A stretch of DNA of 64,000 bases from the NCBI GenBank assembly GCA_009859145.1, contig VRVR01000048.1, forward strand, positions 1 to 64,000, written 5' to 3'. How positions within the stretch are numbered: position 1 is the first letter of the stretch; each line of letters starts with the position of its first letter. Positions 1-64,000 of the stretch are shown here, piece by piece. Below the pieces are notes generated by a model. That model ran no database searches. It saw only the letters and a list, made by a program, of their open reading frames with translations, and had not been told where the DNA came from. Both the position numbers and the translations under genes were made by a program. The stretch is from Andalucia godoyi And28 (Eukaryota > Protista > Jakobida).

Positions 1-694
1 GACCTCGCATCGCCGACCAGAATGCGCTCCAGCTCCGTGTCCGAGAAATCGTCCAGGCGCAGACGACGCTCAAACTGCACGCGACGACTGAGGCCGGTAT
101 TCGCATTGCGGATCATGTCCTCCATCTGCTGTTCGTACCCCGCCAAAATCAAGCACATGTCTGCACCGGGCTCCGGAGACACGAGGCCGACAAGGGTGTC
201 GATGGCGGACTTGGAATACGACGTGCTAGCATCCAGTTGGTACGCCTCGTCAATAAACAAAACATTCCCGCGCGCCGCCTCCAGCAGTTCTGCAGTCTTC
301 TTCTCGCTTCCACTCGTCAGATCCTTTGCGGTTTTCTCCAGAAAATCTCCTTTGCTCAGCAACCCCAGATCCTTCAGCAGGCCAGCGTAGTGCCGGGCAA
401 AGGTCGTTTTGCCCGTCCCCGGATTCCCAACAACTGCAAAATTCAGAAACACAGAGTCCGGCTCGAGACCCGCGTCTTCGCGCCGATCATGCCTTCAATC
501 GCCAGCCAGTGATTGTTGTCCCGCGGGAGAGTCCGTGGGCCCAGCACGTCATCCATCCGCAGAGTCCGGGCTTCGAGAGGCGGAACGCTCCGGATGGATC
601 CATGTGCAGCACAGCCAGGGTCAGTGTCGCACGATCTGTGGGGGATATGGCCATGTGCTGTACGAGTGCGTGACTGCCGATTGCGTGGATTCAT
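1..694 (-). pseudogene. Frameshifted, 5'-truncated fragment of a CbbX/SpoVK-type AAA+ ATPase (continues past left edge)
   Basis: Manual minus-strand translation of 494..1 gives Walker A FAVVGNPGTGKTT, Walker B GNVLFIDEAYQL, LILAGY..M, NTGLSRR and DDFSDTELERIL. That frame is closed upstream by TGA at 495-497 and has no ATG before Walker A. The expected preceding segment (MDDVLGP...WLAIEGMIG) is in a different frame (ORF 443..694). Confidence 0.7.
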
Positions 695-1378
695 AGTGTG
701 TGCACAGTGAATAGTAGTATTAATGATAAATTTATCGTGGCGCCTGCCTTCTCAAGCGCCTGCGATGTACTCTTGCGAACAAAGGAACAGCTGCTACGAC
801 CCAAGTCGATTTTCATGCGAACTCGGGCTTTAATATAGTGGAAGTTTCGAAGACGGATATCGTTTCGACTGTCTCTTGGCTTTGGCATTTTTGGAACATG
901 GCTCGGAGTTGTGTATCCTCGGTTTGTTCCTTTTAGGATAAAGACTGCATCACGGGCTTCACTGGCTTTCCTTCAAAGAAGACGTTGTACGAGTCCATCA
1001 GTTTTCCTGCCCTCCGATTGCGCACATGCGCTGCAACAAATTCCAGGCTGCCTCACGGGAGCACGTTTGCTTGCCCCCTGGCCATCATCCGTTCTTGTGC
1101 CTTGGTTCGAATGCTGCTGTGGGTAATAACGGCCCAGATTGGTTTGTCATTTCTATTCCATTCCTCCGTTGACAGCATTTGTCGCGATGCTTCGACTTGA
1201 CGAGACGTCATTTGAACACCACATTCTCCACTAGATCCGTCGAAAGAATCAACTTTTCTTTCTGCAATTGCTGGGTTTTCCATGAAGAAAATGCATTACT
1301 TGAAAAGGCGATTTTGATGATCTGGAAAACGCAGACAGGTCGCAGTCGTTTTTGTGATGCAATATTCGGGCGACTCAC

Positions 1379-2374
1379 ATGAGGTACCGGGAAAGGGCTG
1401 TGCACGGTTTCGCCGAATTTGCAAAGTTTGCGTCCGCTTTTCAATTTGCTCCTTCCGCAGCCGCTCCTGGTACGCTTTTCTTGATTGAATCTCCAGCATT
1501 GAGGGTTTTTCTTTTCTGTTGGTGGTGCTTCTTTGCAAGATTGTTGCATTTGTTGTTTCCTCGTGGATTTCCTCTGGGCATGCGAGACCCGTTTCTGGAG
1601 TCTCCTTACGCGTCGACGTCGCAGTCGCCGGTGGACGGCAATGTTGAGTGGAGGAATACTCCAGCCGCCTTTTCCCTGCCTTTTCGTCTGCAGACTCTTG
1701 CAGCGGTTGTGTTTCTATTGGCTGCACCGCGTCTGATTTTTGATTTTGCAAATGTCAATGATTTTCTTGGAATCAACGGGACATCGGCCACGAGAGTCGC
1801 TGCCATCATGTATATATGTGTGTTGTGTTGTTTGACGGTTGTGGTGTTCGTCCGTTCCTTTTTGCGTGAGAAAGTGCCTCGGATGCGAATCGGAAAGTAT
1901 CTGTTGTGGTTCATTGGAAGGATGTTGGTGACCATTGTGATCAATGCCGTTGCGGGAGTGACGTTCTTTGTCGACGACCGAATAGCGCAAGGATGCTGTT
2001 CCTATGCAGACGCAATTTTCGTCATTGCCTCGAGTTTGGAATTTTACAAGCTGAATTTCGCAGAATCGGCCACTTCCAACTCTTTTCATCGGTGGTTCGT
2101 CTTGTTTTCTGCAATGTATCAGATGCTGTATGCTCTGGTGGACGTGGTGGCTTCGTACTTTGTTACCTTTCCGTATTATTATGATGGCAATCGCGTTGCT
2201 TCGGGGGTCGTCATCATTTCGCACATTCTTTGCATTGGCTTCCGCTTCGATTTGGCATGGGGGAGCTTACGCAAATTAACGACGCCTGGTAAGCGGGTGT
2301 TTCCGTCATACCTAGTTGTCCGCGATACGGATGCTCGTGCTCTGCACGAAGAGTTGTATTCGGTATCGAGCTGA
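1379..2374 (+). CDS. Multi-pass membrane protein of unknown function (alternative start ATG 1580)
   Basis: Long ORF with about 6-7 hydrophobic segments; no family motif recognised. Confidence 0.7.
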   Translation: MRYRERAVHGFAEFAKFASAFQFAPSAAAPGTLFLIESPALRVFLFCWWCFFARLLHLLFPRGFPLGMRDPFLESPYASTSQSPVDGNVEWRNTPAAFSLPFRLQTLAAVVFLLAAPRLIFDFANVNDFLGINGTSATRVAAIMYICVLCCLTVVVFVRSFLREKVPRMRIGKYLLWFIGRMLVTIVINAVAGVTFFVDDRIAQGCCSYADAIFVIASSLEFYKLNFAESATSNSFHRWFVLFSAMYQMLYALVDVVASYFVTFPYYYDGNRVASGVVIISHILCIGFRFDLAWGSLRKLTTPGKRVFPSYLVVRDTDARALHEELYSVSS

Positions 2375-2563
2375 CATGTACTGCTAATGCAAGCTCTTGC
2401 CGATGTTCCGTTAGTGGGCTGTTGTTGCCCAATAAGTTCATTTTGCTGTGCTCCGCTTTCTTCAAGTGAGCAGTCTTCTCGTTTAGAAGTGGTTGGAGAG
2501 ACTGGCACTCCATTTCACGCGAATAATCCGCCTGCTGTTTCAACCAGCGTAGTCTAGAGGAAT

Positions 2564-3769
2564 TTATAACACAGATTCTTTGAGAGAGCAGTTCTTCTCC
2601 GCGCCGTACATATTCTTCCTGTGGTGGTAATCCCCGGCACATTTGAAGCCAAATTCTTTGAACGACTCGTCGAGTTCATTCGAATTTCCCATCGAACTGG
2701 TTCTCGACAAACTCCTTGCGACGGCAGTCGTGGGGGTGTCCGTATCGTCCTTTAACTTTGGGAACACTTCTGTGCCCATGGGATCGCAAACGGTGGGTAT
2801 CAATGGTGGTTGTTCATTGCGAATCAACGCCCACTGGACGCCCTTGAACCAGGGATGCTTTCTGATTTCCAACGAGCCCTCGGGACCCGCGCCTAGCCTC
2901 TTCTTTGGGTCTGGGTTTAACAGTTTTCGGATGAGGTCTTTCGCAGATTTGCTCAGTTCTGGAGCACCGTCGCCTTTTGGAAACTTCAGTTCACCCAATC
3001 TCACGTTTTCAAACGTTTCTTCCATAGTCTTTCCTTTGAAAGGAGTTGTCCCCGTCAGAATTTCAAACAGCAAAATGCCGAAAGTCCACCAATCAACAGA
3101 AGAAGACTGTCCATATCCCTGAATCACCTCAGGGGAGATGTACTCTTCCGTGCCGACAAAAGAGTTGAGCTGGGAAGCATTGGCGTTCTTGGCCAATCTC
3201 TGTGGGTTGGCAGCCGATAAGGCAGACAGATCAAAGTCGGTCAGTCGAATATGGCCTGTTTCATGGAGCAGAATGTTTTCCGGTTTCAAATCGCGATAAA
3301 TAAACCCCATCATATGCAGATACTCCAGTGCAAGAAATACCTCGGCTGCGTAGAAGCGAGCATGCTGTTCAATCAATCGCTTTCCTGGCTGTTTTTGCAG
3401 CATTCTAAAAAATTCTCCTCCAGCACAGTACTCCATCATAAAAAAGAGCTTGTCGTCGGCGGCGAATGACGCATGGAGAGACACGATGAATGGATGGTCG
3501 GTGGTCGCAAGAATTTCTCGTTCGGTTAACACCCGCTTGACTTTGTTTCGCAAAATCATGTCTTCCTTCGCAAGCACTTTCAACGCATAAAGAGTGTTCT
3601 CCGTCTTATGACGAACAAGAAAGACACGACCAACGTCTCCGCGCCCCAGCAGTCTCATTTTCTCCAGTTGGGACAGGATAAGCATTGGGTCCGACGGATC
3701 GCATTGATCCTTGTCGATCAGCTCGCCAAGATCTCTCGGCAGCGCATACCATGCATTGCTATCCGTCAT
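2564..3769 (-). CDS. AGC Ser/Thr kinase, phototropin/KIN82/FPK1/AGCVIII-like, without LOV domains
   Basis: LGRGDVGRV, YALK, YRDLKPEN, DFDLS (DFD in place of DFG), SFVGTEEYISPE, DWWTFG, HPWF. Confidence 0.93.
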   Translation of the reverse strand: MTDSNAWYALPRDLGELIDKDQCDPSDPMLILSQLEKMRLLGRGDVGRVFLVRHKTENTLYALKVLAKEDMILRNKVKRVLTEREILATTDHPFIVSLHASFAADDKLFFMMEYCAGGEFFRMLQKQPGKRLIEQHARFYAAEVFLALEYLHMMGFIYRDLKPENILLHETGHIRLTDFDLSALSAANPQRLAKNANASQLNSFVGTEEYISPEVIQGYGQSSSVDWWTFGILLFEILTGTTPFKGKTMEETFENVRLGELKFPKGDGAPELSKSAKDLIRKLLNPDPKKRLGAGPEGSLEIRKHPWFKGVQWALIRNEQPPLIPTVCDPMGTEVFPKLKDDTDTPTTAVARSLSRTSSMGNSNELDESFKEFGFKCAGDYHHRKNMYGAEKNCSLKESVL

Positions 3770-4303
3770 CTGTGAATCTCTTCTTTGACCTTTAATCTTT
3801 CTTTAAGCGTTTGTGAGGAGTGAGAGAGTGCTTTTAAACCATTGCAGTGTTGCAGGCCAAAAAAGAAAAAAGATAAAAAGACAAAGAAAAGGGCGAGACA
3901 AGAAAATCGCGGGAAACCACACAAAAGAGCTGTTGCTGGTTTTTTCTTTTTTTATGGATGGATGTGTGTGCGTGTCGGTGGGTGGGTGAATTCTTGTTGG
4001 CTCCCGTTTTTTGCAAAACCAGTACCGCCCACTCCGAACCGTCCGAATCGAACCCCATCGCCCCGTTAGGTCCTACAGTTCGACATGTTGCCTTGACAGA
4101 AAATTGCAGTGAAATCGACATCAAATGCGATACAAATGGAACTGCAGCATCACGTGATGCTGCATGGGGGGTTCTGAAGCAGACCCGCGCGCTGACCTTT
4201 TTTTGCATTGGGTAATGTTTGATTTATTTTATAATTAATTAATTATGATGATAATTATTTGCTGCCTGCTCAAAAGCCCAAAGAACGTAAAACGGAGATC
4301 AGC

Positions 4304-4690
4304 ATGGCCGGACCCGTGGTTGTTGACTACTGCCCAAAGTGCAAAGTGCCTACCGAGTATTGCGAGTATTTTGGACATGGAGGAGCTCCAGCAGAGGGAA
4401 AGACTGTGGAAGAGCCAAAGGAAGTGAAAAAGAAGATAACGGTTGTCGTGAGTGCCCGAAACAAGAAAAAGTCGTTGACGACAATCTATGGACTGGAAAC
4501 CTTTGGATGGAAGCTCGATGACGCTGCGAAGAATCTCAAAAAGCGGTTTGCTTGTGGAGCAGCCATGATTAAGGACGCATCGCAACGAGACTGTGTGCAA
4601 GTACAAGGGAACCTCGAATACGAACTGCCGGAATACCTCGCGGAACTGCTTGAAATCGACGAAGATCTCATTGAAGTAACGGACAAATAG
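4304..4690 (+). CDS. DENR: Density-regulated protein / Tma22 (SUI1 domain translation re-initiation factor)
   Basis: N-terminal YCPKCKVPTEYCEY; SUI1 domain RNKKKSLTTIYGL...KKRFACGA...VQVQG; ATG at 4304. Confidence 0.88.
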   Translation: MAGPVVVDYCPKCKVPTEYCEYFGHGGAPAEGKTVEEPKEVKKKITVVVSARNKKKSLTTIYGLETFGWKLDDAAKNLKKRFACGAAMIKDASQRDCVQVQGNLEYELPEYLAELLEIDEDLIEVTDK

Positions 4691-4946
4691 TAAATGCATA
4701 AAAAGTAGAAAATGCTTGGACTTCGTTTCCTCGTGATCTGTGGTGCGTGTTTTTTGTTGTTTTCGTTTTTGTTTTTTGATTTGGTTTCGTAAACTTGCCG
4801 ACGGATCTCCTCTGCTGTACGCGAGATTTTCGGCTTTTCGATTTTTGCAGTCGCTGGTAAGTGAGGGACACAAGTGCCTCTCGAGAGTTGCGACCGTCCT
4901 TATCAGCCTGGCTTGCCGACAGACACGCGTGATCCAAGCAACGAAA

Positions 4947-7511
4947 ATGATGCCGTCGGACGTGCTTCTGGAGGCGAATGAGGAAAGTGTGCTCGAGCTG
5001 CTCAAAGGGGAACGGAATGAAGAGAAACTCTCCAGGCTGAGATCTTTTGTCCTTGCACGCCCATTGATGGACTCTGTCGGGAAGTTTCTTATCGACAGCT
5101 ATGCCAGCTCTGACAATCCTTCAGAGTCCGTTCGGTTGTGCAAAGAATGCGTTGCCAACGACTTTCGGGCTACATGGGCCTGGAATCATCTGTTGGCATA
5201 TCATTTGCAAAACTGGGACCCCGACGAGGCTCTCCACGCTGCGCAAGGGCTGCTGAAAGCATCTCAGGACTCCGCAGCGCTGCGTGAGACAATGGCCGCC
5301 CTATTTTTTGTCAAGGAACAGTACGTGGCTTCTCGAAAGAGTCTCCAAGTATTTAACTCCGATTCGGAAGCATCGAGCATACTGAGTCGTCTGCTGGCAG
5401 CCCGGTTTGGAGAAGTCGGTCAGTTGATCGAACAAGTCCATGCCTCTCCATCTTCGTCTTCGTCTTCGTCTTCTTCTTCTTCTTCTTCTTCTTCTTCTTC
5501 TTCTTCACAGCCCTCAGCTTCTGCATCGTATTTCTTGGCATTGGTAATGCACATTCAGATTCAGCTCTTGATCCATTCGGGCGATGTGGGCAGAGCTGGT
5601 CCGTTGCTCTTCGCAGCTGTGGATCACGTGGAATCCTTTCTAGATGCTTCCTATTCCAATTCGTTAGCGGCATTTCAGCTCTTGTTTTCTCTGTACCTCA
5701 CCTGCCGACTACTCTATCCTAGTATTCCTGCATACACTGTGCTGTCGTATCTTGAGAAAGGCAGACGACTGATGGAAAGGAAGCGTCCGTTTCTGCAGAA
5801 CGCGTCGCGAGAGTCTTCGGCTCTCCTGTCAATCAATCTTCTTGTCCTGTTGGATGAAATGCATCGATTGTATGAAAAAACCGGGGATCATATGGAACTT
5901 GGGTCTTTGGATCGTGAAATGCGCGCTGTTGTTGGGACGTTGTTTGCTGAAAACGCGCATTCGAGTACTGTTTTACTTGTTTGTGGCGTTTTTGCTTCGG
6001 ATTCCGAACAGCGAATCCGGTACCTTGTCCTCGCTTCCGAAATAGAGGAATCTCCGTTGTGCTTGTCGCTGCTTGCGCTGGAATACTTGCGCCTTTTCGA
6101 AGTTTCGAGCGACTGCAAGTATGCGCTTCTTGCAAGACAACTCGCGAGCAAAGCACAGTCATCGGATCCAACATCGGTTATCCCTTGGTTGGCGGTTGCT
6201 CAAATCAACCTTTGCAATGCCAAGAACTGTGTGGGCATGGATCAACAACAATCTGCTTGCACTCTCGCATTCAGGGACTCAGTGAAGCACGCCTGTTTGT
6301 TGCTCATGTCGGATTCTTCGTATGCATTCGAAAGCTTCGGCTCGGGTGTTTCGCTTCTTCGTTCCTACTTTGTTCGCTCTGCCCTTCCGAGGCTTGTTGC
6401 AGAGCTAGCGCAAATTGGGTTCTCGTTGGGCAAGGACGGAATACCCATTCCCGAGTTATTGTGGATTGTCGAAGTTGCTCTGCGATTTGATCCGGAAAAT
6501 TGCGACTTGCTGCTGTACAGTGCTACGTTGAAGCGCATGGTAGGTCGGTATCATGCAGCGGCAAAGGTCTACCAAGCTCTGTTTTCGATGCCTTCTTTTC
6601 CGTCGTTTCCAAAGAATCTGGTAAGCGTGCTAGCGTGCTCCGACACGTGGACCGTCCTCGGGCGATCGGACATTTCTTTGTCTTTGCTGGAAAACAATCG
6701 AGAAACAATGATGCAACAGGATCCCATCTCATTTTTGCACTGTCTTGCGCATTCTGCGGTTGCTGCGAATGATCTCATTTTGGGAGCAACCTGTTTGACG
6801 CAGGTCGTGCAAGCCACAGAAGGCAAAGCGGCGGAACCTTGGTGCGATCTCGTGCGTGTGTACTTGAAATTCAATGCCGCTGACGAAGCATATACGACAT
6901 GCAAATCACTGTTGGAATCGCATCCGAACAACGTCAGTGTGAAAATTCTTTGGTGCGATGCTCTCCTTCACCGGCAGGACTTCAATGCTTGTATACAGTT
7001 TGCGGAATCAGCAGGTCTCGTCAAGCAAAAGGCGCGAGCGTTGAAGCAGGCTGGCAGGACACAGGAGCTTGTGCAGGTGCTTACGGAAATGCTGGGACCC
7101 CGTCAAAGCTTGTCTTTTGCAGACCAAATAGACATTGTGCAACTGATGAGCGAGGTCTGTGAAGATGCTCTTGTGATCGGCAGGTCTTCCCTTTCTTCTG
7201 AGGACGCACTGTCCTTGCATTTTCAGTTTGAAGAATTGGCGTTTTCCGTGACTCCGTCGTCGCAGAAAGACATTATCAAGCGTTGCAATAGAGATTCGCT
7301 CCAACTTGCCTCATTTTATTCCCATCTTGCGTCCCTTTATTACGGGATATACCGCAGCGCGATGACCGAGAGCTCCGCAGACGTCCGGGAACGTGCAGCT
7401 GACATGAGTTCTGTTGCGCTGTCCTTTGCATCGCATGCCTTGATGTACGACCCAGTTCTAGCAGGACGTCGAGACAAAATGATTGACATTATTAAGAAGT
7501 GTAGTTCCTGA
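4947..7511 (+). CDS. TPR-like alpha-solenoid protein (possibly SKI3/TTC37-related)
   Basis: ATG at 4947; repeated TPR-like helices (WAWNHLLAYH, AQSSDPTSVIPWLAVA, ALRFDPEN, ESHPNN); poly-Ser insert. Confidence 0.7.
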   Translation: MMPSDVLLEANEESVLELLKGERNEEKLSRLRSFVLARPLMDSVGKFLIDSYASSDNPSESVRLCKECVANDFRATWAWNHLLAYHLQNWDPDEALHAAQGLLKASQDSAALRETMAALFFVKEQYVASRKSLQVFNSDSEASSILSRLLAARFGEVGQLIEQVHASPSSSSSSSSSSSSSSSSSSSQPSASASYFLALVMHIQIQLLIHSGDVGRAGPLLFAAVDHVESFLDASYSNSLAAFQLLFSLYLTCRLLYPSIPAYTVLSYLEKGRRLMERKRPFLQNASRESSALLSINLLVLLDEMHRLYEKTGDHMELGSLDREMRAVVGTLFAENAHSSTVLLVCGVFASDSEQRIRYLVLASEIEESPLCLSLLALEYLRLFEVSSDCKYALLARQLASKAQSSDPTSVIPWLAVAQINLCNAKNCVGMDQQQSACTLAFRDSVKHACLLLMSDSSYAFESFGSGVSLLRSYFVRSALPRLVAELAQIGFSLGKDGIPIPELLWIVEVALRFDPENCDLLLYSATLKRMVGRYHAAAKVYQALFSMPSFPSFPKNLVSVLACSDTWTVLGRSDISLSLLENNRETMMQQDPISFLHCLAHSAVAANDLILGATCLTQVVQATEGKAAEPWCDLVRVYLKFNAADEAYTTCKSLLESHPNNVSVKILWCDALLHRQDFNACIQFAESAGLVKQKARALKQAGRTQELVQVLTEMLGPRQSLSFADQIDIVQLMSEVCEDALVIGRSSLSSEDALSLHFQFEELAFSVTPSSQKDIIKRCNRDSLQLASFYSHLASLYYGIYRSAMTESSADVRERAADMSSVALSFASHALMYDPVLAGRRDKMIDIIKKCSS
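5451..5506 (+). repeat. (TCT/TCG)n microsatellite encoding poly-Ser
   Basis: Directly visible trinucleotide run inside the CDS. Confidence 0.95.
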
Positions 7512-7528
7512 GCGTCCCAAGTAGCAAC

Positions 7529-8776
7529 CTATTTTGCATTTTGCCGATTTGCTATTTTTGTTCTCTTCTTCCCTGGATCTCCTGCGTCAAATGCTCGAGT
7601 CCCGCCGTCGACTGCGTAGCCATCTTTTGCAGCCAAAGACAATGAAAAAATCCTCAAGTGAATCTGGGTTTGTAGCAGACCCCGTGCGCGGGTAATGCAA
7701 TTTCTGTGTGTAAACAACATATGATCCTTCACAAGGACAGGTACCTCCCGCTGACGGCACAAAATGACAAGAAGAACGTGTGCGGACAGCGGATAGTTTG
7801 CGAGAAGAGTTTGGTAAAATTCGTCAAAGCAAACAGGATTGCTCGATTGCATCGCGCGCACATCCAATATGAGCTGGCGGATGTTCCTCCAGCAAGCAAC
7901 GACTGCGAGAAATGGAGCTGCAGCAACCTCGAAGTATCTTCTTGACACAGCTCGGCGCAGCGGATCCACATCATGGCTGGGAGTCAGATATTGATGCATC
8001 AGATGCGGCAGTGCAGTACAGCTGCAATGAGCGACATCCAGCAAGTATTGCAACAGTACATTGATGTCGCACATCATCTGGGCTTCTCCAGTCATGCGCA
8101 TCATCCCCGCAGGCCACTGCACACCGTGCCCGAGATTCCGACGCACCTCCGCAGCCAATGCCTGGCAATGATCGCTCAGTAATGATGCGTAATGCGCTTG
8201 GAATTTGTGTTGCACCGCCACGGAAGCACGCTGAATTGCCTGTGCCTCCGTCATCCTGTACCCTTTCGCAAGCTGAAACAAGCAGCGGGCGGCGCCCGAC
8301 AACAGCGGCGATGTTCCACATGCAGATCCTGGTTCCGCCCCGTCAACAGGAAGTGTCCGACGAACTCCACACATCGTAAGAACCCAGTGCCCAATGTTCT
8401 GCAATGCGGCGTACGAATCCGAGGCCACCGATAATGCATGTTCCGATCGATAGGCGGGGTCTAAAACTTGAGACAGAGTGTACAGCGAATCGATCTGTTC
8501 CAGGCAACGGAGAATAAAACTTCCTGCATCCTCCCGACCGCCATCCCCGCTATCACCCACGAGACTCGAGCTCCTGCTGGTGCCTATTCCGCGGCGTCTG
8601 ACGTTGCCCGCGGACGCAGTTCCCTTCCTAGGGGTCTCTGAAGGCGGTGTCGTGATGTCTGCCCATTCTGGAAAAAAACGACTTGACACTGATTTGCTGA
8701 CCAGTCTGCCATTCTGAAGATCCACATATTGGAACTCAAGTTCCGTACTGCCTGGCCCAGCGAGCGGATCGTGCAT
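7529..8776 (-). CDS. Hypothetical protein; may have upstream exon(s)
   Basis: Long ORF with first ATG at 8776 (MHDPLAGPG). A GTGAGT donor-like site at 8927-8922 hints at a 5' exon. No family recognised. Confidence 0.7.
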   Translation of the reverse strand: MHDPLAGPGSTELEFQYVDLQNGRLVSKSVSSRFFPEWADITTPPSETPRKGTASAGNVRRRGIGTSRSSSLVGDSGDGGREDAGSFILRCLEQIDSLYTLSQVLDPAYRSEHALSVASDSYAALQNIGHWVLTMCGVRRTLPVDGAEPGSACGTSPLLSGAARCLFQLAKGYRMTEAQAIQRASVAVQHKFQAHYASLLSDHCQALAAEVRRNLGHGVQWPAGMMRMTGEAQMMCDINVLLQYLLDVAHCSCTALPHLMHQYLTPSHDVDPLRRAVSRRYFEVAAAPFLAVVACWRNIRQLILDVRAMQSSNPVCFDEFYQTLLANYPLSAHVLLVILCRQREVPVLVKDHMLFTHRNCITRARGLLQTQIHLRIFSLSLAAKDGYAVDGGTRAFDAGDPGKKRTKIANRQNAK

Positions 8777-8883
8777 CGTAGGGACAGAAATCCCATGCAC
8801 TTCCACCTCGCTCGAAAAGAGGAAATAGAGATCCCCCAAGCAAAAAAATGAAAAACAAAAAACAAAAAACAAAAAACAAAATG

Positions 8884-8925
8884 AAAACTGAAAACTGAAA
8901 ACTGAAAACTGAAAACTGAAAACTC
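8884..8925 (-). repeat. (TTTTCAG)n heptamer tandem repeat, about 6 units
   Basis: Plus strand AAAACTG x5 followed by AAAACTC. Confidence 0.95.
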
Positions 8926-9192
8926 ACCAGGGGTCCGGCACGGCAGGGGAAACGGGCGAACTGGTTTGTGGACTGGGCTTTTTGCCTCAACTCTTCGCGG
9001 GTTCCTGGAATGTGCGTTGCAGCTTTTGGAACTTGGGGCTCGGAGGCAGTCGATCCGCGGGACAAAGAAGAAGAAGAAAAAGAAAAAAGAAAAAGAACGA
9101 ATCGTACTAACGAAGGAGTGCATTGTGGCCAGAGGCAGGAAACAGAGAGTTTTCGGGGAGAAATTTCGAAAAAGCAGAAGTCCTAGCGAAAA

Positions 9193-10263
9193 ATGAAGCG
9201 ATTTGGAATAGCATTTGGTGCAGCTGCGGCGTTCTGTGGAGGAATCTACCTCTCTGCAAGGCACGCCTCTGCAACGGTTCCTGGAGCGAATCATCATCAC
9301 GGCCAGGATGGGAGCGGTGTTGATGATGCGAAAGCGATGCTGAAGTCAGCGGCTGGAATCCAGGCACGCATGGCGGATCCACTTTCCGATGCGGGTCGCC
9401 ATGAAACGTTTTCTGCTATTGCAAATCGCTACGATGGCCTAATTGAAAAGGAAGAGGCACGCCATGGAATTGACCATTTGCGACTGCGGGCACTTGATTT
9501 TGTTCTCAAAGAACATCCGACACGCATTTTGGAGACTGCCTGCGGAACAGGTCGTAATGTAGATCTGGCATCTCAACGCATTCGAGAAGACGGATTGGAT
9601 GGTCAGCAATCGCTGATGTACGTCATGGTGGACGTCTCTCCACAAATGGTGGTCGAAGCAGCCAAGAAGAGGAAGTGGGCAATGACAACGTCAACGACAG
9701 AGGCGGAGGCGGAGGCGGATACAGTTCGTGTCCAACCGGCGATCGAATCCGTGGCACAAGTAGCGGATGCCTCTGCACTTCCCTATGCGGACTGTTCTTT
9801 TGATGTTGTTTTTGATACGTTTGGGCTGTGTTCGGTTGACGACCCAGACCGAGTTATCTCGGAATCGGCGCGAGTTGTCAGACCCGGTGGATCGCTTGTC
9901 TTTTTGGAACATGGGTCCGTCCCTTCATCGTCTGTTTCCGCTTCATTGCCGTCGTCATCAGACGGTGATGGTGAGATTCTGTCACGTTTCGAAAGGATTG
10001 CTCGTCCGATTGTGAATGCGTATTTGGACATCACCGCCGCGAACCATGCCAAGTCCTGGGGCTGTTGGTACAATCGTGATATTCTCAAAGCTGTCCAAGA
10101 CGTTGCGCGACGGGATGATCGGCTGGCGATCGAGCATGTTGAAACACATCACTATGGAACAAGCATTCTGATCGTGCTGCGAAAAGAAGGAGACCGTCCT
10201 CACAACACACGATCATCATCAGCACCAGCACCAGCACCAGCACCAGCACCGTCGTCCTCGTGA
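9193..10263 (+). CDS. OMS1: Mitochondrial SAM-dependent methyltransferase, OMS1-like
   Basis: ILETACGTGRN, VDVSPQM, FDTFGLCS...RPGGSLVFLEHG, HAKSWGCWYNRDI; N-terminal TM segment. Confidence 0.8.
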   Translation: MKRFGIAFGAAAAFCGGIYLSARHASATVPGANHHHGQDGSGVDDAKAMLKSAAGIQARMADPLSDAGRHETFSAIANRYDGLIEKEEARHGIDHLRLRALDFVLKEHPTRILETACGTGRNVDLASQRIREDGLDGQQSLMYVMVDVSPQMVVEAAKKRKWAMTTSTTEAEAEADTVRVQPAIESVAQVADASALPYADCSFDVVFDTFGLCSVDDPDRVISESARVVRPGGSLVFLEHGSVPSSSVSASLPSSSDGDGEILSRFERIARPIVNAYLDITAANHAKSWGCWYNRDILKAVQDVARRDDRLAIEHVETHHYGTSILIVLRKEGDRPHNTRSSSAPAPAPAPAPSSS

Positions 10264-10326
10264 CAGCGCGTTCTTCGCTGCTAAATTTGCAATTTACACT
10301 ATACATTCTGCGCGCGTGCGGTCCGA

Positions 10327-10569
10327 TCACAGACACGTGTGGTTCCTTTTTGCGGCTATAGCATTGTCCACCGCAACATGAACGTGTTCTTTCGAGAATT
10401 CTTTCCGAGTGCTAAGCAGCTGGCGGGCTTCGGACCGTCCCTTTTCCCGTTGGCGGAAGTACGTCCAGTTCGCAACCAACATGCACAGCACCAGATTACC
10501 ACCGAATGCTGCTTGCATTGCCAGCTCCCATTGTTTACGCGGAATCCGAGTCTTCAGAAACGCAAACAT
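10327..10569 (-). CDS. Small single-TM protein, possibly mitochondrial
   Basis: 80-aa ORF from ATG 10569 (MFAFLKTRIPRK...) with one hydrophobic segment, filling an otherwise empty gap. Confidence 0.4.
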   Translation of the reverse strand: MFAFLKTRIPRKQWELAMQAAFGGNLVLCMLVANWTYFRQREKGRSEARQLLSTRKEFSKEHVHVAVDNAIAAKRNHTCL

Positions 10570-11026
10570 CTTCACTGCACGATCGCACGCAGGGACAAAA
10601 AATATGAATGCAACCTACAATATACAACATGCAACAAGGCTTTGCAAAAAGTCTGGTTGACGCTCGTGAATCCGACTCGTCGGGCTTTTTTCCCCAGCTT
10701 CCACCATCAATCCGCAACTGGGCATGAAAGAAACGCCAGTAGTCACATGTTTCGACAGTCTGCTGCACTTTAACGTTCTCATTATTCCCCCTTAGCCTTC
10801 CTCCGTGTTTGCTGCTTCCGCGTCCTCTGAAGAGAATTTCCCTTCTTCTTAACACACGGCGCTTGCTGGATTTCCATGTTTTTCTTCTTTATTTTGCATG
10901 GTTTTTTTCCCTTCTTTTCTTTTTTCGATATTTTTTGGTTTTTGATTCACTTCTCCTCCCTCTCCCCCTTTTTCGGTTACCAGCCAAACTGTTTTTTGAA
11001 CATTCAGAGCGCCCTCCAATTCCAAA

Positions 11027-12145
11027 ATGCTGCAGCTGAACAGAATCAAGGATCCGTATGCAAATTATGCAACGATGCGCAAGTATCAAGGACAGTCTTT
11101 TTCGCCGAATGCAAAGATTTATTCGCCCAACACTGCAAAGCACCATCGCAATGTTGCAGAGTCTGCAGCCTTCTCGGCGCTGGAGGGGTTCGAGGATTCG
11201 CCTTTCAAAACTCCGGATCATGTCGGCTATTACGAACAGCTGGTCAAGGAGTACATTGAAATCCTGCATACGTGTGGCGATCAGGTCCACACGGCACTCT
11301 TCTTTTTGAGAAAGGAGATTGCGAAATCACCAGACGCGTATGCAGAGCTGCTTCGTTTGCAACAAGAGGATGCACCGAAAAAAATTGAGTTCTTGGAAAT
11401 TGTCGAGGAAAACGAGCCGTCGGTGGATGAAGTCTATGGAGCAGAGAGAACGGTCTTGGGAAGCATTGCCCATGTGAATCGCGGCATCATGAACAACATC
11501 AGCATCTCGAACCTGAATTATGCGGGTCCTGACAGAATGCATGCGCAAAAGCAGGATCTGCACCAAGTTGAGATGCCGCCTCACCCTGCTCATCACACTC
11601 TTCACTCCCATTCTTCGTCATTGCAAGTCACTGGCTGCGATGGAAAAGAAAACATCTGTGTTACATACGCAGCTCACCATGCAGTGCAGACGCAAGGTCA
11701 GAACCAGAACCAGAGTCTGTCGACACAAGGAAAGAAGGAATTCCGCGAAAAAATCTATGTACCGACCGATGTTTGCCCGGGGTACAATTTTGTCGGCCGG
11801 CTTCTGGGACCACAAGGATCCTACTTGAAAACCCTGGAGACGCGGACAAATTGCAAGTTCTTTATTCGTGGTCAGGGATCAATGAAGAATCGGGCTGCTG
11901 AGCAGCAGCGCCGTGGGCAGCCTGGCTTTGAACACCTGAACGAGCCACTCCACGTAATTGTGCAGGCAAGCGATGAAGAGGCGTTCCTTGTGGGATTGGA
12001 CACGGTCAAGCAGCACCTTGTTCCCATTGACGAATCGCAGGATTTACTGAAGCATCAACAACTTAGACAACTCGCAATCATCCGCGGAAACTACTCGGTT
12101 GCAAAGGACTTTGAATTTTCCCGGGTCCCTACAAACATTCTCTAA
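11027..12145 (+). CDS. STAR-family KH-domain RNA-binding protein (QKI/SF1-like)
   Basis: KIYVP...YNFVGRLLGPQG.....LE..T.CKFFIRGQGSMK, EHLNEPLHVIV, QUA2-like DLLKHQQLRQLAIIRG. Confidence 0.9.
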   Translation: MLQLNRIKDPYANYATMRKYQGQSFSPNAKIYSPNTAKHHRNVAESAAFSALEGFEDSPFKTPDHVGYYEQLVKEYIEILHTCGDQVHTALFFLRKEIAKSPDAYAELLRLQQEDAPKKIEFLEIVEENEPSVDEVYGAERTVLGSIAHVNRGIMNNISISNLNYAGPDRMHAQKQDLHQVEMPPHPAHHTLHSHSSSLQVTGCDGKENICVTYAAHHAVQTQGQNQNQSLSTQGKKEFREKIYVPTDVCPGYNFVGRLLGPQGSYLKTLETRTNCKFFIRGQGSMKNRAAEQQRRGQPGFEHLNEPLHVIVQASDEEAFLVGLDTVKQHLVPIDESQDLLKHQQLRQLAIIRGNYSVAKDFEFSRVPTNIL

Positions 12146-12262
12146 AACACCACTCGCGAATCCACGACGACGACAAGGAACGAACGACAAGTGGGCGGCG
12201 GCAGCATTGGCCTTTTTTTCCCTCTGTTTTTAAAAAGAAGGAAAGAAGAATAAACAGGGAAA

Positions 12263-13027
12263 CTAACATTTCAGTTGCAACCGTTTCGAGATGAAGTCCG
12301 CAAGGTTAGAGCACTCCAATGTTGTCTGGCGCGAATCCAGAAGCTGCTCATCAAAAAAGGAAAAGTCAAAGTGCCTGATGTCGTATTTTTGCAACTCCTT
12401 TGTCACGTACGGTTCTCGCGAGTCCGTTTCTGAAAAGTGGCACAGCACAAACACGCGCGTGACCCACGCCGGGTAAGAGTCGTACAGCGTCTTCACAAAT
12501 TCGCAGTCTACACGGCCTAGTTTTCGGAAAAACACAATTACAAGCGGAGACGACCGATCTGGCATCGAGTCATCAAACCGAACTTCCGTGGACGCGCCCA
12601 GAATACTCTTCATAGCGCGCGCGGTTCTCGTGATGACTTGCGAAGGAAGAGAGCCAAGGCTGCCGTTTACAATGGCTGCATAGCTAATCGTCAGATTTGT
12701 TGATATGACATGTGACTCGTCGGATGCTGGAGCATCCGATGCCGCATCCTCTACATCATGGTTCTGAAGATTCACTAGCTGAACCTTCATCGCCGCATTC
12801 GAATGCTTCAGTTTCTTGTTTTCGTGTTCCAGCTTTGCCAGCTGCTCTCGGAGCTTGGAATTTTCGTGCTGCAAGCTGCGATGCTCTCGCAGAATCCGCA
12901 AGTGTTCATCGACAAAGCTCTGAGACTCGGATAAAATGCTTTGCAAGTGCTTCGACGTCTCTGGAAACTCGTCTCGTACATTCAAATTCACCGCGTCCAT
13001 CGACGGCCTAGATTCCTTGTTTCCCAT
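12263..13027 (-). CDS. Predicted N-myristoylated coiled-coil protein with C-terminal alpha/beta domain
   Basis: Starts MGNKES at ATG 13027; heptad coil LQHENSKLREQLAKLEHENKKL. Confidence 0.7.
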   Translation of the reverse strand: MGNKESRPSMDAVNLNVRDEFPETSKHLQSILSESQSFVDEHLRILREHRSLQHENSKLREQLAKLEHENKKLKHSNAAMKVQLVNLQNHDVEDAASDAPASDESHVISTNLTISYAAIVNGSLGSLPSQVITRTARAMKSILGASTEVRFDDSMPDRSSPLVIVFFRKLGRVDCEFVKTLYDSYPAWVTRVFVLCHFSETDSREPYVTKELQKYDIRHFDFSFFDEQLLDSRQTTLECSNLADFISKRLQLKC

Positions 13028-13483
13028 GGCTGACTGACGTAAGACGTGTCGTTGATGAGCAATTCGATACGATGCGATACTATTTCGATATGAATAGCAT
13101 ACGATGCGAAATGAAGGGACAGAGAATGCAAATGACAAAGACAAGAGAAAAAAGACTGCCACCCGCAGTCCGGGTTTGTTGTATCCGAATGCAGTACAGC
13201 ATCAGCATACTCTTGAGCTTGCACTTGAGCATTCCATTCCAGCATGCACTACAGGAGGCGAGAGGGGCAGGAAGAACCCCCGGCCGCCACTCGCCAACCT
13301 CGTTGGAAAACACTGTGCACTGCAGGAACGGAGGAAATAAGAAAGCGAAATAGGAAGGGGAGGGGCAAAGGATGCATTTATGTTTATAAAGACAACACCC
13401 ACTGCGCCCGCTGTGTGCTCTCCGAACAATCCCCGGCAAAGAGCATCATGATGAATTAAAATAGATTAAAAGATGTTCAAGAT

Positions 13484-15574
13484 CTAACTAAACACAGTCT
13501 TCAAAATGTGATCGGTCTTGCGACTCGTGAGCTGGATCACTCCAAGCGACTGCAGCTGATCAACTGCGTCAAAGAACTTGGCTTGGACCAGGGTTGCATC
13601 CGACGAGGTGCTGTCCTTGGATTCGTCGTTGCCCTCAAATAACTGCGAAAACGCCTGGAACGAGTCATACAGATTCACCATTGGGTTATTGTGCTCGCTC
13701 ACCATCAGACTGTAGACAGCCGACACATACGGCCATTGATGGGACGGAATGGATGGAACAAAGGGAAGCAGCACATGCGGCTGCAGCAAAGACCGCAGAA
13801 CTGCCGACCTGTGCGATCCCTCAACCATCGCCAAACAGCCCGAAGAAATCTGAAGCAGGAAGTATTCAGACAGCGGCCAGGACACCATAGATTCGCACCA
13901 GCAAAGATGCGCCTTCAAAAACGATGACAGCCACTGACCGGCTTGCTGCGCAACACTTTCAGATGCTGAAGCACCAACACTGCGATCCGCAACAGCCGCA
14001 GCCATCGAAAGTGTCTCTGCAGAAGAGACGAGAGCTTCCAGTCGACGACGCTTGGAGCGATGTCCAGCATGGGCAACAGGTTCTACCGATTCCAGCGGCT
14101 CCACAGGGAACAGACGCGGCGGATCCGGCAACGCACTGCGCTTCCGGCCCACGTTCTCGCGATGCGTTGTCGGAGCCGCTGCATCGGGCACCGTCAGTTT
14201 GTGCAACAAGCCAGAGAGAACGTTTCGATGCTGCTGCAATGGAGCATCTTCTCTGTTTGCCAACGACAACCAATCTTGCAGTTCCGTCGTCAACTCCTCG
14301 ACGGAAAGGTGCCGGACTCTCTCGATCGTCTGTTGAAACAAGGACAATGACCGATGACGGATTTCACCAGCGGCGGAAGTCCTTGTCTGCGGCAGCATAA
14401 ACAGCAAATCTGCAATGTCTTGAAACGACCCTTCGGAGCCCATGCATTTGGAAGAGCATCGGAGAAACAAGTCCACAGAGAATCGCACCCGCAATACAGA
14501 ATGCAAGGATTTTTCCAACATCCGCTTGGCCACAGTTCTTGTTACCTCGTCGTCTGCAACAAAACTCTTTTGAACGGATTTCTCATCAGACAATTCGGTT
14601 TCGACAAAGGACCGAACGGATGGTGCTCTTCGAACGCTTTCCAATTGCTTGTGGGACAGCAAACGCAAGAATCGATCTTCCTCCTCTTCCTGACCCTCAT
14701 TTCCACAGAGCCTTTTGGCAAGAACGAAGGAAAACCCAATGGCGACCGGGTCTCGCCAGAACAGCCTGGCAAGCGAAATGCGGACGAGTTGGATGATTGA
14801 CGACACAGACATTGTCTGATTTCTAAAGAATCGCTGAATCAGCTCCAGAGAAGTAGACGAAAGCAACAACCCAAGATTTCCAAAATCGAAAAGCAGCGTC
14901 CGCAGAAGAAATTCATAGTGCTGCAAGGGCGACGACAGTCGGATGGAAGTCAGCCGCACAAACGGGGATATCGAGCGATCGACAACATTGTTCAATATGC
15001 GCTGATCTGCTCCTTCCGGGGTTCCCAAGAACACCTTTATCACAATGTCGTGTGCTCGTCTGGAAAGGAATGCGAGGACTCCGCGAACCACTGCAATCGG
15101 CACTGCCTCTGTGTCGTCCAGACAGACAAGCAGCTGCGATCCTGGGACGTTGGCAGTCGTGGACAATAGTAAGTAGTCCATGCCCGCCACTGCCCGCTGC
15201 ACAGTCGAGCACTCCTCACTCCGAAGCCTGCAGAGCGTCCACGGCGCACCGGCCATGGCCTCGATCTGCTGAAACACCGACCCCGCATCGCTCCAGCTCT
15301 TGTGAATCGCGATGACATCAATAATACCGTCACGCTCCAGATGCAAACTCAAGATCCTTCGCACCTGCTCTCGGATAGGATCGACAGAATGCTCGCCGAT
15401 CCGAGATTCTATTGCATCGAGCTTGGAAAAAAAGAACCTCAAAGCGCCATGCGAATACTGCATAAACTCTGCCGACAGCGAATCGTCCATGCCAGACAGC
15501 ATCAAATCCCGCATCGACTCGTCTTCATCTTTTTGTGCCAACTTTGCGCGAAATGAACAGCTCTCCTCCTCCAT
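13484..15574 (-). CDS. ORC3: Origin recognition complex subunit 3
   Basis: LLVCLDDTEAV (degenerate Walker B region), FFRNQTMSVSSII, and C-terminal winged helix FFDAVDQLQSLGVIQLTSRKTDHI; first ATG at 15574. Confidence 0.85.
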   Translation of the reverse strand: MEEESCSFRAKLAQKDEDESMRDLMLSGMDDSLSAEFMQYSHGALRFFFSKLDAIESRIGEHSVDPIREQVRRILSLHLERDGIIDVIAIHKSWSDAGSVFQQIEAMAGAPWTLCRLRSEECSTVQRAVAGMDYLLLSTTANVPGSQLLVCLDDTEAVPIAVVRGVLAFLSRRAHDIVIKVFLGTPEGADQRILNNVVDRSISPFVRLTSIRLSSPLQHYEFLLRTLLFDFGNLGLLLSSTSLELIQRFFRNQTMSVSSIIQLVRISLARLFWRDPVAIGFSFVLAKRLCGNEGQEEEEDRFLRLLSHKQLESVRRAPSVRSFVETELSDEKSVQKSFVADDEVTRTVAKRMLEKSLHSVLRVRFSVDLFLRCSSKCMGSEGSFQDIADLLFMLPQTRTSAAGEIRHRSLSLFQQTIERVRHLSVEELTTELQDWLSLANREDAPLQQHRNVLSGLLHKLTVPDAAAPTTHRENVGRKRSALPDPPRLFPVEPLESVEPVAHAGHRSKRRRLEALVSSAETLSMAAAVADRSVGASASESVAQQAGQWLSSFLKAHLCWCESMVSWPLSEYFLLQISSGCLAMVEGSHRSAVLRSLLQPHVLLPFVPSIPSHQWPYVSAVYSLMVSEHNNPMVNLYDSFQAFSQLFEGNDESKDSTSSDATLVQAKFFDAVDQLQSLGVIQLTSRKTDHILKTVFS

Positions 15575-16055
15575 CACAAACAACCCCGCCAGTGCTGTCG
15601 CGTCTATTCCTTCTTTCCCCTTGTTGCCCCGTCAGCCAATTGACTGTCGATCTGGATTCCCACAGACACCACCAACATCGATGAGTCCTTTCTCCTCCCC
15701 AAAAATAATAAATAAAAGGTCCCCCCCCCCTCAATCAGACCAAAAGACCAAAGCCATTTTGTTGCGTCAAGTGAACCTTGCCTACACCCTCAGCTCAACT
15801 TTTCCCCATTGAACATCGGCGGCAGCCGTTCTTCGGAGGATCTCTGCCCATTTTCCAAGATTGCGTGTTACTTCGATAAATCGATAGAGTACCAGCCACA
15901 AAAAAAAGGGGGGGTGAACCGTGTGAGAGCGCGGGTGGGGAAGAAACGGAGTGAACAAGAAAGAAAGAAAAAAAGAAGGGGAAAAAAAGGGGGTGAGCGG
16001 AAAGAGTTACGCATCTCGTTTGGTTTGTTCTGATTGCACTAGGAATTTTTCCATC

Positions 16056-18677
16056 ATGTCCGAAACTGAGGATGGGGACGATGGAGGGCGTCAGCGCCGC
16101 CGTGCCCGCGACTTGCTGGGCATGTACTATGGAGTTGGAGAAACGCCGACTCGCCGCGCCGCGCATGATCTCGATATTGATTCTGCACAGTTTGTGGCTG
16201 ACCGATACCTGAAGGATGTACTGGCGAAGAAGGCTGTGAACGGGCTTATTGAGGAGTCGAATACGCGAATCAACGAAATGAAGTCTTTGGATTCTGATCT
16301 GCAGATGTTGGTGTATGAGAATTACAATAAGTTCATTTCTGCCACGGACACCATTAAGACGATGAAGACGAATGTCGAGAACATGGAATCCGAGCTTAAG
16401 CAGCTGGACGAGAACATGAAGGCGATCGACTCGTGTTCAAAGACCATTCACTCCAAGATTGGAGAACGGCGCACGAAAATTGAATCCATGAATTCGGCGT
16501 TTACTCAGCTGAAGCGGTTGCAGTTCCTGCTGGAGCTTCCCGGTCGATTGAAAAAGTGCATCGAAATGAAGGCGTATGCACAGGCCGTTTCTTACTGGGA
16601 GGCTGCTTCAAAGATTTTGACCCAGTATTCTCATCTGGAATCGTTTTCCCGTATCATCAAGGAGTGCAAGGCCCCGTTGGAAGAGCTCAAAACACGGCTG
16701 CGCTCGGCGGTGACATTGATCCCCGTCTCGGAGAAGGTCACAAAAGAAGCTAAACAGGAGCAGCATCAGTTGCTGCAGCAATCGGAGAAGAAAAAGAAGC
16801 GGAAAGACGAGTCTGTGGACAAGGATAGTGGCGCTTCCAAGAATGCCGAGATCGACGAGGACTTGCCTTCGAATCGACTCTCTGAAATGGCGGAGTATGT
16901 TCAGATGCTGCACAAGCTTGGTGACAATGTGAACGCTGTACGAGACATGTTCCTCTTGCACCGGAAGCAATTGCTTACGAAAGCTCTCCAGAACTGGGCT
17001 CCCTTGAATCCCACTGAATCTGTCATGACATGCGTTGCACGCCTCAATGCCAGATTCATGCCCCGTCTTGCCTGGACTTGCCGTGTGTTCATTCCGCTGT
17101 TCTCGGACATCGACGATCGGAAAGAACTGGTTCAATGGGCACGTGACGTTGGTGGCCAGTACCTGTCGGCTATGCGAGAATTGCTGACGAGTGCCGATTG
17201 GTCGTTTGAAAGGCTGTCGAACAATGCGCAGTCGCCCACAGAGTTCAACGATGCCTTGTCTGTGATTGGAGAAGAGGTGCGGAGAATTGCCGCATATGTT
17301 CCCGAATCGCATCTGGAAGAAACTCTGGCCAACACGATTTCCAACATTGTTCGCGGACGCGTTCGCAAGGAGTTCGATTTGATTGCAGCGAAGTTCCGTG
17401 CGTTTATGGACAAGGAAATTAGCTCATCGACTACTCCTGAGTCGGCGTCACTGTTCGACGTGCCAGATGTGTCGTTCGTTCGCGATGACTTGCAGAATGT
17501 TGTCTTGTTTGTGGACCCATTGATCTTCGGCAACGAGTCGTTGAGACCTGGGCACAAAAAGTCTCTTGTCCAGGTTGTTTCTACCATTTTGGTTGATTTT
17601 GTTCCTTCCAATGTCGATGCGTTCATGTCGGTGTTCTTGAAGTCTCGGGCTGGGCTCCCCGAGGTCGTTTTCTCCGCAGTTTCAACAAAGGCATCTCCGA
17701 GTTCTGCAGGCAATGCGTCAGCAATTTCTGCGCTCGGGTCTCTAAGACTTTGTCAGCTGTGCTTGGGTGTTGCTCGCCATGTTGTTCCTGTCATCACCAA
17801 AGTGCTGAAACCGTATGTCGCCGCAATGGATGATTCCGAGGGATTCTCTTCTTTCAGTGCTGAGAAACTGACTGAACAAGTGCTTCGCTTGGCAAGAACG
17901 TTCGTGACCCAGTACGCAGAATCCACGTCACGCTCCATTTCAAATACGTTTTCAGCTTCGATGGATGCCGTGAATTGGTTGCAAGCGAAGGAGCCGAAAG
18001 ACGTTCGTGAGATCACTGTGTCAGTCGTGAAGGAGCTGTCAGCAGCTAATCAACGTCTGAAATGTTCCTTCCCGTCCGCAATTATTCCACAGGGTGTCAA
18101 GAATCTGCATCCTGAACTGACGTCAGAAGATCGAGGCATCGATCGGCACGGCTCCATGTCAACCGGGCTCCACGCATCCTCCACGACGTCGAATATCTCT
18201 CCGAGCTCGTCGTCACATGGCATTTCATCCTCGGGGTCGTTCAATGGAGGCCTTTCGTCGGCTTCCAGTCGTGGAAGGCGATCCGGAACCGTCACGCACC
18301 ATCCGAGCACGGGTGTTGGGATGGAAGTTGACAAGGTCTTCTCAAAAGGACTGGCGCAGTTTTCCGTTACACCCCCGCTTTTCACCCCCGCCTCTGTGAT
18401 GATGTTCATTCTCAAGCGCGTTTTCAAGTCCATTTCGGAAGCCATTCGTCTCCAAACACTCAGTGTAAACGGGAGGACGCAGCTTCTCGTGGATTTGGAG
18501 TACATGCGTTTGCGAATGATGCCTTTGGTTGCCGATGCGGACAGAGCCGATGTGTCAAAGCTTGAAACATTGGTTGACGTGGCATTGCAAATCTGCAAAG
18601 ACCGGTGTGTTTCCACGGAAAAGCCTCCTGCTGACCTTGTGAGGCAGCTTGCCACAACCAGAGCTTCACGAGAATGA
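16056..18677 (+). CDS. VPS51: GARP/EARP complex subunit Vps51
   Basis: DIDSAQF, MKSLDSDLQMLVYENYNKFISATDTIKTMK, LQFLLELP, and C-terminal EAIRLQTLSVNGRTQLLVD. Confidence 0.93.
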   Translation: MSETEDGDDGGRQRRRARDLLGMYYGVGETPTRRAAHDLDIDSAQFVADRYLKDVLAKKAVNGLIEESNTRINEMKSLDSDLQMLVYENYNKFISATDTIKTMKTNVENMESELKQLDENMKAIDSCSKTIHSKIGERRTKIESMNSAFTQLKRLQFLLELPGRLKKCIEMKAYAQAVSYWEAASKILTQYSHLESFSRIIKECKAPLEELKTRLRSAVTLIPVSEKVTKEAKQEQHQLLQQSEKKKKRKDESVDKDSGASKNAEIDEDLPSNRLSEMAEYVQMLHKLGDNVNAVRDMFLLHRKQLLTKALQNWAPLNPTESVMTCVARLNARFMPRLAWTCRVFIPLFSDIDDRKELVQWARDVGGQYLSAMRELLTSADWSFERLSNNAQSPTEFNDALSVIGEEVRRIAAYVPESHLEETLANTISNIVRGRVRKEFDLIAAKFRAFMDKEISSSTTPESASLFDVPDVSFVRDDLQNVVLFVDPLIFGNESLRPGHKKSLVQVVSTILVDFVPSNVDAFMSVFLKSRAGLPEVVFSAVSTKASPSSAGNASAISALGSLRLCQLCLGVARHVVPVITKVLKPYVAAMDDSEGFSSFSAEKLTEQVLRLARTFVTQYAESTSRSISNTFSASMDAVNWLQAKEPKDVREITVSVVKELSAANQRLKCSFPSAIIPQGVKNLHPELTSEDRGIDRHGSMSTGLHASSTTSNISPSSSSHGISSSGSFNGGLSSASSRGRRSGTVTHHPSTGVGMEVDKVFSKGLAQFSVTPPLFTPASVMMFILKRVFKSISEAIRLQTLSVNGRTQLLVDLEYMRLRMMPLVADADRADVSKLETLVDVALQICKDRCVSTEKPPADLVRQLATTRASRE

Positions 18678-18705
18678 TCGCCATAATGCTGAAAAAATAA
18701 TTTTA

Positions 18706-18764
18706 CAACTGACCGACTGGGAGTCAACAGAAAAATTTATTGGAGGCAACGTGGGTATTTTTGG
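18706..18764 (+). repeat. Left terminal inverted repeat
   Basis: Reverse complement of 20978-21036 with 2 mismatches (18738, 18749). Confidence 0.95.
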
Positions 18765-18924
18765 GGCTAACTGCTGCTACAGTCAGCGAAAAATAAAATT
18801 TGGCGCGCACGCCGTTTGCGAGGGAGACACAAAAAACCGAAAACCAAAAAAATCATGTTCTCTCATCTGCCTCTTCAATTTTTGAGAGAATAGTTGATCA
18901 GACATTGAAAACGTACGTCCGGGA

Positions 18925-20865
18925 ATGGAGAAGACCACGGAAACCATGACGCAAGAGAGTCCAGACTCTGAATCGTCGCCCGAAATCAAGAGCAACGCGG
19001 CTCAAAACGCAGAAGCAAATGCAGCCGAACCCGCCCGGGACCTCTCAGAGGATCCCTCCATATTTTCAACTTCAGCGTGGAAAGACGCGTGCCGTGGACC
19101 TTTTGCAGATGCTGAGAAGGAGCTTTTTGAAGAAAGAAGTGCTCCTGAGACTTCTCCAGCCCGCCAACCATTCACCGAGATGCACCACAATGCTGTTCGT
19201 GTACCTTCACTAAAGCGAAGAGGCACGCAGGCTGTGGCAACTGCTTCATCGGATACGAGTGTTCCAAACCAGCTTACAAAACGGATTATGCCAGATGATG
19301 AAAGCGTGATTCCAATCCCCGCCGCGGATGTGAAAGCTATTCCAGAGCTGCAAGGACTGCAACTGAACCAACTCAAGTCGAAGAAACGTCTTTCGCTGGA
19401 TGCTGCAAAGGAAGTTCGGGAAATGAAAAGAGCGCGAAAGGTCCAAGAAAATGATGCAGCTCGGATGCTAACGATGCAGGCAGCAGTGCGAGAGACGTTG
19501 GCAAAGGCAGCCCTTGCAGAAGGAGAGCGAAAGGAAGCTGTTGAAAAAGCGAAGGAGAACCTGGCGCAGACGCCAATCAAGCCTACTGGAGTTGTATCGC
19601 AGGAGGACCGGAAGATCATTTGGAATCAGATTAACTTCATGGGAACTCGTGCGAGCGAAGTTGCGAAGATGCTAGAGAAAAACATCAATACTGTCCGTAG
19701 CGCATGGAGGAGCATGCGCCAGAGACAACTGCAAGGATTGGATCCTGTAGAAATGCCGCTGAGAGGAGGGAACATCCCTGCGTGTCGGAAACCAAGGATG
19801 TTATCCGAAGACCAGCTACTGTGGTCGGCAAGAATGATGGTCTTGGACAACACTCTGCAGTACAAAGATCTTGCAAACAAGGTCGTATCGCAGTTTCCGG
19901 AGTTGCAGGCTGTGAACAAAGACCATTTGGCTCAGAATCTGCAAAAATACTTGCATAACAACCTTGGATTTCGACTGGCAGATTTCCTGACGGTCCCCGT
20001 CTCTCGCAATCTGGAGCGCGCTATTCAAGCTCGAAGCGAGTATGCAGCGAAAATGCTTGGCGACAAAGAAGATCAGTACCAAAGAGCAATTTTCATCGAC
20101 GAGACGCCGTTCAACGTTGATGTCCACCCCGAACAAGGAATCTCCCTTCAAGGGTGCCGTCCATTGCTTGCGATTCACAACATCCAAGCGCCGAGCCTGA
20201 CTTTGATCGCAGCCGTTGACAGAAATTCGTTCGTCTATTATGAATGCTACACAGGCGGCATCAATGGAGCGACATACGCCCAATTTCTGAAGAATCTCTT
20301 CCAGCGTCTCGAACGAACGGGAAGAATCCTCGAGGGTCAAAAACAAATGATCATTCACGACAACGTTCCAATGCATACGGCGAAGCAAACAGTGGTCCCT
20401 TTGCTGCGCGAGTGGGAGTCCAAGATTGAAGTGGAACAGCTGCCACCGTATTCTCCCTTTCTTAATCCTTGCGAAGAAGTATTCGGAATGTGGAAGTTTC
20501 AGTTCTGTCAGATTGTCCGAGAAAAAGTTGCGACACATCCAGCAGGGGTTGCAGCACTGGTTCAACAAGCAGCGAACCAGATCTCGTCCAACAACATCAT
20601 GGCCGCATACAAGCATGCACGTTCCTTCTTTGTGCAGTGTGTGAAAAAGATTCCAGTCAATTCACACCAAATTCTGGATGGAATCCACGAAGGCGACGAA
20701 AAAGAGGAAATTCTCCTTCGGAAGTACAAGGAGTGGGGCATCGATCTGCACTCAGATGTCCGACAAGACCAAGTTGAGGCCGGAACAACAGAGAACAATG
20801 AAGCAGAGTCAGCACGTACTGCAAAGAATGATGCCTGCTTCGTACCCGTGTTCACACAACCATAG
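18925..20865 (+). CDS. DDE transposase (DDE_3-type) with long N-terminal extension
   Basis: HTH-like ASEVAKMLEKNINTVRSAW, then IFIDETPFN, IIHDNVPMH and LPPYSPFLNPCEE; 37 residues between the second D and E. Confidence 0.93.
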   Translation: MEKTTETMTQESPDSESSPEIKSNAAQNAEANAAEPARDLSEDPSIFSTSAWKDACRGPFADAEKELFEERSAPETSPARQPFTEMHHNAVRVPSLKRRGTQAVATASSDTSVPNQLTKRIMPDDESVIPIPAADVKAIPELQGLQLNQLKSKKRLSLDAAKEVREMKRARKVQENDAARMLTMQAAVRETLAKAALAEGERKEAVEKAKENLAQTPIKPTGVVSQEDRKIIWNQINFMGTRASEVAKMLEKNINTVRSAWRSMRQRQLQGLDPVEMPLRGGNIPACRKPRMLSEDQLLWSARMMVLDNTLQYKDLANKVVSQFPELQAVNKDHLAQNLQKYLHNNLGFRLADFLTVPVSRNLERAIQARSEYAAKMLGDKEDQYQRAIFIDETPFNVDVHPEQGISLQGCRPLLAIHNIQAPSLTLIAAVDRNSFVYYECYTGGINGATYAQFLKNLFQRLERTGRILEGQKQMIIHDNVPMHTAKQTVVPLLREWESKIEVEQLPPYSPFLNPCEEVFGMWKFQFCQIVREKVATHPAGVAALVQQAANQISSNNIMAAYKHARSFFVQCVKKIPVNSHQILDGIHEGDEKEEILLRKYKEWGIDLHSDVRQDQVEAGTTENNEAESARTAKNDACFVPVFTQP

Positions 20866-20977
20866 CCATGGAGCACAATTGCAAGACACTAAGGGATAAA
20901 ATGCTTTCGAGAGAAAGCAGACGCGGAACGTTGGGAATTGTTAATCGGTACAGCTGCTCAACAAACCCCTGTCAACT

Positions 20978-21036
20978 CCAAAAATACCCACGCTGCCTCC
21001 AATTAATTTTTCTGTTGACTCCCAGTCGGTCAGTTG
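20978..21036 (-). repeat. Right terminal inverted repeat
   Basis: Inverted match to 18706-18764; followed by TA. Confidence 0.95.
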
Positions 21037-21282
21037 TAAATAATAAAAAAACTGCTGCTACCTTGCCAGCTGTACAACCCCCACCTATATTGAGAGGAAG
21101 TTGACAGTCGTCGAATTCGGCATGGGACATTCCTTCGTGCGTCCACCGAGGATCATTGAGCGAAGTATGAGAATGTTTGTGAAACCAGGTTTTTCCCGTC
21201 TTTACGAAGGAAAACAGAACACAACAAAACACAACAGAACAGAGAAAAGAACAGAGAAAAGAAGGCTTCGACTGGCGCATCC

Positions 21283-24200
21283 ATGACTGTGAGTGCGAAA
21301 GCGGTATCTGTTCTCTCAGAAGATGTGGATGTGATTGTCGATGTTTCTGCAAGAAAGCTGCATTGTGTTGCGCGCCTGACTTGTGCGCCTTCTGGAGCAT
21401 CGCTGCCCAACAGCCTGTCGCTACATGCCCGTCTCTTGGCCATTAAGAGCGTCAAAGTGAATGACACGTACTCCAAGGATTATGTATATACGGGTGAATC
21501 GACAGGACTTTCGCCCGATAGGATCATTGACTTGACTAAGGTGATTCACAAGTACTCGGCCTGCTGGGATCCGTCTCTGGAAATTCCGCTCAAGGGAGTC
21601 TCTGGGCAGTTTGTTATTGAAGTCCAGTATGAACTGAAGCATTTCATTGGAGGAGTGTTCTGGCACCAGTTCGAAGAGGAGTCGCTTGTGTATACAGACG
21701 ATGCACCATTGGCAGTGCGAAATTGGCTCCCGTGCGTGGATGAGCTCGGGTGCCACTCCAAGTTCTCGCTCTCAATATCGGTGCCGGAAGATTGGACTGC
21801 TTGCGCATCGGGTACCCTTGCCCAGATTCTCCCTGCTGCTGGAAATTGCAGGAAGTGGGTGTTCACTCCTACCCCAAGAGAAGTGCATGCTTCCCGCTTC
21901 GGATTTTGTGTGGGCACGCTTCCGTCCCACATTTCCAAGACCATCACAGGAACTTCGGACAGAGACTCGGAGAAGGTCTTTGTCAATATGTTCGGAACAA
22001 GCCCCATCACGGATGTGGCCGCCAAACTGGACTTTGCTGCAACTGCTGCATCGTCATTTTTCTCATTTGTTCCTTTGTTTCTTGGAACAACCAGCACGCG
22101 TGTTCTTGGCGGCAATTCGCTGTCCATTGTGTTTACAGATTCCATTCCTGGCTCATTTCTGTCGTTTGCAGGACTTCTTCTTGTGCATCCACGATTCTTG
22201 CCGGCACATCTGGAGTCCCTCGATCGGGTGAAAGCCGCGCATCAGGTTATGTTTTCCGGAATGGCGAGATGCATCCTTCGCACGCATTTCAGTGCATCCC
22301 ATTTCCATTCATTGTGGCTGGAAGAGTTTGTGTCGTACATGATCTCGGATGCGCTCCTTATTCATCTTTATGGTTTCAACTGGTTTGCGTGGATGATATC
22401 CGACGAAGAACAGAAGTTCTATGGGTACACCCATCCTCATGACTTCCTTCTGGCTCGCTGGCAAACGTTCTTGTTTGATGGCCCCATTGTGGAATCTGAC
22501 TTTTTCCCTTCTACACGCTCGTTGTCTGTTATGGCCTTCTCTGCCGCGTCTCGGTCAAGTCCGTTGTATTCTCAGAAGTTTACCCATCCGTCGGAATTGC
22601 TGACCCCTCGTCGCTCTCTTCTCTGCCGTCTCGTAGCCTACTACTTTCGAAGGACCCTGTTTTCCAGAACGTCTTCAGATGCGGTGTATCAACGAACACT
22701 GCAGGTCTTTTTTCACGGCGCTGTTAAAGCGGTCAATGCTGCGCATACCACCATTCCGTGGGATCGACTCCTGCATACCGATCGCTTTTTTCAGACGGTA
22801 GTTAAGGTCGGAAAGATGGAGTCTTCCTCTTTTGACGAGGATTTGATGAGTCGATTCACTACTCGATTCGTCCGCAACATTCCGGTGTTTCCTGTGGTTC
22901 GTGCAGCGTATGTCTTCGATGCAAAAGCCAGAAAACTGCGAGTGGCGATGAACGTGTCCTCCAACGAGCAGCTTATTGCGGATGGACCCCTAAGCATTGT
23001 TCTTCGCGAGCGTACGGTCATTGCGTCACATGCTACTGAAATCCGCGGAGAACGGTGCACCGCGGAAATGGATGTGAAAAGCAAGACTCCGACCCATGAT
23101 ATTTCCATGCCAGATCACCCGTTGCTCAAGGACCAGATTGCGTTGTGGAACGCCTCAACATCCCATCCACGATTTCCGGTGTACTACGTGCGACTGGATC
23201 CACTGCATGAACTTGGATATCGATGCATTGTCCGCCAGTCCTTGCGATCGCATTTGTTGGAGCTCGTGGATGCTGATGCTGATATTTTGACATTGAAAGA
23301 TGGTATTGATGGTGTTGTTCGCTTGCTGCTCACAGCGGAAGGCAAAGGAGACGGGCATTTCGTTACGGAGCTGGAAACCCGAGATGTCATCAAGACGCAT
23401 GAGTTTGGACTGTTGCAGGTTTTGCAACGCATCGTTGCGATGAAGGACCAGTATCCTGCCGTCCTTCGATGCCATGCTATTCGCGGGTTGGCACAGCTTG
23501 CTCCGGTCTATCCCAAAGCTCTGGAGTCCTTGCTAGGTCTATTTTCATCGGCGGTCTCAGCGCAATCTGATAACATGGCTATCGAGGACAAGTGGTCTTC
23601 AGACATGATTCTCGTACAGTGTGCATTCTCGTTGTCGAAAGTGGGCGGAAAAGAACCATTCGCTCGCCTGTGGGAACTCGTGCAACGAGTCTGGAACAAA
23701 GGGGATATAGCGGAGGATGTTCGTGCAAACTTGATGGTTGCTTTGTTTCTGTGCCATGTGGAAGAACAGGCGTTCGTGAGAGTGAAACTCGGCTTATGCC
23801 AGAAAATTCTGGAAGGTGCATCGTCCCCGGGGAAGAGTCGTGTGCATGCCGTTTTTGTCCAATGTGTTTTGCAACACCTTCCCTTTTTGCTTTCCTATTC
23901 AAATGATCGGTCATTTCTCCCAGAGTTTCTGGAGCGTGTTGTTTGTCCCTTTGCTCTCGTGGGTCACGACGCGGATACTCGTATTTCCGCGTGCTCCTGT
24001 CTTCTTTCCTTGACTACCGATGAGCTCACCACCGTGCAGTTCATCTTGGATGGCATTGATGTGGTGTACTCCACGCCCTACATTCGAGTTCTATTTATGC
24101 TGATCCTCGCCAACTACGACTCCTTTACCATTCCGTTTTTGGAAACTGTTCGTTTGAAGAGTGAGTTCTCTTATTTTAGTCAGCAAGTTTTCCAGCGGTT

Positions 24201-26031
24201 CATTTCTTCTCCAGTTGCAGAAGTGGATTCCCGTTTCTTCTTTGCTTCCGCTCGCTTCTATTCCCACTTGTTCGGTTTCCATCTACCGCCCTCGGTTTCA
24301 GGAGTTGCGGTTCCGAACTGGGTCGAAAAGGTTGCGGCGTTTCCAAAAGATTTGGTTGTCGTTCAGCCGCTTTCTCAGCCAGAACGGGCAGTTTCCGTCC
24401 CGTTTAAAAGAGAGAGGGATCCGAATTTCGTAGAGGAAAAGGAGAAAAAGATTGCCAAGCGACCTTCTATTTCGACGTATGCTCGCACGCCGGCGGCCGA
24501 TGGAGCTTCGTCTGTGGTGCCGTTTACACCAGCTGTTCCCAGCACTCCAGGTGCAGCTCGAGTAGGGACTTATGTCCCCAATCCGTACTCGCTTCGCTTT
24601 GTGCTCAAAATCGGACGTCACTGGGGAACCATGTTTTTGGATCCTAAGAATCCTCTGTCGAAGATTGTGGAATCCTCGATCCCCTTTGGGCTGGATGCAA
24701 TTTGGTTTGGAAAGTCCCTACTCCGTGTGCCGTTTCACATGCATCCACGGCTGCCAGACTGTTACACAACGCTTGGTAATTCAAATATGGTGACTCATCT
24801 CACGCAAGGCCAGGTGGCCTTCTGGCCTGCGAAGGAAGGATTTGCGGAAATTTTGATTCACGTTTCTGACAGCTCGCAATCGAGATACCAGCTTTTGGAA
24901 GAATGTTATCTTATTGGCACGATGGCGATGGGCTTTGATTACACCATTCCGGAAACGCCCGAAATCAGCGGGTGTTTGCCGGTACCGTGGCCAGGGATCT
25001 ATTCTAATGGCAGCCTCAACAAGTTTGCGAAAACCGTGGCAAGAGAGGCAACTTCCTCCGGCCTGTTGTTGGTTTCCATATGTCGATTTTCAGAGGTCCG
25101 CTTGTTTGTGAGAGGATTGGAATTCGGCATCGAAGTTGTACCGTCGGTGAAGGGCACGATCGCGTATGAAAACATCTGTGTCAACACGTTGGTGAGTCCT
25201 GGAGTTCTTTATCCTTGGACGAATCACGATTGTCACCTGGCGTATTTTCCGCTGCTACTGAATACGCCGCATGTTGAGAAAGCAAAAAACCAGGAACTGG
25301 TGAGGACCATTCTCACTCCTGGCGAAGTTGCATTGTGGATCCCAGCTGCACCGCCGGATGCGCCACTTGTTCCTCGCTCGGTCTCTCTCTGTGTTGGCTA
25401 TGGACGCTCCGTCTTTGACGATCATCTGTGTAGACTCAAGGCGCACGAGGACTGTGAGCTGTTTGGACGGTGCTATTCTCTGCGAGGTCTCGGGTCTGCG
25501 GTAGAGGAGCTAAAAACAACGCATGATCTGGACTTGTGCATGGTAGCTGCCCCTCCAAACTTGTCTTTTTTGCGAATTTCTGTCCCGGATTCGGATTTGG
25601 TGGTGGATGTGGAGGTGTACACGAACTTTCAAACGGGTCGAGATTTCATCGATTTTGTGCGAAAGAATTCTCAGCTTTCTCTGTCCTTGTCTCGTTTCCA
25701 GGAGACGCTCGTGTTTTGTCCGTTGCAAAACGCGACCGATGACGATTTTGAGGAGGTTTTTGAGGAATTCCCGCGGTCTTATCTCCGGGAAGGCGATATC
25801 GCCCTGTGCTGCTCAAGAGAGACACTCATCTGGAATCTTTATATTGGCTACAATGCGCTGCATCACCGCATTGACATCGATGAAAGTGAAGTGTGTCGGG
25901 TCTTTGGAAAGATGCTTTTGTGGTCTACAGAGAAGAAGGACAAGTTGAAAATGGCCCCGAATGGCACTCGAATCGTCATTGACGTGATGGACGTTATGCG
26001 CGGCTGGCCCGATGCGACACCATCAGTTTAA
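21283..26031 (+). CDS. TAF2: TFIID subunit 2 (inactive M1-aminopeptidase fold) with C-terminal triple cyclophilin-like repeats
   Basis: VRNWLPCVD...W..CASG; HEXXH absent at the expected site (followed by LWLEEFVSYM); YVRLDPLHE...RQ; HEAT-like region; three C-terminal repeats. Confidence 0.78.
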   Translation: MTVSAKAVSVLSEDVDVIVDVSARKLHCVARLTCAPSGASLPNSLSLHARLLAIKSVKVNDTYSKDYVYTGESTGLSPDRIIDLTKVIHKYSACWDPSLEIPLKGVSGQFVIEVQYELKHFIGGVFWHQFEEESLVYTDDAPLAVRNWLPCVDELGCHSKFSLSISVPEDWTACASGTLAQILPAAGNCRKWVFTPTPREVHASRFGFCVGTLPSHISKTITGTSDRDSEKVFVNMFGTSPITDVAAKLDFAATAASSFFSFVPLFLGTTSTRVLGGNSLSIVFTDSIPGSFLSFAGLLLVHPRFLPAHLESLDRVKAAHQVMFSGMARCILRTHFSASHFHSLWLEEFVSYMISDALLIHLYGFNWFAWMISDEEQKFYGYTHPHDFLLARWQTFLFDGPIVESDFFPSTRSLSVMAFSAASRSSPLYSQKFTHPSELLTPRRSLLCRLVAYYFRRTLFSRTSSDAVYQRTLQVFFHGAVKAVNAAHTTIPWDRLLHTDRFFQTVVKVGKMESSSFDEDLMSRFTTRFVRNIPVFPVVRAAYVFDAKARKLRVAMNVSSNEQLIADGPLSIVLRERTVIASHATEIRGERCTAEMDVKSKTPTHDISMPDHPLLKDQIALWNASTSHPRFPVYYVRLDPLHELGYRCIVRQSLRSHLLELVDADADILTLKDGIDGVVRLLLTAEGKGDGHFVTELETRDVIKTHEFGLLQVLQRIVAMKDQYPAVLRCHAIRGLAQLAPVYPKALESLLGLFSSAVSAQSDNMAIEDKWSSDMILVQCAFSLSKVGGKEPFARLWELVQRVWNKGDIAEDVRANLMVALFLCHVEEQAFVRVKLGLCQKILEGASSPGKSRVHAVFVQCVLQHLPFLLSYSNDRSFLPEFLERVVCPFALVGHDADTRISACSCLLSLTTDELTTVQFILDGIDVVYSTPYIRVLFMLILANYDSFTIPFLETVRLKSEFSYFSQQVFQRFISSPVAEVDSRFFFASARFYSHLFGFHLPPSVSGVAVPNWVEKVAAFPKDLVVVQPLSQPERAVSVPFKRERDPNFVEEKEKKIAKRPSISTYARTPAADGASSVVPFTPAVPSTPGAARVGTYVPNPYSLRFVLKIGRHWGTMFLDPKNPLSKIVESSIPFGLDAIWFGKSLLRVPFHMHPRLPDCYTTLGNSNMVTHLTQGQVAFWPAKEGFAEILIHVSDSSQSRYQLLEECYLIGTMAMGFDYTIPETPEISGCLPVPWPGIYSNGSLNKFAKTVAREATSSGLLLVSICRFSEVRLFVRGLEFGIEVVPSVKGTIAYENICVNTLVSPGVLYPWTNHDCHLAYFPLLLNTPHVEKAKNQELVRTILTPGEVALWIPAAPPDAPLVPRSVSLCVGYGRSVFDDHLCRLKAHEDCELFGRCYSLRGLGSAVEELKTTHDLDLCMVAAPPNLSFLRISVPDSDLVVDVEVYTNFQTGRDFIDFVRKNSQLSLSLSRFQETLVFCPLQNATDDDFEEVFEEFPRSYLREGDIALCCSRETLIWNLYIGYNALHHRIDIDESEVCRVFGKMLLWSTEKKDKLKMAPNGTRIVIDVMDVMRGWPDATPSV

Positions 26032-26147
26032 ACGATGCTTTAGATGCGGTGCCTCTTTTTCTTTTTTTCTTTTTTTTCCCCCCTTTCTTGTTGGCGTTTT
26101 CTGGACTGTCAGTTTCCTTCTTATTCTTCCCTCCTTTCCCCCGCTGT

Positions 26148-27116
26148 TCAGAGTTTCGATAATGCAAAGTCTGCATCCAGCTTGAGCATCATTTTTTCCT
26201 TGTCAGACGCAGAGGGCACTCCGCACAGAGCAATGCTCTTGGAGGCCGGCATTCGATCAAAGACAAAATCACCAGGCTTGACACCATTCCGCGCCAGCGC
26301 TGCATCTGGAGCAGCACACAGCCACACGAGCGTGTCTGCTCCTTGTGGCGGCTCGCGGAGCTTTCCCTCGAGCTTCTTTCTGAAATTCGGCAGATGCTCC
26401 TGCACCAACGGCGTGTCGACCCATCCTGGATGGCAAGAATATACATGTGCATTCTCGGCAGCAAGCACCTCGGCGAGTGCAACAACGGCCCTCTTGTTCT
26501 TGGCGTAGACTTTCAGCCCGTCCCACGGTTCAAAGTTCTTGCACTCCAGGTCATTCGCATCCAGAACCTCTGTGAGCATTCCACCCGAGCTCACCATGAT
26601 GATCCGTCCCGAAGACGCAGACACGGCCTCCTGCAACTCGCGAGCCAGCACAAATACGCTCAGCACGTTGGTTGCATACGACGCATCAAACCCCTCGTCT
26701 GTCGCCGTCCGTTTTGCATAGTGGTTCGCCGCATTCAGCACCAATCCGTGCAGTGGCCATTTCTCCGATCGGAACTGCTCCGCAAAGGACAGCACAGACT
26801 TTATGCAGCTCATGTCTGCAAGATGCACTCGCACGTCCGCATTCGGCACGTCCTCGATGATCTTCAGTCTGGCTGCCTCGGCCCTCTCTCGATTGCGACA
26901 CAGCATATGCACAACCGCCCCCAGCGACGCGAGTCCCCGAGCAGTTTCGAAGCCGATTCCAGAGTTTGATCCAGAAACGATAAAGTGACGATTCGACAAG
27001 TCCACATGCAGATCGGCAGCGTCGAATTTGGCCGCGTTTCGGAGAAATCCTTGTTTGGTGAAGTTGCGGTACCCACGGACGCCGAACACAAGCGTTTTGT
27101 AAAATTGAAACACCAT
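26148..27116 (-). CDS. DHRS12: Short-chain dehydrogenase/reductase, DHRS12-like, ending in SKL
   Basis: SGSNSGIG, VSSGGM, YAKNK, HPGWVDTP, QGADTLVWL; ATG at 27116. Confidence 0.85.
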   Translation of the reverse strand: MVFQFYKTLVFGVRGYRNFTKQGFLRNAAKFDAADLHVDLSNRHFIVSGSNSGIGFETARGLASLGAVVHMLCRNRERAEAARLKIIEDVPNADVRVHLADMSCIKSVLSFAEQFRSEKWPLHGLVLNAANHYAKRTATDEGFDASYATNVLSVFVLARELQEAVSASSGRIIMVSSGGMLTEVLDANDLECKNFEPWDGLKVYAKNKRAVVALAEVLAAENAHVYSCHPGWVDTPLVQEHLPNFRKKLEGKLREPPQGADTLVWLCAAPDAALARNGVKPGDFVFDRMPASKSIALCGVPSASDKEKMMLKLDADFALSKL

Positions 27117-27493
27117 CCCTTCCTCGCTTGCCTGAATGCAGTATAACCTGTATGTTTTCTTTCTTTTTCCTTTCTCTTTTCTTTTTTTTTTTTTTTCGTT
27201 TGTACCCACAAAGCTGATGATGCTCGATCACTACTACTATTATTATTATTTTTTATTTTATTTGAACTCGGTGTATGCTGTGCACGCGCAAAAAATCCAG
27301 CCAAAAAGCGTGAAAAGTGATGTTCGACTCCCCAAGCATCATTTGACGCTGAGATGTTCAAGTCGGGAGTCGGGGCCCCACTCGCTGCCAAATCGAGGCA
27401 AATTCCCTCTTGGTCTGGTATTTTCGTGCTCTGCAGTCTTCCCGACTTGTGGTGCGAACCTGGATTTTTCGCCGGGCGTGTCGAGTGTGAATT

Positions 27494-27522
27494 GTGGACT
27501 GCGGACTGCGGACTGCGGACTG
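27494..27522 (+). repeat. (GCGGACT)n heptamer repeat, 4 units, ending just before the NUP210 ATG
   Basis: GTGGACT followed by GCGGACT x3. Confidence 0.9.
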
Positions 27523-27525
27523 TGT

Positions 27526-30500
27526 ATGATGGGCCAATTGGGTGTTTTGGGTGTTCTGTTGGTGCTGACCAGCTGGGTTGCATCGGCACGGATGACTGCT
27601 CTTTCGACGCTGTCCCACACCGATGTTCTTCTGCCGTCAGACGTGGGAAATGTGAGTCTGATGATTCACGGTCATCACGGCTCGTGCTTAACCTGGAGTC
27701 TACTGTCTGGACACTCGTACTTGGTCTTTCGTCCTGGGTGCGATACTGCTCTGCTGTCCACAAAAGAAGCCAAAGTACATGCTGCTCTCGGTCAACCGCC
27801 GACTGGCGCGACGACGGTTGGGCTGCTGAAGGGCGGATCGGACTCGGTCACGGTCGTGCTTTCTCCGGTCGCCTCCATTGAGCTTTCGACGACGCGGCGG
27901 TTCTTGTACCGTAACGAGCCTGAAATTGTCCGTGTTATAGCAAAGGACCACCAGGGGAACACGTTTTCTTCGTTGGACGGAGCTCCCATTCGCTGGTCGA
28001 TTCTGGAAGACGACCACGCAGACGCACAGCTAGTGTCTGTAGACTCTGAGTCTGCTGATTGCATACTGTGCACAGATCGCATTACTGTTCTTGCAAAACT
28101 GATCGGTCGGGTGAAGCTGCAAGCTTGCTACAACTACAAGAACGAAAACCAAATGATGTGTGCTGCTGTCGAGTTTCGTTTTATAGAGAACGTGCACATT
28201 CTGCCTGAGGTGTATCGGCTGTTCCCTGGTGCAAGTGTCCACTACACCAGCAGCAGTGGGTCTGGTGAAGATCTCAAGAAACGGGATCTCGAGTGGAAGT
28301 CCTCCAACGACTCGGTCGGTACCATTTCAAAGCACGGCCTTTTTGAGGCACAACATGCCGGCATCACACGTGTATCCTTGTGGGATTTGCGAATGGGCCT
28401 GTCCTTGTCGTTTGTGGATGTGCTCGTCGCTCCGATCTCATCACTGCAAGTGTTGATCAACCATTCTCCCGCGTGCCAGGATCCAAGCGTTCCCAAGCCC
28501 GAGGCTACCGAAACAACCCTTATGCAAGGCATTGTGTATCCGTTAACTCTGATTCCTCTGGATGACCAGCGTCTTCCTTTTGATCCAGTTCTTGCAGATC
28601 AAGCAATGATTGAATGTTCTCCTTCCGTGTCGGATGTCCGGTGCGATGCTGGTGATAGCGTGTTGCAGAGAAGTCTGTCGGCCAGAACCCCGGCGTCTTT
28701 CCATCTTTCGTTGCATTTAAAGAAGTTTCGCGGAGCATACGGACTGACCAGCACCGTCCCCTTCACGGTCGAGGAACCTGTGCGGCTGCTTCCAAGGGCC
28801 GTTGTGCTTCCTCTGCTGTCGACGTTTGAAGTTGCTGTGCAGTCCGGGCAGCACGGGATTCGTCGGCTGGTGTCAACGGAAGGATCGACTGTGGATGCAG
28901 ATTCCACGAAATTGGTGGTTCGAAGCCAGTCCACTGTCGGACAATACAGGATAAGCGTGTGGAGTGAGAATTATGTGTGCAACCGAGATGCGGTCTTGTT
29001 GGAAGTCGAAGACGTTTCCTCCATCATCGCGGACAAAGGACCTCGAATGGCAGAGCTGTCCGAGCGCCTTCCAGTTGTTCTTAGCTTCTTTGATCATCGT
29101 GGACGGCATTTTCATAATACGTCTTCCATTTCAGTTTCATTTTGGGCAACCTCCAAGGACAGCCCACTCCGCAGCAAAGCAATCCCGGCAATGAGGATTT
29201 CCGAGAGGACATGGGAGTTGTTGCCAGCTGTTTCGGAGGGTCGGCATCGCGTCTCTATTCGAGCTTTTGAGTCTCCAAAGGGTCAGATAGAGGTTATCTA
29301 TTTTCCATCGCCAACATTGTCCAAATTGAATCCGCTGTTAGCACCAAGGGCTCACTACACGTGGCAAGTGCACGGAGGCCCTCTTCCATTTCTGCTTTCT
29401 CAGGACAAGATGATGGTAAGGGGAACAGAGATCCAGTGCATGTCAGTGCAGGAAATGCCAATACCAGCGAATGTGTCCCTGGTTGTGACACTGCAATCGA
29501 TTCCGGATGCAATACCATATTCTCTACATATCCCAGGACAGTATCGGTGCCACCCCATCCATCACAGCGAGCATTTCTTGTCCTTTTCTCAAAACGGGGA
29601 TCTGGCACTTCAACGAGATGTCGAAGGAAGGTACCTAACGTGGGTGGACGTGCCGATTTATGCTCGCGCACGTCTTCGGGACGCGCACGATGAGGAATTC
29701 GATGCTGTTGGGTTTGACACCTCGTCGTCTGTGTTGACGTTTGGTCATCCGGGCAACGTTCATCATGCAATACATGAACAATCTGTAGCATTTCGCGTCA
29801 TCGGGGGTCTTGTGGTGACACCGGCATCCATCAAGGTGTTTCCCTCTGATGGATGCGCGGTGCAGATTTGCTCCACGGATCATCGGGCCATCGAAGTGGT
29901 TTCTGGTCTCCCTGAGAGCTGGTCTGCGGACTCCAATGAAGGCGGGAGATGTTCACTGTTGAAGAAGAGTCATGCGGCCGGATTGGGCTTTCAGGAATCA
30001 ACCTACAACGTGAAATTCGTCGATTCCATGTGGCCGTCGAGAAAAATCTACCCATCCTCGTCTCTCGTTGCGCACGCACTCCTGTCCGTCGGCCTTCCCA
30101 AAAAGTTGAGCTTGAAATTTCAAAATGGCAATTTGGAAAGACACGTCCTGCAGGACTCACAGTTTGGTATTGCAGTTACATCAGACATCGAACACTGTTT
30201 TTCAATCGATTCTGCAAATGTCGTGTTCGTGTATGATCAAAATATTCTTCACATCGACTCTGCACACAAGTTCGCAGCACGGACTCCCGGATCAACGGAG
30301 ATATATGCTCAAATGGGAACCATCACATCGAATAAGATCGTCGTCCATGTATTGCCGACTTCACCTTTGGGTGAACGGGACATCTTCCTCTGGAAAGGGC
30401 ATTCGATGTTGCTCCCGATTGACCCAGGCCTGCTCAAATCCAAGTGCATTCCATCGTTCAACGTCTCGGATCCGCACATTGTCCGTTTTGTACGCCACAG

Positions 30501-31581
30501 CACCATTGAGGGTGTTGCTGTTGGTCGGGCGAAAGTCGTTGCTGTTCTGGAATGTCCTGGAGACATACGCATTTCGTCTCCTGAAGTGATGGTCACGGTC
30601 GACGACGTGGAGGAAGCAAGCTTTCTTCCTCGCGGTCGTGTTTTCAAGTCTGGATCGGCCATTGATGTGGTTCCCTTCATTCGAGATGCATTTGGCGATG
30701 AACCGTTTGTCAGTGGTCGCTTTGTGTGGTCTCCGAGCTCGTGTGCTGAAGGAGGCCCTGGGGTTCTGTTGAATGAGACTGTTCTGCAACTTCACGTATC
30801 CAACAGGAGCAGCTCGGTCGATTGCCATGTGCAGTTTACAACCACCCTGCGTGGTCGAGAGTTTGTTATTGACAAGAGGTTCTCATTTGAACGAGTCCTA
30901 TCGGGTGTTCCTCGAACTCTCTATCTGGGCACGAACGGCAGCGTGACGTTTCAAACGAACTTTCCCGTCAGTGTATACGTTCTCCATTCTTCGCAACCCG
31001 ATTGCTTTAGCTTCCATGTGGAAGACCGAACAGTGACCATTGTCGGCGGGAGCGTACCGTGCGACCAGTCTCTGAGACTGTCGCTGCACAAAAGCAACCT
31101 CAGCACGAATGCTGAAATTCTAACCGTTTTTCAACGAAAACCGATGTCCTTCTCATACAGGAAGACCTCCCGAGCGGCAGTGATGCTGGACGAAGAAGGC
31201 AACATCCTGGATGGTTTGCATCATCTTCATCCCGTCGAGACGACCTTAGACGCAGGCGTCCTCCGGTTCGAGGGCATGCAGTTTTCAGAGTACTTGCAAC
31301 CGACTGCTGCTCTGCTGCCGGAAGCAGCCGGAGCAGTCCATGTGCTGGAGACTGCTCGAGAGCCTGCTTCCTTGGAAGAGACCACAGTTCGTCCGCCGTC
31401 GACCCTAACTACCATTGAGAAGCTCTCGTTTTGGACTAAAACTCAAAGGCCCTCCGTCCCGGTAGATCTTGTCCCGGCGGAAGAGCCCCAGGAGTGGCAC
31501 AAGACGAATGATCCTCTGTGGTTCTCGATTGGCATCTCGGCAGTAGTGATCTTGTCATTTTACGTCATTCGATTTCGCTGA
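27526..31581 (+). CDS. NUP210: Nuclear pore membrane glycoprotein gp210
   Basis: Signal peptide, DVLLP, GNTFSSLDG.PIRWSI, Ig-like/BIG2 repeats (WKSSNDSVGTISKHG; FNVSDPHIVRF), single C-terminal TM. Confidence 0.85.
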   Translation: MMGQLGVLGVLLVLTSWVASARMTALSTLSHTDVLLPSDVGNVSLMIHGHHGSCLTWSLLSGHSYLVFRPGCDTALLSTKEAKVHAALGQPPTGATTVGLLKGGSDSVTVVLSPVASIELSTTRRFLYRNEPEIVRVIAKDHQGNTFSSLDGAPIRWSILEDDHADAQLVSVDSESADCILCTDRITVLAKLIGRVKLQACYNYKNENQMMCAAVEFRFIENVHILPEVYRLFPGASVHYTSSSGSGEDLKKRDLEWKSSNDSVGTISKHGLFEAQHAGITRVSLWDLRMGLSLSFVDVLVAPISSLQVLINHSPACQDPSVPKPEATETTLMQGIVYPLTLIPLDDQRLPFDPVLADQAMIECSPSVSDVRCDAGDSVLQRSLSARTPASFHLSLHLKKFRGAYGLTSTVPFTVEEPVRLLPRAVVLPLLSTFEVAVQSGQHGIRRLVSTEGSTVDADSTKLVVRSQSTVGQYRISVWSENYVCNRDAVLLEVEDVSSIIADKGPRMAELSERLPVVLSFFDHRGRHFHNTSSISVSFWATSKDSPLRSKAIPAMRISERTWELLPAVSEGRHRVSIRAFESPKGQIEVIYFPSPTLSKLNPLLAPRAHYTWQVHGGPLPFLLSQDKMMVRGTEIQCMSVQEMPIPANVSLVVTLQSIPDAIPYSLHIPGQYRCHPIHHSEHFLSFSQNGDLALQRDVEGRYLTWVDVPIYARARLRDAHDEEFDAVGFDTSSSVLTFGHPGNVHHAIHEQSVAFRVIGGLVVTPASIKVFPSDGCAVQICSTDHRAIEVVSGLPESWSADSNEGGRCSLLKKSHAAGLGFQESTYNVKFVDSMWPSRKIYPSSSLVAHALLSVGLPKKLSLKFQNGNLERHVLQDSQFGIAVTSDIEHCFSIDSANVVFVYDQNILHIDSAHKFAARTPGSTEIYAQMGTITSNKIVVHVLPTSPLGERDIFLWKGHSMLLPIDPGLLKSKCIPSFNVSDPHIVRFVRHSTIEGVAVGRAKVVAVLECPGDIRISSPEVMVTVDDVEEASFLPRGRVFKSGSAIDVVPFIRDAFGDEPFVSGRFVWSPSSCAEGGPGVLLNETVLQLHVSNRSSSVDCHVQFTTTLRGREFVIDKRFSFERVLSGVPRTLYLGTNGSVTFQTNFPVSVYVLHSSQPDCFSFHVEDRTVTIVGGSVPCDQSLRLSLHKSNLSTNAEILTVFQRKPMSFSYRKTSRAAVMLDEEGNILDGLHHLHPVETTLDAGVLRFEGMQFSEYLQPTAALLPEAAGAVHVLETAREPASLEETTVRPPSTLTTIEKLSFWTKTQRPSVPVDLVPAEEPQEWHKTNDPLWFSIGISAVVILSFYVIRFR

Positions 31582-32554
31582 ACCAGAAATCAATGCTGTC
31601 TTGCCAGGCCGCTCTTTGCGCTGTCGGCATTCCTCCTCGCTGCAAGTGCTGACGGATGGCGATGACGGCGAAAATGGTCAGCAGAGCGATGTTGGCTTTC
31701 CAGCGCAAGGTTCCGTATTTGGATTTTCGGAATCGAATGTTGGATGACGTGTTCAGTGCCGCTAACACTAGAAACAGCACACAGAGAACGGTCTCGAAAC
31801 CGCAAAATCCAATCGTCCACGAGATAATCCTGCGTCGTAGCAAATACGCGGCTGCGAGCGCAATGGCATTTGAATCTGCCGACAACCCGTGATAAAATTC
31901 CCCGTTCATTCCCGTTTCGCAGAGTACATTGAAAAAGGACAGTCGTACGACAACGGCGATGACGTAGACGCACGCAACCGCAATCGACAACGGGGTGTAG
32001 GCGCAATAATTCAACAAAAACGCAGCCGGAGAGATCGCAAAGTTGACGACATCGACCAACGAATCGAGGTACACACCAATCGCCTTCTCCAAAGGAGAGC
32101 GAGTGCTTGATGTCAACTGGGCAACGGAGCCGTCAAACCAGTCCATCAACGTTGCCGTCATCATGAGCGACAGCGCAAGGTAATACGCACCGAATGCAGA
32201 CGCGACCATGGAAAGGACAGAAGTTGCGCATCCCACCACTGTTGTGATGTTTGCGAAATCTAAGAACACCAGAGAACGCATGCTCGTATGAAGAACGTCC
32301 TTTTCCGGAAGCTTCTTTACTTGCTCTGGTGCACCTGAGCTGCTTGTCCACGGAACGAACAATCCATCAGCGTCCGGCGTAATGTCTACGAACGGAACAT
32401 CTCCAGAGAACGAAATGGTTGGAGCAGTGTGAGTCGAAAATGGGTTCGGGGGTGGCTCCACTGCTTCTTGTCTGTTTCTGCGCAGCGAACTCTTGATGAA
32501 CAGCATCTTCAGGGCAGCGCAGCAACGTTCTTTTGACAGCGGGTTCCTTGCCAT
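31565..32554 (-). CDS. CDP-alcohol phosphatidyltransferase (PssA/phosphatidylserine synthase-like)
   Basis: FANITT and DWFDGSVAQ...IGVYLDSLVDVVNFAISPA motif; multiple TMs; ATG at 32554. Confidence 0.85.
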   Translation of the reverse strand: MARNPLSKERCCAALKMLFIKSSLRRNRQEAVEPPPNPFSTHTAPTISFSGDVPFVDITPDADGLFVPWTSSSGAPEQVKKLPEKDVLHTSMRSLVFLDFANITTVVGCATSVLSMVASAFGAYYLALSLMMTATLMDWFDGSVAQLTSSTRSPLEKAIGVYLDSLVDVVNFAISPAAFLLNYCAYTPLSIAVACVYVIAVVVRLSFFNVLCETGMNGEFYHGLSADSNAIALAAAYLLRRRIISWTIGFCGFETVLCVLFLVLAALNTSSNIRFRKSKYGTLRWKANIALLTIFAVIAIRQHLQRGGMPTAQRAAWQDSIDFWFSEIE

Positions 32555-33091
32555 TAAACAAAAAGAAAAGAAAGAAAATTCCACGGGAGAGCGACTCAGA
32601 TGTTTTGCGTTTGTGTTCTCGCAAATGCGCACGCAATCGTTCCGGTCAAGTTGAACTTCAATCCACCCATCAACATACACCCTCCCCCCGTCGTCGTCGT
32701 GCACAGTACTTTGGTTTGCTTCACGGTCGACGAAACCGAGAGGGAGGGGAAGCTGCGCAAAACCCCCCAGGAAATCCTTTGCAGTTCTCTACGTTTTGTT
32801 GATCAAACCGCGCGCGCGCATATGGAACATATTGAGACGCGGAGAGACGATCGCATTCGGCAAATGCTCAAGCGGCGCCTCTTTGTTTCTTGAAATGCAT
32901 TGTTATTGTTTTTATTATTGTTGTTGTTGCTGTTGTTATTATTATTATTATTTCTGTATGGACTTTCTTGAGAGACCAAAACCACGAAAATAGAAAGGTT
33001 TGGTTCTGTGCGCACTCCCATCCATCACCACTGGACGATAAAACGTTGCTCAACAGATTCGGACAAACGGATAAAAATGTGCTGTGGCTTC

Positions 33092-34117
33092 TCAAACCAC
33101 GGATACGTCCTGCTCTAAAGCCGCCAGAAAGGGTTCGGAAATGGGACCCACCGACATGTTGAATTTGCACACCAGTTCCTTGTCCAGCATCCCAACTGCC
33201 GGATACAGCGCTGGAATGGGTATCTCCCTCGTATCCATCACGCTTTCAAAGTCGCTTGCCGGGAACAGATCCTGGAAAACATGAAAACTTGCGACTTTTC
33301 CATAGGCAACGTTGCTGAAATCGCGGTTCGAACGAACGAGATTTCTCCCAGTATCGGTGTTTGGATGTACAGTACCGCCGACGAACACATGGATCACCAG
33401 CGGCCGATGGAGCACGTCGTCTCGGACAAACCCTTCAGGATAGCAGATGACCACCTTTGACATGGAGCTGGACGAGCAGTGAGAGCCAAACTTGACCCAC
33501 GATAGGCCGGGGATCAGAACAGAGAGCTTACTTGGACAGATGCCCATGGAGCATCGATTCCTGCCAGGAACAGAAAAGTGGGGCTGGCAACTCCCGACGA
33601 GCCCAAACACAAGTGTGCGGTGCATTCCGTCTAATGTAAACACAACACATTCTCCGGGAAACAGCGGTCGATCAAAGATTGCGCATCGTTCTCGCGTTGC
33701 TGAAGACATCCGTCCGAGTTTGAACTCAACGTCTTCCCAACGAAGAGCTCGACTGTGGTCCAGTGGATGCCCCGCACGCAATATAGACTCGACAATTGCG
33801 TTTCCAGGTTCAGGAAGGACATACTTCTGACCTCGAAAACGAAATCGGATGTTGTCCTCATCATCGCATTCCCGAGAAGCTTCGATGTTTAATTGCTTGA
33901 TTCTTTTCACAGTGTTTCGGAAGCGGTCCGTCAGTCGGATCCGCCAGTTCAAATACCCATCCGACTCGGTAATATTTGTCGCATACCCCACGATGATAAT
34001 GATCAGCATGTGGAACATGAAGGATCCCACGAGAACCGTAATGACCACGAAACAACTCTGATTGCACAGACTCGACATGCCGTCCGGATCCGCTCCCTTC
34101 GGCCCAGTGTCTCCCAT
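33092..34117 (-). CDS. Single-pass membrane protein with degenerate SPRY-like domain (Ssh4/Ear1-like topology)
   Basis: N-terminal TM; beta-rich region with LVFGLV...VPG and C-terminal LYPAVGM...CKFNM resembling SPRY termini. Confidence 0.55.
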   Translation of the reverse strand: MGDTGPKGADPDGMSSLCNQSCFVVITVLVGSFMFHMLIIIIVGYATNITESDGYLNWRIRLTDRFRNTVKRIKQLNIEASRECDDEDNIRFRFRGQKYVLPEPGNAIVESILRAGHPLDHSRALRWEDVEFKLGRMSSATRERCAIFDRPLFPGECVVFTLDGMHRTLVFGLVGSCQPHFSVPGRNRCSMGICPSKLSVLIPGLSWVKFGSHCSSSSMSKVVICYPEGFVRDDVLHRPLVIHVFVGGTVHPNTDTGRNLVRSNRDFSNVAYGKVASFHVFQDLFPASDFESVMDTREIPIPALYPAVGMLDKELVCKFNMSVGPISEPFLAALEQDVSVV

Positions 34118-34557
34118 CTTGTCTTCGGCTTAGCCCCACGAATTCCGCCCAATGTGTAACGGTGCGCTATTCGAGGAAACGGAAAGGACGTCAGAGTAAA
34201 CTTTCCATTGCTATATTATATATTTCTTTCACAACGGCAGATCTTGCGCATATTGAGGAAGGAGGTTGGGGTGGCAAGCCCTGCAGAGGTGGGGGGAGCG
34301 CGAGAGAACCACCTGGGAGGGGAGCAACCACAGACAGTGAAAGTTGATGGAACCCGGTGGAAGCACATCTGTGCGAGAAAAAGAACGGGGGGTGATGGCG
34401 CGGAATAGAAGCTGCCACCAATGTAAGATTTGCTCTAGTGGAAATGCAAGTTTCGTTGAATAACGTCTCTCTGCTATGTTGGGGGGGTCCTCCCATGGCC
34501 CCCCTGCATTGGTTTTATTTCTTATCGCCCTTCCATTCCCCACATGACCGCATTTTT

Positions 34558-36078
34558 TCAGGCATCTTCGTCTTCCTCGCCCTCCTCTCCCGGTGCAGTT
34601 TCATGATCTGTTTCAGGATCGCTTGCGGTTTGGGCATGGGTTCTGGGGCTCATGACGGAACAGTCCCACAAAAACGAAAACACTCTGCAGAGGAGACAAT
34701 AGGGCATATTCTCTGGAAGCAGAGCACTGAGGGCAGTCATGGCCATCGCCGACACTTCGTTCCAAAAAACGCGGTCTTCGGACCTCGAACTCGTCAATAG
34801 TGCAATGTTCTGCCGAGAGAGGAGCGTGCGTGGGCAGTAAAACCAGTATCGAAACTGATTATTCGACAGTGCAAGCCAGTCTGATAACGGCAGCTGAGAA
34901 AGCGGCTCGATCGAAATTCCTGGAAACCGAAGGAGTTTGTGGCAAGCAGCTGCATGCCCGCATCGGACGGCAATTTGCAGCAGAATGTTGCGGTACTGGG
35001 AACATGGAGGCAGCGAAAGATCGGTTCGGAGACCAGCAGCCAACAACGCAGGAAACAAAATTTGCTGCACCTCGTGGGTTGGATGAGAAGAAAAGTCGAC
35101 AAAGATTTGCGCGAGGTACGAAACATTCATGCCGTTTATGGAAGAGGAAGCAGATGATGATGATGATGACGACGACGATGATGATGAAACTGCCGATGAC
35201 GATGATGGTGCTGCGACCGAGTTGGAACGCGGTGCTATTGAAGACCCTTCCACCGGAGTAGCAGAAGGGACTGCAATGGACTGCGCCATTTCTGACGAAG
35301 CTGCATCATCGGCACGATCATCCTCAAAAGGGTCTCCTAACAACAACGACACTTCCTCCTCCGGCCGCGGCGTACTCCCAAAGCTGGAATACCGAGCTGT
35401 CCGTACGTCGCTGCTTCCTGTGGAACCTGATGGGTTGCTTTGGCTGCCACCAAAGAACTGCTGGCTCGCATTTTCGATAAAATTAAACAGCGATGATCGT
35501 CGCTGCGGATGCAGCACCTTCTGCTTTGCAGAGGATGGTGACGGGGAATCGAGAACGGCAACATCGACCCGCATTCCCGCTGTCACAAGCTCCCTGACAA
35601 CGCTGCTGTGGCCCTGCTTGGAAGCCACGAGCAGAGGACACCGCAGCAGACCATCTTGCATCACCATTGCATCCACGCGGGCGCCGTTGGCGATGAGGTA
35701 CATGGCTGTCTGCTCGTCCCCCGAGGTACATGCCAGCAGGAGCGGGGACCAAGCATTTTTGGAGATGTGATTCGTGTTCGCACCTTGCTCCACAAGAAAC
35801 TGCACGGTGTCAAAATGTTTGGATGCGACGGCCTCCATGAGCGGTGTCCATCCTTGTTCATCCGTGCAGTCCACCGCAACGGATCCTGAGAGCAAACACT
35901 GAGACACCTTTGTCAGATCGCCCCATTTTGCAGCATCCAGCAAGTCCCGATTGCGCTTTGCTTTGAAAAACGAAAACGGCGACGAGCAAGCCGGTGATTT
36001 GTTGCTGCCGACAGACTTGATAGACGCAGTGGAGCCTCTTCTCGTTGGGGTCTGGATGGAAAGTAAGGGATCCGCCAT
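34558..36078 (-). CDS. Ankyrin-repeat protein
   Basis: LLDAAKWGD, GWTPLMEAV, AWSPLLLACTSGD, CPLLVASKQGH; poly-Ser linker. Confidence 0.88.
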   Translation of the reverse strand: MADPLLSIQTPTRRGSTASIKSVGSNKSPACSSPFSFFKAKRNRDLLDAAKWGDLTKVSQCLLSGSVAVDCTDEQGWTPLMEAVASKHFDTVQFLVEQGANTNHISKNAWSPLLLACTSGDEQTAMYLIANGARVDAMVMQDGLLRCPLLVASKQGHSSVVRELVTAGMRVDVAVLDSPSPSSAKQKVLHPQRRSSLFNFIENASQQFFGGSQSNPSGSTGSSDVRTARYSSFGSTPRPEEEVSLLLGDPFEDDRADDAASSEMAQSIAVPSATPVEGSSIAPRSNSVAAPSSSSAVSSSSSSSSSSSSASSSINGMNVSYLAQIFVDFSSHPTHEVQQILFPALLAAGLRTDLSLPPCSQYRNILLQIAVRCGHAAACHKLLRFPGISIEPLSQLPLSDWLALSNNQFRYWFYCPRTLLSRQNIALLTSSRSEDRVFWNEVSAMAMTALSALLPENMPYCLLCRVFSFLWDCSVMSPRTHAQTASDPETDHETAPGEEGEEDEDA

Positions 36079-36563
36079 GTCTGTATGCGTTCTGCCGTTC
36101 AATTAATATTTTTTTTAATCCCCCCTTTTTTTCTTTTTCTTTTTCCTCCTCCTTCTTCTTTTTCTGTTTCTCAAGAAGAAAATATGAAGCAAACCGAAGA
36201 CGGATTTAAAACGAGCAACGAAAAAGAAAAGGAAAAGAAGAAAAAAGAAGAGAAATCGATGTTTTGGAGAAGAACTGGATGGGGAATCGGTGGATACGCT
36301 GCTGCGCAATCGCAACACTTGGGGAAATGATCAATCTCCAACGAACGATTTCATCAAACCCAGGGAAACCTTGCAGGTCTCCTCCGACATATCCAGCTTG
36401 TAAAGTACCATAACAAGCAGTAGAACTGGGGCAGATACAACTCGAAACACAGCATTGAAATATCAAGTCCCATCCTTCGGACAATGCGAAGTACACACCA
36501 TACGGATTTTCCGGAAGCATCGATAAACGACGATCGCAGCCATTTTTCCCCCTTTGTTTTTCT

Positions 36564-36612
36564 GTTTCGTTTCGTTTCGTTTCGTTTCGTTTCGTTTCGT
36601 TTCGTTTCGTTT
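36564..36612 (+). repeat. (GTTTC)n pentamer microsatellite
   Basis: About 9-10 tandem units, downstream of the MscS-like gene. Confidence 0.95.
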
Positions 36613-36795
36613 GGCTTTGTTTCTTCTCCTTTCTCATTTCACGACGTCCTCGTTTACTCGTCAAACATAATGCGTACATACATATACACACAAATATTAT
36701 AATAATAAAAACGGCAAAAACCATCCCTGTGAACATATCTGCTAAAGATACGTTGTATCCGTGTCCCCCAGGATGTCGTAACCCACCGTCAATGA

Positions 36796-38808
36796 TCAAT
36801 CCACCTTCTTTCCAGAGTTGAGCACTTTGATGCCTGCTTTTCCAAGGGCATCGGTGACGAACAACGCAAACCGACTCTTTTCGCGCTGCCAATCTGCGCG
36901 CTCTTGCCAGGTAACTTTCAAGAACCCTTGAACGTGCAGCTGGAATGACTGGTCCGTGTCCTGCCCCTTGGGTAAGTCTGAAATGCAGCATAGGTAATTG
37001 GATGCCCAGAGCGATTGCGGCTGCGTGCCAACCCACTCTGCAAGGGAGGCGGTGAATGCGTCAATTTGCGGCTGGGTAGTCTCCAAGTTGAGCGTGATGA
37101 ACAGATCGATCACGGCTTGGTGCGAGCGCTTCATGTTGGAAATCTGCGCCGCAGCCAGGCTTGCATTCGGCAGATACAGTGCTTCGCCGTTCATGCGGAA
37201 AAAGAAGGAGTCCCACAACCGAATTTGCTCCACGTACATCGGCAAGCCATCGTTGACCGTGATGATGTCGCCAACATCAAAGACGCGTCTAGTCAAGCAA
37301 AGATTCAACGCCAAGGCGGCGTTTGAGATCAGAGGGCCAAGGCCGAAGCCAATCAAGAAGAAGAACCCAGTGATGGGAACCACAAGCTGGAAAAAGTCGT
37401 AGCCGAGCTGAGAAAGAACAAAAAAGAACATCACAACCCAAAAGAAAATGTTCATTACGGACTGAACAATGTTGGTGGCATCCTTTTGGGCTTTGAGAGC
37501 TCGAGAAACTGCTCGGCGATGCTCCAAAATCGCGCATATTCCGGACTGAAGCTCATCCGTCGAAATGGAATCTGCTTCCGGTTCTACAAACGCTTGCATA
37601 AAATGCTCCGTGTGTTCCTTGCTGCCCAAGAGATCGTCCAGAGTGCCCCTGGTGAGCACGCCAGAGTGGTTTTGATCAGTCGCCGCCATGATTCTGCGAG
37701 TGACCACCATCGACTCATCTCGATCCCGCATCGCTTCCGTTGCAATTCTCTCTGAAAGGCACCCCTCTGCACATGGAGAAAGCTTGCGGAGACCAGAGTC
37801 CTCCGAGCCGGAGGTTCCGCTGCTACCTCCAGCAAATACGTACGACCTGTTGCGGTTCGGCGACACCCCCGCAGCAACGTGGGACGTTGTCATATCCGAC
37901 ATCGACACCGAAGTCATGGATGCGTCGAAATTCTCAATCTCTGCAAGCAACGCAGCCTTTTCAGAGTTGTTATTCAGGTCCATCTCTGGTCTACCCTCGT
38001 TGCGCATCAAGGGCAAAGTGCCTTCTTCCTCATCCTCTCTGTCGCCAGGTGGACGAACAGACATTTCAACTCCACTGCCGGTGCCAGTGCCAGCTGACGG
38101 TCGTCCGTCTGCACCAAAGTTGCCTCGTGAAGAAAACGCCTTGTGCAATCCAAAGTACTTTCCGTTGTACAGCCTGCGCAGTGCCCACGAAAAGAAGATC
38201 GCCTCTCCAAGCTCATCTCCAAGTTTCCCAGTTTTCCACGAATTATCAAAAAACTTAAACACAAGAATCTTGATGACGTTGAAGGCCAGCACCTCCAGCA
38301 GCACCTTGACGTACACTGCCAAGTTTTGGCCCATGCCGTCGCCATTTCGAACCTCTGAAATGAGCGCAAACGCCCAGATTTCATAGACGACAACAGACAA
38401 GATCCACTGCAAGGTCTTTTGCCAACCATGCGTCCAGTGATAATACTCAAATGGCAGAAGACGCCTCGACAGTTTGACAAGCAGCTTCGTGGCAATTCCG
38501 AGAATATGGATCGAAACCGACATGCAGATAATGAAAATCGACCATTGGAACAGCGGAACGCGCCAAATGGAAATCGCAGAGCCAAATATAAAGTCAAGAA
38601 GCGCGGTGAGTGCCAGTCCGACACCAAAGCAGAGGATAAACACGACGTACTCCTTCCAAGTGAAGAAGAAATGAAGCCGCTTGAAAATCTCGAGATCGGA
38701 TTCCGGCTGGCCAGACCCGGCTTTCACAGGTTTGCTTCGCGGACCATGTTTGCGCCGGTTGTCCGCGGATGCTAGTTTTCCATGCATGAATGAATATCGC
38801 CGATACAT
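36796..38808 (-). CDS. Mechanosensitive channel of small conductance, eukaryotic MSL/Msy type with EF-hand-like motif
   Basis: N-terminal TMs, DQNHSGVLT EF-like loop, FDVGDIITV...YVEQIRL...LYLPN.......ISNMKRS. Confidence 0.9.
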   Translation of the reverse strand: MYRRYSFMHGKLASADNRRKHGPRSKPVKAGSGQPESDLEIFKRLHFFFTWKEYVVFILCFGVGLALTALLDFIFGSAISIWRVPLFQWSIFIICMSVSIHILGIATKLLVKLSRRLLPFEYYHWTHGWQKTLQWILSVVVYEIWAFALISEVRNGDGMGQNLAVYVKVLLEVLAFNVIKILVFKFFDNSWKTGKLGDELGEAIFFSWALRRLYNGKYFGLHKAFSSRGNFGADGRPSAGTGTGSGVEMSVRPPGDREDEEEGTLPLMRNEGRPEMDLNNNSEKAALLAEIENFDASMTSVSMSDMTTSHVAAGVSPNRNRSYVFAGGSSGTSGSEDSGLRKLSPCAEGCLSERIATEAMRDRDESMVVTRRIMAATDQNHSGVLTRGTLDDLLGSKEHTEHFMQAFVEPEADSISTDELQSGICAILEHRRAVSRALKAQKDATNIVQSVMNIFFWVVMFFFVLSQLGYDFFQLVVPITGFFFLIGFGLGPLISNAALALNLCLTRRVFDVGDIITVNDGLPMYVEQIRLWDSFFFRMNGEALYLPNASLAAAQISNMKRSHQAVIDLFITLNLETTQPQIDAFTASLAEWVGTQPQSLWASNYLCCISDLPKGQDTDQSFQLHVQGFLKVTWQERADWQREKSRFALFVTDALGKAGIKVLNSGKKVD

Positions 38809-39448
38809 CGCGTACTGCTCTTCGTGAAGTGCTCTCTAATGATGTTTTTTCCCCCTCGGGGTGAGTATTCGTCGGAGCTTCCGTTTGCCTTTCTTTTTTG
38901 CTTTCTTCCCTCTTTCTTCGATTTACAGAGAGGAAAAAGCTGACCGCTTTGTGTATCAACATTGAACATCCAACAAACATCATCATATCGGAAATTTCTT
39001 TACATCCAACCCCTGCTGAGGCGCGATTTTCTTACCGTAGTCAAGTCTAGATTCTCTTTCATTCTTTCACCTTTAATCATCGAAACCACCAAGCAGCACC
39101 TCGTCAGAGACATCGACAAAACATCCCATGGCTCCAAAGAGAGGGATCTTCCCGACAAACTCAAACCGGCCATGCCCGGAGATGCCGAGAACCAAGAAAC
39201 CTGCTGATCCCCTCTCGTCGAAGGCAAAGAGCAAGAAGAAGAAGCGATGGCCCTTTGAAATTAAGCAATCTGCATTGAAGAGGCGGTGCTCGCCCCAAAT
39301 TGGATGTGTCTTCGGTGGGAGCTTAGCCGATGGTGATCAATCATGATTCATACTTCGGCGAGCGGCACAGAGAGAACAAGAACAGAACGCAAAGCAGATG
39401 AAAGGAAAGAAAAGGAAGGGAGGCGTTATTTTATTTTACGATTATTGT

Positions 39449-41077
39449 CTACAATTGCAGCGCCATGCCGTCGTTCAGCGGGAACATGGAACTGACTCCC
39501 GAGAGAAATGCTGTGGTGATGGACCCGGTTCTGGACGCAACACTGAATTCAATAGCAGTTGGAAAGACGATGATGGGGGTGAGTACGTCTTGGCGCGGCG
39601 ACGAGAGCAGCGATCCTGCAGCGTATGAATTGGGATCGTATCCAACCTGTCCGCCGTAGGACGACCCGAACGCGACGATAAAGACTCCGATATCTGCCTT
39701 GTTTGGATTCATCTTTCCAGAAACGTGCAGCATTGTATGGAAAGAGCCGCACGCAATGTCCACAACTTTCCATCCGTACCCTGCTCCATAGTACGTCGAG
39801 TTCAGCAGTTCAATGGGCTCTGCGAACGCACCCTTTGCTCCCACCCCAAGCTGGCCAAGATTCGAGCTTCCAAAACCCCATATTCTACCGTTCGTCATCA
39901 GAACCACCGAGTGTGCATAGCCTACACAAATTTTCTGGATTGTGACAGACGCCCGGGTGCGTGTACCGGCTGCCAGTTCATCAGCGGTTTGCGGCAGGAA
40001 GAATTCCACGAGTCCCGGAAAAGGGTCGACATTGTAGATTCCGCGGCCCAACTGGCCCTCCGAAGAGAAGCCCCAGGAAAACAAGCGACCTGCATCGGTC
40101 ACCGCCAGCGTGTGGAACAAGCCGCAAGCAAGTTTCCGAGTGACTTCGTTCGTGCTGAGCTGGCCCTTCCAATCGATCGGCAGCGGGAACACAGACGACT
40201 CGGTCGATCCCGTTCCGAGCTGGCCCTTATCCCCTCTTCCAAACGCGAACAGACGTCCGTCTTCGATCTGGACAATCGTATGAGAATACCCTGTTTCGGC
40301 ATGCACAATGAGGGAGTTTGCTGGGAGTCCGTACTTTTCATTCTTCAAGTCCTGTGCAAGTGCGCACTTCACGGGAGTCTTGAACAGCGGGGGAATGACC
40401 GCTACAGCTCCCGTGGTATCTGCAACCCCCAGCTGCCCATTCTTGTTCGAGCCCCATCCATAAAGCTCCCCGCTTTTCGTCAGAGCAAGCGTATGATGCG
40501 CTCCCACCATGAGCCGGGAAATCCCCAGAGCAGCCGTTCCAGGAACAACCTGCGGAACGTCATTGTATGGCAAGTCTTTACCGTTCCCGAGCCACGCGCC
40601 CCATGCATAGACCGATCCGTCCTCCATCAGCGCGCACGAGAAGGAGCCCAGCGAGGCATGAACCGACACCACGGAGTCGTGTTCAAAGGCCTTGGACCAT
40701 GTTTTGATACGAGACTGCTTCCACGACGCCACAAGGTCCGGGTAGTTCGAGTCGTCATAGTACCCGTTATACAGCCCAAGCTGCCCAACGTCATTCGACC
40801 CCCAGGCAAACAGCAGGCGCATTGTGTTCTCTGTAGCGTTCAGCAGCTTCGTCCCTTTGAACGCCGGCGAGTTCGGAAACTGAAAAACACTCCCATCTTC
40901 TGTAGACCTTGTAATCGTGTGCTCCATCGACACCAGGACCATCGAGTGTGCGCCTCCCGCAGCCATCAGCAAGACCGAGCGCACGGGGATCACCGCGGTA
41001 CCCAACAACTGCGCCGTCACCACTGCATATAGCTCGCTCGACAGCACTACAGCAAAGCACAGCAGAAGTATGTTCAT
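39449..41077 (-). CDS. Secreted RCC1/BLIP-II repeat beta-propeller protein
   Basis: Signal peptide MNILLLCFAVVLSS; repeats FAWGSNDVGQLG, YGWGSNKNGQLG, FAFGRGDKGQLG, FSWGFSSEGQLG, WGFGSSNLGQLG. Confidence 0.88.
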   Translation of the reverse strand: MNILLLCFAVVLSSELYAVVTAQLLGTAVIPVRSVLLMAAGGAHSMVLVSMEHTITRSTEDGSVFQFPNSPAFKGTKLLNATENTMRLLFAWGSNDVGQLGLYNGYYDDSNYPDLVASWKQSRIKTWSKAFEHDSVVSVHASLGSFSCALMEDGSVYAWGAWLGNGKDLPYNDVPQVVPGTAALGISRLMVGAHHTLALTKSGELYGWGSNKNGQLGVADTTGAVAVIPPLFKTPVKCALAQDLKNEKYGLPANSLIVHAETGYSHTIVQIEDGRLFAFGRGDKGQLGTGSTESSVFPLPIDWKGQLSTNEVTRKLACGLFHTLAVTDAGRLFSWGFSSEGQLGRGIYNVDPFPGLVEFFLPQTADELAAGTRTRASVTIQKICVGYAHSVVLMTNGRIWGFGSSNLGQLGVGAKGAFAEPIELLNSTYYGAGYGWKVVDIACGSFHTMLHVSGKMNPNKADIGVFIVAFGSSYGGQVGYDPNSYAAGSLLSSPRQDVLTPIIVFPTAIEFSVASRTGSITTAFLSGVSSMFPLNDGMALQL

Positions 41078-41378
41078 CAGTGTTTTCTCGTCTTTGATGA
41101 CTTGTTGTCGGCGGCAGTTGCAGTTGCAGTTGTGTTAGTAGTAGTAGTAGCAGTAGCAGTAGTGATATAATACTTGGAAGAAATTGCTCCCGCCTGTCTG
41201 ATTGCAGGTGCCCGTTTTTGTACCGAGTTGAGGGACCAGACAGGTCCGCATTTGTTCGTTCGGGAAGGAGGGTGACGAAGCGGGAAAAAAAAAACGGATG
41301 TACATTTGCTTTTACAACTGCTGCCGAACCCGTGGGGTACGTAAAAAACGGAGGGGAAATGAGGAGCCAGATGCTCGT

Positions 41379-42503
41379 CTACTCAAAGACAAAGTGTTCG
41401 AGGAGCGCAAAATGCATGTCCAGCGAAGCTTCTCCGGTTCTTTCCCATCGTTCTCTGTAGTACTCCCATCTTCTGATGCTTCCTGGTTCAAAGACTCGAC
41501 GGAGCGCCGCGATCCACTCGTCGTGTTCTTTGCGGACGACAGGTCTCTTTTCGACGCCTGCGCCCAGCGTGTACGGCGTGACATGGACGTGGACTTTGAC
41601 GCTGAGTCCCGCAAGCATCTCTGCGATAAACTGCAGATTGTAGAATGGATATGAGCCCTTGAATGCCCAGTTGCCCGGATCAAGCATGATCCACGTCGTT
41701 ACTCTCCACGGCTTCGCGCTCGAAACAGGACTCCAGAGCCGGTCCGCATTCGCCACGACGGCGTACCGCGGAAACATCGTCTCGTGCAGCGACTGCGACA
41801 CCACACATGCACCCTTTGAAAATGACACGATCATCACGTTTTCACTGAGCGTCTCGTTTGCGTAACGGCTCGAGTTACCACCACCATCACTGCTGCTGCT
41901 GCTGCTGCTGCTGCTGCTACTACTACTGCTGCTACTACTACTACTACTACTTCTGTTAGCACCCTTGTGCTTTGCCCCTTCCTCTTCCACAAGCCGCGAG
42001 AACTCGGTGCGAACAAAGTCTACAACACGCGACAAGAACACACTCGCAGTCACCTCGCCCGTCGCGATGCATTTTTCTGCGTCCCAGTGTCCACGGTCCG
42101 TCGAGTGCACGGGGTCGGAGATAAAATGCGGAATTGCCTGGGTGTAGCGTGCATAGATGCCATCGGACGACCACTCTGCAGGCTGCACACAAACAATCAC
42201 CGACTGCGGAAACCGCTCGCGCAGCCGATCCGACACCTGCGTCAACGAGTACCGTGAGTATTGGCTGTAAAGCGTAGACGACGGACTGCTCGACGAGTGC
42301 AGACGCGGATCCGAGTCGGGCAGCTGCAAGTCTCCTTGCAAGTACACCAACATATCCAGAGGGGGAGGCGGCTGCAGTAATGGCGACGATGACGATGACG
42401 ACCGGGCAGTCGTCGTTCGTCGGCGCGGAAGATAGCTGATCAAGAGAGGATACGGAAACGTGTATTGGATCGTCCGTGCATCCGAGTGCTGGAAGGTCTC
42501 CAT
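41379..42503 (-). CDS. C2orf69/UPF0565-like alpha/beta-hydrolase-fold protein
   Basis: VYLQGD, YSL...L.ERFP, SFSKGACVVSQ, MLDPG, HVHVTPY, C-terminal HFALLEHF; first ATG at 42503. Confidence 0.78.
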   Translation of the reverse strand: METFQHSDARTIQYTFPYPLLISYLPRRRTTTARSSSSSSPLLQPPPPLDMLVYLQGDLQLPDSDPRLHSSSSPSSTLYSQYSRYSLTQVSDRLRERFPQSVIVCVQPAEWSSDGIYARYTQAIPHFISDPVHSTDRGHWDAEKCIATGEVTASVFLSRVVDFVRTEFSRLVEEEGAKHKGANRSSSSSSSSSSSSSSSSSSSSSDGGGNSSRYANETLSENVMIVSFSKGACVVSQSLHETMFPRYAVVANADRLWSPVSSAKPWRVTTWIMLDPGNWAFKGSYPFYNLQFIAEMLAGLSVKVHVHVTPYTLGAGVEKRPVVRKEHDEWIAALRRVFEPGSIRRWEYYRERWERTGEASLDMHFALLEHFVFE

Positions 42504-43053
42504 TTGTGCCCTGCGCCGTACATACACTCTTGGACGGCAATCGCGAGCGCTGCTGGAAATCAGGGAGAAAGCAAGGAAGGCAGAATAGGCAGCGCGACGG
42601 AGACTGCAGAATGAGTGAAAGACATGGGGCTTTCAAAGTGCCAAAAAAGAAAGGTCCGGCACTTTAGACATGTGAACAAACCCACAAGTGCACAAGTGAT
42701 GGGGCTGGCACGCATTGATGAAGAACTCTGCTTCCTACGGGACCTTCGAAGGATTCCTGCAGCAACCCAACCCAGAGAACAACAAGTCGTTTTTTCACCC
42801 AGCCAAAAAAAATCCTGGCTCCCTAAAGCTACTTTTTTGTTTGTGTTTGTTTGTTTTCCCCATCCGCACCTCAGAAGTGCATCGTCAGACCGTTTTTTGC
42901 AAGCACAAGCTGCGACTACTGTATTAAAAAATAAATAAACAGCATGGACAGCACACGTTGCATCAACCACCCCCCAGCATCACTCCGAAAAGGGGTTTTT
43001 CCGTTCCGCCTCCAAAAGTCCGGCAATGCGCAGCCATCGTTTCTTTGCGAATT

Positions 43054-43112
43054 GCGAGTTGCGGGTTACGGGTTACGGGTTACGGGTTACGGGTTACGAG
43101 TTACGAGTTGCG
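43054..43112 (+). repeat. (ACGGGTT)n telomere-like heptamer array, about 8 units with variants
   Basis: GCGAGTT GCGGGTT ACGGGTT x4 ACGAGTT x2 GCGG. Confidence 0.92.
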
Positions 43113-43264
43113 GCAACGAACCTACTGATCATACGACAGCGCAGTTTCTTATTTATTCTGGAGCAGAAGGGGAAAGGACGTGGCCTTTTTTTTGGTTCGG
43201 CTATCAATTTAGATTTTAGAATCCGCTTTTTTTTTTTGTGGTTTTATTTTTGTTGTTGGACGGA

Positions 43265-44962
43265 ATGGCAGAATCGTCCAGTCGCGAATACCAGGATTTG
43301 CTCGAGCGCTTGCAGCGGGAAATCCGAGAAGAAGCGAGCCTTTCGTTTCCAGCATCAAGCAGCAGCAGCAACAGTAGTAGTACTAGTAGTACTAGTAGTA
43401 GTAGTAGCAGTAGCAGTAGCAGTAGTAGAAGCAATGGCTCCAACTCTGTGTCCGTTGCAACATCCGCTTCTGGCTCTCCAATCGCCGACGCGCCATCGAT
43501 ATCGGCTTCTGTGTCTGCTGTAACGCGTGTGGATAATGAAGAAGAAGAGCATGCAGCGCTGCCGCGGTCCTACTCGCAGGCTTCGCAGACACCACCGCAG
43601 TCTCAATTGACGCCGCCGACAACCCCTAGACTACAGTCGCGCATCAACGAGATTGCCAGACGCTCGACGCCGTACGACAACTTGCAAAAGTACACGTACA
43701 CCACCACGCCTGTTCCGATTCAGTACCTTTCACCACCCCCCAAACCAAAATCTGGAGCCCCGGGCACCAGTGGCAGTGGCAGCAGTAGTGGCAGTAGTGG
43801 AGTCGGCAGTAGGTCTTCTTCCTCTGTCTGCTGTACTTGCAGCTGCGGCAACCATAGGAGTGGCGGCGGTGCACACCAGACGAGAAGCGAAGATTTGTTG
43901 ATTGGGGAAAAGTACAGAGCACTGTCGGAAAAGTACCATGCAAGTGTAGCGCGTGGACTGAAGTTCGAGAAGCGGATTGCGCATCTTGAGACGTTGTTGG
44001 CAGAAGCGGCGACCGAGTCTGAGGAGCTGCAGACAAGAATCATGCAGCTGTCAAAGACCGTCGTTCGAGAGCAAGAGCTCCGTGTCCGGACTGTTGCATC
44101 CGAGAAGAAGCGGCTTGTGGACGCACATTTGGTGGCGGAAGAACAAATGTTGGTCGCGAATGCGCTGCTGGAGTCGCAGTGGAAATCTGCGGAGACGCTT
44201 GTGGCAGAAATGGCTTCGCAGGTGGACAGTGCAAAGGCCGAGAAGAGTGCGCTGCAGATCCGAGTCAGAGAGGCGGAAGTCAGAGCAGCTCGGGTCGAGG
44301 CCCATGTCACGTTTCTCCGGGACGTCGTAGCCGCCATCATTGTGGATTCCACCGATTCGAGAACAGCTCTTGCGGGTGTGTTGGTGAAGATTGCAGACAC
44401 TGCGCAAGCCGTGATTTTGGGAGATGAGAGATGGAAGCAAAGGAGGAACAACGGCAACGGCAGCAGCGGCGGCGGCAGCGGAAGCTTTGGTGATGATGAG
44501 AGGCGCGGGTCCAACGAGAACGCTTCGGGGAGTGAAGAGGGTATGCTGGAGACTGCGTTCAAGCGTCTTGTGCAGAGAGAGGTGGCGGCTGAGAGAGCTG
44601 TAGAGCAGGCGCTGCGCGATCGGATGTGCGTGGCAGAGGCGCAGACGTCTTCCGTGGAGAAGGTGAGCGTTCCGTCCTCTCCGATGAGCTTCGTGGATGT
44701 GAGTGCAGCAGTAAGCATCCCGTCGAGTCCAGTGAATCGCAGTTCTGAGCTCACGATCAGCGTCCCCGTCAGCGTTCCGTCGAGCCCAACTCCGAGTCCC
44801 GGTAGCGCTAGCGCCAGCGTCACTCTGAGTATCAGTTCTTCCATCAGTGTTCCTGCCAGCCCGTCTGCCAGCCCCCCTGCCAGTCCTACCACCACCTCCA
44901 CCAGCAGCAGCAGCAGTATGCCCTCAACTCCCTCGAGCATCGGGTCGTCTCCGCCCACGTAA
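43265..44962 (+). CDS. Ser-rich coiled-coil protein of unknown function
   Basis: ATG at 43265; central heptad coil flanked by low-complexity Ser/Pro tails. Confidence 0.75.
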   Translation: MAESSSREYQDLLERLQREIREEASLSFPASSSSSNSSSTSSTSSSSSSSSSSSRSNGSNSVSVATSASGSPIADAPSISASVSAVTRVDNEEEEHAALPRSYSQASQTPPQSQLTPPTTPRLQSRINEIARRSTPYDNLQKYTYTTTPVPIQYLSPPPKPKSGAPGTSGSGSSSGSSGVGSRSSSSVCCTCSCGNHRSGGGAHQTRSEDLLIGEKYRALSEKYHASVARGLKFEKRIAHLETLLAEAATESEELQTRIMQLSKTVVREQELRVRTVASEKKRLVDAHLVAEEQMLVANALLESQWKSAETLVAEMASQVDSAKAEKSALQIRVREAEVRAARVEAHVTFLRDVVAAIIVDSTDSRTALAGVLVKIADTAQAVILGDERWKQRRNNGNGSSGGGSGSFGDDERRGSNENASGSEEGMLETAFKRLVQREVAAERAVEQALRDRMCVAEAQTSSVEKVSVPSSPMSFVDVSAAVSIPSSPVNRSSELTISVPVSVPSSPTPSPGSASASVTLSISSSISVPASPSASPPASPTTTSTSSSSSMPSTPSSIGSSPPT

Positions 44963-45148
44963 CATTCTCCAAAAGCAGGCATACCTATATTTTATATACA
45001 ACAATCACAGACATAATAATAATAATAATAATAAAATAATGCAACACAATTCAAACCAGGATAAAAGGGCACACCCAGATATCATGACATCCCCTCACCC
45101 CCACTGCTAACACTTGCATACCGGTCCCGGTAAACAACACAGTCTACT

Positions 45149-45910
45149 CTACAGGGAGGTTGCTTCTTGTCTGAGCTGGTGCTGAAGCAACTCAACGTGT
45201 GACCGCAGGGTGGCCACCGATGCTTCCTCTGCCTTCCGACGAGCCTGTCTTTCGGAAAATGCCAGTTCGACAAGTCTCTGATGATTGCTGCTCATTGTGC
45301 TACTGCTCTTGCAGGTTCGACTTGTCGACAACAGATTGGTCGAAGTGGGAAAGAGAGATCGCAGCGAAAGCGCATGGATTGCCTCGACTTGCTCCAGTCT
45401 TTCCCTGTTCACTTCCCGAGTCTTTCGAACCTCGCGCGCCGCTGCTGCCTTTTCTCTCTGCACCTCCAAGACTGCATTGCTTGCGCGACTCTCTCCATCC
45501 GACTTCCATTCATGCACCGACGTCTGTGCCGTCGCGAGGCTCGAAAGCGCTATCGACTCGAGCTCGTGCTGCAGCGCGTGCGAATAGTGCCGCGCAACAG
45601 TCGAATCGGCAAGCTTCGACTCGCATGCCTTCTCCACTGCAGCACGCGGTTTCCGAAGAGTCGTGACCCGCTGCGTCTGCACCTCCTTCTGCACCTGCTG
45701 CATCGTAGATCGGAGATACGATGCCAAATCAGGAGTCTGCGTGACGGGAATCTGCCCCGATCGGGACGAGCACGAAGCAGTCGTAGTGGAAATCACCGCC
45801 AGCCGCTTCTTTTGTCTCACGTGATGCTTGTTTTCCAACTGCTGCTTCGTTTCCTCCAACTGCAGCCGCTCTCGATGTGCCCGAGCCAATCGCACAGAAT
45901 CACTCTCCAT
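45149..45910 (-). CDS. Coiled-coil protein of unknown function
   Basis: ATG at 45910 (MESDSVRLARAHRERL) following an A/T-rich leader; helical charged composition. Confidence 0.65.
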   Translation of the reverse strand: MESDSVRLARAHRERLQLEETKQQLENKHHVRQKKRLAVISTTTASCSSRSGQIPVTQTPDLASYLRSTMQQVQKEVQTQRVTTLRKPRAAVEKACESKLADSTVARHYSHALQHELESIALSSLATAQTSVHEWKSDGESRASNAVLEVQREKAAAAREVRKTREVNRERLEQVEAIHALSLRSLFPTSTNLLSTSRTCKSSSTMSSNHQRLVELAFSERQARRKAEEASVATLRSHVELLQHQLRQEATSL

Positions 45911-46963
45911 GGGAAAAAAGCCTTTCAAAATTAAAATTAATAAAATAAAATAAAAATACCACGCATCGACAAAGTTGAAAACAAAATTATAAATATATAA
46001 ATAATAAAAAATAATAAAAACTTCAGAATTCACGCAGCACGGAGGAGGCTGATATCGGGGACTTCTTTAAATTATAACCCCTCCAACCCAAACGTCTGGT
46101 GGACGGCTGTAAAATCATCGGACAGCGTGGCTGAGTTTTACAGCCGTCCACATCGCTGGTGAATGAAGGCCGACCTTTTTTCTTCCACAGATCGCTGCTG
46201 CTAGTTGCTGCCGTTTGTTGTTGTTGCTGTCGTTGTCGCGGCGGCGTAGGTGTGCAGATCGAGGCCCAATGAGACGCTGTAGAATGTTGACAACCGATCC
46301 CTTGTAATCGATGATTCCTCCGCCGCGGGGCCTCTCTCTCTCTCTCTCTTTTTTTGTGGCGCACTCCATTGCCAATCAACAATCAATACCATATCCGCTC
46401 GATTGAAACAGAGAATGAAAGATCGAGAGAGAATCAACAAGTTGATAAATTGCGCAATGGCAATAAAAAAGAAGCTCGTTGAAATCCCTAGTTTCTTCCT
46501 GGTTCCCAAGGTCCAAATGGTTCTAACGAATGCACTGATTGCTCAGCTAGAGAGCTCTGAACGAAAAAATAGGATGCTTCTCTTTTGGGTGCGCGGACCC
46601 ACGGATGTCCCACTCAAAAAAGGGGAACCTCATTCGATGGCGCTGATGCGGATTGCAAAAATCGCTTTACGCCAAATAATCTGTTTTTGAGGCGCAGCAT
46701 GCGAGCCAAATGTTTGGAGAGGCTTTGAGTTGGAGTGTAGTACTTTGCACTCAAATGAAAAACAAAGAGCAGCTTCAGTTGAGTACCACATGCCTCCCCT
46801 CCACTCACTGGAGTTGTTTGGCTGAGGGTTCCTCTCTTCGTGCGAATGCGCGCGTGCGTGTTTTTTTGTTTTTTGTGGTCTGTTTGTTTTCTGCTCAACC
46901 TCCCGGAAAACAAGAGTGGCAATATTTAAATAAAGGGGGTGCGAAAGCAGGCTGGAGAGGGAA

Positions 46964-47266
46964 ATGTCACGACTCCAGCTCAGGAGTGTGTACCGGCAAT
47001 TGCTGCGAGCAGCCGACGCGATGCCGTTTGATCTCACTGCGTCGTCTGAGTCGCTAGGCCCCACCATCAAGCGAGCTGTGAAGCAGAGATTTCGACAATC
47101 TGCTGTAAACCCTGCAAGCGCACTACAACTGGCCCAGCGGGAACTGGTCGCTCTACGGCAGATTGGTGGCAACCGTGTCAGCGATGCTGTCCGCGGCACC
47201 CAGACGGTCACGTACGATCCAAAAGACTGGTCTCGAATGGTTGAGCTCGTTCGACAAAGGAAGTAA
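46964..47266 (+). CDS. LYR-motif (Complex1_LYR family) mitochondrial protein
   Basis: SVYRQLLRAA...IKRAVKQRFR pattern; 100 aa, basic. Confidence 0.75.
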   Translation: MSRLQLRSVYRQLLRAADAMPFDLTASSESLGPTIKRAVKQRFRQSAVNPASALQLAQRELVALRQIGGNRVSDAVRGTQTVTYDPKDWSRMVELVRQRK

Positions 47267-47472
47267 ACAACGAAATGAAAATGAAAATGAAAATGAAAAT
47301 GAAAATCAGGAAGAAAAACATGTTTTTTTTTCCTGCTGTATTCTGAACACTGCGTCGCACATCCAAATGGATGTGTCGGAAATTCCGCTCGTTTTGTTTG
47401 GTTCTCTTTCCTTATTTGCACAGAGCGGGAATATTCCAAAATACAGATATCGGCTAGTGGGATGGCCGGTGA

Positions 47473-50400
47473 ATGCAGCATCATCATCGTGGTGGCGTGC
47501 TGTCCTTGGTCCGGGTTGTACGCCTGATTTCCATCTTGTGTGCGCTCCTTTGCTCCTGCAATGCAGCAGCACATCGCACTCTCCCGGCTTCTTCACCTGC
47601 TGCCATCGCGCACCGCTTACAACGACAACGACAACTACCACTGCAGCCGGTCGCATCGTCAGTTGAGAGGAGGGAGGAGGATGGAAATGCGGATTGCCGT
47701 GTGTTGAGAGACGTGTATGCGAACCTGGGTGGACCGCAGTGGACCAATCGCACTGGATGGGACTCGGTGATGATGACGATGCTGGAGAATGGTGATGATG
47801 CGTGTTGCAGTGGACAGCTTTACGGAGTCGTGTGCAGTGGCAGCCGGGTGACCAAGCTCCTTCTGGGTTCCAATATGCTCTCGGGAACGATTCCTGCGTC
47901 GATATGCGACCTTTCAATGCTGACGCTGCTTGACCTGTCTGCAAATGCTGTGAACGGAAGCATTCCATCGTGCATTGGTCAGCTCTCGCAACTTGTTGAA
48001 ATTGATTTTTACTTTAACAGCATTGGCGGCTCGATTCCGGACTCTATTGTGCAGCTGCGGGCGCTGCAGACGCTGAATGTACACTCGAATCGCATTTCGG
48101 GCCCGATTCCGGACGGCATTGGGTATCTCTCTGCTTTGCAGATGCTGCTTATAAATGCGAACCAGATCTCGGGATCCCTTCCTCGTTCGCTGTGCTGGTT
48201 GCAGAACCTTACGCGCATCGACGCGGATGAGAATGCAATATCGGGACCAATTCCTGCCTGCATTGGAAACCTGTCGACACTCCTTTACTCGATCGACTTG
48301 TCATCCAATCAGCTATCCGGGGAAATCCCGTATTCTCTCTGCAGCTTATCAGTACTGACGACTCTTCGGCTCTTTGGAAATATGTTGCGTGGCGAGCTCC
48401 CAGACTGCATCGGCAACCTGACCGCTGTGAATAGCTTCGTTGTGTACTCGAACCAACTCTCAGGGCGATTCCCGCTGTCCATGAGGAACCTCTCGCAACT
48501 CGAGCTACTGGACGTCCACTTGAATAATTTCGAGGGACCTGTCCCTGGATTCATCTTCACGGCGCTTCCCCGTCTCCAAACAGCGGATTTGCATCTAAAC
48601 AGATTCTCAGGATCGCTTGTCATCGACGAGTCGGCGATCAGTGCACTTCCAGCTGCTTCTTCGCTCAAGGCACTCTATCTTCAGTACAATAATGTGTCGG
48701 GGGATCTGCCTGCAAGCTTGTGTCTTCTGCAACGCTTGCAATTAGTTTTCTTGTCCAACAACCAAATCTCTGCATTTCCAAAGTGCGCATTTCCAAACTT
48801 GGTTGTTCTCGATCTCTCAAGCAATCGCCTTGTCGATTTTCCATTTTCGCTGATCGAGTCATTCCCGTCTTTGCAGTCTTTGGACCTCTCCTACAATTTG
48901 CTGAACGGATCGTATCCTGTGCGGCCGTTCATGGGTAACCTCAGCCTTCGCTCTCTTTCCCTCGCATACAATCAGTACAGTGGTGATTTTCCCTTTTATC
49001 CGTGCGGATACTACAATCCCATCACCAATGTCAGCTATCCGACTGTTTCGGAATCCGGGCTTTCCGATCTTGATATTTCAGGCAACAGAGTTGATTCCAT
49101 TCCAGGAGTCATAAATGCATTCTCGGAGTGCATCCTCTGCGATTCGCTTCCCTATGCATCGCTGACGACGCTGAAAATCGAAAACATGATGCTGCAATCG
49201 GTGTACGATGTGTTGATCACGTTGACGAACGGAGATACGTGCGGTGGTTCCGTTCCGTTTTCACAGATGTTGTTCCTGTTTCCTGGCGTGCGTGCACTTG
49301 ACGTTTCGTCCAATGGATTTTCCAATCTCCTGGACGGGTTCATTGCATTTCTGCCGCTCCTTTCCAGTTTAGACTTTCGCAACAATCCGCGTGTGGAAAT
49401 CTCCACGTCATTTTCATCCTCCGTGGGAAGTCTCTTCGTGCTGAACGCCACGACCGCGTACCCGTACAGTGTTTCGCTGATGTGCTATTTGCCAAACATT
49501 GGAGGTTCTCGCTTGCTTGCGCAGGTTGATCCCACGTTCTTCAGCTACAAGAACTGTGTCTGCCGCCCTGGCTTCTTTGGGAAGCCGCCTGATTGCCATC
49601 CTTGTTTGCAGAACGGAATTTGCTCGTTCTCCTCGGAGGACGTCATTACGCAGCTGAATCCAGCTACTGCATGGAACCTCAGCGGAAGTATCATTGCAGC
49701 AGACGGATACTATGCGTCGCCAGATGTTTCCATCAGCGATATGCAACATGATATTTCATATCCTCGGTTTCTGGAATCGTGTGCATATGCCGGCACCGAC
49801 TTGACTCCTTGCAAGCCCTCAAGCTCCGGGGCGGACAGTTGTGTAGAAGGCTATGAAGGACGGTTGTGCTCCGCATGCTCTGACGGCTATTTCCGAAGCG
49901 GAGACTTGTGCGAAGCGTGCCCTGATTTCGCTGAACTGGTGCTGTTTGGAATGTTGGTCTTTTTCGTGGTGTGCTGCTTGTTCGCGTGGTCTTTCGTCGT
50001 GGACAATGCATCTTCCGGTTTGGTCAAGGTGTTTGTGTTCTTCTGGCAGGCTGTATTTTACATTCGCAGTCCAATGCCAAAGACCATGTATATTTTCACG
50101 CAAGAGACGTCTTCTTCCGTCAGCTTCACTCTCGCTGGACCGGAGTGCTTTTTTGGCTCGTGGGGCTTTGTGGACCGATATGTGCTTTCCGTTGTCAGCC
50201 CGGCTATTGCGGTTGCTGTCGTATTCTTGATTTGGGCCGCGGGTGCCTTGAAGATGAAAATGTCGGAAGGCGCTGGTCGACCGGCGCCCGCATCTCAGTG
50301 GACAGCGTGGATCGATCGCTGCTGGAGATCCGTAATATTCTGGATCATGTTGCTGCTGATGCCAGCCTTCAGCACAGTCTTGGCTCCGCTGTCTTGCGTG

Positions 50401-51078
50401 AAGGACGAGGGCGACCACAAGGAGTATCTCGTCTACTACCCTTTTGAAGAATGCTCGGTGAATCTCCAGATCGCATCGTCATTTCTGCTACTTCTGTATG
50501 GAGTGGTAACACCTTGTTGTCTTTCGTACTTGCTATGGAAGAGCGGTGCACTCTCCGAGCGCGTGCAGGTCGATCCGCGAAAGCTGCTCGTCTATTCGAT
50601 GCTGTTTGGCTCGTATCGTCGCAAGTGCCGCTGGTGGGAAATCATGGTCACGGCACGTCGAATGCTGTTCGTTGCGTTTTTTGTCACAATTCCTCCATTA
50701 TCGGAGTATCGCAGCTTGACGGTGTCGATGCTCTTGGTGCTGTCGTGCTGCGTGCAAGCGATTACGTGTCCGTACCACAACGATCAGGAAAACTACGCTG
50801 AGATCTCCGCGCTGAGTCTGCTGATTGTGAATCTTGTCTGCTCGATCCAATCGCAAGTCATTCACGTTTCAGATGTCAATGGTGCCGGAGTCTTCATCTT
50901 TGTTCTCAACATGTTGTTCAGCGTCGTTGTCCTTTCCATGATCGCAATGCAGTTCAGAAGAAAATTCCTTCTGAAGCGCTCGGAATCCTACCGATCCTCT
51001 CCAGGCTTTCTCAGTGTGGAATCCGATCTCTCGCTCACATCGTCGCTGGTTCCCGAGTCCACTGATCGTGCCCTGTAG
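47473..51078 (+). CDS. LRR receptor-like protein: signal peptide, LRRNT, plant-type LRRs, Cys-rich region, multi-TM C-terminus
   Basis: LRDVYANLGGPQW..RTGW; repeated LxxLxLxxNxxSGxIP; CVCRPGFFG and CVEGYEGRLCSACSDGYF; about 7 TMs; LFGSYRRKCRWWE. Confidence 0.88.
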   Translation: MQHHHRGGVLSLVRVVRLISILCALLCSCNAAAHRTLPASSPAAIAHRLQRQRQLPLQPVASSVERREEDGNADCRVLRDVYANLGGPQWTNRTGWDSVMMTMLENGDDACCSGQLYGVVCSGSRVTKLLLGSNMLSGTIPASICDLSMLTLLDLSANAVNGSIPSCIGQLSQLVEIDFYFNSIGGSIPDSIVQLRALQTLNVHSNRISGPIPDGIGYLSALQMLLINANQISGSLPRSLCWLQNLTRIDADENAISGPIPACIGNLSTLLYSIDLSSNQLSGEIPYSLCSLSVLTTLRLFGNMLRGELPDCIGNLTAVNSFVVYSNQLSGRFPLSMRNLSQLELLDVHLNNFEGPVPGFIFTALPRLQTADLHLNRFSGSLVIDESAISALPAASSLKALYLQYNNVSGDLPASLCLLQRLQLVFLSNNQISAFPKCAFPNLVVLDLSSNRLVDFPFSLIESFPSLQSLDLSYNLLNGSYPVRPFMGNLSLRSLSLAYNQYSGDFPFYPCGYYNPITNVSYPTVSESGLSDLDISGNRVDSIPGVINAFSECILCDSLPYASLTTLKIENMMLQSVYDVLITLTNGDTCGGSVPFSQMLFLFPGVRALDVSSNGFSNLLDGFIAFLPLLSSLDFRNNPRVEISTSFSSSVGSLFVLNATTAYPYSVSLMCYLPNIGGSRLLAQVDPTFFSYKNCVCRPGFFGKPPDCHPCLQNGICSFSSEDVITQLNPATAWNLSGSIIAADGYYASPDVSISDMQHDISYPRFLESCAYAGTDLTPCKPSSSGADSCVEGYEGRLCSACSDGYFRSGDLCEACPDFAELVLFGMLVFFVVCCLFAWSFVVDNASSGLVKVFVFFWQAVFYIRSPMPKTMYIFTQETSSSVSFTLAGPECFFGSWGFVDRYVLSVVSPAIAVAVVFLIWAAGALKMKMSEGAGRPAPASQWTAWIDRCWRSVIFWIMLLLMPAFSTVLAPLSCVKDEGDHKEYLVYYPFEECSVNLQIASSFLLLLYGVVTPCCLSYLLWKSGALSERVQVDPRKLLVYSMLFGSYRRKCRWWEIMVTARRMLFVAFFVTIPPLSEYRSLTVSMLLVLSCCVQAITCPYHNDQENYAEISALSLLIVNLVCSIQSQVIHVSDVNGAGVFIFVLNMLFSVVVLSMIAMQFRRKFLLKRSESYRSSPGFLSVESDLSLTSSLVPESTDRAL

Positions 51079-51299
51079 CACCAGCCAGTCGCGCAATTGT
51101 GGCAAGCCATCATTCCGTAATGTATCGGTATGAACCCGATCACTCTCTTTATTCTTTGTTACAGCATTTGGCTTTCTTTTTTTTTTTCATTTTATTAATA
51201 ATTAAATTAAAGACCAATTCACACACAAACACATGCACGCACGCACGCAAAAAAACGAATATATACATGCTACACATTCTTCAAGCCACCGTTGCGTTG

Positions 51300-51698
51300 C
51301 TAGCAGTCCAAGTAATTGGCAGCCAGGAGCGTCTCGACGATGAGGCTTCGATGCGCAGGATTCTCTGGATCGCACTGCTTAAAAGGCGGGAAATCCGCCA
51401 TTGGGCGTCCGGACCGTGACTTGTACGAAAGATACCGACAAACCATGTCGAGCACTGGTGCAGAGATGTCTCGCAACGGAATTCGCAAGACACCCGACGA
51501 CGCGGAAGAACCAACGGTCGTCTTTCCACTGCTCGACCCCTTCACCTGTCGTATTCCGGACGCAGGATGCGATGTGTACGACACCTGCTGCTCGGCAAGC
51601 AACATCATCTGCATGAGCAGCCCGGCGTGCGACGCTGCGGTCCGCGGCAGATAAAACTCGGAGCCATCCGCTGCCACCAGCACCACATACAAGTCCAT
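51300..51698 (-). CDS. ELOC: Elongin C (SKP1/BTB fold)
   Basis: YVVLVAADGSEF, IPLRDISAPVLDMVCRYLSYK, and C-terminal ETLLAANYLDC. Confidence 0.87.
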   Translation of the reverse strand: MDLYVVLVAADGSEFYLPRTAASHAGLLMQMMLLAEQQVSYTSHPASGIRQVKGSSSGKTTVGSSASSGVLRIPLRDISAPVLDMVCRYLSYKSRSGRPMADFPPFKQCDPENPAHRSLIVETLLAANYLDC

Positions 51699-51944
51699 CG
51701 CACTACAGCAACCCAGTCAAGCACATCATTCCAGAAACCAACAGGGAATACGTATTTGGGCAAAGGAAGCAGCAGCACGTCGTGAGGACTGTCCGTATCA
51801 ATACGTCTACGGTTGCTGGGGAAATCATGACTTCGAGCATTGTCGACTCGTTTTTTGCTTTGCTTCACTATTGTATCCGCACAAGTTGGGCGACGTTCTG
51901 ATTTTGGTGTTGTTTTTTAAAATGAAGATGTAAAAGGAACGGAG

Positions 51945-52388
51945 ATGATTGTGGGATTAGGAACTGATTTGGTGTCTCATGCACGGATATCGGCGCTGCT
52001 GAAGCGGTACGGCGCGCGGTTCGTGCAGCGCATCCTTGCTGATTCCGAGCGTCAATTGCTCGAGTCGTTCTCGAGTGTGCAGGAAACAACAAACAAAAGG
52101 TCCTGCGAAGACAACGGCCGTACGGTGGAATTTGTGGCGGCGCGGTGGGCGGCCAAGGAGGCAGTCTGGAAGGCGCTTGGGCGCCGGACCCCCGCGCAGT
52201 CCGTTGCGGTGCTCAGGGACGCGGTGTCTGGAGCGCCGGTTGTCCATGTGTCGGGATTCACATTACAGCGAGCGGTCCATCGGGCGGGATCGGAACACAA
52301 GTTCTGGATAAGCATATCGCATGAATCGGGACCGCAAGCCCTGAGCATGGCGGTATGCGTACTGGAGGCGGGCACACATAGATCCTGA
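51945..52388 (+). CDS. acpS: Holo-[acyl-carrier-protein] synthase, AcpS-type phosphopantetheinyl transferase
   Basis: GLGTDLV...RI, AARWAAKEAVWKALG, ISISHE. Confidence 0.9.
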   Translation: MIVGLGTDLVSHARISALLKRYGARFVQRILADSERQLLESFSSVQETTNKRSCEDNGRTVEFVAARWAAKEAVWKALGRRTPAQSVAVLRDAVSGAPVVHVSGFTLQRAVHRAGSEHKFWISISHESGPQALSMAVCVLEAGTHRS

Positions 52389-52417
52389 CCCTACTCACGG
52401 TACATGACGATCTCGGT

Positions 52418-53290
52418 TTACGAAGTGCAGCACGCCTTTCGTTTCTTGGAGGTCGATGCCGCACCCATACTCATGCTTGTACTGCTACTGCTACTGCTAC
52501 TGCTGCTGGCTCTGGTTCGGGCGGGATCTGCAATAGATTGTGTCAAGTGGACTGTGCCCATCGTAGGGGTTGGAGAGTGTGCGAAATGACCTGCGGCAGA
52601 GGTCATCTTCACAATCTCTTCGACGAGGGATTGCATGGACAGCTCGACGTTGAGCCCCGTTTTGGCAGACGTTTCTATCCTTGCTGCAAAATTGGACTCT
52701 CGAATCCAAGAGTCAATCTCGGGAGACGAGATGTGTGTTGCAGCCGGTAAATCCACCTTGTTCGCCAGCAGCAAACAGGGAATTGGCGTTCCATTAAACG
52801 AGACCTTTTCGTCAATCTCGTTCTTCCAAAACTTGGCACCTTCCAAGGATGCCATTGACGTGATGTCATACACAACAAGCGCCCCGAGAGCTTCTTTGAA
52901 GAACACCCGCGTCATTTTTCCGAACCTTTCCTGACCTGCATCACAGCCCCAGAACAACAAATACGACCCCCCCACAACGGGGACACTTCATAATTAAACA
53001 GAAAGCACACAAAAACATACGTACTACGACGCAACAGTCGAGGTGAGGTAATAAATAAACATACCTGCTATGTCCCAAAGCTGCAATCGAACGGGTCGGC
53101 CGTCGCGGAGCACAAAGCTCTTGGATGCCAAGTCTGTGCCAATAGTCATCTGGTACTTTGCTTCCGTGAATGTATTGTTTGTAAACCGTCGGATCAGCGC
53201 TGTCTTGCCCGTTGAATAGCCGCCGACAACGAGAATCTTGATGATCTTTTCCTTGACTGGCGTCGTTGGTGTGCCTGTTACAAGTGTCAT
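52418..53290 (-). CDS. Rab32/38/29-type small GTPase; exons 53290-53065 and 52935-52418 (247 aa)
   Basis: GGYSTGKT; spliced WDIAG/QERFG; LANKVDL; ETSAK; C-terminal CCTS. Intron 53064-52936 (129 nt, GTATGT...TGCAG) restores the frame. Confidence 0.9.
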
Positions 53291-53632
53291 GGTTAGATAA
53301 TCCAAAGCATGAAACAAAAAGAGGATGAAACACCTGAACAGGGTAGAAAACAATGTATATGATGATAAAGAAGGAGAACAAGGGAAACCCGCGGATCGAA
53401 CGACGAACACGCTGGCTAGAAGGACTGGTCAGTGGTGCTATCCCCCTCCCTGTTTTGGGAAAACGACAAGCTTCTGCTGGTATCCATTGGAAACATCAAG
53501 CAGCGCAACAACAGCAACAACAACAACAACAAAAGAGAAAAAGAAAGAAAAAGAAAAAGAAACCCTGACGAACTGCACTGGTAATTGAGGATTTGTTTTT
53601 TATGATGATGACGATGGTGATGATGATGACCG

Positions 53633-56600
53633 CTATTTGTACAAGTGTCTTTGGCGGAGCGCAAATCCCTCCTTGAGAATCCGTTCGGGGACAGCATCGA
53701 ACCCAACGCAAAGCTTCCACCAGACGCCCGACACTCGTGCGGCCATGAAATCCGACTCGGACTGGACCACATCTGGAATGCTTCCACGGATGAGCTGAAT
53801 CCGGACGGCTTCGGGACCCTGGTCGCTTACTTCGGATGACACGGCGTGGACCAGTGGAGAGACCGGGGACTTGACAGTTACCACCAAGCTTGCCTCGTCT
53901 TCCTCGTCATCCCCGTCCGCTGGATCGATGAAATCAGTACCGGAATGCTGTGGGTGAACGCTCGGTGCGCTCGACAACCGCAAGCGAGCTGCTCGCGGAT
54001 TCGGTCTCCGAACAGACGCGTTCGCACTCGAGGCACGCTGATGAGTGGGCAGCGTGTCTGTTGTGCTCGTCGATCCAATGGAATTGACAGTCGAGCCCAG
54101 ATCCTGCGCGACGAACGAGCTGTGCTGTTTGGGTGCATTGACATGATTCTTTCGAACCAAGGATACTGCAAATTCCCTGGAATCGTACGCATGAGCCTCG
54201 ACAAGACCGAATTTCAGCACGCTTGCGACGCGACGTTTCCAGCCATCAAGTGCAGTAACAAACCGATCTTCATCTGATTTGGTCTCAATAGAAAATGGCG
54301 GGACAGACACATGGACGAGCAGCAAGGAAGACGTAAAGGCACCAAACAAGTTCGAAACTTCAGAAGAACGCGAGGAAATCGCAGCTTCAAGAGCAACACA
54401 AGCGTTCATCCATACACTCAAGAACGACAAGAGTGAATCGCAACGTGAGGTGTGGTGCGGAATTGTCAATGACGGCAGCAGTAGATAGCGGTTTTCGGGC
54501 GACGTGGCCTCTGCAATGGAAATTGGGGGCGCCTTCTGCGCGCTCGAGGAGGAAGATGTGGGCTTCTTGGAATTCGCGGTGATGGGCACGGTGGAAGGCT
54601 TGGGGTCCTTCAACACGGAGGGGATTGAGAAGGCATCCAATGGGTGTTTGGCACAGTGATATCGATTCATCGGCAGGAGAATAGACTCCACAGCAAACTG
54701 CGGATATGATTCCAGATTCAACACGCAACGCGCCATGAGGGACGAGAGGACATCGGAAAGGAGGCCCTCTTCTTCCGCAAGCCTAGACAAGAAGGTCGAC
54801 TCTCCGATCACCGAGCCAGAAGACGAAGCTGGTGCGACGCTCTTCGCTGACTTCTGAGATGCCAGAATTGCAAACGTAGTGGACCATGCTTCAAAGGTCC
54901 GAATCACCAAAGACAGTCTCGGCGGCTTAGCAGGAGCCACACGTGCACAGATGTTCTTGTGGTCGTCCAAACACTGCAGCAGACGCCACCACTTGAATCT
55001 TTTCGAGACAGCCTGCTTCACAGAAATGCAATTGCGAGGAGTCGCAAACAAACAAGGCTCTACAAGGCTGCGGTCGATTCGCTCAAGTCCAACACGGAGC
55101 AACGACGACCACAGTACGTTCCAAGCCGAAGGCGACGCGGCAAGCGCTTCGCCGACAAAAGCAGGCGGTACAAGCTTGACGATCGTTCCGAGTGCGACGA
55201 CCGCCTTTTCCTGATCCACAGGTCCGACAACAAGAGCATCCAACTGGTCCTCGGCGTAGAACGAGCGCGGAGCAAGCGGATCCACGAAATCCAGTTCGCG
55301 AAACCGGTGTTCGAAAGGCAGGCACGGGCGCTGCGATCCGGAAATCGGGTCCAGCAGGTCCAAACAGGATCGCACAAGGGGACGCAAAATGTTTTGCAAG
55401 AAGAAACGATACTGCGCGCTCATGACCTCTGCATGAGATCTCGCAACAGTGCGGCCGGCGACCCCGGATCTTCTCGCCGAGTGCTTAGAGATTGTCGATT
55501 TTGCCTCCTGCTCGCTGGTAGATTCCTCTGCATACGAGTTATCGACAACATCGTCATTTGCGTCTGCAGACGCATCGGAAGAGTACGAAAATTGCATTGC
55601 ATGTGCAATCAAGATCAATGCTCCATTCAACAGTAATGCTCGAAGAGTTGTCCGCGGTTCGTGATCATCCCAGTGGGTGTTGCCAATTGAAAGCCGTTTG
55701 CAAATAAGCTGAAACACAGCAAAGGCCACATCCAAGTCGCATACGAGGAGATCCGGGCGTGGGAAAGCGAGAAATAGGTCGATTCTGGATTGTCGGAGAC
55801 GATCATCGCGACTTACTGCACAAAGAGCCGTGGCATCGGCCGGGCTGACAGCAAGTGACGGAGACAAATACGCGATAGTCGTCGTTGTTGACGCTGCATG
55901 CGGCTGTTGTTGTGAATTGCGCAGTGCGTGGATCGATCGTGGAGCGTAGTCCGAGAAGTTCCGTGTAGGCACAAACATGGCTCTTGCAAAGGGCAATATC
56001 CACGGAAAATCGCGGGACGGATACACGATTGGCGTATGAGACGGCACCAAGCCCAGCATCGTCGATACCCACTCTACAATAGCACTCTCTTCCGCAACTG
56101 CTGTCGCTTCCGCTTCCTCTTCCTCTTCCTCTTCCTCTTCTTCTTCTTCTTCTTCTTCTTCGGCTTCCTGCTGCGCATGCTGCCGGTCTTTCCTACGGTC
56201 GCCTTGAGTGCCGCTCTCTGGTGGATGCCTGGCCATTTCCAGCGATTTTCCCCCCGACGAAAGATCTGCATATCGCCTCGTGAGAATGCCATCCAGTGCT
56301 TCTGAAATGTGCTTCAACGGTCCCTTCGAAGCCAGCACGCAATGTGCTACAAGTTTCTGGACGGTATCATTCAGCGACATGAACCGCGACTGAACCACGC
56401 TCCAACTGGACAGCCGTCGTTCTCGCCCAGCCTCGCCCTCGGCGTCGTTTTCATGGCCATTGTCGTTGGCATGATCATTGCCGCTACCTTTCGACTGACG
56501 CGCAGTGGGCGGAATCTTGTTATTGTGCAGCAAGGACGCTGGATGTGCGAGCGGCAACAACGAAGCAAAATTGGCTACCTCGCACAGTCCTTTTGTCCAG

Positions 56601-57226
56601 TTGTCCACCTCGTCCGTTGGCACCCCGTCAAGAAGGATTTCGCACTCTCGGTTCGAAAACGAAAGCAGCGAAGCAGATGACATTCTAGCGCGCAGAAAAT
56701 TCGCAATCTTTAGCGGAATTGGGATCTGATCAGACTCCTCCTCGTGCTCCTGCATCTGCTTTTGTTGCTTCTTCTGCTGCAGTTGCTGTACTGACTCATA
56801 CATTGGAAAGTTGTCGTGCGAAAGACCCTCCATGTAGTCCGAGGCGGCCGCCAGCATCTCCAGCTTATCCAGCACTGTGCATGCTCGCTGGAACCTCCTG
56901 ACCGCAGAGATCCATTCTTTGTGCATCTTTTCTTCCACGCGCGCCATTTCCGACACAAACCACACGAGATCGTCCAGATTCCGATCTCTGTCGTAAACCA
57001 CCCGCACGGCAGAGCAAAACTCATCGAATGTAAGCTGCGAAAACGAGTGTGGGTGCACATGAGCCATCCCTATTGCATGCATCGGGATCTCCAGTGACCC
57101 CAAAATGCGCGCAAGGTCTGCCGCAGAAATCGTGTTCGATGACGATGAGGGACGAAGCAGCGGCCATGCATTGCGGCACTGTTGCTCAAACGAAGCCGCC
57201 GCATCACTCGTCTGGTTCCGCTTCAT
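53633..57226 (-). CDS. Large hypothetical protein with degenerate N-terminal EF-hand-like pair and poly-Glu tract
   Basis: 1197-aa ORF from ATG 57226; ISAADLARIL and LTFDEFC resemble EF-hand exits; no other family recognised. Confidence 0.75.
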   Translation of the reverse strand: MKRNQTSDAAASFEQQCRNAWPLLRPSSSSNTISAADLARILGSLEIPMHAIGMAHVHPHSFSQLTFDEFCSAVRVVYDRDRNLDDLVWFVSEMARVEEKMHKEWISAVRRFQRACTVLDKLEMLAAASDYMEGLSHDNFPMYESVQQLQQKKQQKQMQEHEEESDQIPIPLKIANFLRARMSSASLLSFSNRECEILLDGVPTDEVDNWTKGLCEVANFASLLPLAHPASLLHNNKIPPTARQSKGSGNDHANDNGHENDAEGEAGRERRLSSWSVVQSRFMSLNDTVQKLVAHCVLASKGPLKHISEALDGILTRRYADLSSGGKSLEMARHPPESGTQGDRRKDRQHAQQEAEEEEEEEEEEEEEEEEAEATAVAEESAIVEWVSTMLGLVPSHTPIVYPSRDFPWILPFARAMFVPTRNFSDYAPRSIHALRNSQQQPHAASTTTTIAYLSPSLAVSPADATALCAVSRDDRLRQSRIDLFLAFPRPDLLVCDLDVAFAVFQLICKRLSIGNTHWDDHEPRTTLRALLLNGALILIAHAMQFSYSSDASADANDDVVDNSYAEESTSEQEAKSTISKHSARRSGVAGRTVARSHAEVMSAQYRFFLQNILRPLVRSCLDLLDPISGSQRPCLPFEHRFRELDFVDPLAPRSFYAEDQLDALVVGPVDQEKAVVALGTIVKLVPPAFVGEALAASPSAWNVLWSSLLRVGLERIDRSLVEPCLFATPRNCISVKQAVSKRFKWWRLLQCLDDHKNICARVAPAKPPRLSLVIRTFEAWSTTFAILASQKSAKSVAPASSSGSVIGESTFLSRLAEEEGLLSDVLSSLMARCVLNLESYPQFAVESILLPMNRYHCAKHPLDAFSIPSVLKDPKPSTVPITANSKKPTSSSSSAQKAPPISIAEATSPENRYLLLPSLTIPHHTSRCDSLLSFLSVWMNACVALEAAISSRSSEVSNLFGAFTSSLLLVHVSVPPFSIETKSDEDRFVTALDGWKRRVASVLKFGLVEAHAYDSREFAVSLVRKNHVNAPKQHSSFVAQDLGSTVNSIGSTSTTDTLPTHQRASSANASVRRPNPRAARLRLSSAPSVHPQHSGTDFIDPADGDDEEDEASLVVTVKSPVSPLVHAVSSEVSDQGPEAVRIQLIRGSIPDVVQSESDFMAARVSGVWWKLCVGFDAVPERILKEGFALRQRHLYK

Positions 57227-57556
57227 TCAACAAACACCCCGTAAAAATAATGGTGATTATAATGATGAATATGATGCTGGTGGTAGTGGATGCGAGACTA
57301 ACCAAAAAAAGGGGGAGGGAACTATGAGGAAGAAAAACACGGTTCAAACTTTATATATATACGCTTTGTGAATTCCTCATTTAAAGTAATGAAAAAAAGA
57401 ACGGGGTCGTTTGAACGAAATTGGTCGAGAGGGGGAAATCGACAGATTTCGACAAGAACGTTTGCAAAGAGCACAACTTTGCGGGTGAACTACAGGCGGT
57501 GGAGGCGCTTTTTCGAGTTGAAAATTGCAGAGGGCGGGTATCCGTTATGGCCTGCT

Positions 57557-57857
57557 TGGACGTCACAACTTTCAACGATCCCGGTTTGCTGGATATGGAC
57601 GCGTATCCGGGTTGCATGGTGCCCCGGCATGCAATCTGACGGCACGCGAAGGCCTAACGTTTTTCGGCGGATTCTTCCACTCTGGGCGTGTGCTCGGGCG
57701 ACGGAGTCCGAGGGCGTGCATTTTTGTGGAGTGGGCAGAGCTGCGGGGTAGCCTTGTGCTCCGGTGGCGCACCCCCCGTGCGTTGTCTTGTGTCCGGGCG
57801 GGTCTCCGATGATCAGAAAACACGGTCATCACCAACCATTAGCGTTCTGATCGGACT
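57557..57857 (+). ncRNA. Candidate structured ncRNA (U3-like or other box C/D RNA)
   Basis: Six short hairpins; GAC...ACTTTCA..GATC at the 5' side; CGATGATC at 57807-57814; CTGA at 57847-57850 followed by TCGGAC. Unverified. Confidence 0.3.
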
Positions 57858-58179
57858 TCTGCCAGCTTCTTGTGCAAGCAAAACCACCTCGAGTGCAAAA
57901 ATAACTCAAGATGTCGTAGCAGAACTCGGTGACGCGAACCCCGCACGGCGCACATTCATCTGGTCTCGATCGTTTGCTTCGCATCTCTCCGTCATCGTGT
58001 GTGTGCAACTTACAAGTTTGCACATTCTTACTGGACGAAACGGACGAGATGGCTGGCGATTCGTGATTGTGAGCGTTGGACAAGACACACATCAGGGAAT
58101 ACTAACGCACTGTTGGCTACATCACAGTTCCAGGCTCGAACGCTCTTCACCGTCTTACTTGTCGTCCGTTCTGTTCTTT

Positions 58180-58200
58180 CCCCCCCCCCCCCCCCCCCCC
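58180..58200 (+). repeat. C21 homopolymer (G21 on minus strand) upstream of the cyclase gene
   Basis: Directly visible run ending 84 nt before ATG 58284. Confidence 0.9.
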
Positions 58201-58283
58201 TCTCTCCTTTGCTCCTTTTGCTCTCTGTTCCTTACCCGTGTTTTTCCCAACAAAAAAGCAAGAAAGATTCTTGAGAAGAGCCC

Positions 58284-61200
58284 ATGGAAAACTCTGAAAT
58301 TGGGTCCTCGACGATTGCTCTGGGAGAAGAAGAGTCTCTTCAGTATGGGCCGTTAGAAGAGTTCATCTACAACGTCACTCTGGATGCTGGTCGCTTGCGA
58401 TTCCGGCGTCTGATCCAGTATTTTGGCGCATTTATCTGCTGGATGCAACTTTTATCCTTTGCTGCCTCCCCTTATCTTCCGTGGGATGGAAGCGGCGCAA
58501 GTACGTACAACTCCGGCTCGACGATCTCCGAAATCCTCTTTGTCCTCCGAGGAATACGGACCTTCACTCCGGAATCCTATTACGCAGACTACGCCGCAGT
58601 CACTGTGCATTTTTCGCTGGCGTGCATCGCTGTCCTGTTTCTGCTGAGCTTGTGGTTTACTGTGTACCGGCTGAACGCAGGCGGAAACCCGCGACTATCC
58701 GCCGTCTACCGACCGATACTTCAAATTTTCAATACATACCCAGTCCTCTTTGCTCCTGTCTTCGCAGGACTCATGGCCGTGTGGAGATGCGATTTCAGTG
58801 TATCTGGAGCCGACGGAATTCCTCGAATTGGCTTGCCATCGCAGTTGTGCTTTGCCACTCCGAATGTAATCCTCCTTGCTTTTTCGGCATTCGCCGCGAT
58901 TCTGCTGATCCCCACCGTTTTCTTCTTTGCGCTCTTTTCGTACGACACTCGCCCGATTTCTAAAAATGACTTCGCAAGCATTGCAGGAATGCACCCCGCA
59001 TTCTTCACTGCGGCGATTGCGACCCTGTCGATCGTGGAAGTGATTTCTGTACCGCTCACGTACTTTGCCTTGCCAGTCGCATCGATTCTGATGTTCGGTT
59101 TCCAACTCCGCAAGAGCTTGATTCGATTTCCATTTTACTGCCCCCGAACGAACCATCTGTGCCACTCGGCGCTCTCCGTTGTGGTTTGTGTTTCATTCTT
59201 TGGACTGATTGCAGCCGGTGCACAGTCCACCTCCGTGTTTTATGTGATGATCGCCCTTGTTCCGTTCAGCGGTGTCGGTGGTTACTACTGGTCAAAACGG
59301 CAGCTGACGATTATCCGCACGCTTCGGACATCGGCTTTCAAGTTTGAGGCACAAGCAGATGTTTTGGCAACTATGCCCTCGGGAATGTCCTCCGTGTGGG
59401 GAACCGAAGACGAAAATGCAATTCAGCTTCCTATTGCCAACGCGTTCCATGTGGAAGTGTATGCACGAACGACACAGCAGTCCGACTCCTGTGCATCCTC
59501 TGCTTGCGTGTCGCACTCCTCGATCGTGCCAGAAAACACAAATAGCGAGAACGGATCCGCTAGAAGTCGCACTCCGTCATTTGCCAAAAACGTCCCCATG
59601 TATGGACAAGGAGAGCACTCTCAGGCAGTCGAAGTGCTGGACCTCGTATTCAAACTTGGAAAGGACCTGTTTCCCAATTCTGCGTTTGTGGATTGTGCGC
59701 ACGCGCTGTACGTCCTTGCGTTTTCGTCAAACACCAGACAGGCCTTTCGTTTGTCTTCGGATGCCGCGCAGCACACTACGACCCTCGTCGACCGGTACAT
59801 GCTGTACTGCGTTCGGCGGCAGATTTCCGAAATTGAAGATGGTCGAGGAGGAGAAGACAACCTGCGCAGACGTCTTGCGGTTGCAAAAAAGCACCAAACC
59901 CTGTGTCGAGTGGCGCTGAGAAAATTCTGGTCCATGATTCTCAAGGAGAATGTAGACGAAAGCCAGCTGCCAAAGATCATCTCCTTGGTCGCAGAACACG
60001 AGCAGGAAGCGGAGAGACTATTTCGCAGAATCCTCGCCGAGTACGGGAATTCTCCGAGAGTGCTGCGCGCATACGGGGAATTCTTGCTTGAAATTCGCCA
60101 AGAGGAGATTCTGAGCAAGTTGTTCTTCCAAAAAGCCGAGGTCGCGGAGGAAAGCGGCGGAGATGCGACGGCAAACGAATCTGAATTCCAGAAGCGGTTG
60201 CGCCGTGCAGGAGCCATTTCCGAGTGCATTGGCTCTCTCTCCGCTGGGCCCTATGATACGGAAGACGAAGACGACGAAGGGAGAGACTTTGAGCGCAATG
60301 GCACTGTCGATGTGGAGGTCGGGAAGCCTGGCTCAAAGTCTGTCATCGTGGACTCGGGCTTTGACAACTCCGTTGAAGCTGCATCGCCGCAGAATCCCCA
60401 AGGTCGAAAAACCTCCAAGGCTCTGGAGTGTGTGCATTCTGTCCAGCAAGGCTGGTCTTCGAGTTTCGTAGTCGGGGACATCCGCGAGAACGCGGAGCAA
60501 GCCGAGTCACAGAAACGCAGCTCCAGACACCCCAGTTCCCCCGGGTCTTTTGAGTCTCGGAGGGTATCGATGGACAGTCCGGACAATGCAATGGTCGTGC
60601 TGGGGCGGAGCCGTCGTCGCTCTTCGAAAGGTGATGGTGGTGCCAGTGACAGGCACTGCAGTAACCACAACATCAGCAATAATGACGACAACCATTCTGT
60701 CGCCTCTGCGGGTGTCAGGAGCATTAGCGGCAGCAAACGTCAGTACTCAACAGCTGGGTCTTCCGTGGAATCGGACAGCAGCGTAACAGGACGAGCAATG
60801 GAGCGCCATATTCTGATGGGTGAAATTCGAAAGGGGTTTCACAAGCAAGCGCGAACGCTGCAGATTGCTTCCATTCTGATTGTCGTGGTTTTCGTAATCC
60901 TGCTGATTCTCTCGTATACTTTCTTCCAATCGTTCTTGACCACGATTACATCTCACGTGGCGAACTTGGAAGACCGCGGGAGTGCGCGCTCGGAGTCGCA
61001 GACGGCTCTGGTGTACGCAAAGTTGCTGCAACAGTATTCTGCAGCCAACGCAAACGGGAATCCGTCACCTTCGTATGTCGGCTACTTGGAAAAGGTGACA
61101 GGATCTTCTACGCACATGGCAACGTCTGTGACAGGCATCTTTGACTCGTTCTCAGGTAGTTTCTCCTCATCGGAACGTGCCTTCTGGACAAACAACGTAG

Positions 61201-64000
61201 GAAGCCGGAACTCCTTCTTTGTTCCTTTCGCTGCGAACGGAACTCTTTGGTACTCGCCGGCGAGCTTCTCCTTCCTCTCCATGACTGCGACGTACTCCAG
61301 CAATCTCAATTCTTTGGGAAGCATGAGCGCCTCCAGTATCGCCAGCCAGATGCAAGCGTGGTCCACGCGATCTACAAACTATGACTTCCTTGCTGTAATC
61401 AAGAACGGTGTGACATCTGTTTCCAGTGTGTTCAATGAGATGACCGCAAAATACGGTGTCCAAGCGCTTCGAGAGTATCTCTCGTCCAGCTTGCTCTTTC
61501 TGGGTGTGTTCTTTGCATGCGTGGTAGTAGCAATTGTGGCCCTTGGTCTCGCAGTATTCTTGCCGCTGTACCGAAGAGAAGTGAAGAACCACCACGCGGC
61601 GCTGCGGCTGTTTGGAATTGTTCCGAAGCCAGTCTTGAAAAGGATTGCAAAATCATTTAAAAAGGCAAAAACTGACGATGTCGAAAGCGCAGAGAAGGAA
61701 ATCCAGATGGACATGGTGGACTTTTCCGAGCAGTCTTCCTCGTCCGTGCTGGACTCTCAAAGCGACGCATCCGTGGTGTCTGCTCTGTGGTTCCGATTTG
61801 GAGTGGTTGTGCTGTGGTTCATTTGCGCAGCGTCGAGTTTTATCGTAATTGCAGCAGTATCAGAAGGTACCCTGTCCTCTGCGGGTGCCGTCGCAAACCT
61901 GGCGGCGGAAAGAACATCGCTAGTTCGGCAGCTGCACTATCTCTCCGCAGAATGGTTCTCCCCTTCCGTTCCCATGGAGAACTCGACAACGTTCGATCTC
62001 AGTGGAGCATTTCCTTTTGCCAGTGTCGAAGGTCTGCAGAACACCATTGTTGAAAAGCTGCAGAGATTGCGGGCCGTGTACAATGCACTGAGTTATGGAG
62101 ATGCCGCGCTTGACATCCCGTCGTCCGCGTCGTTGAGTAACTATGCAGAGCAGAAGTCCCTTATGAATGATCGTCGATGCTCGGTCGCTTCTGCCACGTT
62201 CACCGATGGCTCTGTTCCCATTGCAGCAATCCAGTGCATGTCGATGGACCAGTTGGTTTTTTCGTTTGCAGATCAGATTCAGCGCTTGATCTCGGCGACG
62301 TCGCCCTCGAGTATCATGCCATCGTCCTCTTCTTCTTCCTCGGCTGCATCGCAGGCGTACATGACGGCAATTGAATACATGAGCTTGAATGATTTGGCCA
62401 CTCTTCTGCGCATCTCGACGGACAGGGTGGCCAAAGAGCGAAACAGTGCCCTGAAGACTTATTCGCTTATTGCAACCGCTTGCTTTGGTGTGATGCTGCC
62501 AGTTGGGATTGTCATTGCAGTCTTGTTGATCGGTCAAGGACTCTCGCGGCTCCAGGAGGACCACATTCACACAAAGAAGCTGCTGCTGCTGCTGCCTTCG
62601 GAGACTATCAACGGAACTCCCGTCATTCTGAACTTCCTGCTGTCAGGAAAGCGCGTCGATGAACTGAAACTGCAAGAGTCCTTGAAAGAGGAACAGGAGA
62701 AGACTAGAGCCATTCTACAAAACACTTCGGATGGTGTGGTGGTTGCAGATGATTCCGGAATGATTGAGATGGTGAACAATGCAATGTCCAAGATCTTCCA
62801 GTACAAACATGAGGATCTGATTGGTGCAAACATCAAAATCATTCTTCCCCAAGACCTGGCAGAGCGCCATGATCAGCTAATCAAGAACTACGTTGAAAAT
62901 CCCAATCGCACGTCGAAGCTCGTTGGCCGGTCCCTCGAGCATCCTGCCGTTCGAATGGACGGTAGTGTTGTGCCGGTGCGAGTTACTCTAACGGAGGCGA
63001 ACATCAACAAGAAGCGTTTGTTTTGTGCTTTCATCCAGGACTTGACAAACATTCAGAAAGAAAAACTTGAAATGCAGTCACAGCTTCTCCGCATCGAGAC
63101 TGTGATGAAAGCGACCACGGAAGGAATCTTCATCACGGACGAAGCAGGGAACATTCAGTCCATCAACGACGCAGCTTCCAGAATGTTTGGTTACTCGAAA
63201 GAAGAAATGTGCGGCCAGAACGTGAAGACGCTGATGCCCGAGCCGCATCGCTCCCAACATGACAGCTATCTCGAAAACTACTTGGCGACCGGAAAATCAA
63301 AGATTATTGCAAATGGGCGAGAAGTGGTAGCAGTCAAAAAGAACGGAGAGCCGATCTCAGTTTTTGTGAACGTGCTGCACGGTAAGTTGGAGCAATCCAG
63401 GTATCTGGCAGACGGTTCATCCGACACGACTTGCGCTGCCGCTGCCGCTGCCTTTTTTGCGGCGTTTGTTCGTGACCTCACCGAGACAAAACGAAAGGAG
63501 GACGATCTCATCCTGAACAATGAGAAGATCCAGGCAGTTATCAAAGCGTCCAGAGACGGGGTCGTTGTCTGCGACGATCGCGGAATCATCGAATCCGTCA
63601 ATCCGTCCTTCTCCGACCTTCTTGGCTATTCTCGTGACGAAGTGCTGGGACAAAACATTCGCATGCTCGTTCCACTTGCGCATCGGATGGCACACGACGA
63701 CTACATCAAGACATACCTCAAGACCGGCCAGTCGAATGTCGTCGGTTCCGGAAAGGACATTGAGGCGGTCACAAAGTCTGGTAAATCCATTCCCGTTTAC
63801 CTCACAGTTCGCGAAGGTCGTGTTCGTGATCGTCGCTTCTTTGCAGCATTTCTGAGGGACACTCAGGAACAAGTGCGAGTGCTTCGAGAAAAAGAAGACA
63901 AACTGGACGTTTTCAAGAGCGTTCTCACCAGTGTCGTCCCTCCCACTGTTGCAGAAAAGCTCATTCAGGATCTGGAATCGTCAGCGTCAGCGTCGGCGTC
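58284..64000 (+). CDS. TmcB-like multi-TM protein with three PAS domains, probable class III adenylate/guanylate cyclase (partial, runs off right edge)
   Basis: Manually traced frame from ATG 58284 (MENSEIG) after TGA 58272. N-terminal TM bundle; TPR-like FWSMIL...YGNSPRVLRAYGEFL; further TMs; 3 PAS domains at about 62700-63865; ends in VLTSVVPPTVAEKL, typical of the helix preceding cyclase domains. The catalytic domain is not in the window. Confidence 0.85.
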   Translation, partial: MENSEIGSSTIALGEEESLQYGPLEEFIYNVTLDAGRLRFRRLIQYFGAFICWMQLLSFAASPYLPWDGSGASTYNSGSTISEILFVLRGIRTFTPESYYADYAAVTVHFSLACIAVLFLLSLWFTVYRLNAGGNPRLSAVYRPILQIFNTYPVLFAPVFAGLMAVWRCDFSVSGADGIPRIGLPSQLCFATPNVILLAFSAFAAILLIPTVFFFALFSYDTRPISKNDFASIAGMHPAFFTAAIATLSIVEVISVPLTYFALPVASILMFGFQLRKSLIRFPFYCPRTNHLCHSALSVVVCVSFFGLIAAGAQSTSVFYVMIALVPFSGVGGYYWSKRQLTIIRTLRTSAFKFEAQADVLATMPSGMSSVWGTEDENAIQLPIANAFHVEVYARTTQQSDSCASSACVSHSSIVPENTNSENGSARSRTPSFAKNVPMYGQGEHSQAVEVLDLVFKLGKDLFPNSAFVDCAHALYVLAFSSNTRQAFRLSSDAAQHTTTLVDRYMLYCVRRQISEIEDGRGGEDNLRRRLAVAKKHQTLCRVALRKFWSMILKENVDESQLPKIISLVAEHEQEAERLFRRILAEYGNSPRVLRAYGEFLLEIRQEEILSKLFFQKAEVAEESGGDATANESEFQKRLRRAGAISECIGSLSAGPYDTEDEDDEGRDFERNGTVDVEVGKPGSKSVIVDSGFDNSVEAASPQNPQGRKTSKALECVHSVQQGWSSSFVVGDIRENAEQAESQKRSSRHPSSPGSFESRRVSMDSPDNAMVVLGRSRRRSSKGDGGASDRHCSNHNISNNDDNHSVASAGVRSISGSKRQYSTAGSSVESDSSVTGRAMERHILMGEIRKGFHKQARTLQIASILIVVVFVILLILSYTFFQSFLTTITSHVANLEDRGSARSESQTALVYAKLLQQYSAANANGNPSPSYVGYLEKVTGSSTHMATSVTGIFDSFSGSFSSSERAFWTNNVGSRNSFFVPFAANGTLWYSPASFSFLSMTATYSSNLNSLGSMSASSIASQMQAWSTRSTNYDFLAVIKNGVTSVSSVFNEMTAKYGVQALREYLSSSLLFLGVFFACVVVAIVALGLAVFLPLYRREVKNHHAALRLFGIVPKPVLKRIAKSFKKAKTDDVESAEKEIQMDMVDFSEQSSSSVLDSQSDASVVSALWFRFGVVVLWFICAASSFIVIAAVSEGTLSSAGAVANLAAERTSLVRQLHYLSAEWFSPSVPMENSTTFDLSGAFPFASVEGLQNTIVEKLQRLRAVYNALSYGDAALDIPSSASLSNYAEQKSLMNDRRCSVASATFTDGSVPIAAIQCMSMDQLVFSFADQIQRLISATSPSSIMPSSSSSSSAASQAYMTAIEYMSLNDLATLLRISTDRVAKERNSALKTYSLIATACFGVMLPVGIVIAVLLIGQGLSRLQEDHIHTKKLLLLLPSETINGTPVILNFLLSGKRVDELKLQESLKEEQEKTRAILQNTSDGVVVADDSGMIEMVNNAMSKIFQYKHEDLIGANIKIILPQDLAERHDQLIKNYVENPNRTSKLVGRSLEHPAVRMDGSVVPVRVTLTEANINKKRLFCAFIQDLTNIQKEKLEMQSQLLRIETVMKATTEGIFITDEAGNIQSINDAASRMFGYSKEEMCGQNVKTLMPEPHRSQHDSYLENYLATGKSKIIANGREVVAVKKNGEPISVFVNVLHGKLEQSRYLADGSSDTTCAAAAAAFFAAFVRDLTETKRKEDDLILNNEKIQAVIKASRDGVVVCDDRGIIESVNPSFSDLLGYSRDEVLGQNIRMLVPLAHRMAHDDYIKTYLKTGQSNVVGSGKDIEAVTKSGKSIPVYLTVREGRVRDRRFFAAFLRDTQEQVRVLREKEDKLDVFKSVLTSVVPPTVAEKLIQDLESSASASA

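Follow-up and report, generated by a model that had tools for sequence, protein, structure and literature searches.

Positions 18706-21036 of Andalucia godoyi contig VRVR01000048.1 are occupied by a structurally complete element of 2,331 bp. [quoted passage not shown] The sequence analysed (the window) comprises the first 64 kb of the contig, so that window and record coordinates are identical. The element is flanked by a TA duplication and carries 59-bp terminal inverted repeats (TIRs) around a single intact transposase gene, which encodes a predicted bipartite helix-turn-helix (HTH) region followed by an RNase H-like DDE domain, as in other ITm elements. The features of the locus are as follows (AF2, AlphaFold2).

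15951-18677, plus strand: upstream host gene, VPS51/exocyst-like (Pfam VPS51_Exo84_N, E 5.5e-20)
18704-18705: left TA target-site duplication (read from sequence; counterpart TA at 21037-21038)
18706-18764, plus strand: left TIR, 59 bp, beginning CAACTGACCGACTGGGAG... (57/59 complementary to the right end)
18720-18750, plus strand: two 9-nt direct repeats in the left TIR, GGAGTCAAC (18720-18728) and GGAGGCAAC (18742-18750) (script search)
18765-18924, plus strand: internal 5' non-coding region (defined by position only), presumably the putative transposase promoter and 5' UTR
18925-20865, plus strand: transposase ORF, 646 aa, uninterrupted (ORF list; Pfam DDE_3; NCBIfam IS630; fold match)
18925-19569, plus strand: N-terminal extension, aa 1-215 (AF2 model, alignment)
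19600-19965, plus strand: predicted bipartite helix-turn-helix DNA-binding region (AF2 helices; alignment with the IS630 model starts at aa 240)
20089-20649, plus strand: DDE catalytic (RNase H-like) domain, aa 389-575 (Pfam, triad alignment, AF2, fold match)
20674-20700, plus strand: C-terminal motif ILDGIHEGDE, aa 584-592 plus flank (71 residues past E517)
20866-20977, plus strand: internal 3' non-coding region (defined by position only)
20978-21036, minus strand: right TIR, 59 bp, ending ...CAGTTG (end-to-end comparison)
21037-21038: right TA target-site duplication (read from sequence)
21283-26031, plus strand: downstream host gene, TAF2-like/M1-peptidase-N-like (weak Pfam matches under the curated cut-offs)

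The element boundaries proposed in a preliminary description of this DNA (TA/CAACTG...CAGTTG/TA, a slash marking each edge) are present in the sequence, the left one reading ...AATAATTT TA/CAACTGACC and the right one GGTCAGTTG/TA AATAATAA. Direct duplication at the flanks is limited to the 2 nt of 'TA'. The rebuilt empty site, ...AAAAAATAATTT-TA-AATAATAAAAAAA..., is AT-rich, and the palindrome around its TA reaches 3 nt to either side, in keeping with the near-palindromic site suggested before. The 59-bp length of the TIRs and their two mismatches also stand; the latter are located at TIR positions 33 and 44, and similarity fades beyond position 59. A repeat search gives a TIR arm of 70 nt at 93%, since the palindrome runs on into the flanking TTTA/TAAA. 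Within the 64-kb window the opening 32 nt of the TIR have two exact occurrences, one at each element end (0 expected, 100 shuffles), and no other copy, solo TIR or miniature derivative (MITE) was found there. Active elements can have ends that differ from each other, and imperfect TIRs are normal in them; the mismatch count thus gives no insertion age and was dropped as an estimate of it.

The intact ORF reported earlier was recovered at its full length of 646 aa, with the GenBank/EukProt gene model beginning at M8 (18946) and giving 639 aa. Identification of its product as an ITm transposase is based on the agreement between Pfam, the NCBIfam IS630 model and the predicted fold. Pfam DDE_3 matches the protein with an E-value of 5e-20, and positions 12-282 of the 299 in NCBIfam model NF033545 align to aa 240-533 with 76.7 bits, a score below the curated cut-off of 100 bits by which this equivalog defines bacterial IS630 transposases. 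The AF2 model, of moderate confidence (mean pLDDT 64.9, low in the extensions and in the HxGDE region), retrieves with Foldseek the full-length Mos1 transpososome chains (E 6.5e-12, 396 columns), and its target-normalised TM-scores are 0.75 for Sleeping Beauty and 0.80 for the Metnase catalytic domain, the catalytic domains of Sleeping Beauty, Metnase and Mos1 spanning 0.75-0.80. The catalytic triad consists of D392 (20098-20100), D479 (20359-20361) and E517 (20473-20475), with 86 residues between the first two and 37 between the last two (DD37E), which bears out the D-D-37-E assignment made before. Sleeping Beauty (SB100X) and Mos1 also match by sequence, their HDNxPxH and NPxE motifs aligning with D479 and E517. 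Both proteins share the overall fold and domain order of the A. godoyi transposase, and their catalytic D and E residues align, so that they serve as a mechanistic model; in contrast, they are only 18-22% identical to it, differ in catalytic spacing (mariner DD34D, Sleeping Beauty DD34E) and are both about 340 aa long, without terminal additions. Several antisense ORFs lie within the transposase gene (e.g., 19816-20616, 266 aa) and were taken as mechanical by-products.

The most distinctive trait of the transposase is its length, which the preliminary description gave without remark. It is about twice that of its usual counterparts, with an N-terminal extension of about 215 aa and a conserved C-terminal HxGDE motif. 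ITm transposases are typically about 340 aa long, without a counterpart of the N-terminal extension (PMC5630946, PMC10379824). In the AF2 model this extension comprises a disordered stretch (aa 1-114) and a long helix (aa 153-205), and it includes a conserved basic motif, VPSLKRRxTQAVA, of which S95, L96, R98, Q102, V104 and A105 are invariant across the four closest family proteins. The predicted DNA-binding region that follows is composed of HTH1 (aa 226-269), the basic linker PLRGGNIPACRKPRML and HTH2 (aa 295-347); relatives match the HTH_23, HTH_28, HTH_32 and HTH_SB families. In the C-terminal motif, H588, G590 and D591 do not vary among 16 diverse relatives. Any role proposed for the extensions and for the HxGDE region, both modelled at low confidence, is a guess.

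Sequence comparisons place the transposase in an unnamed lineage of long DD37E proteins, otherwise represented only by A. godoyi paralogues and environmental contigs. A library search with the transposase gave 1,357 matches, just 16 of them at E<=1e-30, and all complete close relatives keep the D-86/87/88-D-37-E spacing. This DD37E clade, with transposases of 550-730 aa, is recovered as monophyletic by 94 of 100 bootstraps under neighbour-joining, and its nearest references belong to an IS630-like eukaryotic group that includes the Cobalt elements of Capsaspora and a probable Gambol sequence. In the same tree Tc1 and mariner are located on a separate long branch, and the bacterial references fall outside all eukaryotic IS630-like sequences. 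The tree was built by neighbour-joining only, with references that were block-trimmed (paper supplement) or, for TRT, L18 and Mosquito, taken from OCR-damaged text. The assignment to the Tc1/mariner superfamily made earlier thus holds in the wide sense, that of an ITm element, and fails in the narrow one; likewise, the DDE phylogeny recommended at that stage yields a separately monophyletic clade that lies nearest to the Cobalt/probable-Gambol assemblage, with the limits that neighbour-joining and such references impose.

In the form (I/L)(L/I)DxxHxGD(E/D) the C-terminal motif is present in 27 of 153 matches, and these 27 are the top-scoring ones, comprising the DD37E clade and a sister group with DD36/38/39E spacing, one member of which contains a SAP domain. 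It is missing from all 126 matches outside these two groups, mostly DD34E proteins. Its distance past the catalytic E is 71-73 residues in 24 of the 27, 79 in two (P0026 and P0046) and 44 in a fragment (P0058). The bulk of the library matches with 26-30% identity are DD34E proteins with 82 residues between the two D residues, and cluster with an Anopheles gambiae reference sequence that we take to be Gambol. Further searches added little to the clade: a profile built from the 16-sequence family alignment retrieved five proteins, all known already, among the matches listed; a metagenome scan gave distant relatives only (<=31% identity, mostly DD34E) and no new close family member; and no relatives of the transposase were found in the viral contigs searched. 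The clusters of 20 relatives, which come from metagenomes, are named only 'hypothetical protein' or 'transposase'.

Some of these environmental relatives are themselves bounded as transposons. The transposase of the metagenomic relative L003 is 44% identical to that of A. godoyi; its contig consists of TA, element and TA and has an inverted repeat that is perfect over 69 nt, the terminal TA included. For some 70 nt the TIR of L003 can be aligned gap-free to the left TIR of the A. godoyi element. In L004, the transposase of which is 33% identical, the ends read GGA-TA/CTGGCC...GGCCAG/TA-TCC; its TIRs measure about 130 bp (99%), and genuine flanking sequence is present at either end. The right end of L005 is cut off by the end of its contig, and no TIRs were found around the gene in L006 (a sister-group member on a 10-kb contig) or in L007. 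Paired short direct repeats, a feature of the A. godoyi element, also occur in the TIRs of L002, L003, L004 and L005.

Comparison with named systems points to a position of the long DD37E lineage among the IS630-like eukaryotic elements (Cobalt, Gambol-like) and outside Tc1, mariner, TRT, L18 and Mosquito. Among the closest named systems are Cobalt1-3, IS630-like transposons of the eukaryote Capsaspora owczarzaki (Suga 2013; Carr & Suga 2014, PMC4007536), which share with the A. godoyi element the TA duplication, the TIRs and similar core motifs (FxDExxFN, xxDNxxxHK and LPPYSxFLNPxE). Cobalt1 is the top named reference for an HMM of the clade (44 bits, against 43 for the A. gambiae sequence and 33-44 for the IS630-like eukaryotic references, all block-trimmed), and EukProt annotates the A. 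godoyi paralogues with the Capsaspora protein CAOG_09202 as best match. However, Cobalt groups with Acanthamoeba and Perkinsus sequences in the neighbour-joining tree, apart from the DD37E clade, the published Cobalt sequences used there being block-trimmed. Gambol (DD34E), Hiker (DD35E) and Dici (DD34E; 473-477 aa) are IS630-like ITm elements outside Tc1/mariner (PMC13469147, PMC7386202). They resemble the A. godoyi element in their TA duplication, PAIRED-like HTH and DDE domains, NF033545 matches and position outside Tc1/mariner proper, but the transposase of the latter is a DD37E protein of 646 aa, with 86 residues between the first two D residues and an HxGDE motif; moreover, Dici carries three CDSs and the A. 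godoyi element one. Bacterial IS630 elements also target TA, and NF033545 aligns end to end over the HTH and DDE regions; in contrast, the A. godoyi element has a eukaryotic host and its protein has long low-complexity extensions and a score under the cut-off.

The three named DD37E families, TRT, L18 and Mosquito, share the 37-residue D2-E spacing, the TA duplication, TIRs and a single ORF with the A. godoyi element. Their transposases are of about 336-370 aa and their elements mostly of 1.3-1.8 kb; TRT (about 338 aa) lies within Tc1, L18 (about 355 aa) near maT, and Mosquito (MS, ITmD37E; <=370 aa, in invertebrate hosts) near Visitor (PMC10379824, PMC5630946). None of them fits the A. godoyi transposase. 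For TRT the spacing agrees, but 646 aa stand against about 338, and the full-length zebrafish reference scores 28 bits with the clade HMM, against the 33-44 bits of the IS630-like references; L18 references reach only -2 to about 10 bits; and for Mosquito (-2 to 15 bits) the length and the jakobid host are also at odds, the scores of all three families deriving from OCR text. Tc1 sensu stricto (DD34E) was rejected as well, given the spacing of 37, scores below 7 bits for Tc1 as for mariner references, and a separate branch. The DD37E spacing common to the A. godoyi element and TRT, L18 and Mosquito is best read as convergence. The earlier suggestion of a possibly undescribed lineage gains from this mismatch with TRT, L18 and Mosquito. 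Neither the paper on the A. godoyi genome nor the transposon papers searched describe the element, and no account of DNA transposons in jakobids was found; the genome paper mentions only unassembled subtelomeric 'transposon/viral-like sequences' (PMC7050145).

The long DD37E family appears to have moved within the A. godoyi lineage, because the proteome of this organism contains near-identical paralogues and a repeated deletion derivative. Six further paralogues, 74-82% identical to the transposase, are known from it as EukProt protein models without their DNA. A single residue out of 637 separates two of them, ANDGO_05503 and ANDGO_03643. Three others (ANDGO_06714, ANDGO_02494 and ANDGO_05806) are truncated models in clusters with one internal-deletion junction, SEVA/DFLTVPVS, which was read in ANDGO_06714 and ANDGO_05806, ANDGO_02494 being assigned as the 90%-cluster partner of ANDGO_06714. 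In ANDGO_07417, the first catalytic position has changed from D to H. Identity to the 74%-identical paralogue varies by region, with 86% in the DDE domain, 78% in the HTH region and 53% in the disordered N-terminal part. The near-identical pairs could instead stem from segmental duplication in subtelomeres.

Whether mobility extends to the copy in the window bears on the competing explanation that survives best, although we regard it as unlikely. According to this explanation the element is structurally intact yet immobile, the last survivor of a subfamily that has ceased to transpose (e.g., through changes in TIRs or promoter, host silencing or subtle amino acid changes) and in which a disabling mutation has yet to come. 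It is consistent with the lack of a second copy of the subfamily (at least 90% amino acid identity) among the proteins on record, with the non-identical TIRs, with the absence of any MITE or solo end in the window, and with the real decay of the family seen in the paralogue with a dead catalytic residue. However, a 1,941-nt ORF without stop or frameshift, in which the triad and all clade-invariant residues are kept, argues against long neutral decay, TIR imperfection is compatible with activity, and other subfamilies do have near-identical copies. The reading of a complete, autonomous-looking element, as the preliminary description also had it, is thus preferred. This copy may also be young and potentially active, as suggested there, although the signs of movement are indirect and belong to the family as a whole.

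The host locus is relevant to two further alternatives. The stop codon of the VPS51-like gene lies 26 nt before the left TA and 28 nt before the first base of the element, and the start codon of the TAF2-like gene 244 nt past the right TA. Without the element the intergenic spacer would measure about 272 bp, inside the range of 44-691 nt reported for A. godoyi (PMC7050145). The codon usage of the transposase correlates with that of host genes at r 0.58, below any of the 10 host genes tested (0.70-0.91). This less host-like codon usage, together with the single intact copy of the subfamily and with nearest non-Andalucia relatives on scattered environmental contigs, would fit a recent horizontal transfer from another microbial eukaryote, a process for which ITm elements are known (PMC5630946, PMC8533490) and which is compatible with the preferred reading. 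We consider it improbable, with no donor in view and the closest protein outside Andalucia only 49% identical, against 74-82% for the A. godoyi paralogues, which suggests that diversification into subfamilies took place inside the A. godoyi lineage. Domestication of the transposase for a host cellular function (e.g., regulation or DNA binding), which could account for the conserved N- and C-terminal additions and agrees with the single copy, with its setting among densely packed housekeeping genes and with its annotation as a normal protein-coding gene, is very unlikely because both TIRs and the TA duplication, which domesticated copies normally lose, are kept almost perfectly and because the family includes degraded and deleted copies (several diverged, deleted or inactivated paralogues in the genome); the intact triad, the codon usage and the occurrence of the same extensions in L003 and L004, which have perfect long TIRs, TA duplications and a multicopy look, also speak against it.

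For an autonomous ITm transposon, a transposition cycle can be proposed by analogy with the Tc1/mariner mechanism. The transposase would be imported into the nucleus, where its HTH domains would bind the paired GGAG(T/G)CAAC repeats in each TIR, the 9-nt repeats being candidate transposase-binding sites inferred from sequence, and the two ends would be paired. D392, D479 and E517, with Mg2+, would then cut both strands at the element ends, the 3' ends would be joined to a staggered cut at a TA dinucleotide, and repair of the staggered cut would duplicate the TA. A more far-reaching proposal, which we put forward as tentative and on balance doubtful, is to give the DD37E clade, together with its DD36/38/39E sister, the rank of a family of its own among the ITm elements of microbial eukaryotes, defined by long N-terminal extensions and by HxGD(E/D) at an almost fixed distance from the catalytic glutamate. 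On this view the additions would work in transposition (e.g., in metal or DNA contacts, in oligomerisation via the long helix or in the recruitment of host factors), and the A. godoyi copy would still be active.

In all, the element is a modest addition to transposon diversity rather than a new kind of element, and it leaves the understanding of cut-and-paste transposition unchanged. With DD37E arising once more beyond TRT, L18 and Mosquito, the spacing on its own is a poor guide to family. A. godoyi matters for early eukaryote evolution and has a very compact genome, and an intact autonomous element in an intergenic spacer of about 270 bp indicates that compact genomes still tolerate mobile DNA. 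To our knowledge the jakobid lineage is without any transposon tool, and the element could become the first one if this copy is still active. It also points to a clade in which ITm transposases are twice the usual length and share a conserved motif near the C-terminus, one that is directly testable.

The ends of the transposon and its coding region can be read directly from the sequence, and they lie between two host genes as follows:

to 18677, VPS51/exocyst-like gene, upstream neighbour (end of gene)
18704-18705, TA dinucleotide flanking the element on the left
18706-21036, element proper, 2,331 bp
18925-20865, + strand, transposase ORF, single and uninterrupted, 646 aa
21037-21038, TA dinucleotide flanking the element on the right
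from 21283, weakly TAF2-like gene, downstream neighbour (start of gene)

The left boundary reads ...AATAATTT-TA/CAACTGACCGAC and the right boundary GTCGGTCAGTTG/TA-AATAATAA, the slash marking the end of the element. The outermost 59 nt are reverse-complementary with 2 mismatches (TIR positions 33 and 44) and likeness drops sharply past 59, so that direct reading bears out the TA boundaries and 59-bp terminal inverted repeats (TIRs) of the preliminary description. Repeat detection reported 70-nt inverted arms of 93% identity because the insertion target is palindromic (TTTA...TAAA). In the 64-kb window the initial 32 nt of the TIR have exactly two occurrences, one per end; 100 shuffles gave 0. 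Each TIR holds two short direct repeats, GGAGTCAAC and GGAGGCAAC, spaced 22 nt, which we infer to be candidate transposase-binding sites. The ORF matches exactly a protein on contig VRVR01000048.1 (GCA_009859145.1), where window and record coordinates coincide; the public gene model omits the first seven codons, for a protein of 639 aa. The catalytic triad D392, D479 and E517, with codons checked against the sequence (GAC at 20098, GAC at 20359 and GAA at 20473), has 86 residues between the two aspartates (D1-D2) and 37 between the second aspartate and the glutamate (D2-E). The ORF, codon and alignment checks thus agree with the uninterrupted 646-aa D-D-37-E frame described before and, with complete TIRs, a TA duplication and an intact ORF, the element does look intact and autonomous, as had been proposed.

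The VRVR01 assembly is the nuclear genome of Andalucia godoyi, which is about 20 Mb in size and nearly intron-free, with 44-691 nt between genes (PMC7050145). The surrounding genes are ordinary housekeeping genes, coding for an ORC subunit and for VPS51/exocyst-like, weakly TAF2-like, NUP210-like, RCC1, LRR and ankyrin proteins. Codon usage of the transposase ORF correlates with that of pooled host genes at r 0.58, against 0.70-0.91 for each of ten host genes, and all of these have a GC3 above that of the ORF (0.516). The VPS51-like stop codon lies 26 nt from the left TA and 28 nt from the first base of the element (flank 18678-18705), 244 nt separate the right TA from the TAF2-like start codon (flank 21039-21282), and the spacer without the element measures about 272 bp. 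Because of these distances, the insertion probably occurred in, or adjoining, the 3' UTR of the VPS51-like gene and probably displaced the promoter region of the TAF2-like gene. In a genome with such short spacers the element may supply or disturb the VPS51-like 3' end and the TAF2-like promoter. The host flank just 5' of the TAF2-like ORF also contains short tandem repeats (21204-21263; AACAGAACAC x2.9 and AGAACAGAGAAA x2.3), and microsatellite-like arrays unrelated to the element occur in intergenic or ORF-edge positions at 36559-36623 (TTTCG x12.8) and 43058-43113 (GTTACGG x8).

The only Pfam match of the transposase is DDE_3 (E 5e-20, aa 389-524), and aa 240-533 align with almost the full NCBIfam IS630 model, scoring 76.7 bits (cut-off 100). 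A PDB sequence search matched the Sleeping Beauty catalytic domain (E 1.4e-4) and Mos1, with D479 falling within an HDNxPxH motif and E517 within an NPxE motif. An AlphaFold2 model built from a 16-sequence family alignment (mean pLDDT 64.9) reaches pLDDT 70-94 over most of its core, in which the loops aa 350-358 and 399-420 are of low confidence, and predicts:

aa 1-114, disordered N-terminus
aa 153-205, long single helix
aa 226-269 and 295-347, two three-helix bundles joined by the basic linker PLRGGNIPACRKPRML
aa 389-575, alpha/beta catalytic domain

Foldseek aligned this model with full-length Mos1 transpososome chains in the PDB (E 6.5e-12, up to 396 columns), and target-normalised TM-scores against the catalytic domains of Sleeping Beauty, Metnase/SETMAR and Mos1 are 0.73-0.80. 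Together these results indicate that the core is a standard transposase of the IS630/Tc1/mariner (ITm) group. The protein is, however, about twice the usual ITm length of 340 aa, with approximately 215 extra N-terminal and 70 extra C-terminal residues.

By analogy with the established Tc1/mariner pathway, basic motifs would direct nuclear import of the transposase, whose bipartite HTH would bind the repeats of each TIR and synapse both ends. The D392/D479/E517 site would then cut at the element ends, and transfer of the 3'-OH ends to a TA, followed by repair, would duplicate the TA. As a guess, in regions that are modelled with low confidence, the long helix could have a role in multimerisation and a C-terminal HxGDE motif could contact metal, DNA or a partner.

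These extensions are shared by relatives. Among 1.84 billion representative proteins, searched exhaustively, 1,357 matched at E<=1e-3 and only 16 at E<=1e-30. The spacing D-86/87/88-D-37-E is conserved in all complete close relatives in the alignment; the next shell consists of long proteins whose D2-E interval is 36, 38 or 39 residues, and the remaining bulk of ~340-aa DD34E proteins with 82 residues between D1 and D2. The motif (I/L)(L/I)DxxHxGD(E/D) is present in 27 of 153 sequences, namely those of the DD37E clade and of its sister shell, and lies 71-73 residues past the catalytic E in 24 of the 153, 79 past it in two (P0026 and P0046) and 44 in a fragment (P0058). H588, G590 and D591 are invariant in 16 of 16 diverse members. 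The four closest proteins have in common an N-terminal VPSLKRRxxQAVA, basic clusters and the long helix. A sister-group DD39E transposase of 636 aa (P0021, on contig L007 of ENA metagenome ERZ23486799) has a SAP DNA-binding domain near its N-terminus (Pfam E 8e-7), and N-terminal domain accretion therefore differs within the lineage. Outside Andalucia, every relative is from a metagenome or SRA assembly, lies on a contig of 1.2-5 kb and has an uninformative protein name. No relatives were found in the viral contigs searched, and a metagenome contig scan gave distant relatives only (<=31% identity). The 76-kb metagenome contig JADMIO010809284.1 has at least three distant relatives of the DDE_3 type (L010, L015 and L028; 27-29% identical) within ~30 kb and appears to be a eukaryotic region rich in transposons.

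Three named DD37E families are known, TRT (338 aa, within Tc1), L18 (~355 aa, close to maT) and Mosquito (<=370 aa, close to Visitor; PMC10379824, PMC5630946). IS630-like eukaryotic lineages beyond Tc1/mariner proper include Gambol (DD34E), Hiker (DD35E) and the fungal Dici (DD34E, 473-477 aa; PMC13469147), and the Cobalt elements of Capsaspora target TA (PMC4007536). Reference sequences were block-trimmed Cobalt and Tc1/mariner alignments (PMC4007536 supplement) and OCR-damaged TRT, L18 and Mosquito text (PMC10379824 supplement). Alone, the transposase scores best against the block-trimmed Cobalt-type sequences. An HMM of the DD37E clade gives, among trimmed references, 44 bits for Cobalt1, 43 for an Anopheles gambiae sequence and 33-40 for other IS630-like eukaryotic sequences; the OCR-damaged TRT, Mosquito and L18 references score 28, 15 and ~10 bits, and Tc1 and mariner <7. 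The A. gambiae sequence is presumably Gambol, reportedly described by Coy and Tu in 2005. In a neighbour-joining tree (182 columns, trimmed or OCR-derived references) the DD37E clade is recovered in 94 of 100 bootstraps with the DD36/38/39E long proteins as its sister, and is nested among IS630-like eukaryotic sequences, distant from the Tc1+mariner branch. From HMM scores and the position in this distance-based tree we conclude that the element is not a member of Tc1, mariner, TRT, L18 or Mosquito. Of the initial assignment to the Tc1/mariner superfamily, the ITm placement thus stands, but the affinity is with IS630-like elements and not with Tc1/mariner in the narrow sense. The element probably adjoins Cobalt, Gambol, Hiker and Dici, with a different spacing and architecture. 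No published name for the clade was found in the literature searched, and the lineage appears to be undescribed, as had been suspected.

TA targeting extends to relatives. A 3.4-kb family member (609-4035 of the 5-kb contig Ga0485819_003505, JGI metagenome 3300043542; L004), whose transposase P0011 is 33% identical, has flanks on both sides and reads GGA-TA/CTGGCCATCG...CGATGGCCAG/TA-TCC, with the TA duplication inside a palindromic target (GGA-TA-TCC); its TIRs, of ~130 bp and 99% identity, contain two CCCAGGG(G/T)GTTT(T)CTG direct repeats. Two metagenome or SRA contigs, L002 (1-2603) and L003 (1-2639), have inverted repeats at both contig ends. In L003, with a 44% identical transposase, the whole 2,639-bp contig is TA + element + TA, with a perfect 69-nt inverted repeat including the TA, as an assembler would produce from a multicopy element whose copies are alike up to the duplicated TA; both contigs suggest multicopy, near-identical elements in an environmental eukaryote. 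The window TIR aligns with that of L003 without gaps over ~70 nt, and every inspected TIR of L002-L005 has two short direct repeats.

The window element may be young and may still be active, as had been proposed. Its subfamily has a single recorded copy, however, and although structurally intact the element is possibly immobile. Six further relatives exist in the A. godoyi EukProt proteome, none of them in the GenBank annotation, which fits the omission of subtelomeric scaffolds rich in transposon-like sequence reported in the genome paper (PMC7050145). ANDGO_05503 and ANDGO_03643 (637 aa) share 74% identity with the window protein, and a single residue distinguishes the two. ANDGO_06714 and ANDGO_02494 (255 aa), together with ANDGO_05806 (191 aa), are truncated models, 76-82% identical; an identical internal-deletion junction (SEVA/DFLTVPVS, bringing together positions that correspond to aa 243 and 353) was read in ANDGO_06714, of which ANDGO_02494 is the 90%-cluster partner, and in ANDGO_05806, and the three probably represent a non-autonomous deletion derivative copied several times. 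ANDGO_07417 (409 aa, 41% identical), in which H replaces the first catalytic D and the D2-E interval is only 33 residues, is probably the inactive remnant of a fourth subfamily. Judged from protein models, near-identical full-length copies, a repeated deletion derivative and a dead copy are the normal make-up of a DNA transposon family that has been active in its host, although segmental duplication is a possible origin of the near-identical paralogues. A recent horizontal arrival is likewise possible, but no likely donor emerged, and all outside sequences are much more distant than the A. godoyi paralogues. Identity between the window protein and its 74% paralogue is 86% in the DDE region, 78% in the HTH region and 53% in the disordered N-terminus, a pattern compatible with selection for transposase function in both lineages. 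A domesticated transposase gene is unlikely, because the TIRs and TA duplication are intact, the relatives sharing the extensions look multicopy and degraded paralogues are present in the genome.

No earlier description of DNA transposons in A. godoyi was found in the literature searched. In all, the element belongs to a very well-known kind of transposon but has a new architecture.

Follow-up and report, generated by a model that had tools for sequence, protein, structure and literature searches.

TAF2 is regarded as an architecturally stable TFIID subunit, consisting of an M1-like domain and HEAT repeats, and the only accretions described for it are fungal bromodomains (PMC6672047), one to six of which are found at the C-terminus of fungal TAF2 (Antonova et al. 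2019, PMC6672047). The initial annotation of the locus described here had assigned a TAF2 bromodomain to plants, which was not borne out, the bromodomain being a fungal feature according to the same study (Antonova et al. 2019, PMC6672047). The closest known systems for the body of the protein encoded at this locus are human TAF2, from the TFIID cryo-EM structures (7EGB-series, 6MZL and 5FUR), and K. phaffii Taf2 (6HQA chain A). The C-terminal part is compared below with the TM1367/AF2241 family, which corresponds to Pfam PF04126 (Cyclophil_like, formerly DUF369) and is represented by structures 1ZX8, 2KA0 and 2NNZ. This family is mainly prokaryotic, and to our knowledge its structures came from structural genomics and a role was never assigned to it. 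TM1367 adopts an atypical cyclophilin-type fold, and the function of the family is unknown (PMC2954229).

We found that the locus probably encodes the TAF2 of a divergent protist, extended at its C-terminus by a module of three diverged TM1367/PF04126 barrels. Within the 64-kb window (the whole stretch of DNA that was analyzed), the ORF list contained one uninterrupted ORF of 1582 codons plus a stop codon, the 3' third of which (24580-26031) harbors the repeats. The exact 1582-aa product is an existing gene model in EukProt, which is the sole source of the window proteins, all of them singletons. A single relative was detected, a 1697-aa protein from an SRA assembly (P0002), which is collinear over its entire length, including all three repeats. 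The region and the sequence strings given in the initial annotation were confirmed, and the features of the gene are listed in Table 1.

Table 1. Features of the TAF2-like gene and the evidence for each of them.
Feature	Residues (aa)	Nucleotides	Strand	Evidence
Whole gene, TAF2-like protein with triple repeat at the C-terminus		21283..26031	+	ORF list, EukProt model, P0002 collinearity
M1-aminopeptidase-like N-terminal beta domain	42-198	21406..21876	+	Pfam Peptidase_M1_N, TAF2 alignment
Degenerate "catalytic" M1-like domain	~199-400	21877..22482	+	Aligns to human TAF2 and P0002
TAF2 Ig-like third domain (weak match)	537-644	22891..23214	+	Pfam TAF2_3rd
HEAT/TPR-like TAF2 C-terminal repeat region	~631-1003	23173..24291	+	BLASTP blocks to P0002; profile
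Pro/Ser/Ala-rich linker with basic patch KRERD...KEKKIAKRPS	1004-1101	24292..24585	+	Sequence
Predicted cyclophilin-like (TM1367/PF04126-type) repeat 1	1102-1228	24586..24966	+	AlphaFold2, Foldseek, hhalign
Inter-repeat segment, short block PG.Y..GSL common to P0002	1229-1269	24967..25089	+	Alignment
Putative cyclophilin-like repeat 2	1270-1424	25090..25554	+	hhalign; P0002 repeat 2 Pfam match
Putative cyclophilin-like repeat 3	1427-1572	25561..25998	+	hhalign

The identity of the N-terminal part was investigated with Pfam and with searches of the PDB. Taken alone, the window protein gave only sub-threshold Pfam matches, to Peptidase_M1_N (E 1.8e-5; 25.4 bits, the cut-off being 25.8) and to TAF2_3rd (E 6.4e-4; 20.6 bits, the cut-off being 27), and its PDB sequence search returned no match. 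These results would be compatible with a catalytically dead M1-family paralog that has another role, in which case the fusion would be uninformative on transcription. However, a profile built from the window protein and P0002 matched human TAF2 (E 4.8e-18) along two stretches, one in the M1-like region (residues 40-407, the aligned stretch containing the N-terminal beta domain) and one in the HEAT region (residues 620-990), and matched K. phaffii Taf2 at E 9.2e-11, whereas peptidases (LTA4H-like and glutamyl aminopeptidase) were matched only at E 0.25-0.52. The match to TAF2 thus lies 17 orders of magnitude above that to any peptidase. Moreover, TAF2_3rd was also matched in P0002, and the P0002 equivalent of the HEAT/TPR-like region passed the TAF2-specific Pfam family TPR_TAF2_C (E 2.5e-21), the support that this family lends to the window protein being transitive, via the collinear P0002. 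None of the motifs HEXXH, H...H and GXMEN was found in aa 1-700, indicating an M1-like domain without zinc-binding or exopeptidase motifs; loss of GXMEN is a hallmark of TAF2, and HEXXH is kept in some TAF2s (PMC6672047). Because the two-sequence profile separates TAF2 from the peptidases in this way, the N-terminal part groups with TAF2 and not with active M1 peptidases, in agreement with the initial annotation, and a dead M1 paralog is very unlikely. Judged from these alignments, the N-terminal ~1000 residues are a divergent TAF2.

Between the TAF2 body and the repeats lies the basic linker FKRERDPNFVEEKEKKIAKRPS..., which is directly N-terminal of the repeats. Its sequence is not conserved in P0002, in which the linker is longer and contains basic patches too, and the basic patch could possibly act as a nuclear localization signal. 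A helix in the inter-repeat segment was predicted solely by a low-confidence model.

The C-terminal region contains three classes of motif, similarly spaced in all three repeats. The first class comprises HLTQGQVAFW (aa 1172, nt 24796), ILTPGEVALW (aa 1343, nt 25309) and YLREGDIALC (aa 1500, nt 25780); the second ILIHV (aa 1190), LCVGYG (aa 1369) and LYIGYN (aa 1519); and the third YLIGTM (aa 1209), ELFGRC (aa 1392) and RVFGKM (aa 1539). Every repeat string quoted in the initial annotation was present, at aa 1172-1539. The regular expression G[DEQ][IV]A[FLVY][WC], which was defined post hoc with the motifs already known, matched three times in the six-frame translation of the window, all of them in the repeats, against an expectation of ~0.09 per window and 3e-4 for the 483-aa C-terminus. 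Repeat 2 has insertions and retains the family motifs W...YF, G-E-V-A-x-W and LC(V/I)G.G, and repeat 3 is the most degenerate copy, in which the motif W is replaced by C. Repeat lengths of ~120-140 aa were proposed initially; we derived ~127, ~155 and ~146 aa for repeats 1, 2 and 3, respectively.

We examined the homology among the three repeats by pairwise and profile comparison. Smith-Waterman alignment of the repeats of the window protein gave weak signals for r1-r2 (z=3) and r2-r3 (z=1.2) and nothing for r1-r3, and the C-terminus compared with itself by BLASTP showed no match off the diagonal. Comparison by hhalign of profiles built from the ortholog pairs resulted in scores of 22-28 for all three repeat pairs, with repeat 3 scoring 27.5-27.8 against repeats 1 and 2, whereas column shuffles scored 11 +/- 2 with a maximum of 17, and none of the 60 shuffles reached the observed score. 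Since the profile pairs exceeded all shuffles and the raw pairwise scores were weak, the three-fold repeat is, on this profile evidence, real but very degenerate, and the internal repetition noticed at the outset was therefore supported.

We next compared the repeats with the TM1367/PF04126 family. The repeats of the window protein had no match among Pfam, NCBIfam and PDB sequences even at E <= 10, and neither the C-terminus nor P0002 repeat 2 nor the six-repeat profile retrieved anything when used as a query against PDB sequences. This lack of direct matches is in line with an alternative in which these repeats would be rich in beta structure, specific to the lineage and without relation to TM1367, with a convergent strand motif that biases the profile and steers AlphaFold to a remembered fold. 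The reference set for the profile comparison would allow for such a bias, as its 53 prokaryotic proteins were retrieved with the motif GDIAYWP itself, a selection by which the template profile is biased. Nine of the ten proteins tested from this set matched PF04126 at E 1e-20 to 4e-44, the tenth having its best match in Cyclophil_like2 (PF18050, E 1.6e-27) and matching PF04126 at 9.3e-9, and a representative member of the set matched TM1367 (2KA0 and 1ZX8) and 2NNZ in the PDB. Against this set, the profile of all six repeats from the two proteins gave an hhalign match of 81% (P 1.2e-5, score 36.1) over 99 columns, spanning family columns 14-112 of 128 in register, and none of 200 shuffles of the profile (10.5 +/- 2, maximum 21) reached 36.1. 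Such a long match in register argues against an unrelated repeat. In a sliding-window scan of the whole protein, the signal was raised only at aa 1103, 1299 and 1438.

Each repeat was then aligned individually with the same set. Repeat 1 scored 28.7 (P 1.6e-4) over family columns 9-80, repeat 2 scored 28-31 (P 6e-5 to 3e-4) over columns 48-120, and repeat 3 scored 22 (P 0.004) over 89 columns (32-126 of 128), the final strand among them; that the repeats independently cover complementary columns also speaks against convergence on a single strand. The profile signal owes much to a single motif. With the motif masked, the N-terminal half gave P 0.06 and the C-terminal half P 0.01, values that are individually weak and to that extent favor the unrelated repeat, but both halves were in the correct register and the wrong-half controls were at background (P 0.64 and 0.71). 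Evidence independent of the motif-selected set came from Pfam's own PF04126 model, which, when P0002 repeat 2 was scanned alone, matched it at E 4.8e-4 (profile positions 58-119). In the full-length scan of P0002, the best PF04126 match, again to repeat 2, had 15.3 bits (E 0.019), the gathering threshold of 27 bits was reached by no repeat, and hmmsearch with the profile of the reference set against the window protein and P0002 gave marginal scores of 4-6 bits. Comparison with the near-invariant prokaryotic motifs (WGDEIYF, GDIAYWPxG and FFGxTPxS) showed that G-[DEQ]-[IV]-A-x-[WC] is retained in all three repeats and W...YF in repeat 2 only, and that none of the three has kept the acidic pair or TPxS.

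To examine the fold of repeat 1, a template-free AlphaFold2 model was built from an alignment of six rows, and this small number of rows is a further point on the side of a remembered fold. The model (pLDDT 71.5, pTM 0.69) contained eight strands and two helices. In a Foldseek search of the PDB, its top match was 1ZX8 (TM1367; prob 1.00, TM 0.64 over the whole domain, with a modest E of 1.8e-3), followed by 2KA0 (also TM1367; TM 0.62), and every other match listed, and hence any competing fold, was below 0.3. A joint model of the entire C-terminus, based on a two-row alignment, had a pLDDT of 32 and was discarded. These results support the prediction that repeat 1 folds as a TM1367-type cyclophilin-like barrel, and the profile alignments support repeats 2 and 3 as putative barrels of the same type, making an unrelated beta-rich repeat quite unlikely. 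The assignment to the TM1367/AF2241 family made in the initial annotation was thus upheld, with all three repeats in register with the PF04126 profiles; of its joint label "TM1367/DUF3830-type", the DUF3830 (PF12903) part was not supported, with no Pfam match and no DUF3830 structure in the Foldseek top 50. Cyclophilin-type PPIase (PF00160) likewise had no Pfam match at E <= 10 and did not appear in the Foldseek top 50.

Whether the TAF2 body and the repeats belong to one gene was assessed from the reading frame and from P0002. An annotation or assembly artefact, in which a TAF2 gene and a three-domain gene are read as one, would fit with the poor conservation of the linker. However, the 4746 nt of the ORF contained no stop codon, the repeat motifs lie in the TAF2 frame, and codon usage was even across the junction between TAF2 and the repeats. 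Furthermore, P0002 is likewise encoded by a single ORF (on contig L001) with the same in-frame arrangement, in an independent assembly from a species whose protein is only ~25% identical. BLASTP aligned the N-termini of the two proteins with an E-value of 5e-35 and their three-repeat regions, over 469 aa, with one of 2e-12; identity was 25% in the TAF2 core and 24% in the repeats. An artefact is therefore extremely improbable, and the single gene claimed at the outset is seen in both species. As judged from this comparison, the fusion is conserved at ~25% identity and thus is no assembly accident, and triplication and fusion took place before the lineages of the two species diverged.

We investigated the distribution of this architecture by database searches. 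HMMER with aa 383-1582 against 1.84 billion representatives detected only the query itself and P0002. In a word-indexed protein search, the full-length protein and P0002 each retrieved only the query itself, and the C-terminal alignment retrieved nothing. A metagenome match (L002) turned out to be a bacterial locus encoding an M1 peptidase and was irrelevant, and nothing else was returned. tblastn with repeat 2 against plasmids gave only noise, and no synteny was found between contig L001 and the window besides the gene itself. Searches for tRNAs and Rfam families gave no match, and matches to AGC kinases in the PDB were not diagnostic of the organism. Our literature searches on TAF2 with cyclophilin-like domains and on TM1367/PF04126 function retrieved nothing relevant besides structure papers.

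The GC content, GC3 and codon usage of the repeats were those of the TAF2 body and the neighboring genes. Recent lateral transfer of the repeats was rejected on these grounds, and any transfer must therefore be ancient. A reading in which a TM1367 gene was anciently transferred from a prokaryote to a eukaryote, triplicated and joined to TAF2 in a deep, sparsely sampled lineage of protists, with the barrels still binding a small molecule or peptide and a metabolite or partner thereby gating TFIID directly, we consider unlikely; if true, it would provide the first functional handle on the PF04126 family.

The explanation that we favor is that the gene encodes the TFIID subunit TAF2 of a sequence-divergent protist with a compact genome. 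The TAF2 body would be made up of an M1-aminopeptidase-like domain devoid of activity, followed by an Ig-like domain and by HEAT/TPR repeats. Joined to its C-terminus would be a lineage-specific addition, in which a flexible linker of basic character leads to three beta-barrels that are arranged in tandem and strongly diverged. In these barrels, the core of hydrophobic residues and the G-[DE]-[IV]-A-x-W strand appear to be retained, and the polar motifs that are invariant in the prokaryotic family (WGDEIYF and TPxS) appear to be mostly lost; on account of this pattern they would most likely serve as non-catalytic protein- or peptide-binding modules at the periphery of TFIID. They would occupy the place at which animal and fungal TAF2 has a disordered tail or bromodomains, and a role in prolyl isomerization or in the ancestral binding of a ligand seems unlikely.

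The combination of TAF2 with three TM1367-type domains is not described for TFIID. A triple module on TAF2 would be a second, unrelated case in which the initiator-binding lobe of TFIID bears modules specific to one lineage, and it would put the TM1367 family in a defined eukaryotic nuclear context. The architecture may also serve as a marker linking two otherwise unplaced, highly divergent protist genomes. Its impact is limited by the obscurity of the organism and by support at the profile level alone for two of the three domains.

Compared with known TAF2, the window protein shares the domain order, from an M1-like domain without GXMEN through an Ig-like domain to HEAT/TPR repeats. Unlike known TAF2, it has extremely low sequence identity, falls below the Pfam thresholds when taken alone and lacks HEXXH as well. 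Human TAF2 ends in a disordered tail (bioRxiv 10.1101/2024.02.05.578926), whereas the window protein is predicted to end in three barrels, the first on the basis of the model and the others of profile alignments. Repeat 1 resembles the TM1367 family in its predicted fold, its domain length of ~125 aa and the order of its elements. The repeats and the family also have in common the G-[DE]-[IV]-A-x-W strand, after which comes a hydrophobic strand whose last residue is G and, further on, an x-h-x-G strand. The TM1367 members that we retrieved are single-domain prokaryotic proteins of ~120-130 aa, whereas three tandem copies are present here in a 1582-aa eukaryotic protein, and the near-invariant WGDEIYF and TPxS of the family are largely lost. 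Classical cyclophilin PPIases (PF00160) have the same general eight-stranded barrel superfold as TM1367 but no sequence match here, and isomerase activity of the repeats is not expected. The bromodomain TAF2 of fungi offers a precedent for lineage-specific tandem folded modules beside an invariant M1-like and HEAT body. The fungal modules, however, are eukaryotic in origin and have a known function, the reading of acetyl-lysine, whereas those of the window protein would belong to a family without an assigned function.

The segment at 24580-26031 was found to be the final third of a single uninterrupted ORF on the forward strand (21283..26031, 1582 codons), the product of which is present in EukProt as a gene model. 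The peptide strings quoted for this segment in the initial annotation were all found where expected, and their internal spacing is similar from copy to copy. A motif regex built from these strings gave three matches in the six-frame translation of the 64-kb window, all of them in this segment, with ~0.09 expected.

We investigated the identity of the N-terminal part. Searched alone, the protein scored below threshold for Pfam Peptidase_M1_N (aa 42-198, 25.4 bits vs a cut-off of 25.8) and TAF2_3rd (aa 537-644, 20.6 bits vs 27), and a PDB sequence search returned no match. An exhaustive HMMER search with aa 383-1582 over 1.84 billion representatives identified exactly one relative, P0002 (1697 aa), encoded as one ORF on a 7.1-kb contig (~58% GC) assembled from SRA run SRR15116022. 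When both proteins were combined into one profile, human TAF2 was matched over two stretches, residues 40-407 and 620-990 (E 4.8e-18), and K. phaffii Taf2 with E 9e-11, whereas M1 peptidases were matched only at E of at least 0.25; P0002 by itself was above threshold for Pfam TPR_TAF2_C (E 2.5e-21). Neither HEXXH nor GXMEN is present in the window protein, which agrees with the published definition of TAF2 as an M1-like domain lacking GXMEN plus HEAT2-like repeats (PMC6672047). TAF2 is thus the predicted identity of the first 1000 residues, as initially proposed.

The two proteins are collinear from residue 11 to the C-terminus. Identity is 25% in the N-terminal block (E 5e-35) and 24% in the repeat region (469 aa, E 2e-12), and the HEAT region is matched as well (E 1e-9). 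The predicted triple module is in frame on a TAF2 ortholog in both, and it is conserved between the two species as much as the TAF2 core, implying constraint. On the P0002 contig, the TAF2-like stop codon and a convergent neighbour gene overlap by 4 nt, indicating an extremely compact genome. This neighbour (at least 512 aa, Ser/Glu-rich) had no Pfam match and no counterpart in the window, indicating a lack of conserved synteny.

Similarity between the C-terminal segments of the window protein alone was borderline detectable. With ortholog-pair profiles, hhalign scored all repeat pairs at 22-28, as opposed to 11 ± 2 (maximum 17) for column shuffles, indicating that the three segments are homologous tandem repeats, as had been claimed.

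Coordinates of features in the window, the window protein and the P0002 contig
Feature	Position	Strand	Details
Linker	aa 1004-1101		basic patch; poorly conserved, ahead of repeats
Repeat 1	aa 1102-1228		
Repeat 2	aa 1270-1424		
Repeat 3	aa 1427-1572		
Tc1/mariner-type transposon	18702-21040		
Transposon ORF	18925-20865	+	646 aa, Pfam DDE_3 at E 5e-20
Transposon terminal inverted repeats	18702-18771 and 20971-21040		70 nt each, 93% complementary
Short-chain dehydrogenase gene	26148-27209	-	adh_short at E 5e-21
NUP210-like ORF	27136-31581	+	1481 aa, NUP210 Ig-like domain 2 at E 2e-9, Big_2 domain
AGC kinase			recognisable neighbour
ORC subunit			recognisable neighbour
Vps51-like			recognisable neighbour
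RCC1 protein			recognisable neighbour
ORFs without Pfam match	1379-2374	+	
	7529-8872, 33092-34117, 45149-46033, 46630-47574, 53633-57226	-	
Intergenic tracts	21200-21280 and 26040-26150		
P0002 contig, neighbour gene	5596-7134	-	

The repeats had been assigned to the cyclophilin-like TM1367 family (Pfam PF04126, Cyclophil_like). Direct library scans with the window repeats gave no match, and the only repeat touching Cyclophil_like was repeat 2 of P0002, below threshold (E 4.8e-4). A comparison set was assembled from the ORFs of prokaryotic loci that matched a GDIAYWP-encoding DNA pattern. All ten ORFs tested were Cyclophil_like members, nine of them at E 1e-20 to 4e-44, and a representative matched TM1367 (2KA0, 1ZX8) and 2NNZ. 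In a profile-profile comparison, the six-repeat alignment of both proteins matched 53 non-redundant family members, a template set picked by the motif itself, over 99 columns, corresponding to positions 14-112 of the 128 in the family model, with a probability of 81% (P 1.2e-5, score 36.1). This score was reached by 0/200 column shuffles (mean 10.5, maximum 21), and the reversed template scored 9. With the motif cut out, the halves alone gave P 0.06 and 0.01, still in the correct register, and wrong-half controls stayed at background. A sliding scan of the whole alignment of the two proteins peaked only at aa 1103 (28.7), 1299 (31.4) and 1438 (21.9), with a TAF2-body background of 7.5-16; the three repeats covered complementary columns of the family model (9-80, 48-120 and 32-126).

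At least 120 loci carry the GDIAYWP-encoding pattern in prokaryotic PF04126 genes, many of those listed being archaeal (Methanomassiliicoccales/Methanomethylophilaceae, Woesearchaeota, Thermoplasmata, Bathyarchaeota, Methanosarcina). The motifs WGDEIYF and FFGxTPxS are near-invariant among the small proteins encoded there and resemble a conserved site.

Modelling the entire C-terminus jointly from two sequences gave an unusable result (pLDDT 32). Template-free modelling of repeat 1 from the six-repeat alignment produced eight strands and two helices (pLDDT 71.5, pTM 0.69), and Foldseek against the PDB placed TM1367 on top (1ZX8 chains C and A, probability 1.00), with TM 0.62-0.64 over 119-122 columns for 1ZX8 and 0.62 for 2KA0; all remaining matches listed had a TM-score < 0.3. 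This prediction, which is independent of the motif-selected set, is the strongest single evidence for a cyclophilin-like barrel, for repeat 1. The TM1367 assignment is therefore favoured by the profile match of the repeats and the repeat 1 model on 1ZX8, despite the empty library scans; the accompanying DUF3830 assignment found no support.

With its intron-poor genes on both strands and ~50% GC, the window resembles part of a compact eukaryotic genome. Window proteins looked up and found in the protein collection were all singleton clusters, from EukProt only. For several long ORFs, including one that encodes 1197 aa, Pfam gave no match at E <= 0.01, in keeping with a lineage that is very divergent and poorly sampled. 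Long polypyrimidine/polypurine and (ACA/AGA)-rich intergenic tracts lie on either side of the TAF2-like gene. An apparently intact Tc1/mariner-type DNA transposon, single-copy within the window, precedes the TAF2 start codon by 243 bp; the exact product of its ORF was not found in the protein collection, so the ORF may be unannotated. The 1481-aa ORF probably encodes a gp210-type nucleoporin, and since its mechanical 5' end overlaps the opposite-strand dehydrogenase gene, its actual start probably lies further downstream.

The repeats did not differ from the TAF2 body and neighbouring genes in GC, GC3 or codon usage. Because of this uniform composition, and because a very distant relative has the same fusion, a lateral acquisition, if there was one, would be ancient. 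The repeats appear to have kept the core strands and to have lost most motifs that are polar and near-invariant in the prokaryotic family (WGDEIYF, TPxS), W...YF being kept in repeat 2 only, which suggests non-catalytic interaction modules. The three repeats may play such a role at the TAF2 lobe of TFIID, to which a flexible tether would connect them; this functional inference is weak because the TM1367 family has no known function (PMC2954229).

A survey of TFIID domain evolution (PMC6672047) reports no such domain on TAF2, and a full-text literature search for TAF2 together with cyclophilin-like yielded nothing relevant. What is new is the combination, since both the protein and the fold family were known before. 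The module would be a positional counterpart of the disordered tail found in human TAF2 (bioRxiv 10.1101/2024.02.05.578926) or of the bromodomains that some fungal TAF2s carry; the survey places these bromodomains in fungi (PMC6672047) and not, as initially remarked, in plants.
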